Shown here one piece after another: positions 1 to 46,615 of a stretch of 46,615 bases of DNA; position 1 is the first letter of the stretch, and every line of letters starts with the position of its first letter. The notes beneath the pieces were generated by a model that saw nothing but the letters and a program-made list of their open reading frames with translations, was not told the origin of the DNA and searched no databases. This DNA comes from a virus. Made by a program: the position numbers and the translations under genes. Where the stretch lies: positions 1-46,615 of IMG/VR virus record IMGVR_UViG_3300045988_123937; one strand, given 5' to 3'.

Positions 1-99
1 CTGCCCGAATTGGGCTATATACACCGGCTTCGTGTAGTCGAGGTTGTAGAGATCGAGAGCCGTGAGTTTTGCCCGAATGGTGATGATCCGCAGACGGTC
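1..99. repeat. 99-bp terminal overlap, identical to 46517..46615 (closure of a circular assembly)
   Basis: ctgcccgaattgggc...gatccgcagacggtc occurs at both ends, compared base by base. Confidence 0.9.
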
Positions 100-1824
100 A
101 ACGACTTTCTGATAGGATGAATATCGGGTCTTTACGATACCTTCCTCGCCGCCGAATTTCATCCACGGATCGAACACCCCGATGCAGCGGGCAATGCCCG
201 ACATAAACGCTCCACGCCCCGATAGAATGCGTGGTGAGCACTCCGAATAATTGGCGCCGCCTTTTCCGTTATCCTCATAGATCGGCACAACGGCGCAATT
301 TACCCCGTCCGTCGTTGCATTTTCAGATGCAGAGAAAGGCAGCGACACCAGCTCCGTTTCTTTCTCGATGTTTTCGTTGCGGATCGTGATGGTGCCGTGC
401 GTGTCAGCCTTTACATCGTCGTCGTTGTCGTAGTCGAGGATGTTGCTTTGCGCGAGGTCGTCGATGGTGAACATCGAGGCGTCTGGCATATCGACTCGGT
501 GCAGGTCATTCAGGATAGCCCGGTCGCTCCAGTCGATGATGTCGTTTTTCTGAACATTGGCGATTATGTCATCGATGCTTATCAGCTTGATCGTGTTCGG
601 GCTATTCTTGTCCGCATAGGCGAACAGACCGTTCATGGACATCAGGGCGAGGATAAAATCGCCCTGGGAAATGTCGGGGAGATTGGGGGCGACATAAAAA
701 GCATTCGGATAGCTAATTTCGAAGTTGTCAAAGTCGCCGAAAACTAAAACGTCGCCCACAAGATACTCATCGGGCAAGACGTCTGTTGATTCGAAGTTGA
801 CATTAAACCCTGTATATTGGGATGCGCCATTTATGTTAAGTACTAAAGCACTAAACCATACTTTGCCATTTTTAGTATTATACGGGGACGTTTCCTTATA
901 TAATACGTCCCGCTCTCCCGTATAACGAACGCCATATATAGACATGGTTGCAGTACCATCTTTCTCTTCACCATAACTCGGCCAATTAAATTTAACATAA
1001 AACTTATCGGCATCCGAAGAAGAAATTGATATTTTGATAGCTGTTGCTCCATTGTTCTTAAACCCCATAGTGCCGGATGGGAACCCAACGATACCAGCTT
1101 GGTCATGTCCATTAAAATACAAATTCATGGATATGGGGCTTTCTTCATTTGATTTGTACGCATAGTTATGTTCATAGTCTGCATTTTTTGATACAAGCGG
1201 AATAATAGGCCCAAGATTCTTGCTGTACGCCAGCCGCTCCTTGCCGTCGATAGTGATCCCGTTATACTTTTCGATAGCCGAAAGAATTGTTTTCACCTGC
1301 ACGGACGGATGCAAATACTTGGGGTTCGACAGTCCCATTCCGAAATTCACGCCCCAAAACGCTACACCGGGGTATTTACTGGTAGTGTTTCCCTCCAGAA
1401 TCGCTGTATTCTCATTCCAGTCAATGTGGTCCGCTCCGAGTTCTTCCAGTTGCGGCCCCAAATCCCGCAGGCCGTTATCAAACAGAGGCTGAAAGTTATC
1501 CACGTTGCCCCACGTAAGTGTTACATTGATCGTATCCGCAATATCCGTTGCCACGGCGAACCCCTGCGTGAACAGTGGCACCCCGTCCTGATACAACATC
1601 GCCGGAAGTCGTACATACGGAGCGTCAGCATCCACATCCGGGCGGGCGGCCTGACCTATAGCCCGCATATTGGCAGGCGTAGGCGGCAGCGCAATATTGT
1701 AGGAACGGTTCGACTGGATGCTGTCGAGGTTCGAAAATATCGGACTTTGATAGAGCAGGGTTACGACCTCGTCGCTCGAAAGGTCGCACAGAATATCGTT
1801 GATGTATAGTTCGTAGGTTGTCAT
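1..1824 (-). CDS. N-terminal 608 codons of a 736-aa tail-associated structural protein; continues at 46516..46130
   Basis: ATG at 1824 overlaps the stop of the upstream gene (ATGA). The frame is open to base 1 and is phase-continuous with ORF 46130..46540. It lies immediately upstream of the tape measure gene. Confidence 0.8.
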   Translation of the reverse strand, partial: MTTYELYINDILCDLSSDEVVTLLYQSPIFSNLDSIQSNRSYNIALPPTPANMRAIGQAARPDVDADAPYVRLPAMLYQDGVPLFTQGFAVATDIADTINVTLTWGNVDNFQPLFDNGLRDLGPQLEELGADHIDWNENTAILEGNTTSKYPGVAFWGVNFGMGLSNPKYLHPSVQVKTILSAIEKYNGITIDGKERLAYSKNLGPIIPLVSKNADYEHNYAYKSNEESPISMNLYFNGHDQAGIVGFPSGTMGFKNNGATAIKISISSSDADKFYVKFNWPSYGEEKDGTATMSIYGVRYTGERDVLYKETSPYNTKNGKVWFSALVLNINGASQYTGFNVNFESTDVLPDEYLVGDVLVFGDFDNFEISYPNAFYVAPNLPDISQGDFILALMSMNGLFAYADKNSPNTIKLISIDDIIANVQKNDIIDWSDRAILNDLHRVDMPDASMFTIDDLAQSNILDYDNDDDVKADTHGTITIRNENIEKETELVSLPFSASENATTDGVNCAVVPIYEDNGKGGANYSECSPRILSGRGAFMSGIARCIGVFDPWMKFGGEEGIVKTRYSSYQKVVDRLRIITIRAKLTALDLYNLDYTKPVYIAQFGQ

Positions 1825-2828
1825 AGATATTCGTATCTTACTATTTCAACGACCAAATCTTGCATCGGTGCGCCCGTGTCTTCGGATTCCGAATCTTCAA
1901 CCATGAAACGCACCCAATTGCCCGCATCCGGGTCGTACATGAACAAATCCTGGCATCCGAGGATCGTGCGGCACAAGTTGAAAACATCCCTTTCAACAAT
2001 GCGACTATGCAAGGTATAGCGTTTGGCCAGCGTCTTGTTCTGCACGTCGTGAGGTGTCAGCGTATCGTCGAGTTGATGATAGGTAGATCTCGCAGACATT
2101 TCGTCGGTTTGGGATTCCGGCGTCCATCGGTATAAATAGGGGATACCGGCAGCATCCGTCCATTTCAGAAATATCCCCTTGGTGCAATAATCGTAGTAAG
2201 TTCGTATCTCCGCATTATAGTCTGTCGGGGTGGCTCCCACAGCAAGCGGCTTGCCAAGGTCTTCAGATGGGATTTTTGCCGGATCAAACGGGATGATGGG
2301 AGAAAATGCCGAATTTCCGATGTATTTCTCTGTTGTTGTCGAGGAGGGCGTAAGCACGAAAAGCTCGCCCGTTTGTTCCGGGAAAAATAGCGACTGCTCG
2401 AATCCTGCGTTCGGATAGACCACAATGCAAGGGGCAGCGGGATAGAATTGTGAAATATTTTCCCCATCTCCCCATCCGGGGAGAATCTCTCGGTCTGCAA
2501 ATCCGGGGACTGCGTAAAGAGCCGGTCCAACATGGTCATATTCGGAGGCAGTAATTACATAGGTGATTGAATTCGATTTGGTCCCTTTTATCAGACTTTC
2601 GCATATTTGTCCAACAGGAAATACCGCCACACCTTTGTCGTTAGTTTTGCGTGTCAAGGTGATAGACCTAGTGAATGTCCAATCGGACCCTCCTGTCAAT
2701 TTAAGGGACACGTCTATATTCCCCTTTTGGGAGAGCAGTTCAACCCGAAAATACGCAAAACGGCCCCGGGTCTCGAAGATATCCTCTGGGCGGGTTACCT
2801 TGAATACGTCATTTGTGTGCAATATCAT
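1821..2828 (-). CDS. Virion structural protein, 335 aa (function unknown, tail region)
   Basis: Long ORF, ATGA-type overlaps with both neighbours in the late operon. Confidence 0.75.
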   Translation of the reverse strand: MILHTNDVFKVTRPEDIFETRGRFAYFRVELLSQKGNIDVSLKLTGGSDWTFTRSITLTRKTNDKGVAVFPVGQICESLIKGTKSNSITYVITASEYDHVGPALYAVPGFADREILPGWGDGENISQFYPAAPCIVVYPNAGFEQSLFFPEQTGELFVLTPSSTTTEKYIGNSAFSPIIPFDPAKIPSEDLGKPLAVGATPTDYNAEIRTYYDYCTKGIFLKWTDAAGIPYLYRWTPESQTDEMSARSTYHQLDDTLTPHDVQNKTLAKRYTLHSRIVERDVFNLCRTILGCQDLFMYDPDAGNWVRFMVEDSESEDTGAPMQDLVVEIVRYEYL

Positions 2829-3388
2829 AATTCTATCGTCGCATCTAATAGTTGATAAATGGATGTATCGAGTTCCTCTGTTATTTTTTTGCTGATTCTA
2901 TCGACAACTTCGGGCAGTAAGTCTTTCATTATCTCCGTTCCTCCGCCCTTTTGATAAAGCACGCTTCCGCGATCCCAGACGCTTGAAGCGACGCCATATG
3001 CGTTTATCGATCTTGGGCCAAGGTTCCATCTCGATTCTTTAACCCGCGCCCACCGCTCTATCGCGTTCCGGAATGCCTCGAAGCTGCCGAACTCCTCTTG
3101 CACATCCTGTGGGGAACTTCCTTCGTCGATATTCTTGATGCCTTTGCGCCCGACAAATGAGACCGTAAGTCCACCATTTGTAGCTTCATGGATGGTTTTA
3201 AGGCTTTCAGCCGTTGCGCCGGTCGTCTCCTCCGGAAGCCCCAAAGCGTTGACATCGGCGCCGCTGTTGGTCCTCTTGGTCATTATATTGAAGGCGATCT
3301 GCTCGGCGAGCGGACCGAACTCGTATTCACAGATGGTGATGATCCGCTCGGGGCTGAATATCTCCTCTATTTGCCGGATGGTGGGCAT
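2825..3388 (-). CDS. Hypothetical structural-module protein, 187 aa
   Basis: ORF tightly packed in the late operon (ATG 3388; stop overlaps the next start). Confidence 0.7.
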   Translation of the reverse strand: MPTIRQIEEIFSPERIITICEYEFGPLAEQIAFNIMTKRTNSGADVNALGLPEETTGATAESLKTIHEATNGGLTVSFVGRKGIKNIDEGSSPQDVQEEFGSFEAFRNAIERWARVKESRWNLGPRSINAYGVASSVWDRGSVLYQKGGGTEIMKDLLPEVVDRISKKITEELDTSIYQLLDATIEL

Positions 3389-3389
3389 A

Positions 3390-3806
3390 TCAGCAGATGT
3401 TATAGGTCATCGTAGCGCTTAGGGTTACGCCGGCCACCAATACGTCGAATTTGCCGTAAAAGGGCGTCGCGTTGGCCACAAGCTCTACTTCGATACCCAT
3501 CGACCGCATCCGGTTGATAAATGCAAAGGCGCGTTCTTCCATCTTTTCGACGATTGGCTGCACTTCGATCTCCGTGTCCGGCTCCGCTTTCCCGAGGGCG
3601 TCGCAGAAATAGAGCGTCGTCGTCCGGCGTCGCATGTCCGACATCCGTGTTTCGGAAATCGTCTCGTTGAACTGACGGAGCAATACGGGGTATTGCTTTA
3701 CGTCATCCATCAGATAATTAGCTTCAGCTATCCGGGCGTACATATAGGAGCACAGTCCCTCCGCCTCGGCGCACTCTCTGAATATCTCGTTAATGCTTTT
3801 TTTCAT
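3390..3806 (-). CDS. Hypothetical head-tail joining/completion protein, 138 aa
   Basis: Position between the capsid and tail genes; coupled start and stop. Confidence 0.65.
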   Translation of the reverse strand: MKKSINEIFRECAEAEGLCSYMYARIAEANYLMDDVKQYPVLLRQFNETISETRMSDMRRRTTTLYFCDALGKAEPDTEIEVQPIVEKMEERAFAFINRMRSMGIEVELVANATPFYGKFDVLVAGVTLSATMTYNIC

Positions 3807-4462
3807 CGTCTCCGTCTCCCGTTAGATTTGTTCGCTTCATAGATGGCTCGCTGTTCCATGTTGTCGCACTTGCAGGCTTCGAATGCTTCGTATACTGTCG
3901 CCCACGGCGTATTCCATGCTTTATTCATATCTACGGCGCCGTTCATTATCTGGCAGTATTTGCGGCAGACGGCAACAAGACCGCGATTAGGTCGCTTGAC
4001 ACGCGCTTTCATCTCGGCGGCCGTGAGGGGCATTTCCAGCTTTTCCCACGATTTGCCGATACCTTCCAACCCTTTCTGTATGGCAATGAAATAGCGCTGG
4101 GCACGGATGAACCGGAGGCGTCCGATTTGCTCCTCGTCTATGCTGAACTCCGCGTTCCAGTCCGGATTGCCGTCAACGCCTATGCGGTTGAATTTCGTGA
4201 GCCCGAGCATCACGCCGAGCACGATGCAAAAATATTCGTACGACGGTTTACGGGCTTCGATGGCGTTCAGTTCGCCCATAGTGATGTCGGCAATGTCACG
4301 CACGGGCAGCCGTTTGTCGAACCACATTCGGCGTTTCATAGGCACGAACTCCGGCTCCGGAAGGCCTTGTATGGCTTTTACGATACGTTCGGTACCCATG
4401 CTGAATAATGCACGGTTGCGCATCACAACATCACTAACCGTATCTTTGGGGGTTATCTTCAT
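3803..4462 (-). CDS. Hypothetical structural-module protein, 219 aa
   Basis: ORF 3803..4513 trimmed to the ATG at 4462, which overlaps the upstream stop (ATGA). Confidence 0.65.
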   Translation of the reverse strand: MKITPKDTVSDVVMRNRALFSMGTERIVKAIQGLPEPEFVPMKRRMWFDKRLPVRDIADITMGELNAIEARKPSYEYFCIVLGVMLGLTKFNRIGVDGNPDWNAEFSIDEEQIGRLRFIRAQRYFIAIQKGLEGIGKSWEKLEMPLTAAEMKARVKRPNRGLVAVCRKYCQIMNGAVDMNKAWNTPWATVYEAFEACKCDNMEQRAIYEANKSNGRRRR

Positions 4463-4938
4463 AGGTTGTAAGTATTGATCGGTTCGAATATCTCCGCGTA
4501 AAAGTCCGGGCACAGCTTAACATCGTCAACGATGCGGATGATCTCTCGGCATTCGTCTACCATATCGTTCCACACGCGGACGAGCCGATGTGTCGGAGAT
4601 GTTCGGGTGCTGCTTTCGGTGTTCTTCAGCTTTTCCCCGGCAACGGTGTTGAATGTCATATAGTCGCGCGAGTAGTAGAAATAGATATACTTGGCAATTA
4701 CGGATGCCCCCTTGTCCGGTTGAGCCAGCAGCGCCACAATAGCTGGGTAATCCTCAATATTGTCGGCGACATCCGACCCCAGAAGCATTCGCAGAAACCG
4801 AGGTTCGTACTTGGCGATATATGCCTGAATATCGCTTATGATTTTGGGGGCAGGTCCGGCGGGTTTACCGTCGCTCTTGGTCTCTATCCCCGCAATATAT
4901 GTCTCGGGGTAGGTGAAATATCGCTCGTCTAAGATCAT
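4459..4938 (-). CDS. Putative head-tail adaptor/connector protein, 159 aa
   Basis: Second gene downstream of the major capsid gene, after the 65-aa ORF; the call rests on synteny only. Confidence 0.55.
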   Translation of the reverse strand: MILDERYFTYPETYIAGIETKSDGKPAGPAPKIISDIQAYIAKYEPRFLRMLLGSDVADNIEDYPAIVALLAQPDKGASVIAKYIYFYYSRDYMTFNTVAGEKLKNTESSTRTSPTHRLVRVWNDMVDECREIIRIVDDVKLCPDFYAEIFEPINTYNL

Positions 4939-4985
4939 GGTATTTTATTTGAAGATAGGGGCGGCGTGTTGCCGCCCCTATCCGG

Positions 4986-5183
4986 TTACTCCTCCAGGGC
5001 CTTTTTATAGAACCCTTTGGCGATCATCATTTCCGCAGTTGCCCGCGATTTGATGAGTATTTCGCCCTTGTTGATCCCGTCATGCGCTCTAATGACTTCG
5101 ACGCGCAGGACGTTGGCTTTAAGGGCGCGACGATCGCGCCTAACGGGGGCGCGTGTCATAGCTGCTTCATCTTTCGCTTTCAT
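4986..5183 (-). CDS. Small hypothetical protein, 65 aa
   Basis: ATG 5183, 3 nt after the capsid gene stop; same strand and operon. Confidence 0.55.
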   Translation of the reverse strand: MKAKDEAAMTRAPVRRDRRALKANVLRVEVIRAHDGINKGEILIKSRATAEMMIAKGFYKKALEE

Positions 5184-5186
5184 GGG

Positions 5187-6488
5187 TTACTCGGTCGGTC
5201 CTGCTGTTGCTTTCTCGATGGCGGCCAGAGCGGTGTTGATGTCGGCGACATAGATATTCGCTTTCATATCCGGCCGTGTAACGAGGGCTTGCCCGCGATA
5301 CCACAGCCACAGACGATACGAATCCGTCTCCGGGACGCGCTCGATCTCCATAGTGATATTGCGCTTGTCGTGCAGCTGGAGCGTCGTGGAATCGAGCACG
5401 ACGAGCTCCGAGGCCGAGAGTTTCGGGGTCGGGATAATCGTCATGCCATGCACCGACAAGGCCCCATTGGGCAGCACCGTGATGTAGTCGCCGAGGGTGT
5501 TCTTCAGCGTGCGCATCTTGAATTCGGTGGCATAGTTCATCAGCACGTAATTCGGAGCCATCGAATCGTTGGTCTCGATCTTTGCCTGCGTTTTCATGGC
5601 GAGGATCAGGTCGGCGATGTTCGGTGCTGACGCGCTGGTTGCCACACCCGCCGTCGTTGCATTGAATGCCGTAACGCCGGATGTTTTCAGTCCGTAGATG
5701 TGTTTGGGCTTGGAGGCATCCACGCCGTCACCGCCCCACAGCAGAGAATCGAGTTTGGCTGCGATCCCCTGCTGGGCCTTCGTCTGCGCCCATGCCAGGA
5801 AGTACCCGAAATCTTCGGCGCTCTCAGCCGAGAAAGGAAGCACGGAACCGAGTTTTGCCAGCTCACGGTATTTGCCCGTAAGCGTGGCGGTGTCGGTATT
5901 GGTGTGTTTTGTCATCTCCTCTGCATACCCGGTGCCGTCGGTGTAGGAAGCATCGTTGTACATGATGCGGTTCTTGTCGTCGGGCACATTGATGTGCGTG
6001 AAGAGTTGCACGAACGCATTGCGGGGGCTGGCGTCTGCGTAAATCTTCGTCGTCAGCACGGTGCGGTTGGGGTCTTCGTTCGTCACGGCCGACGTGTCGA
6101 GTTTGAGCGCGAACTCACCCGTCGATACTCTGCCTCGTCCGTTCCGCATATCCTTATATGCGGCGGCGAACTCTTCCGATTTCAGCACCTCTTCCATAGC
6201 GGCGACCAGCGTTTTGTGTCCCTCCTGCTTGGGAGCGCCTTTCTTCATCGTGGCGATCTCGACGCCTTGAGCTTTAAGCGCGCCCTCCAGTTTTTCGATC
6301 TTCGCCGGCGACAGCCCGAGTTTCCCGAACTCCTCCTTGACAGCCTCGACGATCTCGTTCTGTGACTTGATGCCTGCGGCCATCTCCTCGAACTGCCCTT
6401 TGATATAATCTCCGAGCGCGTTCAGGCCTTTTTTCTCATCCTCGCTGAACTCTACGCCAGCGGGAAGCACAAATGATTTAATCTCCAT
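5187..6488 (-). CDS. Major capsid protein, HK97 fold, with an N-terminal coiled-coil delta domain
   Basis: 433 aa, follows the prohead protease; charged helical N-terminus followed by a capsid-like body. Confidence 0.85.
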   Translation of the reverse strand: MEIKSFVLPAGVEFSEDEKKGLNALGDYIKGQFEEMAAGIKSQNEIVEAVKEEFGKLGLSPAKIEKLEGALKAQGVEIATMKKGAPKQEGHKTLVAAMEEVLKSEEFAAAYKDMRNGRGRVSTGEFALKLDTSAVTNEDPNRTVLTTKIYADASPRNAFVQLFTHINVPDDKNRIMYNDASYTDGTGYAEEMTKHTNTDTATLTGKYRELAKLGSVLPFSAESAEDFGYFLAWAQTKAQQGIAAKLDSLLWGGDGVDASKPKHIYGLKTSGVTAFNATTAGVATSASAPNIADLILAMKTQAKIETNDSMAPNYVLMNYATEFKMRTLKNTLGDYITVLPNGALSVHGMTIIPTPKLSASELVVLDSTTLQLHDKRNITMEIERVPETDSYRLWLWYRGQALVTRPDMKANIYVADINTALAAIEKATAGPTE

Positions 6489-6508
6489 TCTTCTTTGTGT
6501 TTTTTTGG

Positions 6509-7210
6509 TTAATTGATATGTGAACCTATTTTCCCGAACATATTTTCAGTGAGTGGTTTCTCCGGCTCGGCTGCGTTCAATGTCTCGATGATTTGCTTTT
6601 TGATCTTCATTTTCTCCTCCAATGACGCCGCATTGAGAGCATCGCTCATAACCTTGATGGCGTCCGGTAAACTCTTCACAGCACCGACGAATGCCGTTTC
6701 CTCGTTGGCTCCGGCAGTAACGACGGATATTTCATGCAACACGACTTCCTTAACGATGAACGCGTCGAGGGCTTCGTCATATTCCATTTTGTCCCATACG
6801 TAATTGAATCCGAACGAGAACTGATTAATATCGCCGTCTTTGAGCTGGAACCACGCGCGCTTTGCATTCGGCACCGCGTCGAAGTTGCTCAGCTTAACTT
6901 CTGCATATGCACCGTCTTCACGCTCTTCGATAGACAGTATCCGGCCGATAGGGTCGGCGAAATCATGTTGCCATACGAACGCGATTTTGCGGTTTGTGGC
7001 CGATCCCGGGCCCCTGTCGTTAATGGACTTGGCGAAGCATCCTTTGATAAGAATATCGCCCGCGCTGTCCTTGTTGCCGAAATTGGCGAACTTCACGAGG
7101 ATAATATGCTCGTCCTCGTTCGCAATGTCCGCTTTTGTCACGGCGAACTCTTTGCGGCAAGTGCTGCCCATTGCCGCCCGGCGCGCTTCTATTTGCTGAG
7201 ATAAGTTCAT
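6509..7210 (-). CDS. Prohead maturation protease (HK97 family)
   Basis: 233 aa between portal and capsid; FANFGNKDSAGD...VWQHD...PIG pattern typical of HK97 proteases. Confidence 0.8.
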   Translation of the reverse strand: MNLSQQIEARRAAMGSTCRKEFAVTKADIANEDEHIILVKFANFGNKDSAGDILIKGCFAKSINDRGPGSATNRKIAFVWQHDFADPIGRILSIEEREDGAYAEVKLSNFDAVPNAKRAWFQLKDGDINQFSFGFNYVWDKMEYDEALDAFIVKEVVLHEISVVTAGANEETAFVGAVKSLPDAIKVMSDALNAASLEEKMKIKKQIIETLNAAEPEKPLTENMFGKIGSHIN

Positions 7211-7211
7211 G

Positions 7212-8450
7212 TTATACGATATATTTCAAAAGTTCTGTTTTAGCCTGCTCCGTAGTCATCAGACCTCCGGACACGGCGTTATTCAAGGCATTTACAAGAT
7301 TGGTCATGCCCGCCGCCTGTTCGCGCTTAGATTCTTGGAATAACTCAAGATGATCGTAGTAGGGCATAACCTTGAAATCCTCAAAGCCATATATCCTGTT
7401 GAGCACGGAGAATATATTATTTGCCTCGGGGATTATCGCGTCGTTATATAATATCGTTTTCGCTTCTTTGGCGTTGGCGTACGTTGAACCCTCTACGTCG
7501 AGCAGCACGCTCGGCACTTGGTAGATGTCCGCGATTTCCTTCTTGCAGGCTTTCTGCACGTCTGTCAGTCCCAGATCGGTAATCGTTGACGATACCGGAC
7601 TTACGGCAGCTTTCATGGACGTGATAGCGTATTTGAATTGATCGGCCCGGATGCCGTACTTTCTGAATGCCTGTTGTATGTTATTCTTCTCCGACTCTGT
7701 TTCCGGCAGCCGAGCATCTCGAATAATATCGCCGCTTCCGGATGTCAGCGAGATAATAGCCAGCATACCGCGGTTGATCATCAGTTCATGCACAGCTTCG
7801 TAGGATGCTACGAAAGTATTCACCGGCTCCTGTAATGATACCATTCGGGAGATGTTGCCGCCGCAAGCATTGAGATCATAAGAGGCATCTCTAACGATGA
7901 ACATATCTTCTTTGGCTATCTTCATCGAAGACCCGCAAATGATCACCGTGTAATCCACGATATCCGCATCGGGCATGAACGATAACGCCGGAGATATTGC
8001 GGCATTTTCCGTGACGCAAAGATTGGGGACAACGAACAGCTCGAAAGCTCCCGGAAGCCCCACCGATTCCATGCGTACGATATAGGCTTTGCCGAAAATC
8101 TGCGTCATGGCCTCGATGTGTGCCACGAAGTCCGCGATGCCCTGCACGCTATTAGGATGCGACATGGTCCGCACGGCGTCCGGTCGTTCGAGGTCTTCAC
8201 CATCTTCCGTGGTGGCTGCAAGACGTAGATTCTTAATTGCCGCGCATTTCTTCGAGATTACAGACATCAGCGGCGAGCAAAGTGCGTATGCTTTGGCTTG
8301 TCCCGCTTTGCCCCTGGTGTCGATCGTCCCCACGGTTTCAGTTGATCCCTGAAATACCGGAGGTACGCCGATGTAGCTCAATGTCGATGCCGGCAAATTT
8401 GAGGCTGTATTATTGCTTTTCCTGCGTATTTCGTAGCCGAATAGATTCAT
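7212..8450 (-). CDS. Portal protein
   Basis: 412 aa directly downstream of the large terminase and upstream of the protease. Confidence 0.85.
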   Translation of the reverse strand: MNLFGYEIRRKSNNTASNLPASTLSYIGVPPVFQGSTETVGTIDTRGKAGQAKAYALCSPLMSVISKKCAAIKNLRLAATTEDGEDLERPDAVRTMSHPNSVQGIADFVAHIEAMTQIFGKAYIVRMESVGLPGAFELFVVPNLCVTENAAISPALSFMPDADIVDYTVIICGSSMKIAKEDMFIVRDASYDLNACGGNISRMVSLQEPVNTFVASYEAVHELMINRGMLAIISLTSGSGDIIRDARLPETESEKNNIQQAFRKYGIRADQFKYAITSMKAAVSPVSSTITDLGLTDVQKACKKEIADIYQVPSVLLDVEGSTYANAKEAKTILYNDAIIPEANNIFSVLNRIYGFEDFKVMPYYDHLELFQESKREQAAGMTNLVNALNNAVSGGLMTTEQAKTELLKYIV

Positions 8451-9685
8451 TATGCAGCTATTTGAATAAGATTCTTGAATTCAGACTGAACGGCATATCT
8501 GGCAGCGTCCCATAGATGGTTGAATTCGTCGTGCGGGTAGTTTATGGCGATGCCGTTCACCGTCTCCCACACGTACGAGTTTGCTTCTATCTGCATGTTG
8601 CGCGAACGCACGCAATGTATCTTGCATCCTTTCATGGACGTGATGCCGTCCATGACAGACCCCGGGTATTTCCGCACGGGGATGACCGTAAGCCCTTTAA
8701 TGCGCATTGCGGTTATCATGCTTTCGGGGGATTTGGCATATTTGTCGGCGCTATCTGCATAACATCGGGATACTCCGTTTGAGAAGTGCGGCGAAAGCGC
8801 TGCATATAATTTCGAAGTGTCGTCGATAGGCTGATATATCAGCTCCTGCAAATAAAGATGGTTCGGGGCGCGGAATCCGACACGTACGCAGGCCGTGGGG
8901 TCTGCTGTGAATCCGAAGTCGAGGCCCAATACAACGCGTTCGATGTCTTCGGGGAATTCGTCGATCCAGTCGATGTCGGGGAATATCAGCCCCTCCTGCG
9001 CGGCACGTACTCCGAGGCCGTACACTTTCCAGCGCCATTCGTCGGCAGTTCCGGCGGCGATATTCTCGGGAGTGGGTTCGTATCCCTCGATTGTGCGGCG
9101 AACCCCCGCCGGGCAGAAGGGATTATCCTTGTACGTCGTGTGCGTGAAAATAGTATCCGGAGCGCCCTCCATATGGAACGCCCAATGCTCCGTGTATTTT
9201 GGGTTCCAGTCGCCAATGACCATCCGCGTGCAACGCATGGTGATATTGTCGAATTGCGCACGGCTTACACCGTCGAGCATCTCGTTGAAATATACGATGT
9301 CGCAGTCATGGCCCTCTTTGACATCCATTTTGTCGAGACCCCGGAAACGAATCACGCTATCCTTGATGCGATATTCGGGGAGAATGTTTTCGCCACGCAT
9401 ACAATCGGGATCGTATGCGCCGCGTAATTGCAGCTTCTTGCGGAAGTCGTCCAGCGTCTTTTCCTTGCAATCTTGAAGCGTGGCCCGATAACAGTATATT
9501 TTAAGAGGTACGGACGATGATGCGCAGATGTCATACAGAAAGTCTGCCGTGTCGAAAGTTTTTCCGGATCGGGAGCTTCCTTCGTCGAAGATACGGACGA
9601 CGGCGCCGCTCCCGGCGTATAGCTGGTAGAGGTACATCTTGACTTTGTAGGTCTTGCCTCTGTATGTTACGGGATCGGGCGTCAT
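8450..9685 (-). CDS. terL: Terminase large subunit
   Basis: 411 aa; Walker A-like GSSRSGKT; C-terminal nuclease-like half; canonical position. Confidence 0.9.
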   Translation of the reverse strand: MTPDPVTYRGKTYKVKMYLYQLYAGSGAVVRIFDEGSSRSGKTFDTADFLYDICASSSVPLKIYCYRATLQDCKEKTLDDFRKKLQLRGAYDPDCMRGENILPEYRIKDSVIRFRGLDKMDVKEGHDCDIVYFNEMLDGVSRAQFDNITMRCTRMVIGDWNPKYTEHWAFHMEGAPDTIFTHTTYKDNPFCPAGVRRTIEGYEPTPENIAAGTADEWRWKVYGLGVRAAQEGLIFPDIDWIDEFPEDIERVVLGLDFGFTADPTACVRVGFRAPNHLYLQELIYQPIDDTSKLYAALSPHFSNGVSRCYADSADKYAKSPESMITAMRIKGLTVIPVRKYPGSVMDGITSMKGCKIHCVRSRNMQIEANSYVWETVNGIAINYPHDEFNHLWDAARYAVQSEFKNLIQIAA

Positions 9686-10191
9686 TCCTTCACTGTCATT
9701 TTGCCGATGGACTGAATGATCTTGGCAGCTTCGGGATCGAGGACCACGGAAATAGGCTGTGTTGCGGCCGTTATCGCCTTGCCGTTGGTTGTCACATCCT
9801 GGCGGTCGGCAAGATGCAGAACGCGCGATGCAATTGTCGGGTTATACTGCTCACACATAGCGCCCTCCAACTGATCGGATTCGATTCGCGCGCGCACGCG
9901 TGCACACACGCTCAAAAATTCATCCTGCTTTTCGTATTCCCGGAAAGTATTCTCTACAATCTCCGCGAACACGCAGAATCCTACAAGTGTCAGCGGTCGT
10001 TCGTAAGGTACGGGAATAACAGAGCCGTCGGCCAATACCTTGTTGCTGTATCGTGGATTCGCTTTCACCCATTTTGCATACTCCTCGAACTTGACTTCAA
10101 GAGCTTCGGGGGTATATGCACGAGGGCGGCCCACTTTGCGGGCGGGCTTGCTGTCGAGTGTCTTATTGGGTCCTTCCGTTCTCTTTGCCAT
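9682..10191 (-). CDS. terS: Terminase small subunit (DNA-recognition component)
   Basis: GRP...TPEAL..KFEEY..PLTLVGF pattern of small terminases; ATG 10191 is preferred over the upstream GTG at 10224. Confidence 0.75.
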   Translation of the reverse strand: MAKRTEGPNKTLDSKPARKVGRPRAYTPEALEVKFEEYAKWVKANPRYSNKVLADGSVIPVPYERPLTLVGFCVFAEIVENTFREYEKQDEFLSVCARVRARIESDQLEGAMCEQYNPTIASRVLHLADRQDVTTNGKAITAATQPISVVLDPEAAKIIQSIGKMTVKE

Positions 10192-10406
10192 AGAAAAAGG
10201 GTCTGCGGCCGGATGAATAGCCACAGACCCTCGTTCCCAGGAAACCTACTACCAACAACGTGTCCTTTCGTCGTTAAGATTCGCGGTTATTGCCGCTTTT
10301 CTTGTCCGTGGCCTGCTTCATCACAGGCTTACGATGCAAAGGAGCGAACCCTCGGCACATTGTGCAATAGTTTGACGAAAAATTTTCAGATTTTTTGAAA
10401 AAATGT

Positions 10407-10437
10407 TTTGCATATTCAAATTAAATGCTTATATTTG
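10407..10437 (+). promoter_or_regulatory. Bacteroidota-type promoter for the 10485 operon
   Basis: TTTG at 10407-10410 and TATATTTG at 10430-10437, 19-nt spacer, about 48 nt upstream of the ATG. Confidence 0.6.
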
Positions 10438-10484
10438 CAATACCAAAACAACTAAACAAGGCCGACGGGCCATAAGCGGCAACT

Positions 10485-11183
10485 ATGAAAAACTTTATCA
10501 ATTCTTACGATCGCGTCAAAGGAGCCATTGAATCGGGCAAGGCTATCAACATCTTCAACATGGTAGACGGCGACTACGTCGGCATGGGCGAATCCGAATA
10601 TTCGGACGAAGCCATGATCGTTCTCGAGCTCGTCGCCAAGAATGGCGAAGGATTCGTCGTAGACATCTGCAATCGTGTTCTCGAATCAATAAATGTCGGC
10701 AAGGCTATCACGTTATCCGAAAAACAGCGTTGGTGCATCGCTTTCGCGGCGAATAAGATTTCGACGGACAAAGTCGATGAGCTGCACACAGCCGATGCTG
10801 AATTCATCGCTATGGTCGAATCTGAAGAGGCTGTTGAAAATACGGCACATAATAACGAATATTTTGAAAACATGGACGACAATCAATTTATTTCCATTCG
10901 TTCGCTTCTGAACCGAGCCGAAGCCGGTGAAACTATCTCCTCCATTAAACTGTCTGATGCCGGTAAATACGCCTCCAACGCGAAAGGTGATATGCTTATC
11001 AATACGGACATCTTCTTCTCGTCGCGCGTATATGCATACAGGGCCGATGACCGGCTGGTTAAGATTGGGAAAAAGACGCTTAATGTCGATGAGCTGCGCC
11101 GGCAACTCGAACGGTTCATCGGTAAAGGATCCGCCGTCGTTTGCATAGGCGGCAAATGCCTTCGTGGCGAAATTACAAAATAG
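10485..11183 (+). CDS. Hypothetical protein, 232 aa
   Basis: Clean ORF after the promoter; no family recognised. Confidence 0.7.
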   Translation: MKNFINSYDRVKGAIESGKAINIFNMVDGDYVGMGESEYSDEAMIVLELVAKNGEGFVVDICNRVLESINVGKAITLSEKQRWCIAFAANKISTDKVDELHTADAEFIAMVESEEAVENTAHNNEYFENMDDNQFISIRSLLNRAEAGETISSIKLSDAGKYASNAKGDMLINTDIFFSSRVYAYRADDRLVKIGKKTLNVDELRRQLERFIGKGSAVVCIGGKCLRGEITK

Positions 11184-11189
11184 CTCAAT

Positions 11190-11711
11190 ATGAAAGAGTA
11201 CCCCGCATTTATTATCGATAGAAGTCGCCGTTCGGAATCGTCCCGTTTTTCCGACGACTTCATCGTCTGCACCGATCGGGAGGTCGGGTTCATCGCCAGA
11301 GTATACAAACTTCCCAAATCACGCCGTGCAGAGTTCGAGCAGAGCATCGCCTGTCTATCCGAATCGCAAATAGATAACCGATACTATTTTGCCATCATTG
11401 GAAATGTATTGTGCGTGCTGGAGGTCGTGCGAATGTTGCATGAGCCTGTTGCGCATATCAACAGACTTCGGCCGTTGATGAAGAAGGCTTTCAAAGCCTA
11501 CATACACGGCGAAGAATCAGCCGTTCGACGGGACGGCCAGCCGTATGACGATCAGACAGCCGCTCTTGACGACATCCTGCGGATGGCAAAGTCGCAACGG
11601 TCACGTATGGTCGATATGAACGGTGAAGCGGCCACGGAACGATTTACAAGCGCGATTCAGTCGGCCCGCGATTCCGTTGCCTTGCTTCAAAAAATCACAC
11701 AACATGAATAA
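11190..11711 (+). CDS. Hypothetical protein, 173 aa
   Basis: ORF 6 nt after the previous stop. Confidence 0.7.
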   Translation: MKEYPAFIIDRSRRSESSRFSDDFIVCTDREVGFIARVYKLPKSRRAEFEQSIACLSESQIDNRYYFAIIGNVLCVLEVVRMLHEPVAHINRLRPLMKKAFKAYIHGEESAVRRDGQPYDDQTAALDDILRMAKSQRSRMVDMNGEAATERFTSAIQSARDSVALLQKITQHE

Positions 11712-11913
11712 GGATGCATCAAAACGGGGCGGTGCGCGCCCGGGCGCTGGACGCAAATGTAAAGGCAGTGCGCCGTCGGTCACTGTAAGCTTGCGCCTCC
11801 CCCCGGAATTGCGAGACGAGTTGCGCGCGTTTCTGAAATCCCGCCGGATGACCGCCGCACAGTTCGTGGAGGAAGGCCTATGCATCCACCGTAAACCCGA
11901 TGCGAAGTCTTGA
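11704..11913 (+). CDS. Ribbon-helix-helix-like DNA-binding protein, 69 aa
   Basis: ATG 11704 overlaps the previous stop; GGARPGAGRK basic arm followed by SVTVSLRLPPELRDELRAF (beta strand then helix). Confidence 0.6.
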   Translation: MNKDASKRGGARPGAGRKCKGSAPSVTVSLRLPPELRDELRAFLKSRRMTAAQFVEEGLCIHRKPDAKS

Positions 11914-11937
11914 TCCCCACCGTAAACCCGATGCGAA
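11886..11937. repeat. Two direct copies of a 21-mer, CCACCGTAAACCCGATGCGAA (11886-11906 and 11917-11937)
   Basis: Exact 21-bp match with a 31-bp period, straddling the stop codon of the RHH gene. Confidence 0.85.
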
Positions 11938-12073
11938 TAGCCCGGGTTTTAATGGGATAGATTGTTCAAAATGTCCGTGTTTTTCTCGGGGAGAAAACCA
12001 ACTTTAAAGCGGTTTATTGTTCAATATGTATAAAAAATCCCCGAGCTCGTGGCCCGGGAGTTGGGAGGGTGGG

Positions 12074-12790
12074 TTAGAACCTTTTTGTCAGACTGATTCC
12101 TGCGCCGTAGTCCGAAACCGTGAAATTATGACCAAGATTTATTCCGTTGTCGTAATCTCTATATATTCCCGTTAACACAACGATTACTCCTGCGAGAGAT
12201 GTTCCGGCGCAGATGAACCCGACGGTACGCTTCGTCTTATCCAAAGACTCTATTTCTTTTGCATATTCATCTGAATCAATATCGTGATTTGCAAGTTCTT
12301 CTGCCAGCCCTTTAGACCTTGTACTGACCGCAGAACTGGTCAGCATATATACTGCAGCAGATGCACCAATGACGGATGTCCCTATTACGAGGTTCCGAGG
12401 CTTTAATTTGAGCTTATATTTTTTGCCCTCATCATCTATGCCTTGGTCCGGCTTAAATGTTGGGCGTTGACATTCTAAAGTCTTTTGCATCTCTATTTTT
12501 CTCTGATATTCTTCGCGTTGTTTTATATATAGTTCATCCATCGCTTTTACCATACCCGGGCCGTATCTTCTTGCGAAGTGCTCTTCCAATATATATTGGT
12601 CTGATTTATAATCAAAATATACTCGACGGCCTTTATAAGTGGTAATAAGACCAGGAGCGTACGGGCTTGACTTGATAATAGATACAGCTTTTTCGATGTC
12701 GTACGATTTGTATTTTACAGAATCTCGGTCTTGCGCAAAGGTTATCCCAGATATTAAAATGATGATGAATGTAAGTAAAAGTTTCTTCAT
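12074..12790 (-). CDS. Secreted/membrane-associated moron protein, 238 aa
   Basis: Signal peptide MKKLLLTFIIILISGITFAQ; two C-terminal hydrophobic segments; visibly more A+T-rich than its neighbours; isolated transcription unit. Confidence 0.75.
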   Translation of the reverse strand: MKKLLLTFIIILISGITFAQDRDSVKYKSYDIEKAVSIIKSSPYAPGLITTYKGRRVYFDYKSDQYILEEHFARRYGPGMVKAMDELYIKQREEYQRKIEMQKTLECQRPTFKPDQGIDDEGKKYKLKLKPRNLVIGTSVIGASAAVYMLTSSAVSTRSKGLAEELANHDIDSDEYAKEIESLDKTKRTVGFICAGTSLAGVIVVLTGIYRDYDNGINLGHNFTVSDYGAGISLTKRF

Positions 12791-12819
12791 GGTGTTTAAT
12801 TTTTGGTTTATACAATTTA

Positions 12820-12829
12820 CCCCCCCCCC
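12820..12829. repeat. Homopolymeric C10 tract (G10 on the coding strand), about 30 nt upstream of the moron start
   Basis: Counted directly; forms the 3' arm of the hairpin CCCCTCTCCGA-GTAT-TCGGGGGGGGGG on the minus strand. Confidence 0.9.
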
Positions 12830-13003
12830 GAATACTCGGAGAGGGGCATTTTCACTTTGTTTTATGGGGGAAGCCCGTATCTGTTATTTTCACCTCAAAA
12901 ATCCCTCCTCCCCTCGGCTTTTTGCGATACAATGATTTGTCGCACAATGTGTTAATATATCTGAAAAGAACATTTTTTAGCCCATTGCAAAATTGCCCAT
13001 TTT

Positions 13004-13028
13004 GAAAGGAGGGTGTTCGCCTCCTTTC
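13004..13028. terminator. GC-rich hairpin between convergent/adjacent units
   Basis: GAAAGGAGG-gtgttcg-CCTCCTTTC, 25 nt downstream of the repressor stop. Confidence 0.5.
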
Positions 13029-13053
13029 GGGTGCAATCTGCACGACGAGCGCG

Positions 13054-13470
13054 TCACGGTTTATCCGTCAGTTCATCCTGCTTTTTTTCGACTGCACCCA
13101 ACCGTCGAGAGAGGACTTCATCGTCACCCTTGGAATTCAGCTGTCGAAGCAGAGCTTTGATTTGTTCATCTTTTACAACAAGCTGCTCTTTCAGGGTGTT
13201 GATGTAGTCCGATGTTATTGGATCCATCTTCGCCTGTGTGTTTGTTGGGTTAATACTGTTGTTATCTAAATGCGTTGCGTCGCATTGTTCCGTTATATAT
13301 TTATTGATTTTATCGCCCAATGCTTGCTTTAATCTAATAATGTGTTCTTCCCTTAACGAACCTTTACCAGATAAAACGGTAGAAACCTGCGGCTGTCTTA
13401 ACCCCATAATTGCGCCTAATTCTTTTTGACTTAACCCAAGTTCAGCCTTAAGTCTCTTTATATCAATCAT
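13054..13470 (-). CDS. XRE-family HTH repressor (CI-like) with a C-terminal coiled coil, 138 aa
   Basis: MIDIKRLKAELGLSQKELGAIMGLRQPQVSTVLSG HTH; ORF trimmed to the ATG at 13470. Confidence 0.8.
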   Translation of the reverse strand: MIDIKRLKAELGLSQKELGAIMGLRQPQVSTVLSGKGSLREEHIIRLKQALGDKINKYITEQCDATHLDNNSINPTNTQAKMDPITSDYINTLKEQLVVKDEQIKALLRQLNSKGDDEVLSRRLGAVEKKQDELTDKP

Positions 13471-13640
13471 TTTATAAAACTGTGGGATATTATAAAAAAT
13501 AATTATACAATATATTTCAATAACTATTGAATATATCCAATACAAACCTTATATTTGCATTGTGGAATTGAACTACACCGCAAAGGTAAATAGTTCTACG
13601 CCGCAAAACAATGTAAAGATATATAAAAAAGATTGAAACA
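13471..13640. promoter_or_regulatory. Divergent control region 1
   Basis: TATATTTG -7 box at 13550-13557 (+). The segment ATATTTGCATTGTG...GCAAAGGTA..ATAGTT...AAAATGTAAA.ATATA.AAAAAA is shared with 14749-14832. Confidence 0.6.
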
Positions 13641-13707
13641 ACCAAATCCGAAAGGGCAAAATAGTGCGCCAATAGGGTTTACAAATGTTCTTTGAATACA
13701 TTTCATT

Positions 13708-13899
13708 ATGCTTGCATTAACGGTGTTGCAAATACTGAATGTTGCATTATTGATAACGGCCATATGGTTACGGCTCGACGCGCTGCGCATACGGCGTAGA
13801 CGTTTGACTGTATTAAAAGAGATTAGAAAGATACAGAATAAGCGCCTTGACCATCCTTTCATGGCTGGACGAAGCAATAACGGAATACCAATCCTATAA
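13708..13899 (+). CDS. Possible small membrane protein, 63 aa
   Basis: Hydrophobic N-terminus followed by RIRRRR; downstream of the control-region-1 promoter; overlaps the 3' end of the convergent gene. Confidence 0.3.
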   Translation: MLALTVLQILNVALLITAIWLRLDALRIRRRRLTVLKEIRKIQNKRLDHPFMAGRSNNGIPIL

Positions 13900-14380
13900 C
13901 CATTAATATAAACGAAATATATGCAACCATCTCACAAACCGAAAAGAACCTCGATATTTCGACGCGTGAAATTATTTTGCATTCGCCGTCAACGATCAAA
14001 GCGTCGTCGGCAGGAATCAAAAGTGTTTCTTTTAAGTCATCAAATCGTTCTTCGATTCTGTGCATTACCTGACTTGTGGCGCGAATATTTTGATACAGAG
14101 CGGCCGAAAGAGCAAGCAGACATATTCCGTTCAGCAATACTGTCGCAATGCTTATCCAATATGTGCAATCCGGATAGCAAGCATGTATGCCACCCGGATT
14201 GCCCGATATGGGCCGCCCTAATGAGCAAACCAAAGTCAGAATAGTAGCCGACGCAACAAACATAGTGGAGTGGACGCGGTATTTCCATACGGCGAGCTCG
14301 TCAAAGTAGGCGTTACGGTCCCTGATAAGTGCATCGGCGTACCTGATAACGAGTTGGCCCCGCGGGCTTAACGGTTGCAT
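13859..14380 (-). CDS. Integral membrane protein, 173 aa (candidate exclusion/abortive-infection effector)
   Basis: About three hydrophobic spans; starts 2 nt after the stop of HTH gene 14383..14679. Confidence 0.7.
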   Translation of the reverse strand: MQPLSPRGQLVIRYADALIRDRNAYFDELAVWKYRVHSTMFVASATILTLVCSLGRPISGNPGGIHACYPDCTYWISIATVLLNGICLLALSAALYQNIRATSQVMHRIEERFDDLKETLLIPADDALIVDGECKIISRVEISRFFSVCEMVAYISFILMVIGLVFRYCFVQP

Positions 14381-14382
14381 GA

Positions 14383-14679
14383 TTAGTTCTTTGATGTTAG
14401 GTTTTTTATGGTTTCGGAAAGGTTCTCGATGGTGCGCTGCTGGGAGGCAACCAAAGCCAGCAATGCGGGAACCGTGGGAGCGGGGGCGACGTTGGAGTCG
14501 TCGATAACGTAATCGTCAATGTCGGCATATCGACTGCATAATATGTCCATATGCTCAGGCGTAAATCCGTCGCCGTTCTTCTCCATTCGAGAAATGCGGC
14601 TTTGATCCATTCCCAACATATTTGCGAGTGCCGCCTGTGTTAACCTTTTGTCTTTTCGAAAACGTTTGAAATCAATCAT
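14383..14679 (-). CDS. XRE-family HTH regulator, 98 aa, paralogue of 13054..13470
   Basis: MIDFKRFRKDKRLTQAALANMLGMDQSRISRMEKNG; trimmed to the ATG at 14679. Confidence 0.8.
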   Translation of the reverse strand: MIDFKRFRKDKRLTQAALANMLGMDQSRISRMEKNGDGFTPEHMDILCSRYADIDDYVIDDSNVAPAPTVPALLALVASQQRTIENLSETIKNLTSKN

Positions 14680-14832
14680 ATACAAAGGGACTATTAAAAA
14701 ACCTATAAAAATATGACATAAAATTTGCATAATTAAAATAATATGTACATATTTGCATTGTGATACACGGCAAAGGTATAGTTACCTGCCGATTATTAAA
14801 ATGTAAAAATATACAAAAAAACGATAATAACA
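14680..14832. promoter_or_regulatory. Divergent control region 2 (early-operon promoter and operators)
   Basis: Two TTTGCAT motifs; leader hairpin CGGC-aa-AGGTA-tagt-TACCT-GCCG; about 85 nt similar to 13551-13640. Confidence 0.6.
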
Positions 14833-15090
14833 ATGAATCATTCACAAGAAGACATCGAGCGTTGCGCCTTTGTAAAAGGTTACAACGTCATCCGCGCCCG
14901 GAGAAAAGGCCGGGACCTCGCCAGCATTGCTATGGATGAGATCAGCCAGGCGTTAAAAGAAGGCGGGTTATGCGACAAAGCGTTCCACAATCGCAAATAC
15001 GGCTATGTGAACCATACGCCCACAGAACGGGAAAAGATCGAACAGATATTTACCAAATGGGGAGTATCCGATCCCTGGGGGCTGGCTTAA
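14833..15090 (+). CDS. Hypothetical early protein, 85 aa (Cro position)
   Basis: First ORF of the rightward early operon. Confidence 0.65.
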   Translation: MNHSQEDIERCAFVKGYNVIRARRKGRDLASIAMDEISQALKEGGLCDKAFHNRKYGYVNHTPTEREKIEQIFTKWGVSDPWGLA

Positions 15091-15094
15091 GACT

Positions 15095-15457
15095 ATGAAA
15101 ACTGACGCCCTATTGAGCAAACGCGAGCGTGAGGTAATGAACCTCGTCGTGCTGGGCTATTCGGCCCGCGAGATCGCAGAACGGATGAACGTGATCTACC
15201 AATGCGTAGCGAACCACCTCCAGAGCATCTACGATAAGACAGGGACGAAGCGGACCTTGCAGGCATTGGTTACCTGGTATTTCACGCAGAATTTCGGCAT
15301 CACGCTCAACGTGTCCGAGATGACCCGACGCGTCGGGGCCGCGGTTCTGCTGTGCCTGTTCTCGGTGGAGGTGTTCAGTACGGATTTCGAATGTCGCAGG
15401 TTGCGCAATCCCCGCCGAAGCCGAGGCTTCCGGGTGGAAGAGCTGATAGAGAACTAA
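15095..15457 (+). CDS. LuxR/GerE-type HTH regulator with a C-terminal hydrophobic segment
   Basis: REREVMNLVVLGYSAREIAERMNVIYQCVANHLQSIYDK. Confidence 0.7.
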   Translation: MKTDALLSKREREVMNLVVLGYSAREIAERMNVIYQCVANHLQSIYDKTGTKRTLQALVTWYFTQNFGITLNVSEMTRRVGAAVLLCLFSVEVFSTDFECRRLRNPRRSRGFRVEELIEN

Positions 15458-15474
15458 ACCAACAACACAACAAT

Positions 15475-15945
15475 ATGGAAACGAATTACGAAGAGGTGAA
15501 AGACAGCCTTCTGTCTTTTGGAAAGAAACATTTGGCCTGCCAATATGAATATAAGCGTCTTTATGCGGCTGAAAGTGTCGAGGCGGTTATGGCAGTCGTT
15601 AAAGATAATTTCTCATGGTGTTGTCAATTCTACGATTTTGCCGATGTTCTTTTGGCATACCGGGATCAGTTCGCCGAACATAAAATATGGATCAACACTT
15701 CTGTTGAAATTAAAGAAGGGGTTGGTTGCCTGTTGACTACGGAAGGCGAATTCAACGCCGAGAGCTGGGGAACCTCGATGATCAACGCCGAGAGCTGGGG
15801 AACCTCGACGATCAACGTCCGAGAGCTGTGGAACCTCGACGATCAACGCCCGGAGCCGGGGAGCCTCGACGATCAACGCCCGGAGCCGGGAAGCCTCGAC
15901 GATGATTATCCCTACTTCGGCTATCGAATGCCAAGTAAACGATGA
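15475..15945 (+). CDS. Decapeptide-repeat protein, apparently frame-disrupted. The annotated frame ends at 15945; the alternative frame continues to 16021.
   Basis: Repeats NAESWGTSMI/NAESWGTSTI, then a 1-nt insertion (T15818). The +1 frame restores NAESCGTSTI/NARSRGASTI/NARSREASTM plus a 39-aa tail. Confidence 0.6.
   Translation: METNYEEVKDSLLSFGKKHLACQYEYKRLYAAESVEAVMAVVKDNFSWCCQFYDFADVLLAYRDQFAEHKIWINTSVEIKEGVGCLLTTEGEFNAESWGTSMINAESWGTSTINVRELWNLDDQRPEPGSLDDQRPEPGSLDDDYPYFGYRMPSKR
15753..15903. repeat. Five tandem 30/31-bp repeats, each junction carrying GATC
   Basis: Units start at 15753, 15783, 15813 (31 nt), 15844 and 15874; caacgccgagagctggggaacctcga(t/c)gat and variants. Confidence 0.9.
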
Positions 15946-16027
15946 AAGCATCGCACGGTATATCCAAGACAATAGAGCTGTATTCGCGGATGATTCTATA
16001 AAATTCGAGAAGCAGGGATAGTAACAA

Positions 16028-16124
16028 GGAGTGCGTGGCAGGTTGGCAATGCCTCCGCATAACTAACGGAAGGAGATGTGAAGTAAAGCACCATCTACGC
16101 AGGTTCGAATCCTGCCGCACTCCC
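16028..16124 (+). ncRNA. Aberrant tRNA-like element: 8-bp acceptor plus 5-bp T arm, long variable arm, 9-nt anticodon loop
   Basis: GGAGTGCG pairs with CGCACTCC; T arm GCAGG-TTCGAAT-CCTGC; D arm GGCA/TGCC; V arm AGATG..CATCT; anticodon arm TCCG-CATAACTAA-CGGA. Confidence 0.55.
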
Positions 16125-16530
16125 AAGATAGCAGCCCGCAAGGGTTAGGGGTTTGATCGCTGGCAATAACCCCAGCCGCAAGGCAGAAAGCGATTTTCGG
16201 GTCTTTGACGTATTGATACACGAGAACCATCCGAGTGGATGTAAAACCCAGTGAGCGACTTGGCGCAGAAGGGCTGGCAACAGATAAATACCAACGAGCG
16301 AGCGATGATCCGGAGCGATCCGGTGAGCCGTATCAACACTATGCCCGGTGTGGTTTGAATGTACCTATCCGGACTCCAATGCGGGTTTTGTGCACACGTT
16401 CTTTCTGTCCATTTTGTAATTTAAGTTAGTGGTTATCACACCGCGCAAAGCCCGCACCCTTGCCCTGATGGCGCCGATGCACGTGATCGGTGAGCCTTGC
16501 CTTCGATGGCGTCAGGGCACGAATACCTTA
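16125..16530 (+). ncRNA. Candidate large structured non-coding RNA (family unassigned)
   Basis: No credible ORF. Hairpins with GNRA caps at 16135-16144, 16175-16184, 16187-16196, 16274-16283 and 16310-16323; nested helices at 16148/16173 and 16199/16249; long hairpin at 16461-16519. Confidence 0.5.
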
Positions 16531-16543
16531 AAATTTCAAAACT

Positions 16544-16789
16544 ATGGAGAATTTAAAAAAGCCACAAGCTCGCATATTGGCCTACTTCATCAGAGGAGGC
16601 ACGCTGACCGTGTGGAAAGCGATGAGCAAATTCGGCACGACGGAGCTGCGGAAGATTGTCACGAGGCTCCGGCGCAAAGGCTACATCATCGTTGGCGATT
16701 GGTGTTACAGCCACGACGCAGACAGAGGGCGGGTTGTCCGCTACAAAGAGTATCATATGGTCGTTAACCCTGAAATTGCACAAATATGA
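16544..16789 (+). CDS. Winged-helix DNA-binding protein, 81 aa
   Basis: ARILAYFIRGGTLTVWKAMSKFGTTELRKIVTRLRRKGYII pattern. Confidence 0.7.
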   Translation: MENLKKPQARILAYFIRGGTLTVWKAMSKFGTTELRKIVTRLRRKGYIIVGDWCYSHDADRGRVVRYKEYHMVVNPEIAQI

Positions 16790-17046
16790 AAACCGATACA
16801 TTCAAAACCCGAAAATTTCTGGGTATTGACTTCACTCCGCGAAAGAGATACCGTGCGGAGATCGAACGGCTTGAGCGAGTAAATGCGGACATCCGTCGGA
16901 GCTTTGCCGAAGGCGAGAAAGATCGCAATAACCTTCTGAAAAAGTGCGCCGAGGAACGCAACCTGCGTATTGCCGTCGAACTCGATCTGATGAAATATAC
17001 CCGGAAGAGAGGCGCCGACGGGCGTTTCGTCAAAGAAAAGGCGTGA
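16786..17046 (+). CDS. Hypothetical coiled-coil protein, 86 aa
   Basis: ATGA overlap with the upstream gene; charged helical sequence. Confidence 0.6.
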   Translation: MKTDTFKTRKFLGIDFTPRKRYRAEIERLERVNADIRRSFAEGEKDRNNLLKKCAEERNLRIAVELDLMKYTRKRGADGRFVKEKA

Positions 17047-17112
17047 CGACGCCTTACTTACGTCATAACAAGAACCGTCGCCCGCCATCCGTGAGGCCCG
17101 CGGGCGATATTT

Positions 17113-17197
17113 GGAGGGTTGGCCGAGTGGTTGAAGGCTCCGGCTTACTAATCCGGCGAGCGGCAACGCTTCGGGAGTTCGAATCTCTCACCCTCCG
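17113..17197 (+). tRNA. Type II (Ser-like) tRNA with an atypical anticodon arm; the nominal anticodon ACU sits in loop TTACTAA closed by a C-U mismatch (or a 9-nt loop, CTTACTAAT)
   Basis: Acceptor GGAGGGT/ACCCTCC; D arm GCC..GGC with AGTGGTTGAA; long V arm GAGCG-GCAA-CGCTT; T arm GGGAG-TTCGAAT-CTCTC. Confidence 0.7.
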
Positions 17198-17343
17198 CAA
17201 CCCCTTTGTTGATGGTGCAAGTAGAGCGACGATAGCGCAAGGGATTATTGCCGATTGCGCGGCAATGACAAAGCGGAACAGACGCTTGACTCTATCGGAC
17301 AGGTTATACGAAAGCATCTGACAGCCTGGAAAGACAGGCATTT

Positions 17344-17414
17344 TGAGCTATGGTGTAATGGTAACACATCACCCTTTGGAGGTGGCGCTTCCGGTTCGAA
17401 TCCGGGTAGCTCAA
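17344..17414 (+). tRNA. tRNA-Gln (anticodon UUG)
   Basis: Acceptor TGAGCTA/TAGCTCA (U1-A72); D arm GTGT/ACAC; anticodon loop CTTTGGA; T arm TCCGG-TTCGAAT-CCGGG. Confidence 0.85.
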
Positions 17415-17590
17415 CAGGGGAGCGATCCCCACGTTGTTAGTTTGATCGAAGGGTCATTCAATCAACGGAAGCGATAGAGGGTATATCCCTCGACAATCCG
17501 AGGCCGCGTGAAAAGAGTAGCAAGGCCGAGGCGGAAGCTCACGAAACGGGCAAAGAACGCAAACCGGCGGCGCGGAAGCTGTGTCGCCAC

Positions 17591-17623
17591 CGCGGGGGAT
17601 CGTCGTAAGTCCCCCGCATTTTT
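17591..17623 (+). terminator. Rho-independent terminator closing the RNA island
   Basis: GCGGGGGA-tcgtcgtaag-TCCCCCGC followed by ATTTTTT. Confidence 0.8.
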
Positions 17624-17645
17624 TGGAATCAACAATCATCTATAT

Positions 17646-17810
17646 ATGCAGAGTTATATCAAGGAGCTCAAAGAAAAGGGTCTCGTGCCTTTACGGCTCG
17701 ATAGAAACACGGTAATCTTGGTTCCTCCGGAGAAAGCCAATGAGAAATACAAGGCGCGCTACCTCAAAAACGCCGAGAGGTCGCGGAGGATGGCAACGCA
17801 TTTAGATTAG
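17646..17810 (+). CDS. Small hypothetical protein, 54 aa
   Basis: ORF 17508..17810 trimmed to the ATG at 17646; the upstream part contains the terminator. Confidence 0.5.
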   Translation: MQSYIKELKEKGLVPLRLDRNTVILVPPEKANEKYKARYLKNAERSRRMATHLD

Positions 17811-17812
17811 TT

Positions 17813-19024
17813 ATGAATTACGGATTACCTTATAAGGGTTCTAAGAATAATATTGCGAAATGGGTTATTTCGAATCTTCCCGCGTCGCATACGTTCGTGG
17901 ATTTGTTCGCCGGAGGATGTGCGGTAACTCACGCTGCCATATTGTCTGGTAAATTCGGACGTTTCATTGCAAATGATATTACGGAATATCCCCAAGTCTT
18001 CCGTGATGCCATCGATGGGAAATACCGGAATGAATGTCGATGGATCAGTCGGGAGGATTTCTTCCGTCTCAAAGATGACGACCCCTACGTGCGTCTTTGC
18101 TGGAGCTTTGGGACTGGTATGCAGACATATCTATATGATCCGGAGGTTGAGCGGTTCAAGAATCACCTGCACGCGGTATTTTTCGCGGGAACGCCCACGA
18201 GCGCGCGGTTGGCATGGAAAGGATTTGTCCGGGAATTTGCAAAAGTCCGTGATGAAATAGGAGAGCTGACGCAAAAGGTGCTGAAGTTGTGCGCAGCGTG
18301 CGACGTGGCACCTCAATACAATGCGGACGGCACATTGAATACAAAGGCGATACATACAGATGTTTTTCGGGTTAAATCAGCGTATTTGCGAAAATATTTA
18401 CAGAACGCCCTGAAATTATCCGGTCTTACGCAAAAAGATGTCGACCGACACCTTGGGAATTATATGAGTAGGCATTATTTTGGCGAATCTCAATGGATGT
18501 TGCCATCCTCTGAACAATACGAGAAGTTGCAAGAAATTTTACCGGCGTTAACTATTCCGTGGGCGTCCTTAAACGAAAGTCTGCAAAGACTGGAAAGACT
18601 GCAAAGTCTGCAAAGTCTGGGAAGTCTGCAAAGTCTGGAAAGTCTGCAAAGACTGCAAAGACTGCAAAGACTGGAAAGTCTGCAAAGTCTGGAAAGACTG
18701 AAACTGCCCCGAAAGGATTACAGCGATGTTGCTATACCGCCGGGCGCGACGGTATACTGCGACCCGCCGTATGCTAACACGACGGGGTATATCGACGATT
18801 TCGACCATGAACGATTTTATAGATGGCTGCGGAGCATGGAATTCCCGGTGTTCGTTTCGGAATATTCCATGCCGGACGACTTTATATGCTTTGCGAGTAT
18901 TGACAAAGCATGCACCTATCCATCATCAAAAACGATAAAACGCGTAGAAAAGATGTTCGTACACGAGCGGTGGGCGGATGCTGTGAGGCGTCCGGATGAT
19001 AATGTTCAGGGGCGGCTGTTCTAA
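17813..19024 (+). CDS. N6-adenine DNA methyltransferase (Dam/D12 class) with an internal tripeptide-repeat insert
   Basis: N-terminal YKGSKNNIAKWV...FVDLFAGGCAV (AdoMet motif) and C-terminal VYCDPPY catalytic motif. Confidence 0.8.
   Translation: MNYGLPYKGSKNNIAKWVISNLPASHTFVDLFAGGCAVTHAAILSGKFGRFIANDITEYPQVFRDAIDGKYRNECRWISREDFFRLKDDDPYVRLCWSFGTGMQTYLYDPEVERFKNHLHAVFFAGTPTSARLAWKGFVREFAKVRDEIGELTQKVLKLCAACDVAPQYNADGTLNTKAIHTDVFRVKSAYLRKYLQNALKLSGLTQKDVDRHLGNYMSRHYFGESQWMLPSSEQYEKLQEILPALTIPWASLNESLQRLERLQSLQSLGSLQSLESLQRLQRLQRLESLQSLERLKLPRKDYSDVAIPPGATVYCDPPYANTTGYIDDFDHERFYRWLRSMEFPVFVSEYSMPDDFICFASIDKACTYPSSKTIKRVEKMFVHERWADAVRRPDDNVQGRLF
18578..18703. repeat. 14 tandem copies of the 9-bp unit AGWCTGSAA inside the methyltransferase gene
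   Basis: Encodes (S/R)L(Q/E/G/K) x14, in frame, just upstream of the DPPY motif. Confidence 0.9.
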
Positions 19025-19111
19025 TCCTCCCCGCGTCGCAATAGTATTACCGCCATAGTAGTATTGTCGGCTGGCGTCCTATCTACGAATAACCCCTAAA
19101 AGTAAGAAATT

Positions 19112-19615
19112 ATGGATGACATTACCCGCGTCTGCCGCAAATGCGGGCAGGAAAAGCCGTTGAGCGAGTTTGTAAAGGATAAGACATGCGCATTAGGTCA
19201 TAGGCATACTTGCAAACAATGCGAGCAGGAAAGATACCGCAAATGGCGTGCCGCCAATTCCGAAAAGAGGTGGGAATATAACCGCAAGTGGCATGCCGCC
19301 AATTCCGAAAAGAGGTGGGAATATAACCGAAAGTGGCGTGCCGCCAATCCCGAAAAGATACGGGAAATACGCCACAAGTGGCGTGAAGCCAATACCGAAA
19401 AGGAGCGGGGAAGGTGCCGCAAGTGGTACGCTGCCAATACCGAAAAGTTCCTGGAAATGAAACGCAAGTATCGCGAAGAACTGACTGACAGTTATTTAAT
19501 AGGTAAATTAAAACGCTTAAACCTCCCAGTAACCCCAGAAACAATCGACTACAAACGTATTCAACTAAAGCTATACCGAGAAATCAAAAAACAACAAAAC
19601 GATGAAAGAGATTAA
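19112..19615 (+). CDS. Zinc-ribbon protein with five 15-aa tandem repeats
   Basis: CRKCGQEK...CKQCEQE, then RKW(R/H)AAN(S/P/T)EK repeats. Confidence 0.7.
   Translation: MDDITRVCRKCGQEKPLSEFVKDKTCALGHRHTCKQCEQERYRKWRAANSEKRWEYNRKWHAANSEKRWEYNRKWRAANPEKIREIRHKWREANTEKERGRCRKWYAANTEKFLEMKRKYREELTDSYLIGKLKRLNLPVTPETIDYKRIQLKLYREIKKQQNDERD
19238..19462. repeat. Five tandem 45-bp repeats (coding)
   Basis: cgcaa(a/g)tggc(g/a)tgccgccaattccgaaaag... repeated; the first two units are near-identical. Confidence 0.85.
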
Positions 19616-19811
19616 GAACATCCGGGAATTGACGGCCGATTTGGGCCGCGTGTATGCAGAGCTTCGAGCACGAGAGATCGAGATCAAAGAGGCATCGGAG
19701 ATTGCTAACATTGCGGGTAAGATCATCAACGGCGCAAAGGCTGAAATGATGTACCGAATCGCCCGTAAGGAGAAGCCGTCGATACCTTTTTTCGATGCCG
19801 ATGGCAAATAA
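19602..19811 (+). CDS. Hypothetical protein, 69 aa
   Basis: ORF overlapping the previous gene's end by 14 nt. Confidence 0.6.
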   Translation: MKEIKNIRELTADLGRVYAELRAREIEIKEASEIANIAGKIINGAKAEMMYRIARKEKPSIPFFDADGK

Positions 19812-19812
19812 T

Positions 19813-19842
19813 TTTGCAGATTCGAAATGATTTTCTATCTTT
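19813..19842 (+). promoter_or_regulatory. Bacteroidota-type promoter
   Basis: TTTG at 19813-19816 and TATCTTTG at 19835-19842. Confidence 0.55.
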
Positions 19843-19846
19843 GCTG

Positions 19847-19972
19847 TTGCGACAGAACTACTTTACGTAGTCATTAGAAATATACGAACGTCTTTTGGGC
19901 GTGTTCCCGTTGCACTTCTACGCTACGTAGTTGTGGTTCTGTCGCAAGAATTAGGGGGCACGCCCTCTTTTT
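19847..19972 (+). ncRNA. Candidate structured leader or small RNA
   Basis: 12-bp perfect arms TTGCGACAGAAC/GTTCTGTCGCAA (19847-58 / 19936-47) plus TACGTAG pairing; GGGCGTG/CACGCCC interleaved; AGGG..CCCT followed by a T-run at 19968-72. Confidence 0.4.
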
Positions 19973-20005
19973 ATACCATACATTAACCTAACTTGTGTTC
20001 AACAA

Positions 20006-20284
20006 ATGCGACAGAACAACACAAGTGGTACCCGGGTAAATAACACCCAGACCACACCGCGCGCAAAGAAAAGCCGCACCGTATTCTATCGTTGCCACCT
20101 CAAGGCAACACGACCGATGTTCTCTTCGGACAAAGTCGATTACACTGATGTTATCCGCGCTGCCTGCGAGGAACACGCCCTTGGCTGTTTCCTGGCTCGG
20201 TTCCGCATTATGTATCCGGCCTATACTGTCGTTGTCGGCACCATACTCGTAAGCCGGGTATTCCCTCCCAAAGTCAAACATTAA
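20006..20284 (+). CDS. Possible hypothetical protein (92 aa, or 55 aa from an internal ATG)
   Basis: Same strand as its neighbours; a mirror ORF exists on the minus strand; weak support. Confidence 0.35.
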   Translation: MRQNNTSGTRVNNTQTTPRAKKSRTVFYRCHLKATRPMFSSDKVDYTDVIRAACEEHALGCFLARFRIMYPAYTVVVGTILVSRVFPPKVKH

Positions 20285-20295
20285 ACCGCTGAATT

Positions 20296-20427
20296 ATGGC
20301 AAGCCTTGTAACCTTGCTGCTGTGGATGTTGCCCATAGCCGCAGTTTTCGGCGTCGTCTACTCTGACAAGCGCATCTACGATACCGTAGACGCTATTCTG
20401 AACCGTGTCTTTGAAAAATTCGATTAG
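20296..20427 (+). CDS. Small membrane protein, 43 aa
   Basis: MASLVTLLLWMLPIAAVFGVVY hydrophobic span; stop lies 2 nt before the next ATG. Confidence 0.5.
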   Translation: MASLVTLLLWMLPIAAVFGVVYSDKRIYDTVDAILNRVFEKFD

Positions 20428-20429
20428 CC

Positions 20430-20864
20430 ATGAACGCGCAATATCACATTACAACAACATCCCCGGCCCTCCCGGTTACAGAGGAGTTGGTGGACATTCC
20501 CAGCGAATATATTACGGGCAACGTCAAAAAGCGTCCGACACTTAACGAATTCACATTGTCTGACAAGTCAATGAAGCTGCTCTTCAAAATGTTCGCCGCT
20601 TTTTTCGAACATAAGACACCCGGAGATGGCCAAGATTCAGATCGAGGCCAGTATTATACCTACGGGGATGTCGACGGATTCACTTTCGAAGTGGACTGGG
20701 GTGTATTTCACATCACCGTGGAGCGTCATTACCTATGGGACGATCTGTTGAGCGCCCCCGATGAGGGGTTCACGGTTACAGAAGTATGGGACACGATCTA
20801 TGATTGTTCCCGTCCGTGCCTGGCAAAACGAATGAACGATTACGCAAAACGAAACAACTTATAA
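20430..20864 (+). CDS. Hypothetical protein, 144 aa
   Basis: Clean ORF in the early operon. Confidence 0.7.
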   Translation: MNAQYHITTTSPALPVTEELVDIPSEYITGNVKKRPTLNEFTLSDKSMKLLFKMFAAFFEHKTPGDGQDSDRGQYYTYGDVDGFTFEVDWGVFHITVERHYLWDDLLSAPDEGFTVTEVWDTIYDCSRPCLAKRMNDYAKRNNL

Positions 20865-20868
20865 TATT

Positions 20869-21039
20869 ATGAGAACACGTATTGAAGTCAGAAGCCGTGC
20901 TACTGGCAAGCTGATCACCAGCCATGAGGAGAACCGCCGCATGACGGCCAAAGAAATCGAGAAAGCCAAACGGGATTGCATGCGAAATCTCGATCGTGCC
21001 AAAGTTACAGCACCGGAAGTAACCTATATCGAAGACTAA
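20869..21039 (+). CDS. Small hypothetical protein, 56 aa
   Basis: ATG 20869 to TAA 21039 fills the gap between neighbours. Confidence 0.5.
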   Translation: MRTRIEVRSRATGKLITSHEENRRMTAKEIEKAKRDCMRNLDRAKVTAPEVTYIED

Positions 21040-21042
21040 GCC

Positions 21043-21714
21043 ATGAAAGAGTTAATCGCCATCCAATCGGAATTGAAAGCCCCCAAAGGGCAGTATAACA
21101 GCTTCGGAAAATACAAATATCGAAGCTGCGAGGATATTCTCGAAGCGGTCAAACCGATACTCAAGGCGCACGAATGCGCCCTGAACCTGTGCGACGACAT
21201 CGTCGCCGTCGGGGACCGCTACTACGTGAAGGCCACGGCGCGCATCACGAACGCCGCCGGAGAGGTCGAGACGGCAACGGCCTTTGCCCGCGAGGACCTC
21301 GACAAGAAGGGTATGGACGGGTCGCAGATAACGGGTACAGCGTCCAGTTATGCCCGCAAATATGCCCTTAACGGGTTGTTCTGCATCGACGATACGAAAG
21401 ATGCGGACACGGACAAGTGGCACACGGAGAACGCCAACCGGGCGGCGGCACAAAATACCAAAACAGCACAACCGTCCACGGTCCCGGCAACTGCTCCGGC
21501 CCGCAAGCGCATCACTATGGAACACCTGGACAACCCCATTGCCTGCGATCGGCTGATGAAATGGATGTATGGATTTCTCACTACGGCCAACTATGCCGCG
21601 GATTTCGACGCCGGAGCGCAATTGCTGAAATCACACGATGCCGATGCGGAAGTCGTCGATCGCTTCTCGGCGCTCTTTGAATCATACCGTCAGGCTCGGA
21701 AAAATGCGAAGTGA
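21043..21714 (+). CDS. erf: ERF-family single-strand annealing recombinase
   Basis: KGQYNSFGKYKYRSCEDILEAVKPILKAHECAL...SYARKYALNGLF signature. Confidence 0.8.
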   Translation: MKELIAIQSELKAPKGQYNSFGKYKYRSCEDILEAVKPILKAHECALNLCDDIVAVGDRYYVKATARITNAAGEVETATAFAREDLDKKGMDGSQITGTASSYARKYALNGLFCIDDTKDADTDKWHTENANRAAAQNTKTAQPSTVPATAPARKRITMEHLDNPIACDRLMKWMYGFLTTANYAADFDAGAQLLKSHDADAEVVDRFSALFESYRQARKNAK

Positions 21715-21715
21715 T

Positions 21716-22174
21716 ATGGAGACACAGGCAACATTGATTCGGGAAACGGCGTCTGCCTCCGAGCTGGCCGCCCGGGCTATCTCCTCGGTTGTAAACGGGG
21801 AGGTAGACCCGATCACGGCCCATATCAACATCAGCCGTATGGAAAAGGCCATAGCCCTCTACAAGGATAACGTTGATGTGCGAGACATCACGCTGCGGGA
21901 GTTATCTAAATACGGTAAGAAACAGACGTTCGGCGACTGTGTGCTGGAAGAGTGCGAATCCGGCGTCAAATACGATTATTCGATGTGCGGCGATAGCAAG
22001 CTGGCGGATATGTACGCCACGCTGGAAGCCCTGAAAGCCGACATCAAAGAACGGGAAACGATGTTGAAGCACATACCGTCATCTGGGGTTGCGGACCCCG
22101 ATACTGGCGTGGTGATGTTCCCGCCGGCTCGGAGCAGCAAAACAGTAATTAAGACAACTTTCAAAAAACAATAG
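21716..22174 (+). CDS. Hypothetical protein, 152 aa (alternative ATG at 21704)
   Basis: ORF following erf. Confidence 0.65.
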   Translation: METQATLIRETASASELAARAISSVVNGEVDPITAHINISRMEKAIALYKDNVDVRDITLRELSKYGKKQTFGDCVLEECESGVKYDYSMCGDSKLADMYATLEALKADIKERETMLKHIPSSGVADPDTGVVMFPPARSSKTVIKTTFKKQ

Positions 22175-22179
22175 GAATA

Positions 22180-22476
22180 ATGGCAGAACTTATCAATGTG
22201 TCGTTGTGTGTCAGCGACATTCCCAGGGACAAGATTTTCGTTGCTGAAAACGGCAAGAAGTACATTTCTATTTGTGTTTCGGAACTCCGCGAGGCTGATC
22301 AGTACGAGAACACGCACTGTGTGTTCATGCGTCAGTCCAAGGAGGAGCGCGAGCGCAAGGACAAACGAGTGTATGTAGGCCGGGGTAAGTCAGTGGTATT
22401 TCGCCCGGCGGAGCCGACGCCCGATCAAGTTGCGGATTTGCCGGTCGCCGAGAACGTGGATGACCTCCTTTTCTGA
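22180..22476 (+). CDS. Hypothetical protein, 98 aa
   Basis: Clean ORF. Confidence 0.65.
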   Translation: MAELINVSLCVSDIPRDKIFVAENGKKYISICVSELREADQYENTHCVFMRQSKEERERKDKRVYVGRGKSVVFRPAEPTPDQVADLPVAENVDDLLF

Positions 22477-22487
22477 TGTAGTGCCGT

Positions 22488-22928
22488 ATGGTTTACGATT
22501 TGAACACCGACATCGACCGGGAGCGCTTCAAGCGACGTGCAAACGCCCTTATGGCGCGACGGGCCGTTGTCGAGTGTTCGGAGCGTAAGCCCAGGCGGTC
22601 ATCGCCCCAAAACAGGTATTTGCACGCCTTACTCGGCGAATTCGCAATGCAGACAGGGTGCACACTGTCGTACGTGAAAACGGAGTATTTCAAGAGGTTT
22701 TGCAATCCGGAGTTGTTCGTGCGTGTCGAGTTCGACGAACTGATGCACAAAGAGATTGAAAGGCTCCGCTCGAGCCGGGACCTCGACACCGGAGAGATGA
22801 CAACGGCAATAGAGCGTTTCCGTAACTGGGCGGCCGTGGAGGCCGGGATAGACCTGCCATCGCCTGGCGAGGCGGAGTGGATAGGCTTCATCGAAAGGGA
22901 GATGCAACGCCAGCAAATATGGCTATGA
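22488..22928 (+). CDS. ninB: NinB/Orf-like recombination mediator
   Basis: 146 aa; RRSSPQNRYLHALLGEFA matches the RS..QNR.LWA.LG motif of lambda Orf. Confidence 0.65.
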   Translation: MVYDLNTDIDRERFKRRANALMARRAVVECSERKPRRSSPQNRYLHALLGEFAMQTGCTLSYVKTEYFKRFCNPELFVRVEFDELMHKEIERLRSSRDLDTGEMTTAIERFRNWAAVEAGIDLPSPGEAEWIGFIEREMQRQQIWL

Positions 22929-22929
22929 T

Positions 22930-23802
22930 ATGGCAAGAATACGAACTATAAAGCCACAATTTTGGGATGACGCGAAAATAGGCCGAATCCCTCGTGACGC
23001 CCGTCTGCTATATATAGGTCTTTGGACCTTTGCGGACGATTTGGGTGCGGTGATCGCCGATCCCGTTTGGCTAAAATCAAAAATATTTCCTTACGACAGA
23101 ATACAGATCCAACAACTGGAGGCGTGGTTAGGGTTGCTCGAGAAGACCGGTTTTATTAGTCTTCTCTCCGTCAAATCGGAGAGTTTCTATTATCTTCCTA
23201 CTTTCTCCCGTCACCAAATAATCAATCGACCTAATTTGGACGATGTAAACATCGATAAGAAGCTATTAGACAATATTTTAGCTAAATTCACTGATCAATC
23301 AGTGATCAATCATGGATCAATCACTGATCAATCAGTGACTATAATAGGAGAGGAAAAGGATAGGGATAGTAGTACCCCCTATAATCCCCCTAAGGGGGAA
23401 ATCGGCTCTCCTGACTCTGACGATGAATCCGTAGAAAACGGACCAGAGAAAAAGAAAAGTTGCGGCAAAAGAAAAGAGGCTGATTTATCCTTCGTCGAAC
23501 CTTCGTTCCAGCCAGTGATGGCGGAATGGCTTGCTTACAAGTCTGAACGCGGACAGACATATCGGAAGCAGGGATTAAAGGCTTGTTATTCCAAATTGCG
23601 GGAACTTTCAAACGAGGATCCGGACATTGCCCGTAAGATCATCCGACAATCTATGGCAAATAACTGGGCGGGGTTATTCCCGCTGAAAACGACAAATGAC
23701 TATGGACGAAGTACAAAGAATCAACCCCCATGCCCTGATGAGCTCGCTCGGGCCGTCGCTGAGGGAATCTCTCGCGCTCACACCCGCCAAGAGTGGGAGT
23801 GA
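22930..23802 (+). CDS. Putative replication initiator/organizer (DnaD-like C-terminal part)
   Basis: MARIRTIKPQFWDD..N-terminus common in phage replication proteins; iteron cluster inside the gene. Confidence 0.55.
   Translation: MARIRTIKPQFWDDAKIGRIPRDARLLYIGLWTFADDLGAVIADPVWLKSKIFPYDRIQIQQLEAWLGLLEKTGFISLLSVKSESFYYLPTFSRHQIINRPNLDDVNIDKKLLDNILAKFTDQSVINHGSITDQSVTIIGEEKDRDSSTPYNPPKGEIGSPDSDDESVENGPEKKKSCGKRKEADLSFVEPSFQPVMAEWLAYKSERGQTYRKQGLKACYSKLRELSNEDPDIARKIIRQSMANNWAGLFPLKTTNDYGRSTKNQPPCPDELARAVAEGISRAHTRQEWE
23292..23339. repeat. Four-plus tandem 11-bp iteron-like repeats, (T/G)GATCAATCAN; candidate origin
   Basis: Units at 23292, 23303, 23314 and 23325, each containing GATC. Confidence 0.85.
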
Positions 23803-24193
23803 GGAGGTATCCGTACTTGCAGGGCCTCCGGCATCGGCAGCACATATCGCCACGGTGGTGCATAAGCTGTCCGTATGTTTTCCGGATATGTCGAGCGAAT
23901 TCTTCTCTATCCTTGCCGAGCGTATCGGGAAGACGGGAATGAGCGGGAAGCGGCTGGAATATGCCCTGAACAGGGTGCTGGACACGTTCACGTACAAACG
24001 GCTGACGATCGCCGACATCTTGGGCATCGATGTGAAATGTCGGATTCTGACGTATTCCGCGATGTGCAATGAGGTGGCCCGGAACGGCGGCAGCACGGAC
24101 GATTATGCTCCGATACGCATTAGCGGGGCCGAGAAGCCCGGATGGGTGCTCAAAAGAGACAAGGCGCGGTATAATATCCCGGGCGAGTTATAA
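23738..24193 (+). CDS. Hypothetical replication-module protein (start uncertain: 23696, 23702 or 23738)
   Basis: ORF overlapping the 3' end of the initiator gene. Confidence 0.55.
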   Translation: MSSLGPSLRESLALTPAKSGSEEVSVLAGPPASAAHIATVVHKLSVCFPDMSSEFFSILAERIGKTGMSGKRLEYALNRVLDTFTYKRLTIADILGIDVKCRILTYSAMCNEVARNGGSTDDYAPIRISGAEKPGWVLKRDKARYNIPGEL

Positions 24194-24201
24194 TAATCAC
24201 C

Positions 24202-24561
24202 ATGACACGACACATCGAATCACACCTGCAACGAATGTGCGTCAGCTGGTTTCGACTCCAATACCCGGACATCGGGAAGCTCCTGTTCGCCGTACCGAAC
24301 GGCGGCGCCCGGGGCCGCACGGAAGCCGCGATAATGAAAGCCGAGGGCGTAACGGCAGGCGTTACCGACCTTATCCTGCTGCTCGGACGTGGAGGCTTCA
24401 ACGCCCTATGTATCGAAATGAAGACTCCCGACCGACGTTCCGTCCTATCGGACGCGCAAATCGAATGGCGTTCACTCGCAATCACGAACGGGAACAGACA
24501 CGTCGTCTGCCGGACGATCGAGGAATTCCAGTCGGAAATACGTTGGTATTTAACAATGTGA
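24202..24561 (+). CDS. VRR-NUC domain nuclease
   Basis: GVTDLILLL...ALCIEMKT (D..ExK core), 119 aa. Confidence 0.75.
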   Translation: MTRHIESHLQRMCVSWFRLQYPDIGKLLFAVPNGGARGRTEAAIMKAEGVTAGVTDLILLLGRGGFNALCIEMKTPDRRSVLSDAQIEWRSLAITNGNRHVVCRTIEEFQSEIRWYLTM

Positions 24562-24571
24562 CACAACAACC

Positions 24572-25309
24572 ATGAACAAAGAGATTAAAATATCGATCAA
24601 GAGCCGCTGGACAGGTTCTATCCTTTTCGAGTATTCGAGCGTTGGCAATACGCTTGCCAAAACGGTAACGGAGGCCTTGAAAGGCGGAGCCAACCTGAGC
24701 GGAGCCAACCTGCGCGGAGCCGACCTGCACGGAGCCGACCTGTACGGAGCCGACCTGCGCGAAGCCGACCTGCACGGAGCCGACCTGCGCGAAGCCGACC
24801 TGCGCGGAGCCAACCTGTACGGAGCCAACCTGAGCGAAGCCGACCTGCGCGGAGCCAACCTGCGCGGAGCCGACCTGTACGGAGCCAACCTGCGCGAAGC
24901 CGACCTGCGCGGAGCCGACCTGCGCGGAGCCAACCTGCGCGAAGCCAACCCGCGCGGAGCCGACCTGCGCGAAGCCATAGGTACATACATGGCTTGCCCC
25001 ACCGATGGCAGTTTTATCGGCTGGAAGAAGGCTTCGGAATATATCGTGAAGCTGCAAATCCCGGAGGATGCCCGCCGCAGCTCTGCCGGAGGCGAAAAAT
25101 GTCGCTGCGACAAAGCCTATGTGGTGGAGATTCAGAATGCTGATGGAACTAAAGCCGACATCGAGACAGTTCATTCGAACCATGATGCGAACTTCGTGTA
25201 TACGGTCGGCGCTACCGTCGAGGTCTCCGACTTTGACGGTGACCGCTGGAACGAATGTGCTCCGGGTATCCACTTCTTCATCGACCGCCGGGCGGCCGTG
25301 GAGTATTAA
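24572..25309 (+). CDS. Pentapeptide-repeat protein with a conserved C-terminal domain
   Basis: About 19 consecutive A(N/D)LxG/E units (24684-24975), then ...CAPGIHFFIDRRAAVEY. Confidence 0.8.
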   Translation: MNKEIKISIKSRWTGSILFEYSSVGNTLAKTVTEALKGGANLSGANLRGADLHGADLYGADLREADLHGADLREADLRGANLYGANLSEADLRGANLRGADLYGANLREADLRGADLRGANLREANPRGADLREAIGTYMACPTDGSFIGWKKASEYIVKLQIPEDARRSSAGGEKCRCDKAYVVEIQNADGTKADIETVHSNHDANFVYTVGATVEVSDFDGDRWNECAPGIHFFIDRRAAVEY

Positions 25310-25320
25310 CGGGAGACGCT

Positions 25321-26199
25321 ATGAAAGTCATCGTCACCTTTTCGGGCGGGAAAGACAGCCTTGCAGCGCTGTTGTGGACCCGGGAACATATCACCAAGAA
25401 TTTCACGACCGTATTCTGCGATACGGGCTGGGAGCATCCGCTGACTTACGAATACATCCACCGTGTTGCCGACAAGTTGCATCTCGACCTGGTAACATTG
25501 AAGTCGAAGAAGTACGACGGGATGGTTGATCTTGCGCGGCAGAAAAAGCGCTGGCCCTCGACGCGGGCTCGATTCTGCACGGAAGAACTCAAAACCAAGC
25601 CAACGATCGATTACGTGCTGGACGAGGTTCAGGACAATATGCTGATGATCCAGGGCATCAGAGGTGCGGAATCTCCGGCGCGAGCCAAGATGTCGGCACA
25701 ATGTACGTACTTCAAGTGCTATTTCGAGCCTTGCGGTTACGACAAAAACGGCAAGCCGAAAAAGCATACCTACCGGAGTAAGGATATTCGGGCATTTCGG
25801 GAAAAGTTCGCCGACGATCTTTTGCGTCCCGTGTTCGATTGGTCGGCGCAGCAGGCGATCGATTACATTCTCGCCGCCGGGTTGGAGCCGAACCCGCTCT
25901 ACCGGATGGGCTACAAGCGTGTCGGTTGCTGGCCGTGCGTAATGGCGAATCAGCGGGACATCCTGAACATCGCCCGGCAGGCTCCGGAGCGGATTGATCA
26001 GCTCGCAACCCTCGAAAGTGAATTGAGGTCCTCGTTTTTCGCCCCGGGCATGATCCCATCCCACGCGATCGCCAGCGGCGAGAAATATCCGACGATCCGA
26101 GATGTCGTGCGCTATGTCAAGTGGCAGAACGCCACGGGCAGCCTGTTCGATGACGACACGGCAACGAGTTGCATGAGCTATTACGGATTATGCGAATGA
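25321..26199 (+). CDS. PAPS-reductase/PP-loop ATPase family protein (DNA-modification associated)
   Basis: MKVIVTFSGGKDSLA PP-loop; trimmed to the ATG at 25321. Confidence 0.75.
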   Translation: MKVIVTFSGGKDSLAALLWTREHITKNFTTVFCDTGWEHPLTYEYIHRVADKLHLDLVTLKSKKYDGMVDLARQKKRWPSTRARFCTEELKTKPTIDYVLDEVQDNMLMIQGIRGAESPARAKMSAQCTYFKCYFEPCGYDKNGKPKKHTYRSKDIRAFREKFADDLLRPVFDWSAQQAIDYILAAGLEPNPLYRMGYKRVGCWPCVMANQRDILNIARQAPERIDQLATLESELRSSFFAPGMIPSHAIASGEKYPTIRDVVRYVKWQNATGSLFDDDTATSCMSYYGLCE

Positions 26200-26374
26200 C
26201 TATGACCCACGCCTCCCTTTTCAGCGGCATCGGCGGTTTTGACCTGGCCGCCGAGTGGGCGGGCTGATCTCTCCTTTCCTGCGTGGTGCAGAGAATCCAT
26301 CAAAGCATGCGGCAACGCCATAGTTCCGCAGGTAGCCTTGCAGATATTCGAAACGATAAATAAGCACGAAAATT
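26196..26374 (+). pseudogene. Remnant of a C5-cytosine DNA methyltransferase (motif I and motif X only)
   Basis: MTMTHASLFSGIGGFDLAAEWAG* followed, in another frame, by ACGNAIVPQVALQIFETI; about 300 aa of the core is missing. Confidence 0.7.
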
Positions 26375-26788
26375 ATGAAAGATCAGGTAACAAGCATTGA
26401 ACAGTCACGCCGCCTGCTGGAGATGGGCGTTCCGGCGGAGAAGGCGAGCATGATATATCAGAGTCATTACACTCAGGGCGTGCCTAAATTATATGCTCAG
26501 CCTTACCAACGGAACGGTTACCCGCCAAAAGAAAAAATACGAGAAGATGTTATCCCGGCCTTCACAGTCGCGGACCTGCAGGGGATGTTGCCGAAAAAGA
26601 TAACGACCAATGGAGGCGCAGTCCATATTTTGCACATTGAGGCCTGTTCGTCCACCAGCCCTTGTTGGTGTTTGTATTGGGGAGATGAAGAGACGCAGGT
26701 TGGATGGCAGGATCGAATCTCTTTCTTGCATCTGCTGGAAGACGCTATTGAGTGGCTTGTGTCTAACGGTTACGAGTTGGAGTTATGA
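26375..26788 (+). CDS. Hypothetical protein, 137 aa
   Basis: Clean ORF. Confidence 0.65.
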   Translation: MKDQVTSIEQSRRLLEMGVPAEKASMIYQSHYTQGVPKLYAQPYQRNGYPPKEKIREDVIPAFTVADLQGMLPKKITTNGGAVHILHIEACSSTSPCWCLYWGDEETQVGWQDRISFLHLLEDAIEWLVSNGYELEL

Positions 26789-27162
26789 GACATGCAGTAA
26801 GAATGCCGTTGCGCCTCGTGAATGGCAAATTTATGCGCGGGGATATAGAGGTAAAACCTGAAATCGGCAATCCCGAACAAATCGCGCTTTTGCAGAAGAT
26901 CGAGCGCGAACGTACACAACGGGAAAAGGATGACAATGATGGCCGGTTGGATGTCCACATTCATGTGGAAGATATTAAGTACAAAGTCGTCTGTGAGTTC
27001 AGGTGCATTTGCGGAAATGATATTCAGGCGAGGGGCATTAATTATACTGACGTTTGGGAAGATTTGGAATGCCCGGTTTATGAGGATGGGCCAATCATCT
27101 GCGATAAATGCTACCGGGAGTATGAGATTGATGGGTTACATGCAAAGTTGATTAAACGATGA
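26785..27162 (+). CDS. Hypothetical Cys-rich protein, 125 aa
   Basis: ATGA overlap; CEFRCICG...CPVYEDGPIICDKC. Confidence 0.65.
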   Translation: MRHAVRMPLRLVNGKFMRGDIEVKPEIGNPEQIALLQKIERERTQREKDDNDGRLDVHIHVEDIKYKVVCEFRCICGNDIQARGINYTDVWEDLECPVYEDGPIICDKCYREYEIDGLHAKLIKR

Positions 27163-27263
27163 AAACACGCCTACTGAAACGACTGCGGCGGGAGGCTGAC
27201 AAGAAGTTAGCTCCAATACGCATGATACATCCGATTCATTTTTCGGAATTTGTTGAATGGTGA
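27159..27263 (+). CDS. Possible 34-aa peptide
   Basis: ATGA overlap with the upstream stop; too short to judge. Confidence 0.3.
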   Translation: MKTRLLKRLRREADKKLAPIRMIHPIHFSEFVEW

Positions 27264-27272
27264 AATTACCGG

Positions 27273-27500
27273 ATGTATATGGCATACCGAGAGAACTTTA
27301 TCCTCCGCCGCGTTGCGGAGCTAAAAGGAAAGAGAAAAATGAAGACCAACAGACTAATAAACGAATGTCATTGCTACAACTGCCGAAAATACGAAGAATG
27401 CCAAACCAAAGGCGTATTCGACGATGATCCGGGCTTCGACTTCTGCGTGAACTATGAGGATGTGAGCTATCCCGATGACGATAACGATGAAAACGATTGA
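27273..27500 (+). CDS. Hypothetical protein, 75 aa (CxxC, acidic tail)
   Basis: ORF; alternative ATG at 27340. Confidence 0.55.
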   Translation: MYMAYRENFILRRVAELKGKRKMKTNRLINECHCYNCRKYEECQTKGVFDDDPGFDFCVNYEDVSYPDDDNDEND

Positions 27501-27503
27501 GCC

Positions 27504-27788
27504 ATGAAAAGCGAAAATGCAAAGGAATACATTACACATGCCACGCGTACGGCACAAGAGTATGCTGAAAGATTCGGAGGGCGCGAGTTGGTCGTGTCAA
27601 GATGGGATGTGCCTATCGCTATCAAACTCGCCGAGCAGGATGCCGAGGAGCGGATGCGTGAAAAAGCGATTGAGGCATTCAAGTCCTCTTGCGTATACAA
27701 GGATGGTTGTGGTGGTGCTGGTCGGGCTTGTGATCTTGCATTGTGTGAAGATTTGAGATTGTTTATTCAAAAACTGAATGAGGAATAA
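27504..27788 (+). CDS. Hypothetical protein, 94 aa
   Basis: Clean ORF. Confidence 0.6.
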   Translation: MKSENAKEYITHATRTAQEYAERFGGRELVVSRWDVPIAIKLAEQDAEERMREKAIEAFKSSCVYKDGCGGAGRACDLALCEDLRLFIQKLNEE

Positions 27789-27823
27789 ATGCACATTTGC
27801 AAACTAAGACAGGAGGCAATGAA

Positions 27824-28060
27824 ATGAGAAGAGCCATAAATACGATCCCGGAAAACGAATATAACCAACTGTTGAGAGAAGCAGCATCCAGGATGAGAGC
27901 GAAGATTCAGAATCTCATAGATGATGAAGAGGCATTGCAAAGGAAATTTGATGATCAAGAGGATTACGCAACAGCCGAAAGGCACGACTTTAATAGTAGG
28001 GCTTTGCGAAAGGCGATAAACGCCATATACATTACGAGGGATGAAAAACTTTTTGATTGA
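27824..28060 (+). CDS. Hypothetical protein, 78 aa
   Basis: ATG 27824, 7 nt after AGGAGG; the track ORF began at an upstream TTG. Confidence 0.6.
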   Translation: MRRAINTIPENEYNQLLREAASRMRAKIQNLIDDEEALQRKFDDQEDYATAERHDFNSRALRKAINAIYITRDEKLFD

Positions 28061-28277
28061 CGGCATTTGGCAAGGACCGCCGGATGGGTTCGACGTAAAG
28101 GAATGGCTCAATGAGGTTGTCGCCTATTCGGGTCTTGACGAATACCTTCAACCTACTGGAGTTATTCGTCGGTTTCAGAAGATAGAGCGAGTGCGCCGCA
28201 ATGGCCGAGGCCGGGGCAAGACCGTCGAAGCTGTCGCCGCGGAGATAGACAGGTTGAACAACTTAAAACAAGAATAG
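28041..28277 (+). CDS. Hypothetical protein, 78 aa
   Basis: ORF overlapping the previous gene by 20 nt. Confidence 0.55.
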   Translation: MKNFLIDGIWQGPPDGFDVKEWLNEVVAYSGLDEYLQPTGVIRRFQKIERVRRNGRGRGKTVEAVAAEIDRLNNLKQE

Positions 28278-28278
28278 G

Positions 28279-28698
28279 ATGAAATTCACCACCCCGTGCT
28301 TTGTCCGCGTCGAGGATGCGGAGAAGCGGAAAGAACTGGCTGTGTGGCTGTCGAGTATAGGCCGGTATGTATCTCCTGCCGTCACATCAAGCGATTATCA
28401 TAAAGACTGGGTAATAGTTACGGAACCTTACGATCCTGATTTGGATGGTTATGTTGGTATTTGGGCTAAGACACCCAAATCACCAGCATTTATTGACTGC
28501 GGCGAAGACATCGAGCTGTTCAAGGCGCTGGCGGCGATGAATGATGAGAATGACAACGAACAGTATTTTGTTACCGAGTTAGCCGGGAGTTCATATTATG
28601 TGCACAAAAATCGAAATACAAACATTGCTTATTCTCTTACTTGCCGCAAGGCCACGGTCGCAGAGATTATCGAACATTTCAAAAAGAGTGAGAAATGA
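28279..28698 (+). CDS. Hypothetical protein, 139 aa
   Basis: Clean ORF. Confidence 0.65.
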   Translation: MKFTTPCFVRVEDAEKRKELAVWLSSIGRYVSPAVTSSDYHKDWVIVTEPYDPDLDGYVGIWAKTPKSPAFIDCGEDIELFKALAAMNDENDNEQYFVTELAGSSYYVHKNRNTNIAYSLTCRKATVAEIIEHFKKSEK

Positions 28699-28940
28699 TA
28701 CGAGCAAGATTCTATATCAAATTCAAAGATTGCGGTAACGATTATCGGCCAGTTAAATGGCCAATCAAGTATCCGTATTGGTGTACGGGAGAAAGCGTCG
28801 ACTCTTTCGTTATTGTCGCCTATGCCGAAAATGTCGAGCAAATAAAGGATTTATGGCCGGAGGCTTATATGATCGAATGCGAAGAAGTGAATGAAATAAC
28901 CTTCACCACAAGATTCCCAAAACCGAAGTGGTACAATTAA
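28695..28940 (+). CDS. Hypothetical protein, 81 aa
   Basis: ATGA overlap. Confidence 0.6.
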   Translation: MIRARFYIKFKDCGNDYRPVKWPIKYPYWCTGESVDSFVIVAYAENVEQIKDLWPEAYMIECEEVNEITFTTRFPKPKWYN

Positions 28941-28954
28941 TATCAATGTAAGCC

Positions 28955-29605
28955 ATGAAAAAGATAATGTTTAACGACCGCTACGGTTTGACACAGGCGG
29001 TGATCGAGGGCCGAAAGACCATGACGCGACGGTTGATTCCTGATGAGTTCTTCGGACTTACGTGGGACACAAGGGGCGACACCTTGGTTTATGAAAACGA
29101 ATACGGGGATTTTATTGATGTCAGACACTCGAAGTATACCCGCTATAAGGTTGGCGAAGTCGTGGCCGTGGCACAGAGCTATTCGACGATTGCCGCCGGG
29201 CATCCGGATGTCTATACGTTTTTGCCCCAGGTGGCTAAAGCGCATAAAATATCCATCGAAAGCGTACATGACCTTGCAGGGTGGAATAACAAGATGTTCA
29301 CCAAAGCGGAACTTATGCCCCACCAAATCCGCATCATCGGAATCAAGCACGAACGGTTGCGGGACATTTCGGACGAGGATTGCATCAATGAGGGAATTTT
29401 TGTTAACGAGTATGTCGGCAAAGGCGAAAAATGCCATCATTACGGGTTCGATGGCTTTTTCAATGAGGCCGCAGGATGGTTTGCCCGAGGGTGGTATAAC
29501 ACTCAACGCGAAGCCTTCGCCATACTGATCGACAAGGTTTCTGGTCGCGGAACCTGGGAGCGCAATCCGTGGGTCGTGGTGTGCGAATTCGAACTTGTAA
29601 AATAG
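28955..29605 (+). CDS. Hypothetical protein, 216 aa (possibly ASCH/PUA-like)
   Basis: MFNDRYGLTQAVIEGRKTMTRR N-terminus; plus strand chosen over mirror ORF 28943..29608. Confidence 0.6.
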   Translation: MKKIMFNDRYGLTQAVIEGRKTMTRRLIPDEFFGLTWDTRGDTLVYENEYGDFIDVRHSKYTRYKVGEVVAVAQSYSTIAAGHPDVYTFLPQVAKAHKISIESVHDLAGWNNKMFTKAELMPHQIRIIGIKHERLRDISDEDCINEGIFVNEYVGKGEKCHHYGFDGFFNEAAGWFARGWYNTQREAFAILIDKVSGRGTWERNPWVVVCEFELVK

Positions 29606-29612
29606 CAATGAG

Positions 29613-29795
29613 ATGGCTTACTTTATAACAGAACCTTTAGCTGGCAGCGACGATGTAGTTGTGTCGGTTTATAAGAATACGGGAGAATATGTCGGGAATA
29701 TCATTTACGACAGGTATAAATGGAGGATGTTGTCTGATGATGCCAGAGATGACGTTATTCGAAAGTGTTTCGGCGATAAGAAGTGGATTTGGTGA
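29613..29795 (+). CDS. Hypothetical protein, 60 aa
   Basis: ORF. Confidence 0.5.
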   Translation: MAYFITEPLAGSDDVVVSVYKNTGEYVGNIIYDRYKWRMLSDDARDDVIRKCFGDKKWIW

Positions 29796-29864
29796 AATAG
29801 CGAGATTCTCGCAAAATCTCGAAAAAGTTGTAAATATCTTTAAACACTTTAAAGAATTTGAAAC

Positions 29865-30191
29865 ATGGAAACGATTGAGGAAAGAGCACGAGAATACGCG
29901 CATCAATACCGACGAGGTGCGCATGACTTGAAAGGAGAACGAGCCGATGCGGCCTTTGCAGCGTATTGTCAGGGGGCTGAAGATGAGCGTGAAGAGCTGA
30001 TCCGTTGGCATGACCCGAAAGAGGAGTTGCCGAAGGATAACCGTGATGTTTTGGTTAAAACAACATTATGCGCCAGATACTGTATAGCCTTTTACAAGGC
30101 GAACGGGGCTCGGAATTATCATTGGCACGAGAACAACGGACCTATTGATGACGATATGGTCATCGGCTGGCGTCCGATCCATGAATTGTAA
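29865..30191 (+). CDS. DUF551-like protein
   Basis: WHDPKEELPKDNRDVLV...VIGWRPIHE pattern. Confidence 0.6.
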   Translation: METIEERAREYAHQYRRGAHDLKGERADAAFAAYCQGAEDEREELIRWHDPKEELPKDNRDVLVKTTLCARYCIAFYKANGARNYHWHENNGPIDDDMVIGWRPIHEL

Positions 30192-30233
30192 TACATATAG
30201 TAAATACATCAGTTACGATAAAACGGAGGAATT

Positions 30234-30392
30234 ATGATGAAATTCGAATACGCAGTTGCAGAATGGTATCATCCAGCTAATTTTCAGACTTGGTTGAATG
30301 AAAGAGGCTCAGATGGTTGGGAATTAGTTCATACGGAACACCTACTTACTAAAGTAGGACTCCTTTGTATATTTAAGAGGAGAATAAAATAG
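30234..30392 (+). CDS. Small protein, 52 aa (DUF4177-like)
   Basis: GGAGGA 5 nt upstream; ...GSDGWELVHTE... Confidence 0.5.
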   Translation: MMKFEYAVAEWYHPANFQTWLNERGSDGWELVHTEHLLTKVGLLCIFKRRIK

Positions 30393-30447
30393 TTACGAGA
30401 GAGAAATCCAACCCGTTATCGCTGGCGAGAAATTCACGAATAGAGCT

Positions 30448-30807
30448 ATGGATATTCTAACTCCACATGACGGCCTCACGAACGAGAAGATTTGCAAGGC
30501 GCAGATCGAAGCCGTCGAGAAGAAACAGAACGAATACAAACTGATCGGTCGTTTGACGAAGGTCCCCGGTCACACCCTTTACAAGTTCAATGCGACTACG
30601 CGAGAGGCTTCGAAAGCCGAAATGCGAACCGAGATAACACGCCAATACGATCCTGATACGGATACGGTTATCCGCCATGTCAAATCGGACGTGAAGGTCG
30701 AAAAGGACTGCTACTACGAACAGGCGTTGAACATGAAGAACTTCATCAAGCGCCTGCGCCGCCAGGGAATCATTGGGGCGGACGAGTGTGTGAAAATCGT
30801 AAAATGA
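30448..30807 (+). CDS. Hypothetical protein, 119 aa
   Basis: Clean ORF. Confidence 0.65.
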   Translation: MDILTPHDGLTNEKICKAQIEAVEKKQNEYKLIGRLTKVPGHTLYKFNATTREASKAEMRTEITRQYDPDTDTVIRHVKSDVKVEKDCYYEQALNMKNFIKRLRRQGIIGADECVKIVK

Positions 30808-30814
30808 GATGGTT

Positions 30815-31240
30815 ATGAGAGAAAACAAATATCGGGGCAGACGCCTCGATAATGGGGAATGGGAATATGGGGATTTAGTCCAATTTGGGTAGCAATGTTA
30901 TACCCCTTGCAAATGTGCAATTATACCGGGCACAGCATCGGGAAGCGATCCACTCTGTAAGATTTTATTCGATTATGAGGTCGATCCCGCCACCGTCGGC
31001 CAATTCTCGGGCCTGAAAGACAAGAACGGCAGGGAGATTTACGAGGGGGATATTCTTCGTGTAACGCTTGATTTTAGCGAAGAACTTGTAAATCGTGAAG
31101 TTTATTATTTGGAAGATGGTTTCTGCATTCATATAGATGATGAAACCGACATTCAACGCATTGTGTATGCCATTTACGCAAGGGACGCGGAGGTCATCGG
31201 CAACATCCACGATGATCCGGAACTACTTAAAACTGAATAG
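30815..31240 (+). pseudogene. YopX-family gene interrupted by a single in-frame TAG (codon 26, 30890..30892)
   Basis: MRENKYRGRRLDNGEWEYGDLVQFG*...TVGQFSGLKDKNGREIYEGDIL...EVIGNIHDDPELL; both halves are in the same frame (checked arithmetically). Confidence 0.8.
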
Positions 31241-31243
31241 ACC

Positions 31244-31744
31244 ATGAAGAATTTCGATTTGGAGGCTGCCAAGCGAGGAGCGGCGGTGTGTACGAGGGAT
31301 GGGAGGAATGCGCGAATTATCGCATTTGACTGCAAAGGGTGCGGTAGGAAGCCCATATTGGCCTTAATTGATATGGGCGATTGGGAGCAAAGCGCCTCAC
31401 ATACAGAACGAGGCGAAATCATTGAAGATTTCAAAGACGCTTCCGACCTTATGATGCGCGACGACGACTATCTGGAGAAGCTGGAACGTGGGGAGTATGG
31501 AAATCATATCGAGGATAAGCGCGAAATGATCGATCCAGCTATTAAGCAAAACTTAAATACTGACCGCGAGTACTGGCGGCGGGTGTATGCCGGGCAGGCG
31601 ATGCAAGGCGAAATATCCGGATGTTTGGCAGCCGGCAATGGTTTCGATGGCGACAAGGCTATTCCGGGAATCATTGCGAAAAGCTCCGTCATGATTGCCG
31701 ACGCTCTGATTGAAGAACTGGAGAAAGATGAAAAAGTACTGTAA
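31244..31744 (+). CDS. Hypothetical protein, 166 aa
   Basis: Clean ORF. Confidence 0.65.
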   Translation: MKNFDLEAAKRGAAVCTRDGRNARIIAFDCKGCGRKPILALIDMGDWEQSASHTERGEIIEDFKDASDLMMRDDDYLEKLERGEYGNHIEDKREMIDPAIKQNLNTDREYWRRVYAGQAMQGEISGCLAAGNGFDGDKAIPGIIAKSSVMIADALIEELEKDEKVL

Positions 31745-32027
31745 GTGCGGCGAGTGTGCTTTTCTGAAGAATGAAGGCATAGACGGCTACGGGCAATGTA
31801 TCATTACCCGGAATATACAGCATTGCGGGGAAATGTGCAGTTTTCAGGACGACAAGCCGGACGAGGTTCATGCTGTCCGCATCCTGCATCATTTTCAGAA
31901 ATGGCGGCGGGGCGGCCGGGGAAAACAGCCGAACCCCACGATTATCGGAGATGCCATAGACCGGGCGATACGGACGTTAAGGCGGAAACCAAAGATGCAC
32001 CGAAATTTTGAATGGCAAAAGATATGA
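31728..32027 (+). CDS. Hypothetical Cys-rich protein, 99 aa
   Basis: MKKYCKCGECAF...; trimmed to the ATG at 31728. Confidence 0.6.
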   Translation: MKKYCKCGECAFLKNEGIDGYGQCIITRNIQHCGEMCSFQDDKPDEVHAVRILHHFQKWRRGGRGKQPNPTIIGDAIDRAIRTLRRKPKMHRNFEWQKI

Positions 32028-32133
32028 ATTGCCGGAAAATGAAGATATGATTTTGTGGAAATAAAAAAGAGGCAATCCCGAAAGATCACCCCTACGCTCA
32101 CAACGTAAAGGTAGTGATTAATTCGGGAAAACA

Positions 32134-32316
32134 ATGGGTGAGCAGAAAGAAAAACGCAGAGGCGGCCAGCGGGACGATTCCGAGGTCCATATAAGCTATT
32201 CGAGGGAGCGGTTGATGCAGCTTATTGTGGACACGGATCAGGAACTCGGGGTCAAATACGATCACGACTTCAAATATCACTTCAAGAAACATAGGTCATT
32301 GCCGCATTTATGGTGA
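32134..32316 (+). CDS. Possible hypothetical protein, 60 aa
   Basis: ORF only. Confidence 0.4.
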   Translation: MGEQKEKRRGGQRDDSEVHISYSRERLMQLIVDTDQELGVKYDHDFKYHFKKHRSLPHLW

Positions 32317-32386
32317 ACCTTCAAAAAGATTTTACGGGAACACATTGACGGATGGCAGCAAGAGCTGCCTTTATTCTAATATAGGT

Positions 32387-32740
32387 ATGGGAGCAATTAC
32401 AAAGAATGAAATTCGCAAGTGGGTATTCGAGGCTACGGAGGATTGTTTCAAACGCTTGATAGCCGCCCAAACTTATCACACGAACGAGCACTTGACAAAG
32501 GACCAGGCTCTCGCATTTCTTGATGGGCGTGGATATAAAACGACGATAAGCAAACTTTACAAATTGTCCGCCGCTGGAGAAATACCGTCTACCAAGATCA
32601 ACGGCAAACTATCTTTTTTGAAGTCTGATTTGCAGGAATGGGTGGACCAGCAGATCGAGCATGATGTGTCGCGGGCGAATGCGGGAAAATTGTTAGCGGG
32701 AAGTGCGATGCGGAAAGAAAGTCGAGGGAACAGTTTGTAG
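32387..32740 (+). CDS. xis: Excisionase-type (MerR-like) HTH DNA-binding protein
   Basis: LTKDQALAFLDGRGYKTTISKLYKLSAAGEIPSTKINGKLSFLKSDLQEWV; immediately upstream of attP and int. Confidence 0.65.
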   Translation: MGAITKNEIRKWVFEATEDCFKRLIAAQTYHTNEHLTKDQALAFLDGRGYKTTISKLYKLSAAGEIPSTKINGKLSFLKSDLQEWVDQQIEHDVSRANAGKLLAGSAMRKESRGNSL

Positions 32741-32751
32741 AATCATTATCT

Positions 32752-32786
32752 CGTCGCCAGTCTTGGCTAGCGGCGGGATTTTTTTT
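32752..32786 (+). terminator. Rho-independent terminator of the early operon
   Basis: CGTCGCCAG-tcttgg-CTAGCGGCG followed by GGATTTTTTTT. Confidence 0.7.
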
Positions 32787-32876
32787 GTGTCTATTTTTAC
32801 AGATAGGCGCAAATTGTGTGAGCAACGGCAAAAAATTAGGAGTTGCAAACTATTGCAACCCCTTGATTTTTAATTG

Positions 32877-32921
32877 TGGAGAATACGAGATTCGAACTCG
32901 TGACCTCTTGCATGCCATGCA
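32877..32921 (-). other. attP core candidate: 3' portion of a tRNA gene (T arm plus acceptor strand)
   Basis: Minus strand reads ...GCAAGAGGTCACGAGTTCGAATCTCGTATTCTCCA; no matching 5' half is present. Confidence 0.7.
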
Positions 32922-32930
32922 TATTTTATT

Positions 32931-32960
32931 GGTTTTCATGGCTTTTCATAGCTTTTCATA
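32931..32960. repeat. Three tandem 10-bp repeats, G(G/C)TTTTCAT(G/A); candidate integrase arm sites
   Basis: GGTTTTCATG GCTTTTCATA GCTTTTCATA. Confidence 0.6.
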
Positions 32961-32999
32961 TCGTTTACAACAACACTTGTCAAGCAATTTTATTTTTCA

Positions 33000-33017
33000 T
33001 ATCTTTGCATATCTTTG
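33000..33017 (+). promoter_or_regulatory. Duplicated -7 boxes upstream of int
   Basis: TATCTTTG at 33000-33007 and 33010-33017. Confidence 0.5.
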
Positions 33018-33052
33018 CACGCAATAAATAAGATGTGTGCAAATAATGTGCA

Positions 33053-34282
33053 ATGAACAACCACTACTATTCAAAGGATGGCGTAACGGTGGCCACTATT
33101 CTCGACACCCGCCGGGCGTTGGCAAATGGCCAGTATCCCGTGCGTATCCGGGTATCGTATCGTCGTGTGCGCTCTTATTACCCAACCGGTAAGAGTATGA
33201 TGCCCGATGATTGGCAGCGGCTCAATGCGACGCGCCTTCATTCGCTTGTATCCGTTCGCAAAGATATAGAAAATAGTTTTGAATTGGTTCGACAAGCTGT
33301 CGAGGATTTAACGTCAAAAGGTTGTTTCACGATTGAATTGTTAGGTGCTCGTTTGAAAGGAGCCGGCGCTACTTCGGTAAATGCATCCATCCAAATCAAA
33401 GAGCAGGAATTGCGGGAGACATCCCACATAGGGACGGCGGATATTCTGCGTGCATTGTTGCTGTCGATGAATGCTTTTTCAAAGCGGGAGGTTCAATATA
33501 TCGACGTATCTATTTCATGGCTGCGTCGATTCGAAGAGTTTATGCGTGCTTCGGGTAAGGGACAGACAACTATTGCGATATATATGCGCGCTCTGCGATC
33601 GATATTCAACCAGGCACGGGCTATTGGTATTGTAAAGGAAGCGCAATATCCATTCGGTCGGGGGCGCTACGAGATACAGGAAGGAGAGGGGCGTAAACTG
33701 GCCCTTACATTGGAGCAGATAGGCTTGATAGCCCGTTATGATGATGGATACGAAGCAACAGCAAAATACCGCGATTATTGGCTGTTTATGTATTTGTGCA
33801 ATGGAATCAATGTCGCCGACTTCGTAAGGTTGCGATATAGTGATATTGAGGACGGGGAAATAAGTTATGTACGGAAAAAGACGGAGCACCGCACAAAGTC
33901 CCGGAAAGCCGTGCGGGCGATAATTGTACCTCAAATGCAGGATATTATATCACGATGGGGCAACAAAGAAAGTCCTGATAGTTTTATATTTCCTATTCTT
34001 ACGGGCAAAGAATCTATTGAGGAGCAGCGGCAAAAGGCAAAAGACCTAACAAGCTGCATAAATCGTAAATTTAGGTCTATTTCCAAAGCATTAGGGTTGC
34101 CTCCGGTTTCAACATATACGGCCCGCCATTCATTCGCCACCGTATTGAAGCGTTCCGGGGCAAGTATAGCCTATATTTCCGAAAGCCTCGGACATACGGA
34201 CTTGAAGACGACAGAAAATTATCTCGCTTCTTTTGAACGAGAAGAACGAGAGAAAAATGCCGCATTGCTGACGCGGTTTTGA
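33053..34282 (+). CDS. int: Tyrosine site-specific integrase
   Basis: 409 aa; ARHSFATVLKRSG...LGHTDLKTTENYL catalytic region; N-terminal arm-binding-type domain. Confidence 0.9.
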   Translation: MNNHYYSKDGVTVATILDTRRALANGQYPVRIRVSYRRVRSYYPTGKSMMPDDWQRLNATRLHSLVSVRKDIENSFELVRQAVEDLTSKGCFTIELLGARLKGAGATSVNASIQIKEQELRETSHIGTADILRALLLSMNAFSKREVQYIDVSISWLRRFEEFMRASGKGQTTIAIYMRALRSIFNQARAIGIVKEAQYPFGRGRYEIQEGEGRKLALTLEQIGLIARYDDGYEATAKYRDYWLFMYLCNGINVADFVRLRYSDIEDGEISYVRKKTEHRTKSRKAVRAIIVPQMQDIISRWGNKESPDSFIFPILTGKESIEEQRQKAKDLTSCINRKFRSISKALGLPPVSTYTARHSFATVLKRSGASIAYISESLGHTDLKTTENYLASFEREEREKNAALLTRF

Positions 34283-34394
34283 TTCATATAGCCTCCATGA
34301 TCTTTGCGATCACAAGGGCGAACAGCGGTGCGGAGCACTCGCTTATTTCGAGCTGCGACATCCAGTATGTCATTTCTTCATTCATAACAAAGTA

Positions 34395-34424
34395 GCGTCC
34401 CCGCAATTAATGCGAGGACGTTTT
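34395..34424 (+). terminator. Terminator hairpin after int (convergent with the late operon's end)
   Basis: CGTCCCCGCA-attaa-TGCGAGGACG followed by TTTTT. Confidence 0.7.
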
Positions 34425-34425
34425 T

Positions 34426-34956
34426 CTACGTCAGTTCATCTTCGAAATACTCTCGGATAAAGTGCTTCCGATCCTTGTCGCAGAGTTTCTCCACGGCTTT
34501 CCGGTAGCAAGATCGCGCCATTTTTTCGGACGGAATATCAGCCGGCGAAGCGTGTCCCATATCCTCGGCGATACTCTTGGCGTGATCGCTGTATATCATT
34601 ACAGCCGTAACCCATAGGGCATTGTCGTTGTAATACGGCTCCTTTTCGACCTCCCCGTCCAGCTTTTCCACGGTTTGCAGGAATGCGTCCTTGCTCCATT
34701 TTGCTCCGGTGTTTCCGTCTTGGTTTACGAGCTTCGCGGCGATCATCTTTGCCTCGGCGTCTGACAGGTAATTATACCAGCATATCGCCTCCATTTTCCC
34801 AAGCCACATTTCGGCGATGGTCGGCGACGTTTCCGCGATTTTCCCGAATGCCCACATCTGGGCTCCCGCGAACACCTTTTCTGCGTGCTCATCGTCCATG
34901 CCGGCCATCTTGTCATGTAGCCGCTCGTATCGTTCTTTCATTTCACTTGATGTCAT
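34426..34956 (-). CDS. Hypothetical protein, 176 aa (GTG alternative at 34974)
   Basis: Last gene of the accessory cassette. Confidence 0.65.
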   Translation of the reverse strand: MTSSEMKERYERLHDKMAGMDDEHAEKVFAGAQMWAFGKIAETSPTIAEMWLGKMEAICWYNYLSDAEAKMIAAKLVNQDGNTGAKWSKDAFLQTVEKLDGEVEKEPYYNDNALWVTAVMIYSDHAKSIAEDMGHASPADIPSEKMARSCYRKAVEKLCDKDRKHFIREYFEDELT

Positions 34957-35029
34957 ATCTAACAGTTTTTGCACGCCCGAACCCGCGGCAGCGGTTTATA
35001 TACTCCCACGATATTTGGCGTATGGATTA

Positions 35030-35347
35030 TTACTGCCGGTTCGACCTTTTCTTTTGAGGACGTTGATCCGGGTTTCTTGTTGTTCTTTGCCATAATATTT
35101 CGTATAATTTCTCCGCACCATAATATGCGAATCCGACCCAATTAGCAATGTATGCCATAAATAGGGATAGCCCTACCGCACATAGTATGTTGCATCCGTT
35201 AACGAGCAGCACAAAGAGCGTAGCCCAGAACGAGAGGCATTTCGGGCATGCCATGACCTGGCTGCCGATCTGCGCGATCTTCTCGGCCAGCCCGAGGTGC
35301 TGCGCAATGGTGGCGCATATCATAGTGAGCAGGGCTATCCACAGCAT
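35030..35347 (-). CDS. Small multi-pass membrane protein with a CPKC motif (reminiscent of DUF1360)
   Basis: MLWIALLTMICA...VMACPKCLSFWATLFVLL...; three hydrophobic spans. Confidence 0.7.
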   Translation of the reverse strand: MLWIALLTMICATIAQHLGLAEKIAQIGSQVMACPKCLSFWATLFVLLVNGCNILCAVGLSLFMAYIANWVGFAYYGAEKLYEILWQRTTRNPDQRPQKKRSNRQ

Positions 35348-35351
35348 ACCG

Positions 35352-35795
35352 CTACGCTGTTGGGGTTGCGGCCGTTGCCACCGTTACGGTGATCGGCGTC
35401 TCCGATACGAATGTCCGGCTGCACGGCTGGCAGGCTGATGCCGCCACGGCGTTCATCGCGGCTCCCTGCTCGATGGTTACGGTGGGTGTCGATGCCGACT
35501 GAATGGGAATCGTGAAATCCTGCGAGAGAGGTTGCTGCTTGGTGCATCCGCATCCGCCGTTACACGGAACATAAGAGATGATGCCCTCGACATGGACGGT
35601 AGCCACATAGCGTCCGGTCCCAACTTGTGACAGCGATTTCAACGAGAACTGCGGATTGAATACCGGAGTGTTGTCTGCGCACGTCGGATAGCAAAGCCGC
35701 TGGGTGATGTTCACCTCATAAAAGTACGGCGAAGCCACCGATCCGGCTGCCAGAACGGGTGTAATAACAGCCGCTTGAATTTTGTTACAGTTCAT
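35352..35795 (-). CDS. Cys-rich, probably exported protein, 147 aa
   Basis: Hydrophobic N-terminus; 8 Cys including CNGGCGC and CQPC. Confidence 0.7.
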   Translation of the reverse strand: MNCNKIQAAVITPVLAAGSVASPYFYEVNITQRLCYPTCADNTPVFNPQFSLKSLSQVGTGRYVATVHVEGIISYVPCNGGCGCTKQQPLSQDFTIPIQSASTPTVTIEQGAAMNAVAASACQPCSRTFVSETPITVTVATAATPTA

Positions 35796-35806
35796 AAAAT
35801 GGGTAA

Positions 35807-36034
35807 TTATTTAGTTTTGCCTCCTACTGTCTCTATTTTTTCATCCGCGCCGGAGGCATTAGGCTCGGAGGTAGGGTATAGTGCATCGTATATCGCATTT
35901 ATTTTCGCCTCGAAGGCGTCTACGCGGCCGTGCAGCGTCACGATATTGTCGTTGGTTACCTGCACGCCAAACAGAATCTGTTCGAAAAGGTCCCGCGGCT
36001 GACGCGGTTCCTGGGGATTGGTGTTCTCGCTCAT
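35807..36034 (-). CDS. Hypothetical protein, 75 aa
   Basis: ATGA overlap with the upstream gene. Confidence 0.6.
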   Translation of the reverse strand: MSENTNPQEPRQPRDLFEQILFGVQVTNDNIVTLHGRVDAFEAKINAIYDALYPTSEPNASGADEKIETVGGKTK

Positions 36035-36222
36035 CGTTTCAGAAAGTTTTGCACGAAAAAGTTGTTCTTGTATTTTATCAGCAGGTCTTTCAGTTTGGAT
36101 GCCGTCACGAGCCCTCCTCGCTGGTAGTTCTCGTTCACGAAATCATAGGCTGTCTGCTGCACCTCCCGGGCTTCCTGCTCGGATTCAGCATATATGTATA
36201 TTTCGATCTTATAGGGTTGCAT
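36031..36222 (-). CDS. Hypothetical protein, 63 aa
   Basis: ORF in the operon. Confidence 0.55.
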   Translation of the reverse strand: MQPYKIEIYIYAESEQEAREVQQTAYDFVNENYQRGGLVTASKLKDLLIKYKNNFFVQNFLKR

Positions 36223-36225
36223 GGC

Positions 36226-36579
36226 TTATAGTTTCGGTAGTGGTGGGACATCGGCTACGGGAGCAGCGGCGCTCACGGTGCTTATAGGCTCTCCGCTTCT
36301 GATAGTTCTGAATAGATTGTAGGCGCCGACTAATTTGTCTTGATTGGCATCGGCCCATCCGAACAGCTCCCCGATGGTTGTTTTTGCCTGCTGGAGCATC
36401 GATGGCGGTACCGGGTCGAAATCGGGGACCTTCTCCATGTCTTTCATGTAGAAATCATACATCCGCTCCATCGTGGCTACATCGCCTTGATACATCTGCA
36501 TAAGCGATCTTTTCAGGGCGTCTTTGGATGTTGTGCGGATTGTGTCCATATTGTGATACTCTTTTTTAGCGAATAGCAT
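36226..36579 (-). CDS. Hypothetical protein, 117 aa (alternative ATG at 36549)
   Basis: ORF in the operon. Confidence 0.6.
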   Translation of the reverse strand: MLFAKKEYHNMDTIRTTSKDALKRSLMQMYQGDVATMERMYDFYMKDMEKVPDFDPVPPSMLQQAKTTIGELFGWADANQDKLVGAYNLFRTIRSGEPISTVSAAAPVADVPPLPKL

Positions 36580-36602
36580 ATCGTAGCGGTTTTAAGGGTT
36601 AA

Positions 36603-36612
36603 GGGGGGGGGG
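36603..36612. repeat. Homopolymeric G10 tract (C10 on the coding strand), 23 nt upstream of the ATG at 36579
   Basis: Counted directly; 3' arm of the minus-strand hairpin GGGGAGGGGCGG-gat-CCGCCCCCCCCCC. Confidence 0.9.
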
Positions 36613-36637
36613 CGGATCCCGCCCCTCCCCGGAAGGG

Positions 36638-37114
36638 CTAACCCTGGCACGTGTCGCAACCACAAGGCTGCGGGGCGGAATACCTCGCCACGCGGAGGAA
36701 ATTGCACCCTCCAATGGCGGAGTTGAGCCCCGAATTGCCATTGATCGCCTGAGCCAGCGCGATTGCTTCGGCGTTCGACAGCGCGTTAGCGCCTGCCCCG
36801 GCGCCTGCACCTGCCCGTACATCAACGTACTGGCTGATCGTAGGGGCATGGTTGTTCTGCCAGCCCTCACGCGAAACGCGCTCCTGGAGCTGCGTCCGGG
36901 CGAGGATGTCGATGGCCTTGCTTGCACCCTCGCTGCGAGCTTTGGATGCCTGGTTAATGCCCCAGATTCCGGCTGCAGCCAGAAGGAGTGCGCCGCCGCC
37001 CAGACCAGCAGCCAGACCGATACCCGTGGCGGCCATGCCGTCGCGGTGCTTGTAGCAATGGCGATTGCTCTCCCACATAGCCAGATCGCCCGACGTTAAA
37101 TAATCTGCTTCCAT
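36638..37114 (-). CDS. Single-pass membrane protein with a Gly/Ala-rich span and a C-terminal CGCDTCQG motif, 158 aa
   Basis: TM AATGIGLAAGLGGGALLLAAAGIWGI; AGAGAGAGA tract; first gene of the cassette. Confidence 0.7.
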   Translation of the reverse strand: MEADYLTSGDLAMWESNRHCYKHRDGMAATGIGLAAGLGGGALLLAAAGIWGINQASKARSEGASKAIDILARTQLQERVSREGWQNNHAPTISQYVDVRAGAGAGAGANALSNAEAIALAQAINGNSGLNSAIGGCNFLRVARYSAPQPCGCDTCQG

Positions 37115-37162
37115 GTATATACATGATTTCGTCCGCCTCTTACCTCTTCAGCGATTGAGGTA

Positions 37163-37214
37163 GCATTGTATTATAGCTACAATGCAAAGGTGGTCAGGCT
37201 CGGCAGGGTGGTCA
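37163..37214 (-). promoter_or_regulatory. Candidate promoter/operator of the accessory cassette
   Basis: Minus strand: TGACCACC x2 followed by TTTGCATTGTA-gctataa-TACAATGC (8-bp palindrome); TTTGCATTGT is shared with the switch promoters. Confidence 0.5.
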
Positions 37215-37529
37215 ACGGGATGATTCGAAGGCTATGCGCACTTTGTTCGCAATGCGTTCAAAGGTCACTTTGAAGATGTGTCCGCTTTGAGAGAGGCGGT
37301 CCTCGAACTGAGAAAGCATTTTTTCGATACCTCGGCGAGAGAAATGCATCATGCGGGCGATCTCGCTGATGTATATACCTTCGCGCCGCAATAGATGAGC
37401 GAGCATGTAACGGGCATCAACCGTTTCGGCCGTGCGACAACACGAAAGGATTTGCTCGGATGTCAATTCCGTTTCATTTGCAACAATATCAAGTATTTTT
37501 GCAAAAATCTCGGTTTTACGTATCTCCAT
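37212..37529 (-). CDS. HTH regulator related to the DnaA C-terminal DNA-binding domain
   Basis: TAETVDARYMLAHLLRREGIYISEIARMMHFSRRGIEKM. Confidence 0.65.
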   Translation of the reverse strand: MEIRKTEIFAKILDIVANETELTSEQILSCCRTAETVDARYMLAHLLRREGIYISEIARMMHFSRRGIEKMLSQFEDRLSQSGHIFKVTFERIANKVRIAFESSR

Positions 37530-37554
37530 ATCAAATATTTAGTTTAAATTTGAC

Positions 37555-37636
37555 ATACCACTAATGTAAAAAGCCATACACCCGAATTAAGGAATAGTCC
37601 TCAATGCTCGGTGCGTATGGCACACATTAGTGGTAT
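37555..37636. repeat. Long inverted repeat: 13-bp perfect outer arms plus 7-bp inner arms
   Basis: ATACCACTAATGT..GCCATAC (37555-79) and GTATGGC..ACATTAGTGGTAT (37615-36). Confidence 0.85.
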
Positions 37637-37723
37637 AATGGAGAGGAGCGTTGGGGACTTTTTATGCTCATTCCCCAATCGCATGGGCTTATATTATTAC
37701 ATAGGCGACTTTTCTTTATATCT

Positions 37724-38224
37724 TTACCAACTCCACAGTACGATCCCGACCTGCACTCCGGCTGTCGGCAGCAAACCTTGCGGCGTGTATCCTACACCCA
37801 CCCCAGCCGTCACGGCAAACCTGTTACGTTTTGTAACGGTTCGGGTAATGGTCCGGTTGTAGGCCTCGATCCAGTCCAGCCGGGGCGCCAAATCCCCGAT
37901 AACGGGGCCGACCACCCGGGCATAGTAGGTAGAGTCTCGGTATTCGAGCGTGCGCACCGGGACTTCCATCTGCACGCTGTCGGCGCCGCTCGCAGCCTCG
38001 ACAACACGCACCACCGTATCCGCGGGAGCAAACAGCAGCCGCGGGACATTCACCGTCACCAGCTGTTCGGAAAAACCGTACGGCTGCGGCTGCTCATAGA
38101 ACACGGTATCGATACGCACTTCCGACATGATTTCCACCGAGGCCGCTCCCCGGCGGTATCCCCATCCGAAGAGCATCGCCCCGGCGACAAGCGCGGCGAG
38201 CAGGTACGAAATCAGAGGTTTCAT
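37724..38224 (-). CDS. Membrane-anchored lysis-associated protein, 166 aa
   Basis: ATG 38224 overlaps the endolysin stop; N-terminal TM MKPLISYLLAALVAGAMLF. Confidence 0.6.
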   Translation of the reverse strand: MKPLISYLLAALVAGAMLFGWGYRRGAASVEIMSEVRIDTVFYEQPQPYGFSEQLVTVNVPRLLFAPADTVVRVVEAASGADSVQMEVPVRTLEYRDSTYYARVVGPVIGDLAPRLDWIEAYNRTITRTVTKRNRFAVTAGVGVGYTPQGLLPTAGVQVGIVLWSW

Positions 38225-38634
38225 CCCTTGATGAATAAATCCCATCCTGACTGTACGTCGGACATTTTGGCTTCCACGCCATTTTCCACGAACGACATTG
38301 CCGCAACTACGGGAACCATCACATCCCGGTTGGTCGCGGTGATTCGGCTATCGGCGGGTACACCCGATCTCTCGGCCACGGTGCGGACGTAGGCGTCCGT
38401 GTGGTTCTCGTTACTGGGCGCCCAGCGGTCGATCATCTTCCGGATGGTGTCCAGCCCATAGTTGCGCTGGTAATTGTTCAGCAGTTTGAATGCAGCCCGA
38501 TACCCGTAGGCCATTGTCGTGAACTGCGCGAAACGACTGTCCTTCGACGGCACGATCTCGCCCCGCCAGGGGTTTCCGCCTTTCGTCTTTTCGATATTCA
38601 GCGGGTTGTTGTTTCTTAATCCTCGCGGAGTCAT
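38221..38634 (-). CDS. Putative muralytic enzyme (endolysin)
   Basis: GLRNNNPLNIEK..W.GE motif recalled from phage cell-wall hydrolases; flanked by membrane proteins. Confidence 0.55.
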   Translation of the reverse strand: MTPRGLRNNNPLNIEKTKGGNPWRGEIVPSKDSRFAQFTTMAYGYRAAFKLLNNYQRNYGLDTIRKMIDRWAPSNENHTDAYVRTVAERSGVPADSRITATNRDVMVPVVAAMSFVENGVEAKMSDVQSGWDLFIKG

Positions 38635-38636
38635 GG

Positions 38637-38807
38637 CTATTTCGTTTTACGGTCCCACCACGATTTGACGATGATGCCAGCCACCAGTCCCACCCCGGCC
38701 GAGATCGTCGAGCAGATGCGGATGCCGTCGGGCAGCAGGTTAAACAGTACGATGCCGGCCACTACGGCGGCGAGCACAATCAATGCGATTTTGGTTGTCT
38801 TTTTCAT
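38637..38807 (-). CDS. Two-TM small membrane protein, 56 aa (holin candidate); not in the ORF track
   Basis: MKKTTKIALIVLAAVVAGIVLF...GVGLVAGIIVKSWW; stop 2 nt before the endolysin ATG. Confidence 0.55.
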   Translation of the reverse strand: MKKTTKIALIVLAAVVAGIVLFNLLPDGIRICSTISAGVGLVAGIIVKSWWDRKTK

Positions 38808-38834
38808 GATCTTGAACTTTTGGAAATGTTTTGT

Positions 38835-39194
38835 TTACGATTCACAGTTTTCATTCTTGCCGAACGGTGGCTGGCGCTTGTCGCATCCCAGGACTTTGCA
38901 TTTGAGAATCGACAGCGCAGTATTCGCAGAGGATAGTTTGTCGTTTCGTTTGCGCAGCTCGGAATTCTCCTTGTACAGGGCGTCGATCTTCGCATCCTTC
39001 CGGTCGAGCGATTCCTTGAGTTCGTCGCAACGGGCCTTTCGCTCTTCGGCGATCCCGCGCCACTCCTCGACGACGGATTTTTCGTTGTCGATCTGCTTGG
39101 CCCGACGATTTTCTTTATAGTAAAGCAAAGACAAGGCTCCGCCGCCAGTCAACAACGCCCCGCCCAAGGAAATGATGATCGTAGTCCAGTCCAT
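38835..39194 (-). CDS. N-terminally anchored coiled-coil protein, 119 aa (lysis accessory/spanin-like)
   Basis: TM IIISLGGALLTGGGALSLLYY followed by a charged helix. Confidence 0.55.
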   Translation of the reverse strand: MDWTTIIISLGGALLTGGGALSLLYYKENRRAKQIDNEKSVVEEWRGIAEERKARCDELKESLDRKDAKIDALYKENSELRKRNDKLSSANTALSILKCKVLGCDKRQPPFGKNENCES

Positions 39195-39195
39195 C

Positions 39196-39492
39196 CTATC
39201 TCGCAGTTAGGGTAAACACGATGAACACCACCCATCCTACGGCTCCTCCTGCGAGCGCCCATAGAATGTCCTGCATGTCGGCTTTCGGGTCGATCTTGCG
39301 CTCCTTTAAAATGGCGGCCGTCAAGACGGCGACCATCGACACCAGCAACGGCAACCACCGCCACCAGGCGCCCAACGGCACGGCCACGATCAACGCCGCG
39401 GAGGCGATGACCGCCCCGACTGCGAAGTGTTGGTATTTGTCCTTGGCAACGGCGTTGAGCCTTCCGACGAGTTTATTGATAAGTCTTTTCAT
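39196..39492 (-). CDS. Three-TM membrane protein, 98 aa (holin candidate)
   Basis: Hydrophobic spans; first gene of the lysis block. Confidence 0.55.
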   Translation of the reverse strand: MKRLINKLVGRLNAVAKDKYQHFAVGAVIASAALIVAVPLGAWWRWLPLLVSMVAVLTAAILKERKIDPKADMQDILWALAGGAVGWVVFIVFTLTAR

Positions 39493-39526
39493 ATATTTGC
39501 GGTATTTCGAGAGTTCGACCGACAGG

Positions 39527-39937
39527 TTACTTATCCGGGAATCGCTCCCTGATCTCGGCCTTTTTGGCCAGGTATAGTGCCTTCTGCTCGTCGGCTTCGA
39601 GTATCTTGCCCTCGGCCAGATAGCCCTCGTAGGCCATCAGGTATTGGTCCGCTTCGGCCCGGTAGGCCATTTCCCGCAACTGTTCGGGATCGGGCTGCGG
39701 CTCCGGTTCGGGCGTGTATTCCCAGCCGACCCGAATGCGGTCATCTTCCTCTGTGTAGACCTCCCGGTAATGCTTCGGCGGATCGGATGGTTCAGGTTGC
39801 TCGTCGAAGATCACCTCTTTGTATCCAAGCGGGATCAGTTTGTCCGGCCGCGGATTGCAGACCAGCCCGTCAGCGGTCCGGATTGAATTGGGCGCATACT
39901 CCATACGCCCGTCGATCAGTTTTGCGTAGTTGTTCAT
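39527..39937 (-). CDS. Putative tail-fibre assembly/chaperone-like protein, 136 aa
   Basis: Directly downstream of the receptor-binding protein; acidic, Pro-rich middle. Confidence 0.45.
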   Translation of the reverse strand: MNNYAKLIDGRMEYAPNSIRTADGLVCNPRPDKLIPLGYKEVIFDEQPEPSDPPKHYREVYTEEDDRIRVGWEYTPEPEPQPDPEQLREMAYRAEADQYLMAYEGYLAEGKILEADEQKALYLAKKAEIRERFPDK

Positions 39938-39943
39938 AGTTCG

Positions 39944-41095
39944 TTATTTGATGATTATTTCCGGCGTTCCGTCAGCAGTCAGGTCATATCCTCCGTCACT
40001 TTGCAACAGCGGCGGCAGGTATTCGTCGTTCAGCGGGAACTGCTTGGCGGAATCCAGCCAGGAAGATACAAGGCCGTTATTATTCGCCACAAGGTTCTGC
40101 GGCAGGTACTCGGCGATGAGCCCTATGGAGGTGACGCTAACATCTTTGATATAGAATTTACCATTTCCGGAAGTGTTGAACATAGGGTAGAATCCGATAG
40201 AGGTCATAGGCACTCCTCTCGTATTCTTAAAAACCGCATAATATTCAGTGAACGATGTTGATGCAATGACATCATGCCTGTAATACGGCAGCCCGGATCC
40301 CGCTCCGACGAAAGAAGCGATACGGCTGTTGTCATCGTCTGCTTTAGCTTTGAATTTCAGCAAAAAATAGCATTCATTTTCTACATTCACAGAAAGAGGC
40401 CTCCATATTCCATTATTATATCCCTGCCCAGTCTCTGTTGGATATGTCACAGCTAAAGCGCCGTCTACAATAGTTGGAGGAATAGATTGCGCATTATATG
40501 ACGACCAACCATCGGTCGTCATAGGAGCCATTAGACGTATATACGGGGTAGTCTGTAACCTGCGCGACTTGGGTACGATATACCCAGCGGGATCACCGTC
40601 GTTGTAGAGGGCCGCTACTTCTTCCGCGGAAAGGGCGTAGTTGAAATGACGGCAGAAATGGACCGGGCTTTTAGTAATATGTAACGGATCTCCAATGCGG
40701 AATAACGCGCTCGGCGTGTATGCTGTTGGTTGCATAGCACCTACCTCGATGCCATTGATATAACACATCGCAGTTGCTCCATCATAGGATATGACGGCAT
40801 GTATATCGTCACCTATTGTCGCCCGACTCACTTGTAGCGACTTATTTCCGCAGTGGAACATTATCGCATCCATTGGCGTGACGGCGATAGCTAGCATCGA
40901 GGTTGAGAATTGTGCCGGTCGTTGAGTGCCATCAGATTGGCGGAGATTAAAGAAGCACTCCATACTCCGCGGACCGTCGAACAATAGCCCGGCATCCGTC
41001 GATTCAAGATACCCTTTCGTGCAATTCACCCCCACCTGCTGCTCGCGTTCGCTGCGCAGCGCGGCGATCTTCAACAAACTTCGTCTGCGGTCCAT
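39944..41095 (-). CDS. Receptor-binding/tail-fibre protein with a LamG (concanavalin-like) domain, 383 aa
   Basis: Trimmed to the ATG at 41095 (2 nt after the upstream stop); ...FNYALSAEEVAALYNDGDP typical of LamG-type lectin folds. Confidence 0.65.
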   Translation of the reverse strand: MDRRRSLLKIAALRSEREQQVGVNCTKGYLESTDAGLLFDGPRSMECFFNLRQSDGTQRPAQFSTSMLAIAVTPMDAIMFHCGNKSLQVSRATIGDDIHAVISYDGATAMCYINGIEVGAMQPTAYTPSALFRIGDPLHITKSPVHFCRHFNYALSAEEVAALYNDGDPAGYIVPKSRRLQTTPYIRLMAPMTTDGWSSYNAQSIPPTIVDGALAVTYPTETGQGYNNGIWRPLSVNVENECYFLLKFKAKADDDNSRIASFVGAGSGLPYYRHDVIASTSFTEYYAVFKNTRGVPMTSIGFYPMFNTSGNGKFYIKDVSVTSIGLIAEYLPQNLVANNNGLVSSWLDSAKQFPLNDEYLPPLLQSDGGYDLTADGTPEIIIK

Positions 41096-41097
41096 GG

Positions 41098-41616
41098 CTA
41101 TTCGATGATTGCGCGGAGTTCCTCGATATTGATCTCGTAGGCTCGATTCGGCGCCGGGGTCTTGTAGCCGATGATGTCCACGAGGTCGTCCGACCAGGTG
41201 AGTTCCGTGGCAACGTTTCCCGATGTGAAGAAGATCGCCGAAGTCCGGGCCGATTTTTCCACGGTCCCGATCTTGAGCGAGGTCAGCTCCCCGCAGATGT
41301 ATTTGTGGTTGCCTTCGACGTTGATCGTGACATCCGCACCTTCGACGTTGACAACGACGGGGGCGGCCGCTGCGGCGGCTTCGAGAGCTGCGGCGGCAGC
41401 GTCGAGGGCGGCGGTTGCGGCATCCGTCGAAGCGGCCCCGGACGCCAAAACCTGCCACCAAGCCCCGTCCGTCACCGGGTGTCCGAGGTTGTTATCCTGA
41501 AGTGAAACGTAAGACGAATCGCCCGCTGTAACGAAGTCCAGGCGCTCGTATGTAATGCTCGCCGAATACGCCTTTTTGGGCGTAAGGCCCACTTTCCCTA
41601 AATTTGTCTTTGCCAT
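41098..41616 (-). CDS. Tail-fibre protein, 172 aa
   Basis: N-terminal KKAYSASITYERLDFVTAGDSSYVSLQDN..W pattern common in phage fibres; Ala-rich coiled segment. Confidence 0.6.
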   Translation of the reverse strand: MAKTNLGKVGLTPKKAYSASITYERLDFVTAGDSSYVSLQDNNLGHPVTDGAWWQVLASGAASTDAATAALDAAAAALEAAAAAAPVVVNVEGADVTINVEGNHKYICGELTSLKIGTVEKSARTSAIFFTSGNVATELTWSDDLVDIIGYKTPAPNRAYEINIEELRAIIE

Positions 41617-41621
41617 ATCTT

Positions 41622-42536
41622 TCAGTCGTTAATTTCGTAATGCAAATGCCCGTCCTGAAGTTCGAACTCGGAACCGCGGCCGTAGCCGGGCTGGTAATTC
41701 ACGCCCAGGAGCATTGTCGCCGGATCAATGTCGAACGTGGCGAAGATCGGACCGCCATCCGAGCGGACGGATGAGGTGATATAGTCTTTCGCCTCTTCAT
41801 CCCAGAAGGCCCAGTAATTCGTATCGTCGACCGTTACGATCTTCGGAGGGTGGTCGGCCAGAGATTTCGCACGCGCGGCCTGGAGGTCGGCGTTTGAGGC
41901 TGAAGTGTCGGCTTTAACGACGACCTCCGCCACGACAGCGGTCACAAGCTCTCCGTCAGAATAGATATTGCCTTCCTCGTCGGCCGATATTTGGGGAGTT
42001 TCGCCTTTGATCCCCGAAAATTTAAGAGCTATAGTTCGTTTTTCGGGGGTGCCTCCAAGTTGAACTTCTACGTTTGGTGCGCCGGTTGTATTATTAACTG
42101 AAGCGGTTATGTTTTCTATTTGTCCGGCGTCTCCTGGCTCGCCTTTGAGTGTGGCAATGATCGTATTGATCTGCTCAATGGGCAGTTCTTCCGATGTTCC
42201 ACTCCACAACTCAATGCTGGTGCATCCCGGCGTTGTGATATTCATTTCACCGTCGGGGAATAGACTGTCAGGGACATCTCGCTTCATCTGGTAGCACAGG
42301 ATGCCGGGCGCAAGATGGTGCCTATCCACAAGCACCAGAATGGAATTATCTTCAAGTGGCACGCACCGCCTGTAAACTGACCCGTCAAACGAGGCCACAT
42401 AAGTATTATACGCCGGGGTGTCCGGTGTCTTTAGCTCGATGCGCCAAGGATAATCCGGGAGTTTGCCGTCTGGAAATGAAAACACCACTCGGAAATCACT
42501 GGCATAATTGACGTGGCGAATATTGTCGTCAGCCAT
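41622..42536 (-). CDS. Tail-fibre/baseplate protein, 304 aa
   Basis: Short collagen-like KGEPGDAG/GIKGETP segments; tail-module position. Confidence 0.55.
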   Translation of the reverse strand: MADDNIRHVNYASDFRVVFSFPDGKLPDYPWRIELKTPDTPAYNTYVASFDGSVYRRCVPLEDNSILVLVDRHHLAPGILCYQMKRDVPDSLFPDGEMNITTPGCTSIELWSGTSEELPIEQINTIIATLKGEPGDAGQIENITASVNNTTGAPNVEVQLGGTPEKRTIALKFSGIKGETPQISADEEGNIYSDGELVTAVVAEVVVKADTSASNADLQAARAKSLADHPPKIVTVDDTNYWAFWDEEAKDYITSSVRSDGGPIFATFDIDPATMLLGVNYQPGYGRGSEFELQDGHLHYEIND

Positions 42537-42537
42537 A

Positions 42538-42918
42538 TTATTCCTCTTTGCGATTGAAAGATCCTATCTCGTACTCGTCGTAATCCTTTGCAAGGACTTC
42601 AAAATCGTCCCGGTGCTTCAGGTCTTGCGAGATATACCATTCAGCGGCCGGAGCTGTGATATTGTCGGCGGTATAAACTTTGCCTTTATATCTGAAAGCG
42701 ACACCCCTCTTAAGAATGTATCCGCCGTTTTCCTGCTTGTTCATAGTCCGTAAAATTAGTATTGCCGCATCGTGATGACAGTTCGGGCACCGGGCGTTGA
42801 ATGATGCGGTGAAATCCTTGCCCGTGACCTGCTTCCAATCTGCCCTGATAACAGACTTGTCGGCATCGGATAGAGAGGGGGCAGAAACCCTCCCTCTATA
42901 CCATTCAGCTGATTGCAT
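42538..42918 (-). CDS. Hypothetical tail-module protein, 126 aa (Cys4 pattern)
   Basis: Trimmed to the ATG at 42918; the track ORF began at an upstream GTG. Confidence 0.55.
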   Translation of the reverse strand: MQSAEWYRGRVSAPSLSDADKSVIRADWKQVTGKDFTASFNARCPNCHHDAAILILRTMNKQENGGYILKRGVAFRYKGKVYTADNITAPAAEWYISQDLKHRDDFEVLAKDYDEYEIGSFNRKEE

Positions 42919-42920
42919 GA

Positions 42921-43499
42921 TTAGGCCGCTGCCGAACACAGCGATTCGAGCGCCGCCTTCGTCGTTGCGTAGTCCGTCTTGTAGAAGAACAGATTAGGAG
43001 TAGGGGCCCCGGTTTCGGTGATATTGCCGATCCATCCGCCGACATCTCCGCTCTTGTCCATATTCATATCTACGCCAGTCGCGCCCTGCTCCCAGCCGAT
43101 GACGCCGAACGCCTGTTTGCCCGCGTCGCCTTTCTCCATGTTTTCGTAGATGCAGACATATTTGTCCTGCTTCAATCCGAGAACTGCGGCGGCATTCTCC
43201 GGGCTGTCAGCCAAAAGGGTAACGGGGAGAACCTTGTCCCATGCGGCGTCGATGCTCGGGTTTTGGTCTGTGATGGTGATCGCCGGGGTTTCATTCGACG
43301 GGTTCCGGACCTTGTAACCCCGCTTGCCAGTCAGGGCCACCAAGTTGGTAATCACGAAGCCTTCGCGTGTGGATTTGTCCCAGTCGATAGCATCCCGGGA
43401 GATGAAATAGAAAAACTTTTCCACGCCTTTTGCGTGGGGCTCGTTGCAATCATTGAGAATGTCTCGCCCGAGCGTAGTGGTACATGCCTGTACTGCCAT
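42921..43499 (-). CDS. Tail structural protein, 192 aa
   Basis: First ORF downstream of the tape measure. Confidence 0.55.
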   Translation of the reverse strand: MAVQACTTTLGRDILNDCNEPHAKGVEKFFYFISRDAIDWDKSTREGFVITNLVALTGKRGYKVRNPSNETPAITITDQNPSIDAAWDKVLPVTLLADSPENAAAVLGLKQDKYVCIYENMEKGDAGKQAFGVIGWEQGATGVDMNMDKSGDVGGWIGNITETGAPTPNLFFYKTDYATTKAALESLCSAAA

Positions 43500-43659
43500 T
43501 AGTTTGATGTGTTAAGTTAGACAAAGCACTCGCGCTTATGGCAGATTCGGCCACTACAGGGTGGTGATATGTAGGTGTTATTTCGTACATGATTCCGCGG
43601 CTTATATCTTCATAAGCGTTCGTGACAAAGGTGTAAACCTTCGGCACGTTGTGCAATAA

Positions 43660-46098
43660 TTATTTGTATTTTTTTCGCCCCAATTTTCCGAGGCTGTTTT
43701 GAACCTTGACCCGCTTCTGCCCCTTGTTGATGTCAACCACCGAAACAATGGGCGCCGGCATATTCATCAGGGCCCGTTCCATCATGCGCTCCATCCCCTT
43801 CATTCCGTCGTTGCGCTGGGGAAGATTCGATACTTGGATGGCGTTTCCACCGCTTGCCACGTTCATGGCCGATAGCATTGCGCCCCAGTCGTTGACAGCC
43901 TGGGCGGTCATCACAGCTTCGCCGTTGGATAACATTGCGGGGATGCTGTCCGAAGTTCCGGAGCCCGGCCCTGTGACAAGACCGCCGGAGGCGTATTTCG
44001 GGGTCTCTGCTGAATCTGTTATTTGTGTAGCTTGCGCAATGGCTGCGACTACCGTAGCGATACTTGACGCAATAGTTATCGGTATCATGAACCACGGTGC
44101 TTTAGCTGACGAGGCTACGGCGTTGGCTATGGCTTCGGCCTGCGCTAAAACAACCTGAAATACGGCCAATGTTTTCGCAAATTCCGCATAACGTTCGCCC
44201 TCTCCGCCCAGTGCATCGAACATTGCAGAAAAGGCCCCTGTCATGCCTGATAATTTGCTGAGAGTTTGCGCCGTCTGCCGTGCTGCCTCTTGCGCTGTGC
44301 GGTCCTGCTCCCGGGCGATGCTCTGTTCGGCGTTCGCTATCTGCATACGGAGGTCGAGCCGTTGGCGTTGCAGCTCCACATCGTCCCAGCCTAACCGATT
44401 GATAAGCTCTTCATTGCTGGCTATATCGTCCAACTGCGCCAGTTGTTCTTTGGCTATTGTAATAGCTTCTTTTGCAACCCCTAAACTTCCGCCCGACAAT
44501 GCGGCTTCAGTAAGCCTATTTTGATACTTTCGCGCCTGCTCTTCTAATTGCGATTTGAAGCCTTTAGTAATATCACTATCTCCAGCCTTGAAAGCATCGG
44601 CCAACTCTTTATCCAGAGCATTACCGATTGCCGCAATGTCTTTTACGATGGATTCCCGCGCGGCTTTTACTGCTCGGGCTCGCTGCTCCGCAAGTGTTAT
44701 GCCTTTCTTTATTTTCTCATTTACTTTATCATTGGCGGCCTCCTCAATGCCTGCGGCGTCAAGGATTTCATGGGCCTGTTTTTCATATTTCGCTTGCAAT
44801 TTTGTATAAATACTGCCTGTATCCAATGCCGCATTTCGCTGTTCGTTTATTTTATCTATTTCAGCTTGATGCTGGTTTATCATTGCCTGCGAAGCTCGTA
44901 TCTGGCGTTGATATATATCGGCCGTTAGGCCGCCATACATCTTTTCTCGTTCTGCTTTTTGTTTTATATAATAATCTCTTAATCGTTCCGATTTGGCAAG
45001 ATCATCCTCCGTTTCTGCGACAACTTTTATGTATTTTTCATATTGCTCAGATGCTAATTTCTGCGCCGCAGCAGCCTGCGCCCTCAATTGCAAAGATTGA
45101 ATGAAATCATCGGTACGTTCAACAAGTAATTTCTCTGCATCATTAACATTGTTTACCTGTACCCCGAGATCGTCGAATGCGTCTTTATTATCGACAATGA
45201 ACTGCTTTCGCACCTTTAGATCGTCCCCTAAAGCCCTCCATTGCATTTGCAATTCTTTCACTTTGGCGATTTGTTCACCGATGCCGTACCCGTCTTTCTT
45301 CAAAGCGTCATTCACCTTATCTTGTGCCTCGGCCATAGAGAGCGCCGCTTCTTTGGCCGTAAACAATCCCTTTACCCACGTTCCAATCTCTTTACCGTAG
45401 GCTGTCAGCAGAGTAATGCCCACAACCAAAGCCGTCTGCCAGGAAAAGATGGACGAAATAACCTGCCGGAACACCGGAATAGTCGCTTTCCCCTCGGCTC
45501 GCAACGCTTTGTTGGCCACCCTTGCCCGGGTCAGTTCATCGGCAAGCATCGGCAGGTTATTGGAAATCGCCAGAAAAAACTGCTGGGCGGATATCGTGAG
45601 CGACGGAAATTCCCGGGCGAGTTGCTGTACTTGGAATGCAAGCGGAGTAAAACCTTTTGCTGCACTCGCATAGTTACCGACATTATCTCGAAAGTTTAGC
45701 AACGATGCGTTAGCCTCATTTAATTCGGTTTGCATCTCCCGGATTTTTGCGCTTAATTCTCCTCCGATTTTCGCATTGTTCCGTTCCTCTCGGCTCAATT
45801 TATTGTATTGAGCTGTTAATTTCTGAATACCGGCTCGTAAATTTTCGACGCTGCCATCCAGTTTAACCTCTTCGCGGATATTGGCTTGAATCTCTCGGGT
45901 ATAGGCCGACATCTCGGTACGCAACGCTTTGATAATCTGCGCTTGCTTGGCAACACCCTCGGAATCTCCTGCTTCCTTGAACTTTTGCAGTTTGGCTTTT
46001 GCTGTGTCAATAGCTGTCGAGGCGGCCTCCCACCCTTTAATTAAATCCGAGTATCTGAACTGGATATTAATAATCTTGTCGATAGTGTCCTGTGCCAT
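43660..46098 (-). CDS. Tail tape measure protein, 812 aa
   Basis: Long alpha-helical/coiled-coil sequence with a central hydrophobic block (ALVVGITLLTAYG) and a Gly-rich C-terminus. Confidence 0.85.
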   Translation of the reverse strand: MAQDTIDKIINIQFRYSDLIKGWEAASTAIDTAKAKLQKFKEAGDSEGVAKQAQIIKALRTEMSAYTREIQANIREEVKLDGSVENLRAGIQKLTAQYNKLSREERNNAKIGGELSAKIREMQTELNEANASLLNFRDNVGNYASAAKGFTPLAFQVQQLAREFPSLTISAQQFFLAISNNLPMLADELTRARVANKALRAEGKATIPVFRQVISSIFSWQTALVVGITLLTAYGKEIGTWVKGLFTAKEAALSMAEAQDKVNDALKKDGYGIGEQIAKVKELQMQWRALGDDLKVRKQFIVDNKDAFDDLGVQVNNVNDAEKLLVERTDDFIQSLQLRAQAAAAQKLASEQYEKYIKVVAETEDDLAKSERLRDYYIKQKAEREKMYGGLTADIYQRQIRASQAMINQHQAEIDKINEQRNAALDTGSIYTKLQAKYEKQAHEILDAAGIEEAANDKVNEKIKKGITLAEQRARAVKAARESIVKDIAAIGNALDKELADAFKAGDSDITKGFKSQLEEQARKYQNRLTEAALSGGSLGVAKEAITIAKEQLAQLDDIASNEELINRLGWDDVELQRQRLDLRMQIANAEQSIAREQDRTAQEAARQTAQTLSKLSGMTGAFSAMFDALGGEGERYAEFAKTLAVFQVVLAQAEAIANAVASSAKAPWFMIPITIASSIATVVAAIAQATQITDSAETPKYASGGLVTGPGSGTSDSIPAMLSNGEAVMTAQAVNDWGAMLSAMNVASGGNAIQVSNLPQRNDGMKGMERMMERALMNMPAPIVSVVDINKGQKRVKVQNSLGKLGRKKYK

Positions 46099-46129
46099 AT
46101 TTCTTCATATGGGTTAAATGGTTAATAAA

Positions 46130-46516
46130 TTAAGCCGACTTTGCTTTCTGGGATACTGCCACCTGCCGGCGCACGGCGTCGTTCTCCTGAATTCCCAGAA
46201 TGACAGGGTTGTAATTAATTTCTTCGGTTCCCGTGTTTTCGGGGGCGTAGATAGACAGATACAGATCGCCGTCCTCCTCGTACAGATCGACATAAAGGCG
46301 GGAATCGTAATCGACGATATAGGGCGTTCCGTTCGATGTTATGGCATACGCTGTGCCGTTAATGCCGTCCGCTTCTGCAACCCATTGGCTGTCTTCATTC
46401 TTGCCGTCCAAGCGCAGATAATACGTTGCTGCCACCACTCCGTCTACTTTCAGTTTCAGCAGTTGGCAGTCGCAGATGTCGTTTTCGCCTGTTTCTACCG
46501 AATATATGGCGAATAT
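46130..46516 (-). CDS. C-terminal 128 codons plus stop of the 736-aa junction-spanning tail protein (N-terminal part at 1824..1)
   Basis: Frame continuity across 1/46516; the GTG start reported at 46540 is an artefact of window linearisation. Confidence 0.8.
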   Translation of the reverse strand: MFAIYSVETGENDICDCQLLKLKVDGVVAATYYLRLDGKNEDSQWVAEADGINGTAYAITSNGTPYIVDYDSRLYVDLYEEDGDLYLSIYAPENTGTEEINYNPVILGIQENDAVRRQVAVSQKAKSA

Positions 46517-46615
46517 CTGCCCGAATTGGGCTATATACACCGGCTTCGTGTAGTCGAGGTTGTAGAGATCGAGAGCCGTGAGTTTTGCCCGAATGGTGAT
46601 GATCCGCAGACGGTC
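46517..46615. repeat. Second copy of the 99-bp terminal overlap
   Basis: Identical to 1..99. Confidence 0.9.

What the first reader, a model, noticed from the sequence alone, without database searches (positions are those of the whole stretch)
16028..16124. tRNA-like element with selenocysteine-type 8/5 geometry but no UCA anticodon
GGAGTGCG pairs with CGCACTCC (8 bp) and abuts a 5-bp T stem (GCAGG-TTCGAAT-CCTGC) directly. There is a long variable arm (AGATG..CATCT plus extra pairs) and a 4-bp D stem. The anticodon arm has only 4 bp (TCCG/CGGA) and closes a 9-nt loop, CATAACTAA. An 8+5 acceptor/T stack plus a long V arm is the bacterial tRNA-Sec architecture, also seen in allo-tRNA-like species. 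Here the loop lacks UCA and contains CTA without a preceding U33. It may be a decoding oddity, a tRNA mimic that serves as the 5' domain of the adjacent structured RNA, or a decayed tRNA.
Basis: partly seen in the sequence, partly recalled or inferred. Interest (0 to 1): 0.6.

Follow-up and report, generated by a model that had tools for sequence, protein, structure and literature searches.

The report
Anticodon-less tRNA mimic heading phage RNA
A real tRNA-shaped element in a gut-phage genome is not a selenocysteine-type or decoding tRNA; it is a tRNA-derived module with a freely swappable "anticodon" part that sits at the 5' end of a large, undescribed structured phage RNA.

Summary
All the pairs described are present at 16028-16124. 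The Rfam tRNA model scores the element 34.2 bits (cut-off 29), but ARAGORN rejects it.

It is not Sec-like. I compared about 130 related contigs from temperate phages, probably of Alistipes. The 7-bp acceptor stem and the D stem are kept by compensatory changes, and the T arm is invariant. The extra G16028:C16123 pair is unpaired in 6 of 18 core variants and is never compensated. Geometry is therefore the canonical 7/5.

The anticodon arm plus long variable arm is the one part that is not conserved. At the same site, relatives carry one of the following:
- unrelated structured inserts that make the element 111-223 nt long;
- a 36-nt acceptor/T minihelix with nothing else (8 contigs);
- a plain 10-bp hairpin.

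What follows the element is constant. There is a 9-nt linker, then a covarying hairpin-pseudoknot module. This module opens a roughly 300-400-nt non-coding structured RNA that is absent from Rfam and present in at least 119 viral contigs.

Best reading: a non-decoding, tRNA-derived module that forms or defines the 5' end of a large phage ncRNA. It would act as an RNase P/RNase Z entry site or a terminal helix. The closest analogues are plant-mitochondrial t-elements and the tRNAs linked to GOLLD RNA. A decoding oddity is unlikely.

The parts
16028..16028 (+). Nucleotide -1 (G).
   Evidence: Sequence. Across the family the -1:73 pair is G:C in 12 of 18 cores, unpaired in 6, and never compensated.
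16029..16035 (+). Acceptor stem 5' strand, GAGUGCG (positions 1-7).
   Evidence: Rfam alignment. Pairs 1-72 (GC/AU/GU) and 6-67 (CG/UG/UA) change on both sides; pair 2-71 alternates AU/GU/GC.
16036..16053 (+). U8, G9, D arm and C26. The D stem is 16038-16041 with 16049-16052 (G13.A22), and the D loop is GUUGGCA with G18 and G19. Position 14 is G rather than the usual A.
   Evidence: D-stem pairs 11-24, 12-23 and 13-22 covary between classes. A G-to-A change at 16051 breaks pair 11-24 in 3 of 11 variants of the 97-nt class.
16054..16070 (+). Anticodon-position arm. It reads either as UCCG/CGGA plus the 9-nt loop CAUAACUAA, or as a 5-bp stem with C31.A39 plus the 7-nt loop AUAACUA (U33, 'AAC', U37). 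This is the variable peripheral domain.
   Evidence: The arm is invariant within the 97-nt class. It is replaced by unrelated inserts or deleted in other classes.
16071..16098 (+). 28-nt variable arm: 7 bp plus a C bulge, with an 8-nt loop.
   Evidence: Two uncompensated pair-breaking changes and one wobble change occur within the class. The arm is absent from other classes.
16099..16115 (+). T arm, GCAGG-UUCGAAU-CCUGC.
   Evidence: Invariant in all classes, except U54C in 6 contigs. One relative, L170, has a different tRNA-type T arm, CCGGG-UUCGACU-CCCGG.
16116..16123 (+). Acceptor 3' strand CGCACUC (positions 66-72) plus the discriminator C73.
   Evidence: The discriminator is C or A across the family.
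16038..16044 (+). GCAGGTT heptamer, repeated at 16099-16105. Recombination between the two copies gives the 36-nt minihelix variant.
   Evidence: Sequence. The minihelix GGAGTGCGTGGCAGGTTCGAATCCTGCCGCACTCC occurs in 8 contigs. It folds at -23.3 kcal/mol, z = -5.2.
16124..16132 (+). Conserved linker CAAGAUAGC between the tRNA-like element and the ncRNA.
16133..16146 (+). P1 hairpin, AGCCC-GCAA-GGGUU.
   Evidence: The outer pairs covary: AU in 14 and CG in 11 sequences at one pair; AU, GU and GC at the next.
16148..16195 (+). Pseudoknot module. P2 is GGGGUU (16148-16153) with AACCCC (16168-16173). The P2 loop GAUCGCU (16155-16161) pairs with AGCGAUU (16189-16195). P3 is GCC-GCAA-GGC (16175-16184).
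   Evidence: 97.8% of cells are paired, against 26-50% when the partners are slid. Five pairs change on both sides, including two in the pseudoknot helix.
16196..16405 (+). Remainder of the conserved structured ncRNA core. It includes a T-loop-like hairpin GCCCGG...CCGGAC (16343-16374) and the conserved motif GUGCACACGUUCUUUC. A further large hairpin lies at 16461-16519, before the next ORF at 16544.
   Evidence: The reading frame is not conserved. RNAalifold on 8 diverse homologues predicts 52 pairs, 15 of them with compensatory changes. Inverted repeat I14. No Rfam family matches.

Best explanation
The element is a tRNA-derived, non-decoding RNA module. It lies in the early rightward operon of a temperate phage whose host is probably Alistipes.

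The selected part is the tRNA 'top half' plus elbow: a 7-bp acceptor stem stacked on an invariant 5-bp T arm, with a D arm. The position of the anticodon arm is a peripheral slot that tolerates any content.

The module is joined by a 9-nt conserved linker to a roughly 300-400-nt pseudoknotted ncRNA, and is probably co-transcribed with it.

The mechanism I think most likely is inferred, not shown. The tRNA shape would recruit the host tRNA-processing machinery. RNase P would cut before G16029 (or G16028), and RNase Z would cut after C16123. This would detach the ncRNA from the upstream mRNA and fix its 5' end. Alternatively, or in addition, the 12-bp acceptor/T helix would stay attached as the terminal helix of the ncRNA. 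Both roles need only the minihelix. That would explain why relatives manage with a bare minihelix or a simple 10-bp hairpin.
For: **Shown**
1. The element has tRNA shape: Rfam tRNA 34.2 bits and a cloverleaf MFE fold.
2. The tRNA core is under structural selection. Over 18 distinct cores from five size classes, 93.5% of cells are paired, against 39-56% with slid partners. Five pairs change on both sides, in the acceptor and D stems.
3. The anticodon/variable region is not conserved. At the syntenic site downstream of a LuxR-type gene, 55 of 80 anchored loci have the element. They split as 97-nt 20 (+3 damaged), 111-nt 12 (+2 whose acceptor mismatches failed the screen), minihelix 8, 120-nt 5, 208-nt 5 and 154-nt 1. 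Classes of 223 nt and about 215 nt also exist.
4. The linker plus the P1/P2/pseudoknot/P3 module follows in nearly all cases and covaries. It opens a large structured, non-coding RNA found in at least 119 viral contigs.
5. In L086, L107, L201, L082 and L187 a plain hairpin occupies the tRNA-like position directly 5' of P1 (L086 hairpin: -21.1 kcal/mol, z = -4.9). In L170 a different tRNA-type acceptor/T arm does.
6. No intrinsic-terminator-like site on the + strand separates the element from its neighbours. U-tract terminators follow the ncRNA in L086 and L170.
7. The phage's genuine tRNAs (Ser, Gln) and this element all lack an encoded CCA, and all have N73-CA(A/G) trailers.

**Precedent**
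- Plant-mitochondrial t-elements and acceptor-like stem-loops act as RNase P/Z signals (PMC1920247).
- tRNAs lie next to ROOL RNA and next to, or covalently linked to, GOLLD RNA.
Against: - There are no expression or end-mapping data, so processing and co-transcription are inferred.
- One contig (L013 = L104) lacks the 5' acceptor strand altogether. L003 and L040 have about 1 kb inserted between the element and the pseudoknot. The coupling is therefore not obligatory.
- Within the 97-nt class, four substitutions break pairs without compensation, and U54 is C in 6 contigs. This fits relaxed constraint.
- The invariance of the T arm is partly ascertainment, because several searches used it as the pattern. 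It may also reflect recombination at the GCAGGTT repeat rather than selection.
- Some inserts keep hairpins by compensatory change: the 120-nt class, and TL2 in relatives. The slot may therefore carry functions that this model does not explain.
Confidence: 0.55

Rival explanations
1. It is a tRNA pseudogene. A former class-II phage tRNA is decaying in a recombination-prone tRNA island, with no present function. Its association with the ncRNA is only physical linkage.
For: - Pair-breaking, uncompensated substitutions occur in the 97-nt class, together with the T-loop change U54C.
- Deletion variants arise through the GCAGGTT repeat, and one contig has a 5' truncation.
- ARAGORN rejects the element.
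- A14 is replaced by G, position 37 is U, and C31.A39 is a mismatch.
Against: - Compensatory changes in the acceptor and D stems across classes indicate continued selection for the fold.
- The element, or a helix substitute, is present in 55 of the 62 anchored loci that hold at least about 1 kb of sequence downstream of the anchor gene.
- An unrelated tRNA-type arm sits at the same place in L170.
- The minihelix retains a perfect 13-bp helix.
Confidence: 0.17
2. It mimics the acceptor end of a tRNA. Either it is aminoacylated (G-1:C73 is the HisRS identity set, and HisRS can charge microhelices), or it acts as a decoy or sponge for host factors or defence toxins that recognise tRNA shape or the 3' end.
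For: - G16028:C16123 reproduces the tRNA-His G-1:C73 signature in the 97-nt and minihelix classes.
- Related phages carry further anticodon-less tRNA-shaped RNAs, TL2 and TL3. This suggests a use for tRNA shape as such.
- Phage tRNAs are known counter-measures to tRNA-targeting defences (PMC10264068 and PMC11555353, listed).
Against: - The -1:73 pair and the discriminator are not conserved: A.C, U.C, G.A and A.A all occur, and position 73 is C or A.
- Acceptor sequences covary freely, which is not expected for an identity set.
- Plain hairpins substitute for the element.
- No CCA is encoded.
- Nothing links the element to a defence system.
Confidence: 0.12
3. It is a functional decoding tRNA with an expanded or unusual anticodon loop: a Sec-like, allo-tRNA-like, suppressor or frameshift-decoding tRNA.
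For: - It passes the Rfam tRNA gathering score.
- The 17-nt anticodon arm is identical in all 26 contigs of the 97-nt class.
- The neighbouring tRNA-Ser(ACU) also has a mismatched 31-39 pair, and its loop shares ACUAA.
Against: - There is no UCA, and no U33-NNN-R37 arrangement in any register.
- The arm is swapped or deleted in syntenic homologues.
- The discriminator varies.
- The reading-frame analysis shows no sign of stop-codon reassignment.
- The invariance of the arm is not significant: P is about 0.15 that 9-10 variable sites in 97 nt all miss it (my calculation).
- ARAGORN is negative.
Confidence: 0.04

Closest known systems
Plant-mitochondrial t-elements: tRNA-like processing signals, with acceptor-like stem-loops as minimal versions (PMC1920247)
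   Same: - A non-canonical cloverleaf with a well-conserved GGTTCRANYCC T arm.
- No decoding role.
- It sits at the boundary of another transcript.
- A graded series runs from tRNA-like element to simple stem-loop at equivalent positions.
   Different: - The system here is a bacteriophage of Bacteroidota, not an organelle.
- The neighbour is a large structured ncRNA, not an mRNA.
- Cleavage by RNase P or RNase Z has not been demonstrated here.
- The anticodon slot here carries large, diverse structured inserts.
tRNAs adjacent to ROOL RNA, or adjacent or covalently linked to GOLLD RNA, in phages and prophages (bioRxiv 10.1101/2024.12.08.627333; PMC5737381)
   Same: A large, pseudoknotted phage-borne ncRNA lies in a tRNA island, with a tRNA-shaped unit physically joined to it.
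   Different: - Neither the GOLLD nor the ROOL covariance model matches.
- The RNA here is smaller, about 300-400 nt.
- The attached unit is anticodon-less and variable rather than a normal tRNA.
Bacterial tRNA-Sec (8/5) and allo-tRNAs (8/4, 9/3) (PMC5389517)
   Same: - A long variable arm.
- An acceptor helix that can be drawn with 8 bp in this copy.
   Different: - No UCA anticodon.
- The D arm is not a 6-bp stem with a tetraloop.
- The discriminator is C, not G or U.
- The T stem is 5 bp, so the element is not 8/4 or 9/3.
- The 8th pair is not maintained in homologues.
tRNA-His G-1:C73 and histidine-accepting microhelices (from my own knowledge; G-1 is also mentioned in PMC5389517)
   Same: G at -1 lies opposite C73 on a 7/5 frame, and the minihelix variant keeps this arrangement.
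   Different: - No GUG anticodon.
- A long variable arm is present.
- The -1:73 pair is lost in 6 of 18 family cores.
tRNA-like units used as processing handles for other RNAs: the mascRNA/MALAT1 pair and the MHV68 tRNA-miRNA units (from my own knowledge)
   Same: A tRNA-shaped unit is fused to a functional non-coding RNA, and RNase P or RNase Z defines the partner's end.
   Different: - Those are eukaryotic or herpesviral systems.
- The order and the partners differ.
- Nothing has been tested here.

Membership tests
Bacterial tRNA-Sec | UCA anticodon in a 7-nt loop | tested here: not met
   The loop is CAUAACUAA, or AUAACUA in the 7-nt reading. It contains no UCA.
Bacterial tRNA-Sec | 13-bp acceptor branch (8/5), maintained | tested here: not met
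   The 8th pair can be drawn in this copy. Across the family it is G:C in 12 cores and unpaired in 6, with no compensation. Rfam aligns the element as 7/5.
Bacterial tRNA-Sec | 6-bp D stem with a 4-nt D loop | tested here: not met
   The D stem is 4 bp (or 3 bp plus G.A), and the loop is 7-9 nt.
Bacterial tRNA-Sec | G73 discriminator and a long variable arm | tested here: not met
   The variable arm is long (28 nt). The discriminator is C, and A in some relatives.
Bacterial tRNA-Sec | selA/selB/selD genes or SECIS-containing genes in the same genome | not tested
   I scanned 30 of the larger ORFs, and none was a sel gene. The host genome is not available.
allo-tRNA | 12-bp acceptor branch arranged as 8/4 or 9/3 | tested here: not met
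   The T stem is 5 bp, GCAGG/CCUGC. Definition taken from PMC5389517.
allo-tRNA | Sec-like long D stem with a tetraloop, and a G73 or U73 discriminator | tested here: not met
   The D stem is 4 bp with a 7-9-nt loop, and position 73 is C.
Canonical elongator tRNA (Rfam RF00005) | Covariance-model score at or above the gathering score | tested here: met
   34.2 bits against 29, but only with the permissive filters. The default run missed it.
Canonical elongator tRNA (Rfam RF00005) | 7-nt anticodon loop with U33 and a purine at 37, closed by a 5-bp stem | tested here: not met
   The 7-nt reading requires a C31.A39 mismatch and has U37. The alternative is a 9-nt loop.
Canonical elongator tRNA (Rfam RF00005) | Called by a dedicated tRNA finder | tested here: not met
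   ARAGORN is negative in the window and in 48 loci. tRNAscan-SE was not available.
Canonical elongator tRNA (Rfam RF00005) | Anticodon arm conserved among orthologues | tested here: not met
   The arm is replaced by unrelated inserts or deleted at the syntenic site.
tRNA-His | G-1:C73 plus a GUG anticodon | tested here: not met
   G-1:C73 is present in this copy. There is no GUG, and the pair is not conserved across the family.
t-element-type tRNA-like processing module | Non-canonical cloverleaf with a conserved GGTTCRANYCC T arm and an intact acceptor helix | tested here: met
   The T arm reads GGTTCGAATCC. The acceptor and D stems covary.
t-element-type tRNA-like processing module | The ends of the element coincide with RNA termini made by RNase P or RNase Z | not testable with these tools
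   No transcript data are available.
GOLLD / ROOL large phage RNAs (for the attached ncRNA) | Match to the family covariance model | tested here: not met
   No Rfam hit at E <= 1 (window and seven loci) or E <= 10 (15400-17600), other than tRNA and noise.
tmRNA | tRNA-like domain split around a tag-encoding region, detected by ARAGORN or Rfam | tested here: not met
   Both acceptor strands lie within 97 nt. There is no tmRNA call at this site.

The most novel reading that the evidence does not exclude
The element may belong to an undescribed class of modular, tRNA-scaffolded phage RNAs. In this reading a conserved tRNA chassis (acceptor, D and T arms) stays covalently attached to a new ornate ncRNA of gut Bacteroidota phages, about 300-400 nt long. 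The chassis would display interchangeable structured domains in place of the anticodon arm. The tRNA part would be a working component of the assembly, for example a handle for tRNA-binding host factors or a T-loop docking module, rather than a disposable processing signal. This would parallel the tRNAs linked to GOLLD nanocages.
Probability: 0.25. Interest if true: 0.75.

Novelty: new variant of a known kind. Interest (0 to 1): 0.55.

Why it matters
- It removes a false lead. There is no selenocysteine or allo-tRNA decoding system here.
- It shows that tRNA-gene calls in phage genomes can hide tRNA-shaped RNAs that do not decode. Related phages carry at least three such families.
- It points to a widespread large structured RNA of human-gut phages that is not in Rfam and has a tRNA-derived 5' module.
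- The natural series from tRNA-like element to minihelix to hairpin is a ready-made mutational experiment on what the 5' module must provide.
- If the tRNA part recruits RNase P and RNase Z, this would be a bacterial-virus counterpart of the organellar t-element punctuation system.
- If the tRNA part stays attached, it adds a second example, after GOLLD, of tRNAs built into large phage RNAs.

Tried and rejected
1. **Stop-codon reassignment that would call for a suppressor.** ORF-length comparisons under TAG, TGA or TAA read-through gave no convincing signal.
2. **Antisense regulation.** The loop CAUAACUAA is exactly complementary to 17807-17815, which spans the start codon of the methyltransferase gene. 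But the same site occurs next to all classes, including the minihelix, and its variants (TTAGCTATG, TTGGTTATG) are not compensated. About 0.2 exact hits per strand are expected by chance. I rejected this as probably chance.
3. **attP or an integration site.**
   - There is no second copy of the T-arm/acceptor 25-mer in the window.
   - Only one of 185,579 species genomes has the 25-mer, and that hit is a prophage in an Alistipes MAG.
   - The integrase has its own tRNA/tmRNA 3'-end fragment next to it, at 32880-32915.
4. **Known RNA families for the inserts and the downstream RNA** (ribozymes, riboswitches, group I introns, GOLLD, ROOL, YrlA). No Rfam hits.
5. **Introns.** The inserts are too small for group I introns. 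They extend the anticodon stem as continuous helices, and removing them would not leave a 7-nt anticodon loop.
6. **A protein-coding reading of 16235-16429.** The frame and the C-terminus are not conserved.
7. **GenBank phages.** No relative was found apart from a 73-nt tRNA-Gln match.
8. **Phage-encoded RNA-processing or Ro-like proteins.** None were found among the 30 ORFs scanned.
9. **Sigma-70 promoter and terminator scan.** It was uninformative, and Bacteroidota promoters are not covered by it.
Full report
**Context**

The window is a temperate phage genome of about 46.6 kb. Genes found:
- terminase, 8450-9685 (-);
- portal, 7212-8450 (-);
- major head protein, 5187-6488 (-);
- tape measure protein, 43660-46098 (-);
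- integrase, 33053-34282 (+);
- ERF recombinase, 21043-21714 (+);
- DNA methyltransferase, 17813-19024 (+).

A CI-type HTH gene lies at 14383-14730 (-). It faces a rightward operon that holds a LuxR-type gene (15095-15457), a repeat-containing ORF (15475-15945), the element (16028-16124), about 420 nt without a conserved reading frame, a winged-HTH gene (16544-16789), tRNA-Ser(ACU) at 17113-17198 and tRNA-Gln(UUG) at 17344-17415.

Only one of 185,579 species genomes contains the element's T-arm/acceptor 25-mer. That hit is a prophage in an Alistipes MAG. GenBank phages hold no relative.

**Observation**

The unconstrained MFE fold is exactly that cloverleaf, at -35.2 kcal/mol and z = -2.96.

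The Rfam tRNA model matches 16029-16123 at 34.2 bits, above its gathering score of 29. The match appears only with the permissive filters, and the default run missed it. ARAGORN does not call it, here or in any related locus.

Rfam draws a canonical 7/5 tRNA:
- acceptor 16029-16035 with 16116-16122;
- U8 and G9;
- D stem with G13.A22;
- a 5-bp anticodon stem ending in C.A;
- loop AUAACUA, with U33 present but U at position 37;
- a 28-nt variable arm;
- discriminator C16123.

The single sequence does not decide between the two drawings.

**Homologues**

Two exact-pattern scans of IMG/VR found 48 contigs.
- 26 contigs carry copies 94-100% identical over the 97 nt (90 of 97 nt in L013).
- 8 contigs carry a 36-nt minihelix, GGAGTGCGTGGCAGGTTCGAATCCTGCCGCACTCC. 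It can be produced by deletion between the two GCAGGTT heptamers at 16038-16044 and 16099-16105.
- In the remaining contigs the T arm is preceded by unrelated sequence.

In that last group the 5' acceptor strand and a normal D arm are in fact present, but 96-197 nt upstream of the T arm. The family therefore comes in size classes of 97, 111, 120, 154, 208 and 223 nt, plus another of about 215 nt (L153). The classes differ in what occupies the anticodon-arm and variable-arm position.

Rfam's tRNA model also scores the 111- and 120-nt classes at 42-45 bits.

To avoid selecting on the element itself, I anchored on the upstream LuxR-type gene. Of 80 loci, 55 contain the element within 3 kb:

| Class | Loci |
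|---|---|
| 97 nt | 20 (+3 damaged) |
| 111 nt | 12 (+2 with acceptor mismatches) |
| minihelix | 8 |
| 120 nt | 5 |
| 208 nt | 5 |
| 154 nt | 1 |

Most of the other loci are truncated shortly after the anchor gene.

**Which geometry is conserved?**

I aligned 18 distinct cores, each made of positions -1 to 26 joined to positions 49 to 74, and counted pairs.
- 93.5% of cells are paired, against 39-56% when the 3' partners are slid.
- Five pairs change on both sides:
  - 1-72 (G-C, A-U, G.U);
  - 6-67 (C-G, U.G, U-A);
  - 11-24 (C-G, U-A);
  - 12-23 (U-A, A-U, G-C);
  - 13-22 (C-G, U-A, G.A).
- Pair 2-71 alternates A-U, G.U and G-C.
- The -1:73 pair is G:C in 12 cores and unpaired in 6 (A.C, U.C, G.A, A.A), with no compensation.
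- U8 is invariant, position 9 is a purine, and the D stem is the canonical 10-13/22-25.

The maintained geometry is therefore 7/5, not 8/5. The discriminator is C or A.

tRNA-Sec is defined by a 13-bp branch, a 6-bp D stem with a tetraloop, and UCA. Allo-tRNAs are defined by 8/4 or 9/3 branches with G73 or U73 (PMC5389517). None of these features is met, apart from the long variable arm.

**Within the 97-nt class**

Eleven distinct sequences have nine variable columns.
- The 17-nt anticodon-position arm never varies. That is not significant: P is about 0.15 that the variable sites all miss it.
- No pair shows compensation.
- Four changes break pairs:
  - G16035A in the acceptor;
  - G16051A in the D stem, in 3 of the 11 variants;
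  - two in the variable arm.
- U54 is C in six contigs.

So this class gives no positive evidence that its anticodon and variable arms are functional, and some evidence of relaxed constraint.

**What is conserved is downstream**

After the discriminator comes the linker CAAGAUAGC, followed by:
- a GNRA-capped hairpin P1 (16133-16146);
- helix P2, GGGGUU/AACCCC (16148-16153 with 16168-16173);
- hairpin P3 (16175-16184);
- a pseudoknot between the P2 loop GAUCGCU (16155-16161) and AGCGAUU (16189-16195).

On 25 distinct sequences, 97.8% of cells are paired, against 26-50% when slid. Five pairs change on both sides, two of them in the pseudoknot helix.

This module opens a long structured region.
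- The only sizeable ORF, 16235-16429, changes frame and C-terminus between relatives.
- RNAalifold on eight diverse homologues predicts 52 pairs, 15 of them with compensatory changes. These include a hairpin with a T-loop-like cap at 16343-16374.
- No Rfam family matches.
- The 18-nt pseudoknot pattern alone hits at least 119 viral contigs.

**The key comparison**

I looked at what precedes P1 in those contigs.
- Most have the T arm and acceptor of this family.
- L170 has a different tRNA-type arm, GGGUGAU...CCGGG-UUCGACU-CCCGG-AUCACCC-U, followed by CAAAUAGCC.
- L086, L107, L201, L082 and L187 have only a stem-loop of about 10 bp. The L086 hairpin folds at -21.1 kcal/mol with z = -4.9; the minihelix folds at -23.3 kcal/mol with z = -5.2.

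A helix of tRNA-top-half size at the 5' edge of the ncRNA is thus the common denominator. The D arm and the anticodon slot are optional.

Two exceptions show that the coupling is not absolute:
- L003 and L040 have about 1 kb between the element and the pseudoknot.
- L013 has lost the 5' acceptor strand.

**Interpretation**

*Shown:*
- a tRNA-shaped fold under structural selection;
- a non-conserved anticodon region;
- tight linkage to a covarying large ncRNA;
- substitution of the element by a minihelix or hairpin.

*Inferred:*
- The element works through its acceptor/T helix, either as an entry site for RNase P and RNase Z or as the terminal helix of the ncRNA.
- The genuine phage tRNAs and this element share CCA-less N73-CA(A/G) trailers. 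This fits a common 3' processing route.
- The closest described analogues are plant-mitochondrial t-elements, where non-canonical cloverleaves and even acceptor-like stem-loops direct RNase P/Z cleavage (PMC1920247), and the tRNAs found next to ROOL and next to or covalently linked to GOLLD in phages.

**Rivals**

- *A functionless tRNA relic.* This fits the uncompensated substitutions and the deletions. It does not fit the cross-class covariation or the independent tRNA-type arm in L170.
- *A His-type acceptor mimic or a decoy for tRNA-targeting factors.* G-1:C73 and the presence of other anticodon-less tRNA-shaped RNAs (TL2, TL3) in related phages prompt this idea. However, the identity nucleotides are not conserved.
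- *A decoding tRNA.* This is the least likely reading. No register gives U33-NNN-R37, there is no recoding signal, and the arm is dispensable.

**Dead ends**

- The loop is perfectly complementary to the methyltransferase start region at 17807-17815. It shows no class specificity and no covariation.
- attP lies elsewhere.
- No RNA-processing proteins were found.

**Verdict**

The Sec-type reading is not supported.

The element is a new variant of a known kind, namely tRNA-like modules attached to other RNAs. Its interest comes mainly from two things:
- the hypervariable anticodon slot;
- the uncatalogued large ncRNA it heads.

Noticed in passing
window 16125-16520: A large structured, apparently non-coding RNA directly follows the element. 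It contains the P1 hairpin, a P2/pseudoknot/P3 module, a T-loop-like hairpin at 16343-16374, the conserved motif GUGCACACGUUCUUUC (16390-16405) and a 17-bp-arm hairpin at 16461-16519. It exists in at least two alternative versions of its middle domain, occurs in at least 119 viral contigs, and has no Rfam match.
   Followed up: partly
window 17113-17198: tRNA-Ser has the unusual anticodon ACU (A34) and a C31.U39 mismatch. It can also be drawn as a 4-bp stem with the 9-nt loop CUUACUAAU, which shares ACUAA with the candidate's loop. It is conserved in about 50 related loci.
   Followed up: no
window 15752-15903, inside ORF 15475-15945: Five tandem 30-nt repeats encode a 10-residue protein repeat. 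Copy number differs greatly between related contigs, and the whole ORF is absent from many relatives. In those relatives the tRNA-like element directly follows the LuxR-type gene.
   Followed up: partly
window 32880-32915 (- strand): A T arm plus acceptor 3' strand fragment, GGTCACGAGTTCGAATCTCGTATTCTCCA, gives a weak Rfam tmRNA match (12.8 bits). It lies about 140 nt from the integrase start at 33053 and is probably the phage attP core.
   Followed up: partly
L002, L008, L016, L023, L024, L027 and others (for example L016 9847-9942, - strand): A second tRNA-shaped family, TL2, is 96-97 nt long (GACGCAG...CUGCGUC-G). A covarying hairpin of about 17 bp replaces its anticodon arm. A third family, TL3, is 73 nt with the loop CGCGCAA. 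Both occur in related phages 2-4 kb downstream of the main element. ARAGORN calls neither, and neither is in this window.
   Followed up: partly
window 17807-17815: TTAGTTATG spans the methyltransferase start codon and is the exact complement of the candidate's 9-nt loop. It shows no class specificity and no covariation in relatives, so the match is probably chance.
   Followed up: yes
window 16038-16044 and 16099-16105; also the junctions in the 111-nt class and in L013: The heptamer GCAGGTT recurs at deletion and mosaic junctions: the minihelix deletion, the V-loop/T-stem junction GCAGGTTGCAGGTT, and the L013 5' truncation. It looks like a recombination hot spot that shuffles the 5' parts of the element.
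   Followed up: partly
L003 5509-6492 and L040: About 1 kb of extra DNA is inserted between the 3' end of the tRNA-like element and the pseudoknot module. I did not examine its content.
   Followed up: no
window 24572-25309: A pentapeptide-repeat protein with a DUF5758 domain lies next to a PAPS-reductase-like gene (25255-26199). It may be an anti-defence or DNA-mimic function.
   Followed up: no

Follow-up and report, generated by a model that had tools for sequence, protein, structure and literature searches.

The window analysed here, a 46,615-nt stretch of viral DNA (IMG/VR record IMGVR_UViG_3300045988_123937), is an Alistipes prophage-type genome. Its minus strand carries, at 34426-37529, a tightly packed operon in which an HTH gene is followed by genes for seven small proteins of 158, 117, 63, 75, 147, 105 and 176 aa, in that order, with gene junctions that overlap or are 4 nt apart (Table 1). 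All eight open reading frames lie on this strand where the original prediction had placed them, and purifying selection has conserved them across more than 100 related loci, which shows that they are real genes. For the last gene, an upstream GTG at 34974 would give 182 aa; homologues start at the ATG. The cassette is self-contained, as had been proposed, in that it includes a regulator gene, a promoter/operator-like region and a terminator of its own. The version in the window is called type A below, and the one that replaces it in some relatives type B.

Table 1. Features of the cassette and its surroundings, in the direction of cassette transcription
Feature	Position	Strand	Basis
Short GC-rich hairpin GGGGA...TCCCC just past the DUF6808 (spanin-like) gene; resembles a terminator and ends the lysis operon	37648..37682	-	
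Long near-perfect hairpin/inverted repeat; 5' boundary of the module	37555..37636		fold compared with shuffles
TAAATTTG, perfect Bacteroidetes-type -7 box (TAnnTTTG), opposite strand to the cassette	37545..37552	+	
HTH gene (105 aa)	37529..37212	-	ORF
Promoter/operator-like region	37163..37216	-	sequence motifs
5'-leader stem-loop CGCy-GAAGrGnnAAGA-GGCG	37133..37154	-	
c158	37114..36638	-	ORF, 158 aa
c117	36579..36226	-	ORF, 117 aa
c63	36222..36031	-	ORF, 63 aa
c75	36034..35807	-	ORF, 75 aa
c147	35795..35352	-	ORF, 147 aa
c105	35347..35030	-	ORF, 105 aa
DUF7841 protein	34956..34426	-	176 aa, ATG start
Terminator-like hairpin, 10 pairs and T-rich tail, directly 3' of the last cassette gene	34396..34420	-	
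Tyrosine integrase, convergent with the cassette (context, outside the module)	33053..34282	+	
attP region with 3' part of the tmRNA (ssrA) gene (context)	32874..33052	-	

Boundaries and promoter of the cassette

The module opens with an insulating boundary that consists of a terminator-like hairpin, a long hairpin of about 80 nt and a reverse-facing host-type -7 box. Hairpins analogous to the first (GGGGGC...GCCCCC) occupy the equivalent place in distant loci. The long inverted repeat noted earlier is genuine: it folds far more stably than shuffled sequences (z = -6.4) and has perfect arms of 13 nt. It matched no Rfam family, and across lineages its structure is conserved while its sequence is not. 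Upstream of the HTH gene, 19 of 26 non-redundant loci reached z <= -4 and 17 of 26 had inverted-repeat arms of at least 12 nt, each compared with 2 of 80 controls. The TAAATTTG box is directed into the long hairpin and so predicts either a small antisense RNA or a promoter with an insulating role. The corresponding CAAAnnTA was present 17 to 31 nt upstream of the HTH ATG in 14/26 non-redundant loci (7/200 controls), and a sense-strand -7 box upstream of the HTH gene in only 1/26 (26/200 controls). The HTH protein resembles DnaA domain IV, with a conserved VDAR motif, and matches Pfam Bac_DnaA_C at E = 3.7e-5 and 24.1 bits, under the 31.5 cutoff. It presumably regulates the module, and its gene is kept at 91 to 100% identity in relatives with a type B cassette.

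In the promoter region, GTTG is followed after a 20-nt gap by CACCTTTG, a -7-like box at 37185-37192. The first ATG of the cassette has a host-type -7 box (TAnnTTTG) at fixed distances, an exact one in 13 of 19 non-redundant loci and one with a single mismatch in the remaining 6. The repeats and palindrome from which an operator had been proposed are present: TGACCACC occurs at 37189-37196 and 37207-37214, and GCATTGTA-N7-TACAATGC covers 37163-37185, on the predicted transcription start. Two copies of TGACCACC per window are nevertheless not unusual (a count reached in 25 of 100 shuffles), and the operator role of the palindrome is uncertain because it is not retained in type B relatives with the same HTH. 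The cassette does share a motif with putative immunity-region promoters, as had been claimed. This is TTTGCATTGT, which is exact at three sites in the window (13554+, 14752+ and 37179-), the first two lying at promoter-like -7 boxes of the immunity region; if one mismatch is allowed, the count is 10 (4.1 expected), which 0 of 100 shuffles reach. The leader stem-loop is shared by type A leaders that have diverged strongly, a single type B relative (L148) has it too, and RNAalifold gave five pairs with compensatory changes in four. The host-type promoter, with this structured leader, drives the co-inherited block from c158 to the DUF7841 gene.

The encoded proteins

None of the cassette proteins is recognisable as a virion or lysis protein by family matches in Pfam and PHROGs, in line with the original prediction, and their core cysteines are nearly invariant across families. 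The cysteine motifs and the two membrane topologies first described were borne out by the sequences and by hydropathy. c158 is bitopic, with one Gly-rich transmembrane segment (residues ~28-52), an AG linker of low complexity and a conserved tail at the C-terminus (...RYSAPQPCGCDTCxx; CGCDTCQG here) in which Cys151, Cys153 and Cys156 occur in 43 to 45 of 46 sequences; it matched nothing in Pfam, PHROGs or the PDB. c105 has three transmembrane segments, an invariant HLG motif, a basic C-terminal tail and, before the second segment, a CxxC (CPKC) present in 55/55 sequences. This CxxC is predicted to face the cytoplasm by the positive-inside rule, loop 1 and the tail both being K/R-rich. The protein also gave a weak holin/antiholin PHROG match (E = 0.016). 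Its assignment to DUF1360 was not supported.

c147 is the most conserved protein of the module, with 744 clusters at 90% identity and identities to distant loci mostly of 50 to 77%, the lowest being 31%. Such conservation would be unusual for a component of an arms race and as such counts against a role in exclusion. The AF2 model (pLDDT 89.9) is all-beta with very long strands; Foldseek returned nothing with E < 0.01 or TM > 0.4, and no PDB match was found. The eight cysteines, which include CNGGCGC and CQPC, contain three conserved pairs (C35/C39, C78/C84 and C122/C125). Export of this protein, originally thought probable, is not convincing: it has no signal peptide and no hydrophobic segment of transmembrane grade, and the N-terminus, which is the best conserved part, forms a strand in the modelled fold.

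Of the smaller soluble proteins, c117 is helical, with an invariant PDxD, a C-terminal PP(L/I)P motif and no relative in the PDB, and c75 is a small helical protein in whose place some lineages have a CxxxCxxC...C variant. c63, a small beta-alpha protein, carries the third-party label 'RNA polymerase inhibitor'; its local beta-alpha likeness to T7 Gp2 is weak (hhalign probability of 47% over 19 columns), and 1 of 18 family members matched Pfam RNA_pol_inhib (E = 0.019). The last gene of both cassette types belongs to Pfam DUF7841 (PF25223), which the 176-aa protein matches with 29.1 bits (cutoff, 25.2) and the type B version with E = 1.6e-34; the AF2 model is all-helical (pLDDT 94.7), with no PDB fold match.

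Exchange, occurrence and genomic position

Among 19 near-identical phages (integrase at least 96% identical), 15 have type A, and the other 4 keep the HTH gene and carry type B. The cassette thus behaves as accessory cargo, as had been proposed, and is exchangeable. The exchange point lies inside the palindrome, just past the promoter, and the alignment of type A with type B diverges right after ...TTTGCATTGTAGCTA. Type B encodes a long transmembrane/coiled-coil protein whose tail is rich in Cys, two further proteins (one beta-rich, one coiled-coil), a charged peptide, a DUF7841 protein and a PolyVal-like peptidase (HExxH; annotated PolyVal). The two types are alike in architecture: each includes a bitopic protein whose C-terminal tail is rich in Pro and Cys, and each closes with DUF7841. 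Swapped cassettes in isogenic backgrounds are as expected for arms-race functions.

About 50 unrelated contigs of Bacteroidales phages (IMG/VR), whose flanking genes are unlike those of the window, repeat the cassette order at 30 to 77% identity. The order is also kept in a contig with a very distant c147 relative and in the isolated 89-kb Bacteroides phage BS162P1, which has no int409 homologue. In crAss-like phages the module is present in partial or hybrid form: in cr116_1, exactly where crAss001 has no module but a 235-bp gap, a gene for a phrog_16490 protein, the type B cassette's first structural gene, is followed by a c147-family gene. The phrog_16490 protein is like c158 in architecture, with a Gly-rich transmembrane segment and a Pro/Cys-rich C-terminal tail, and hhalign found no sequence homology between the two.

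The module usually follows the lysis genes, whatever the endolysin family, and across loci five or more non-homologous lysis cassettes stand directly upstream, with endolysins of the phrog_873 type, Peptidase_M15_3, GH108, Glucosaminidase and DUF5675. This arrangement could mean a lysis-linked role and to that extent counts against exclusion. The module lies away from lysis genes in BS162P1, C3_41T2LP and L094-type contigs. The cassette had been said to adjoin attP, but attP (~32874-33050), whose region has a partial Rfam tmRNA match (E = 9e-8, model positions 106-374), lies beyond the integrase and not directly next to the cassette. Nor is the cargo specific to attP or lysogeny, since its location goes with the end of the lysis genes and the module is also found in contigs without a nearby integrase.

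As a transcription unit, 34396-37682 is accessory, autonomous and horizontally exchangeable, a large 'moron' of a kind typical of Bacteroidales phages, and the cassette is a real, self-regulated accessory module of gut Bacteroidales phages, crAss-like ones included. Like the morons that follow lysis genes (lambda bor downstream of Rz/Rz1; the lysin-to-attP region of Gram-positive temperate phages), it forms an independent transcription unit, promoter and terminator included, placed at the end of the late or lysis operon; close relatives may have it, lack it or carry a substitute, and membrane proteins are among its products. It differs from them in its much greater size (eight genes, one of them a dedicated regulator), in keeping its order at 30 to 50% identity across unrelated phage types, in occurring in integrase-less and crAss-like phages and in encoding no homologue of a known moron product.

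Proposed role and competing explanations

The best explanation, which we put forward tentatively, is that the cassette encodes a membrane complex with which phages compete against each other at the envelope. The products would assemble at the cytoplasmic membrane, where c158 with its CxCxxC tail and c105 with its cytoplasm-facing CxxC would anchor the six-Cys, beta-rich c147 and the small soluble proteins as adaptors. Shared metal sites, probably Zn, would hold the complex together, not periplasmic disulfides; judging from sequence, metal binding is the likelier role of the conserved cysteines given the missing signal peptide of c147 and the predicted cytoplasmic orientation of the CxxC. Host RNA polymerase would read the promoter independently of the late operon, and the most likely action would be superinfection exclusion or blocking the DNA entry of rival phages. 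No cassette protein matched a known exclusion or defence family (PADLOC, Pfam, NCBIfam and PHROGs), and as PADLOC matched no known defence family, exclusion or defence is a function that we infer. Known exclusion systems (T4 Imm/Sp, P22 SieA, HK97 gp15 and T5 Llp) likewise use small inner-membrane or envelope proteins, are accessory and fast-swapping and occur in both temperate and virulent phages. Unlike the seven-gene cassette, they have one or two genes, which counts against exclusion, and they show no sequence or fold similarity to it; exclusion by the cassette is putative.

The main rival, which we consider somewhat unlikely, is a lysis-accessory module whose membrane proteins tune lysis timing or help breach the Bacteroidales outer membrane or capsule when infection ends, with c105 acting as a holin or antiholin and c158 and the long type B protein in a spanin- or fusion-like manner. 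The module follows same-strand lysis genes in the window, in most distant loci and in cr116_1, despite non-homologous endolysins, but it is separated from them by the terminator-like hairpins and the convergent promoter box and has its own promoter, and the BS162P1, C3_41T2LP and L094-type modules are not beside lysis genes at all. c158 and the long type B protein recall the Rz/Rz1 i-spanin in their N-terminal transmembrane segment, helical ectodomain-like region and C-terminal Cys, and c105 recalls class I holins in its three segments and basic tail. However, the lipoprotein partner of two-component spanins is missing, the PHROG matches are marginal (E = 0.016), and holin-like, spanin-like and endolysin genes already stand in the window, upstream of this separate, insulated unit. 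Four soluble, probably cytoplasmic proteins and an HTH protein would be unexpected in a lysis device, and crAss001 lyses its host without the module.

It is unlikely that the cassette serves cytoplasmic host takeover or anti-defence, with c63 as a Gp2-like RNA polymerase binder, DUF7841 and the PolyVal-type peptidase as effectors and the membrane proteins as anchors. The third-party label of c63 and the HExxH peptidases of type B cassettes fit such a role, apparently virulent phages carry the module among replication genes, and counter-defence loci typically swap cassettes. The Gp2 similarity is weak, though, no known anti-defence family was matched, and both membrane proteins belong to the invariant part of type A.

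Quite improbable is the envelope system of the original prediction, lysogenic-conversion cargo near attP in which a CxxC membrane oxidoreductase acts on exported Cys-rich partners through disulfides. The strongly conserved cysteine motifs, the host-type promoter, the exchangeability of the cassette and its place next to the integrase in temperate members are all consistent with it. Against this, c147 has neither signal peptide nor transmembrane segment and its N-terminus lies within the fold, prediction puts the c105 CxxC on the cytoplasmic side, nothing matched Dsb, VKOR, a thioredoxin-like protein or another thiol oxidoreductase, and the module occurs in phages without a nearby integrase, including an isolated sewage phage without an int409 homologue. 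The strictly anaerobic Bacteroidales are moreover thought to form few structural periplasmic disulfides.

A role in the virion or its assembly, as head or tail decoration or in ejection, is suggested by database labels of type B homologues but is very improbable: the module stands at the end of the structural/late gene block and c147 is beta-rich and conserved like a structural protein, but the module is optional among close relatives and swapped between types, has its own regulator, promoter and terminators, encodes transmembrane segments and matched no PHROGs virion family or viral structure model, and those labels, found in crAss-like records ('spike protein/glycoprotein', which for phrog_16490 is a computational guess, and 'outer capsid protein/viral fiber'), probably reflect mere coiled-coil similarity.

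Setting and conservation of the cassette

The window represents a complete genome of the temperate, tailed-phage type, and the 3' part of a tmRNA gene directly upstream of its tyrosine integrase probably marks attP and points to integration of the phage into the host tmRNA gene (see the table). The open reading frames, sizes and Cys motifs that the original prediction reported for the cassette are all present, with genes that abut or overlap by a few bases. The length of 176 aa for the last product rests on the ATG as the most likely start, the GTG start of a mechanically called ORF giving 182 aa. The other products are named here by their length in amino acids (c158 to c105). Database records of Alistipes putredinis, A. 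shahii and Phocaeicola plebeius include exact copies of cassette proteins, and the exact c147 of the window is found on about 970 public contigs. GenBank phages gave no DNA-level match to the cassette region or to half of the window. Outside the cassette, ARAGORN called a tRNA-Ser with the anticodon ACT beside a tRNA-Gln(TTG). A Ser tRNA with A as its wobble base is unusual, and this gene might be a miscall or have a special decoding role.

Features of the window in and around the cassette
Feature	Position	Strand	Remarks
Head, portal, terminase and tape-measure genes	both window ends	minus
Immunity and early region	12-33 kb
First XRE-type HTH gene	13054-13545	minus	immunity region
Second XRE-type HTH gene	14383-14730	minus	immunity region
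tRNA-Ser(ACT)	17113-17198		one of two tRNA genes in the window
tmRNA (ssrA) gene, 3' part	32874-33052	minus	Rfam model positions 106-374, E = 9e-8
Tyrosine integrase	33053-34282	plus
Terminator-like hairpin	34396-34420		10 pairs and a T-rich tail, directly after the last cassette gene
Cassette	34426-37529	minus	HTH regulator, c158, c117, c63, c75, c147, c105, 176-aa protein
-7 box CACCTTTG	37185-37192	minus	gap between HTH gene and c158
Antisense box TAAATTTG	37545-37552	plus	a few bases from the hairpin base
Candidate small RNA	37545-37640	plus
Inverted repeat	37555-37636		long hairpin
Tail fibre gene	41461..39944	minus	first in the order leading to the cassette
136-aa gene		minus	second
Holin-like three-TM protein		minus	third
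Rz-like protein		minus	fourth
Small two-TM protein		minus	fifth
Endolysin		minus	sixth; phrog_873, E = 4e-51
DUF6808 protein		minus	seventh, before the cassette; N-terminal TM segment

A search of IMG/VR with the 147-aa and 158-aa proteins retrieved 104 loci, and each cassette gene has conserved counterparts in over 100 related loci. In about 50 of the 104, the order HTH-c158-c117-c63-c75-c147-c105 is unchanged despite only 30 to 77% protein identity to the window, and the 10 kb on each side of these loci have almost nothing else in common with it. The best-conserved protein is c147, mostly at 50 to 77% identity, the others typically reaching 30 to 55%. Its family comprises at least 744 clusters at 90% identity. 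An exhaustive profile search with c147 gave just 72 representatives at 50% identity, all of 120 to 180 aa, and no link to any known family, and the contig of a very distant member carries the same neighbor genes. Judged by this synteny, the cassette is a conserved, co-inherited unit and not a random collection of cargo.

All genome matches are to Bacteroidales (Alistipes, Bacteroides, Prevotella, Muribaculaceae, Paludibacteraceae and Cryptobacteroides) or to bins from the same samples. The sole GenBank phage matched by a type A protein, that is, one of the kind encoded in the window, is Bacteroides phage BS162P1, an 88.9-kb sewage isolate grown on B. salyersiae. Found through its DUF7841 gene, it carries the complete module with the gene order preserved (96, 166, 117, 68, 77, 146, 105 and 173 aa) among replication and nucleotide-metabolism genes (a D10-like helicase, a DNA polymerase and a QueE-like gene), and it lacks a homologue of the window's integrase. 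Temperate phages carry the module, and so do phages in which no integrase was detected close to it. In one distant type A locus (L069), two small genes that by their sequences resemble a HicA/HicB toxin-antitoxin pair are inserted at 8710-9355, behind the spanin-like gene and ahead of the HTH gene.

Exchange of the cassette among related phages

The survey of exchange was anchored on the integrase and covered 19 phages with an integrase at least 96% identical to that of the window. Type A is carried by 15 of them, and the other four (L139, L147, L148 and L149) have an alternative gene block, type B, behind an HTH gene kept at 91 to 100% identity. When the HTH-proximal regions are aligned, the identity between A and B stops right after ...CCACCTTTGCATTGTAGCTA, just past the promoter-like box. 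In L139, type B consists of a 284-aa protein (phrog_16490) that combines a Gly/Trp-rich TM segment, a long helical region rich in Q/N and containing many Cys, and a tail rich in Pro and Cys; a beta-rich 170-aa protein; a 168-aa protein (phrog_28898) with a C-terminal coiled coil; a highly charged 92-aa peptide; a 133-aa DUF7841 protein (E = 1.6e-34); and an HExxH peptidase. The cassette is, by this comparison, evidently accessory and exchangeable. It has several attributes of a moron, namely, its own promoter box, a terminator-like hairpin at its end and replacement or absence among close relatives. We consider it very probable that it is a self-contained exchangeable module. Read at the level of sequence, our comparisons establish an apparently autonomous, regulated, mobile and exchangeable module that seems specific to Bacteroidales phages.

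Type B is widespread and is found, for example, in Bacteroides phage C3_41T2LP (74 kb, isolated on B. uniformis), where a DnaA-like HTH gene and an HNH endonuclease gene are followed by the same five or six genes. This endonuclease, of the I-HmuI type, is inserted at 3994-4614, behind the HTH gene and ahead of the first type B gene, at the junction where A and B are exchanged in the Alistipes phages. Homologues of the long type B protein occur in about 35 GenBank records, mostly of crAss-like phages. In one of these, cr116_1, the module lies between the endolysin gene and the gene adjoining the major capsid protein gene, a spot where crAss001 has a 235-bp gap; a phrog_16490 homologue is absent from the crAss001 record. 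The second gene of the cr116_1 module encodes a member of the c147 family (hmmsearch E = 7e-10 at Z = 1e5), and types A and B can therefore mix. The HTH protein of cr116_1 is from a different family (excisionase or small-terminase-like), so the front end of the module also appears to be replaceable. Two small HExxH metallopeptidase-like proteins (VOG3488, PolyVal-like) are encoded within the cr116_1 module, at 4507-4854 and 7087-7482. What A and B have in common is the front end with the HTH gene, the back end with DUF7841, and a bitopic protein whose C-terminal tail is rich in Pro and Cys. At the protein level, hhalign linked the two types through their HTH proteins, through c147 and cr116_1 gp023 and, weakly, through their DUF7841 proteins, and detected no homology between c158 and phrog_16490.

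In cr116_1, as in the window and most distant loci, the module directly follows the lysis genes on the same strand; BS162P1, C3_41T2LP and contigs of the L094 type are exceptions. The endolysins upstream of it are mutually nonhomologous (phrog_873 type, Peptidase_M15_3, GH108 with PG_binding_3, Glucosaminidase, DUF5675 and a weak GH19-like type). This association may reflect either a functional link with lysis or a preference of morons for the end of the late operon as a landing site, in the manner of lambda bor. The stretch from the endolysin gene to the HTH gene also varies in L003, L016, L018, L026 and L029: several near-identical phages lack the DUF6808 spanin-like gene upstream of the hairpin and have about 2.4 kb of other sequence there, and in others this gene is only 48 to 49% identical. 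The 5' boundary of the module is, from this variation, an apparent second recombination hot spot.

The regulatory region of the cassette

The regulator itself matches Pfam Bac_DnaA_C below threshold (24.1 bits against a cutoff of 31.5, E = 3.7e-5), a conserved VDAR-type motif fits this family, and third-party records label it "chromosomal replication initiator protein." Upstream of its gene, a long hairpin is present in nearly every lineage, with differing sequence. The MFE z-score was -4 or lower in 19 of 26 nonredundant regions compared to 2 of 80 control upstream regions, and near-perfect inverted-repeat arms of at least 12 nt were present in 17 of the 26 compared to 2 of the 80. These measures replaced the MFE pair count, which was dropped because 106 of 200 controls passed. 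No Rfam family matches the hairpin.

The consensus of the -7 element of Bacteroidetes promoters, known from Bacteroides, is TAnnTTTG. Its reverse complement, CAAAnnTA, stands between the hairpin and the HTH start codon in 14 of the 26 regions (7 of 200 controls), whereas the sense-strand box is found there in just 1 of the 26 (26 of 200 controls). The simplest reading is that the antisense box is a promoter firing away from the cassette into the hairpin, and the outcome would be a small structured RNA or, together with the hairpin, an insulator against read-through from the lysis operon. In the window, a perfect -7 box is aimed into a hairpin of about 80 nt, which makes up the candidate small RNA listed in the table, with a predicted start at about 37556-37560, and this arrangement recurs in many unrelated lineages.

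A second box lies in the gap between the HTH gene and c158, where motif evidence places a -7 box in 19 nonredundant loci, exact in 13 of them and with a single mismatch in 6. Its position relative to the first cassette ATG is -48 to -55 or -74 to -83. It is followed, at the predicted start site, by a lineage-specific palindrome, which in the window is GCATTGTA-N7-TACAATGC at 37163-37185; one large group then has a conserved stem-loop, CGCC-GAAGRGnnAAGA-GGCG, with some compensatory changes. The original prediction had described an operator-like region here. The two copies of TGACCACC and the palindrome are real, as are the inverted repeat in front of the HTH gene and three exact copies of TTTGCATTGT. 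By its motifs, the region holds up as a real and conserved promoter and leader. Either an HTH operator or a 5' RNA stem could account for the palindrome; the operator reading is weakened by type B relatives that encode an identical HTH protein and have lost the second arm.

TTTGCATTGT is common to the cassette promoter region and the immunity region, where it occurs at two promoter-like sites that point rightward; one of them faces the early operon beside XRE-type repressor genes. This hints at coregulation, which could mean either repression or activity of the cassette in lysogens. Between 13480 and 14800, the immunity region contains two face-to-face promoter pairs, each with TAnnTTTGCATTGTG on the plus strand and, 15 to 23 nt later, the minus-strand -7 box CAAAGGTA, and the predicted starts in these pairs would overlap by a few bases only.

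Cassette proteins and possible functions

Searches of Pfam, PHROGs, NCBIfam and PADLOC with all cassette proteins returned only DUF7841 and the subthreshold DnaA_C match, which leaves six of the eight proteins without a family in these collections. The 176-aa protein is a member of DUF7841 (29.1 bits, cutoff 25.2), the only family above threshold, and PF25223 is precomputed for nearly all of its homologues. Sequence-profile searches of the PDB revealed no relatives of c147, c117, c63, c105 or the DUF7841 protein. The AF2 model of the DUF7841 protein (pLDDT 94.7) is all-helical, with no match in a fold search of the PDB; that of c147 (pLDDT 89.9) is all-beta, with strands of 11 to 17 residues, and Foldseek against the PDB and viral models gave nothing significant. 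Its top matches, secretin barrels and levivirus coats, were discarded (TM < 0.3, rmsd > 9 Å). Six Cys residues of c147 are almost invariant (C35/C39, C78/C84 and C122/C125). In c105, the CxxC is invariant in 55 of 55 sequences, and c158 keeps a CxCxxC tail, its charge giving no prediction of orientation.

Several more specific identities were considered and rejected. The third-party label "RNA polymerase inhibitor" for c63 did not hold as membership of the T7 Gp2 family, as Pfam RNA_pol_inhib matches 1 of 18 members (E = 0.019) and hhalign to T7 Gp2 gave 47% probability over 19 columns only. The label DUF1360 for c105, also from a third party, failed as well, with matches in 2 of 16 members (best E = 0.13). 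A two-component spanin role for c158 was dismissed: inspection of the translations revealed no lipobox in any cassette protein, there is no spanin PHROG match, and spanin-like genes stand upstream instead.

We infer that the cassette products would form a membrane-anchored multiprotein complex. Its host-type promoter and the swapping of alternative cassettes between isogenic backgrounds suggest an accessory function related to conflict, and competition between phages at the envelope or superinfection exclusion is what we tentatively put forward. The module is common, crosses phage families and lifestyles and has at least two interchangeable versions, a pattern expected under conflict-driven selection. 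The human gut virome is dominated by Bacteroidales phages, for most of whose genes no function has been assigned; if the module controls superinfection or lysis, it would help to explain the coexistence of gut phages and strain-level phage resistance. It would also be of practical use in Bacteroides or Alistipes experiments, as a defined and portable unit of eight genes whose promoter and leader are compact. Literature searches turned up no paper on DUF7841, DUF6808, BS162P1 or C3_41T2LP, and neither a paper nor a curated family describing the module was found. A moron-like accessory unit is of a known kind; what is new is the size, the dedicated front end (hairpin, antisense box, HTH, promoter and leader), the two interchangeable payloads, the spread across phage families including crAss-like phages and the confident models of two proteins without structural relatives in the PDB. 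A more far-reaching proposal, possible in our view and rather doubtful as a whole, is that A and B are versions of previously unrecognized multiprotein membrane machines, stabilized by Cys or metal, that serve as plug-in cassettes in most gut Bacteroidales phage lineages including crAss-like ones, are controlled by the dedicated HTH protein and hairpin small RNA, and decide phage-phage competition or provide a new egress or lysis-control step. If so, c147 and the DUF7841 protein would be new folds with new biochemical roles.

A role in lysis control or egress, as the position behind the lysis genes might suggest, is unlikely. Like class I holins, c105 has three TM segments and a basic tail; its PHROG holin/antiholin match reaches only E = 0.016, and its gene, some 3 kb away from that of the endolysin, belongs to another unit. 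Cytoplasmic takeover or anti-defense activity is a still less probable explanation. Defense cargo, as originally suggested, is not borne out by family membership: the seven cassette proteins have no match in PADLOC-DB, and the sole match is that of the regulator to a WYL-type HTH (E = 0.027).

The disulfide-dependent conversion system of the original prediction, built on an exported c147 and a CxxC membrane protein, appears improbable. The conserved Cys residues agree with it; export of c147 is contradicted by its conservation, structure model and hydropathy. Because it has no TM-grade hydrophobic segment and the N terminus is its most conserved stretch, c147 is regarded as cytoplasmic or membrane associated. 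The CxxC loop and C-terminal tail of c105 are both rich in Lys/Arg, so that by the positive-inside rule the CxxC is predicted to face the cytoplasm; with this single motif and no Pfam or NCBIfam match, c105 was rejected as a DsbB-, VKOR- or CcdA-like thiol-disulfide oxidoreductase. Together with the strictly anaerobic host, these predictions favor metal binding over disulfides, and the Cys clusters would be metal sites.

Virion or assembly proteins are the least probable explanation. Records of homologues of the long type B protein carry labels such as "spike protein/glycoprotein" and "outer capsid protein/viral fiber," but the profile and structure searches that had been proposed for the cassette proteins gave no link to virion or lysis families. 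Homologues of this long protein are also in the phage genomes NC_092586.1 and NC_134205.1, with the archaeal Methanomassiliicoccales as the recorded host; either this host assignment is doubtful or the family extends past Bacteroidales phages.
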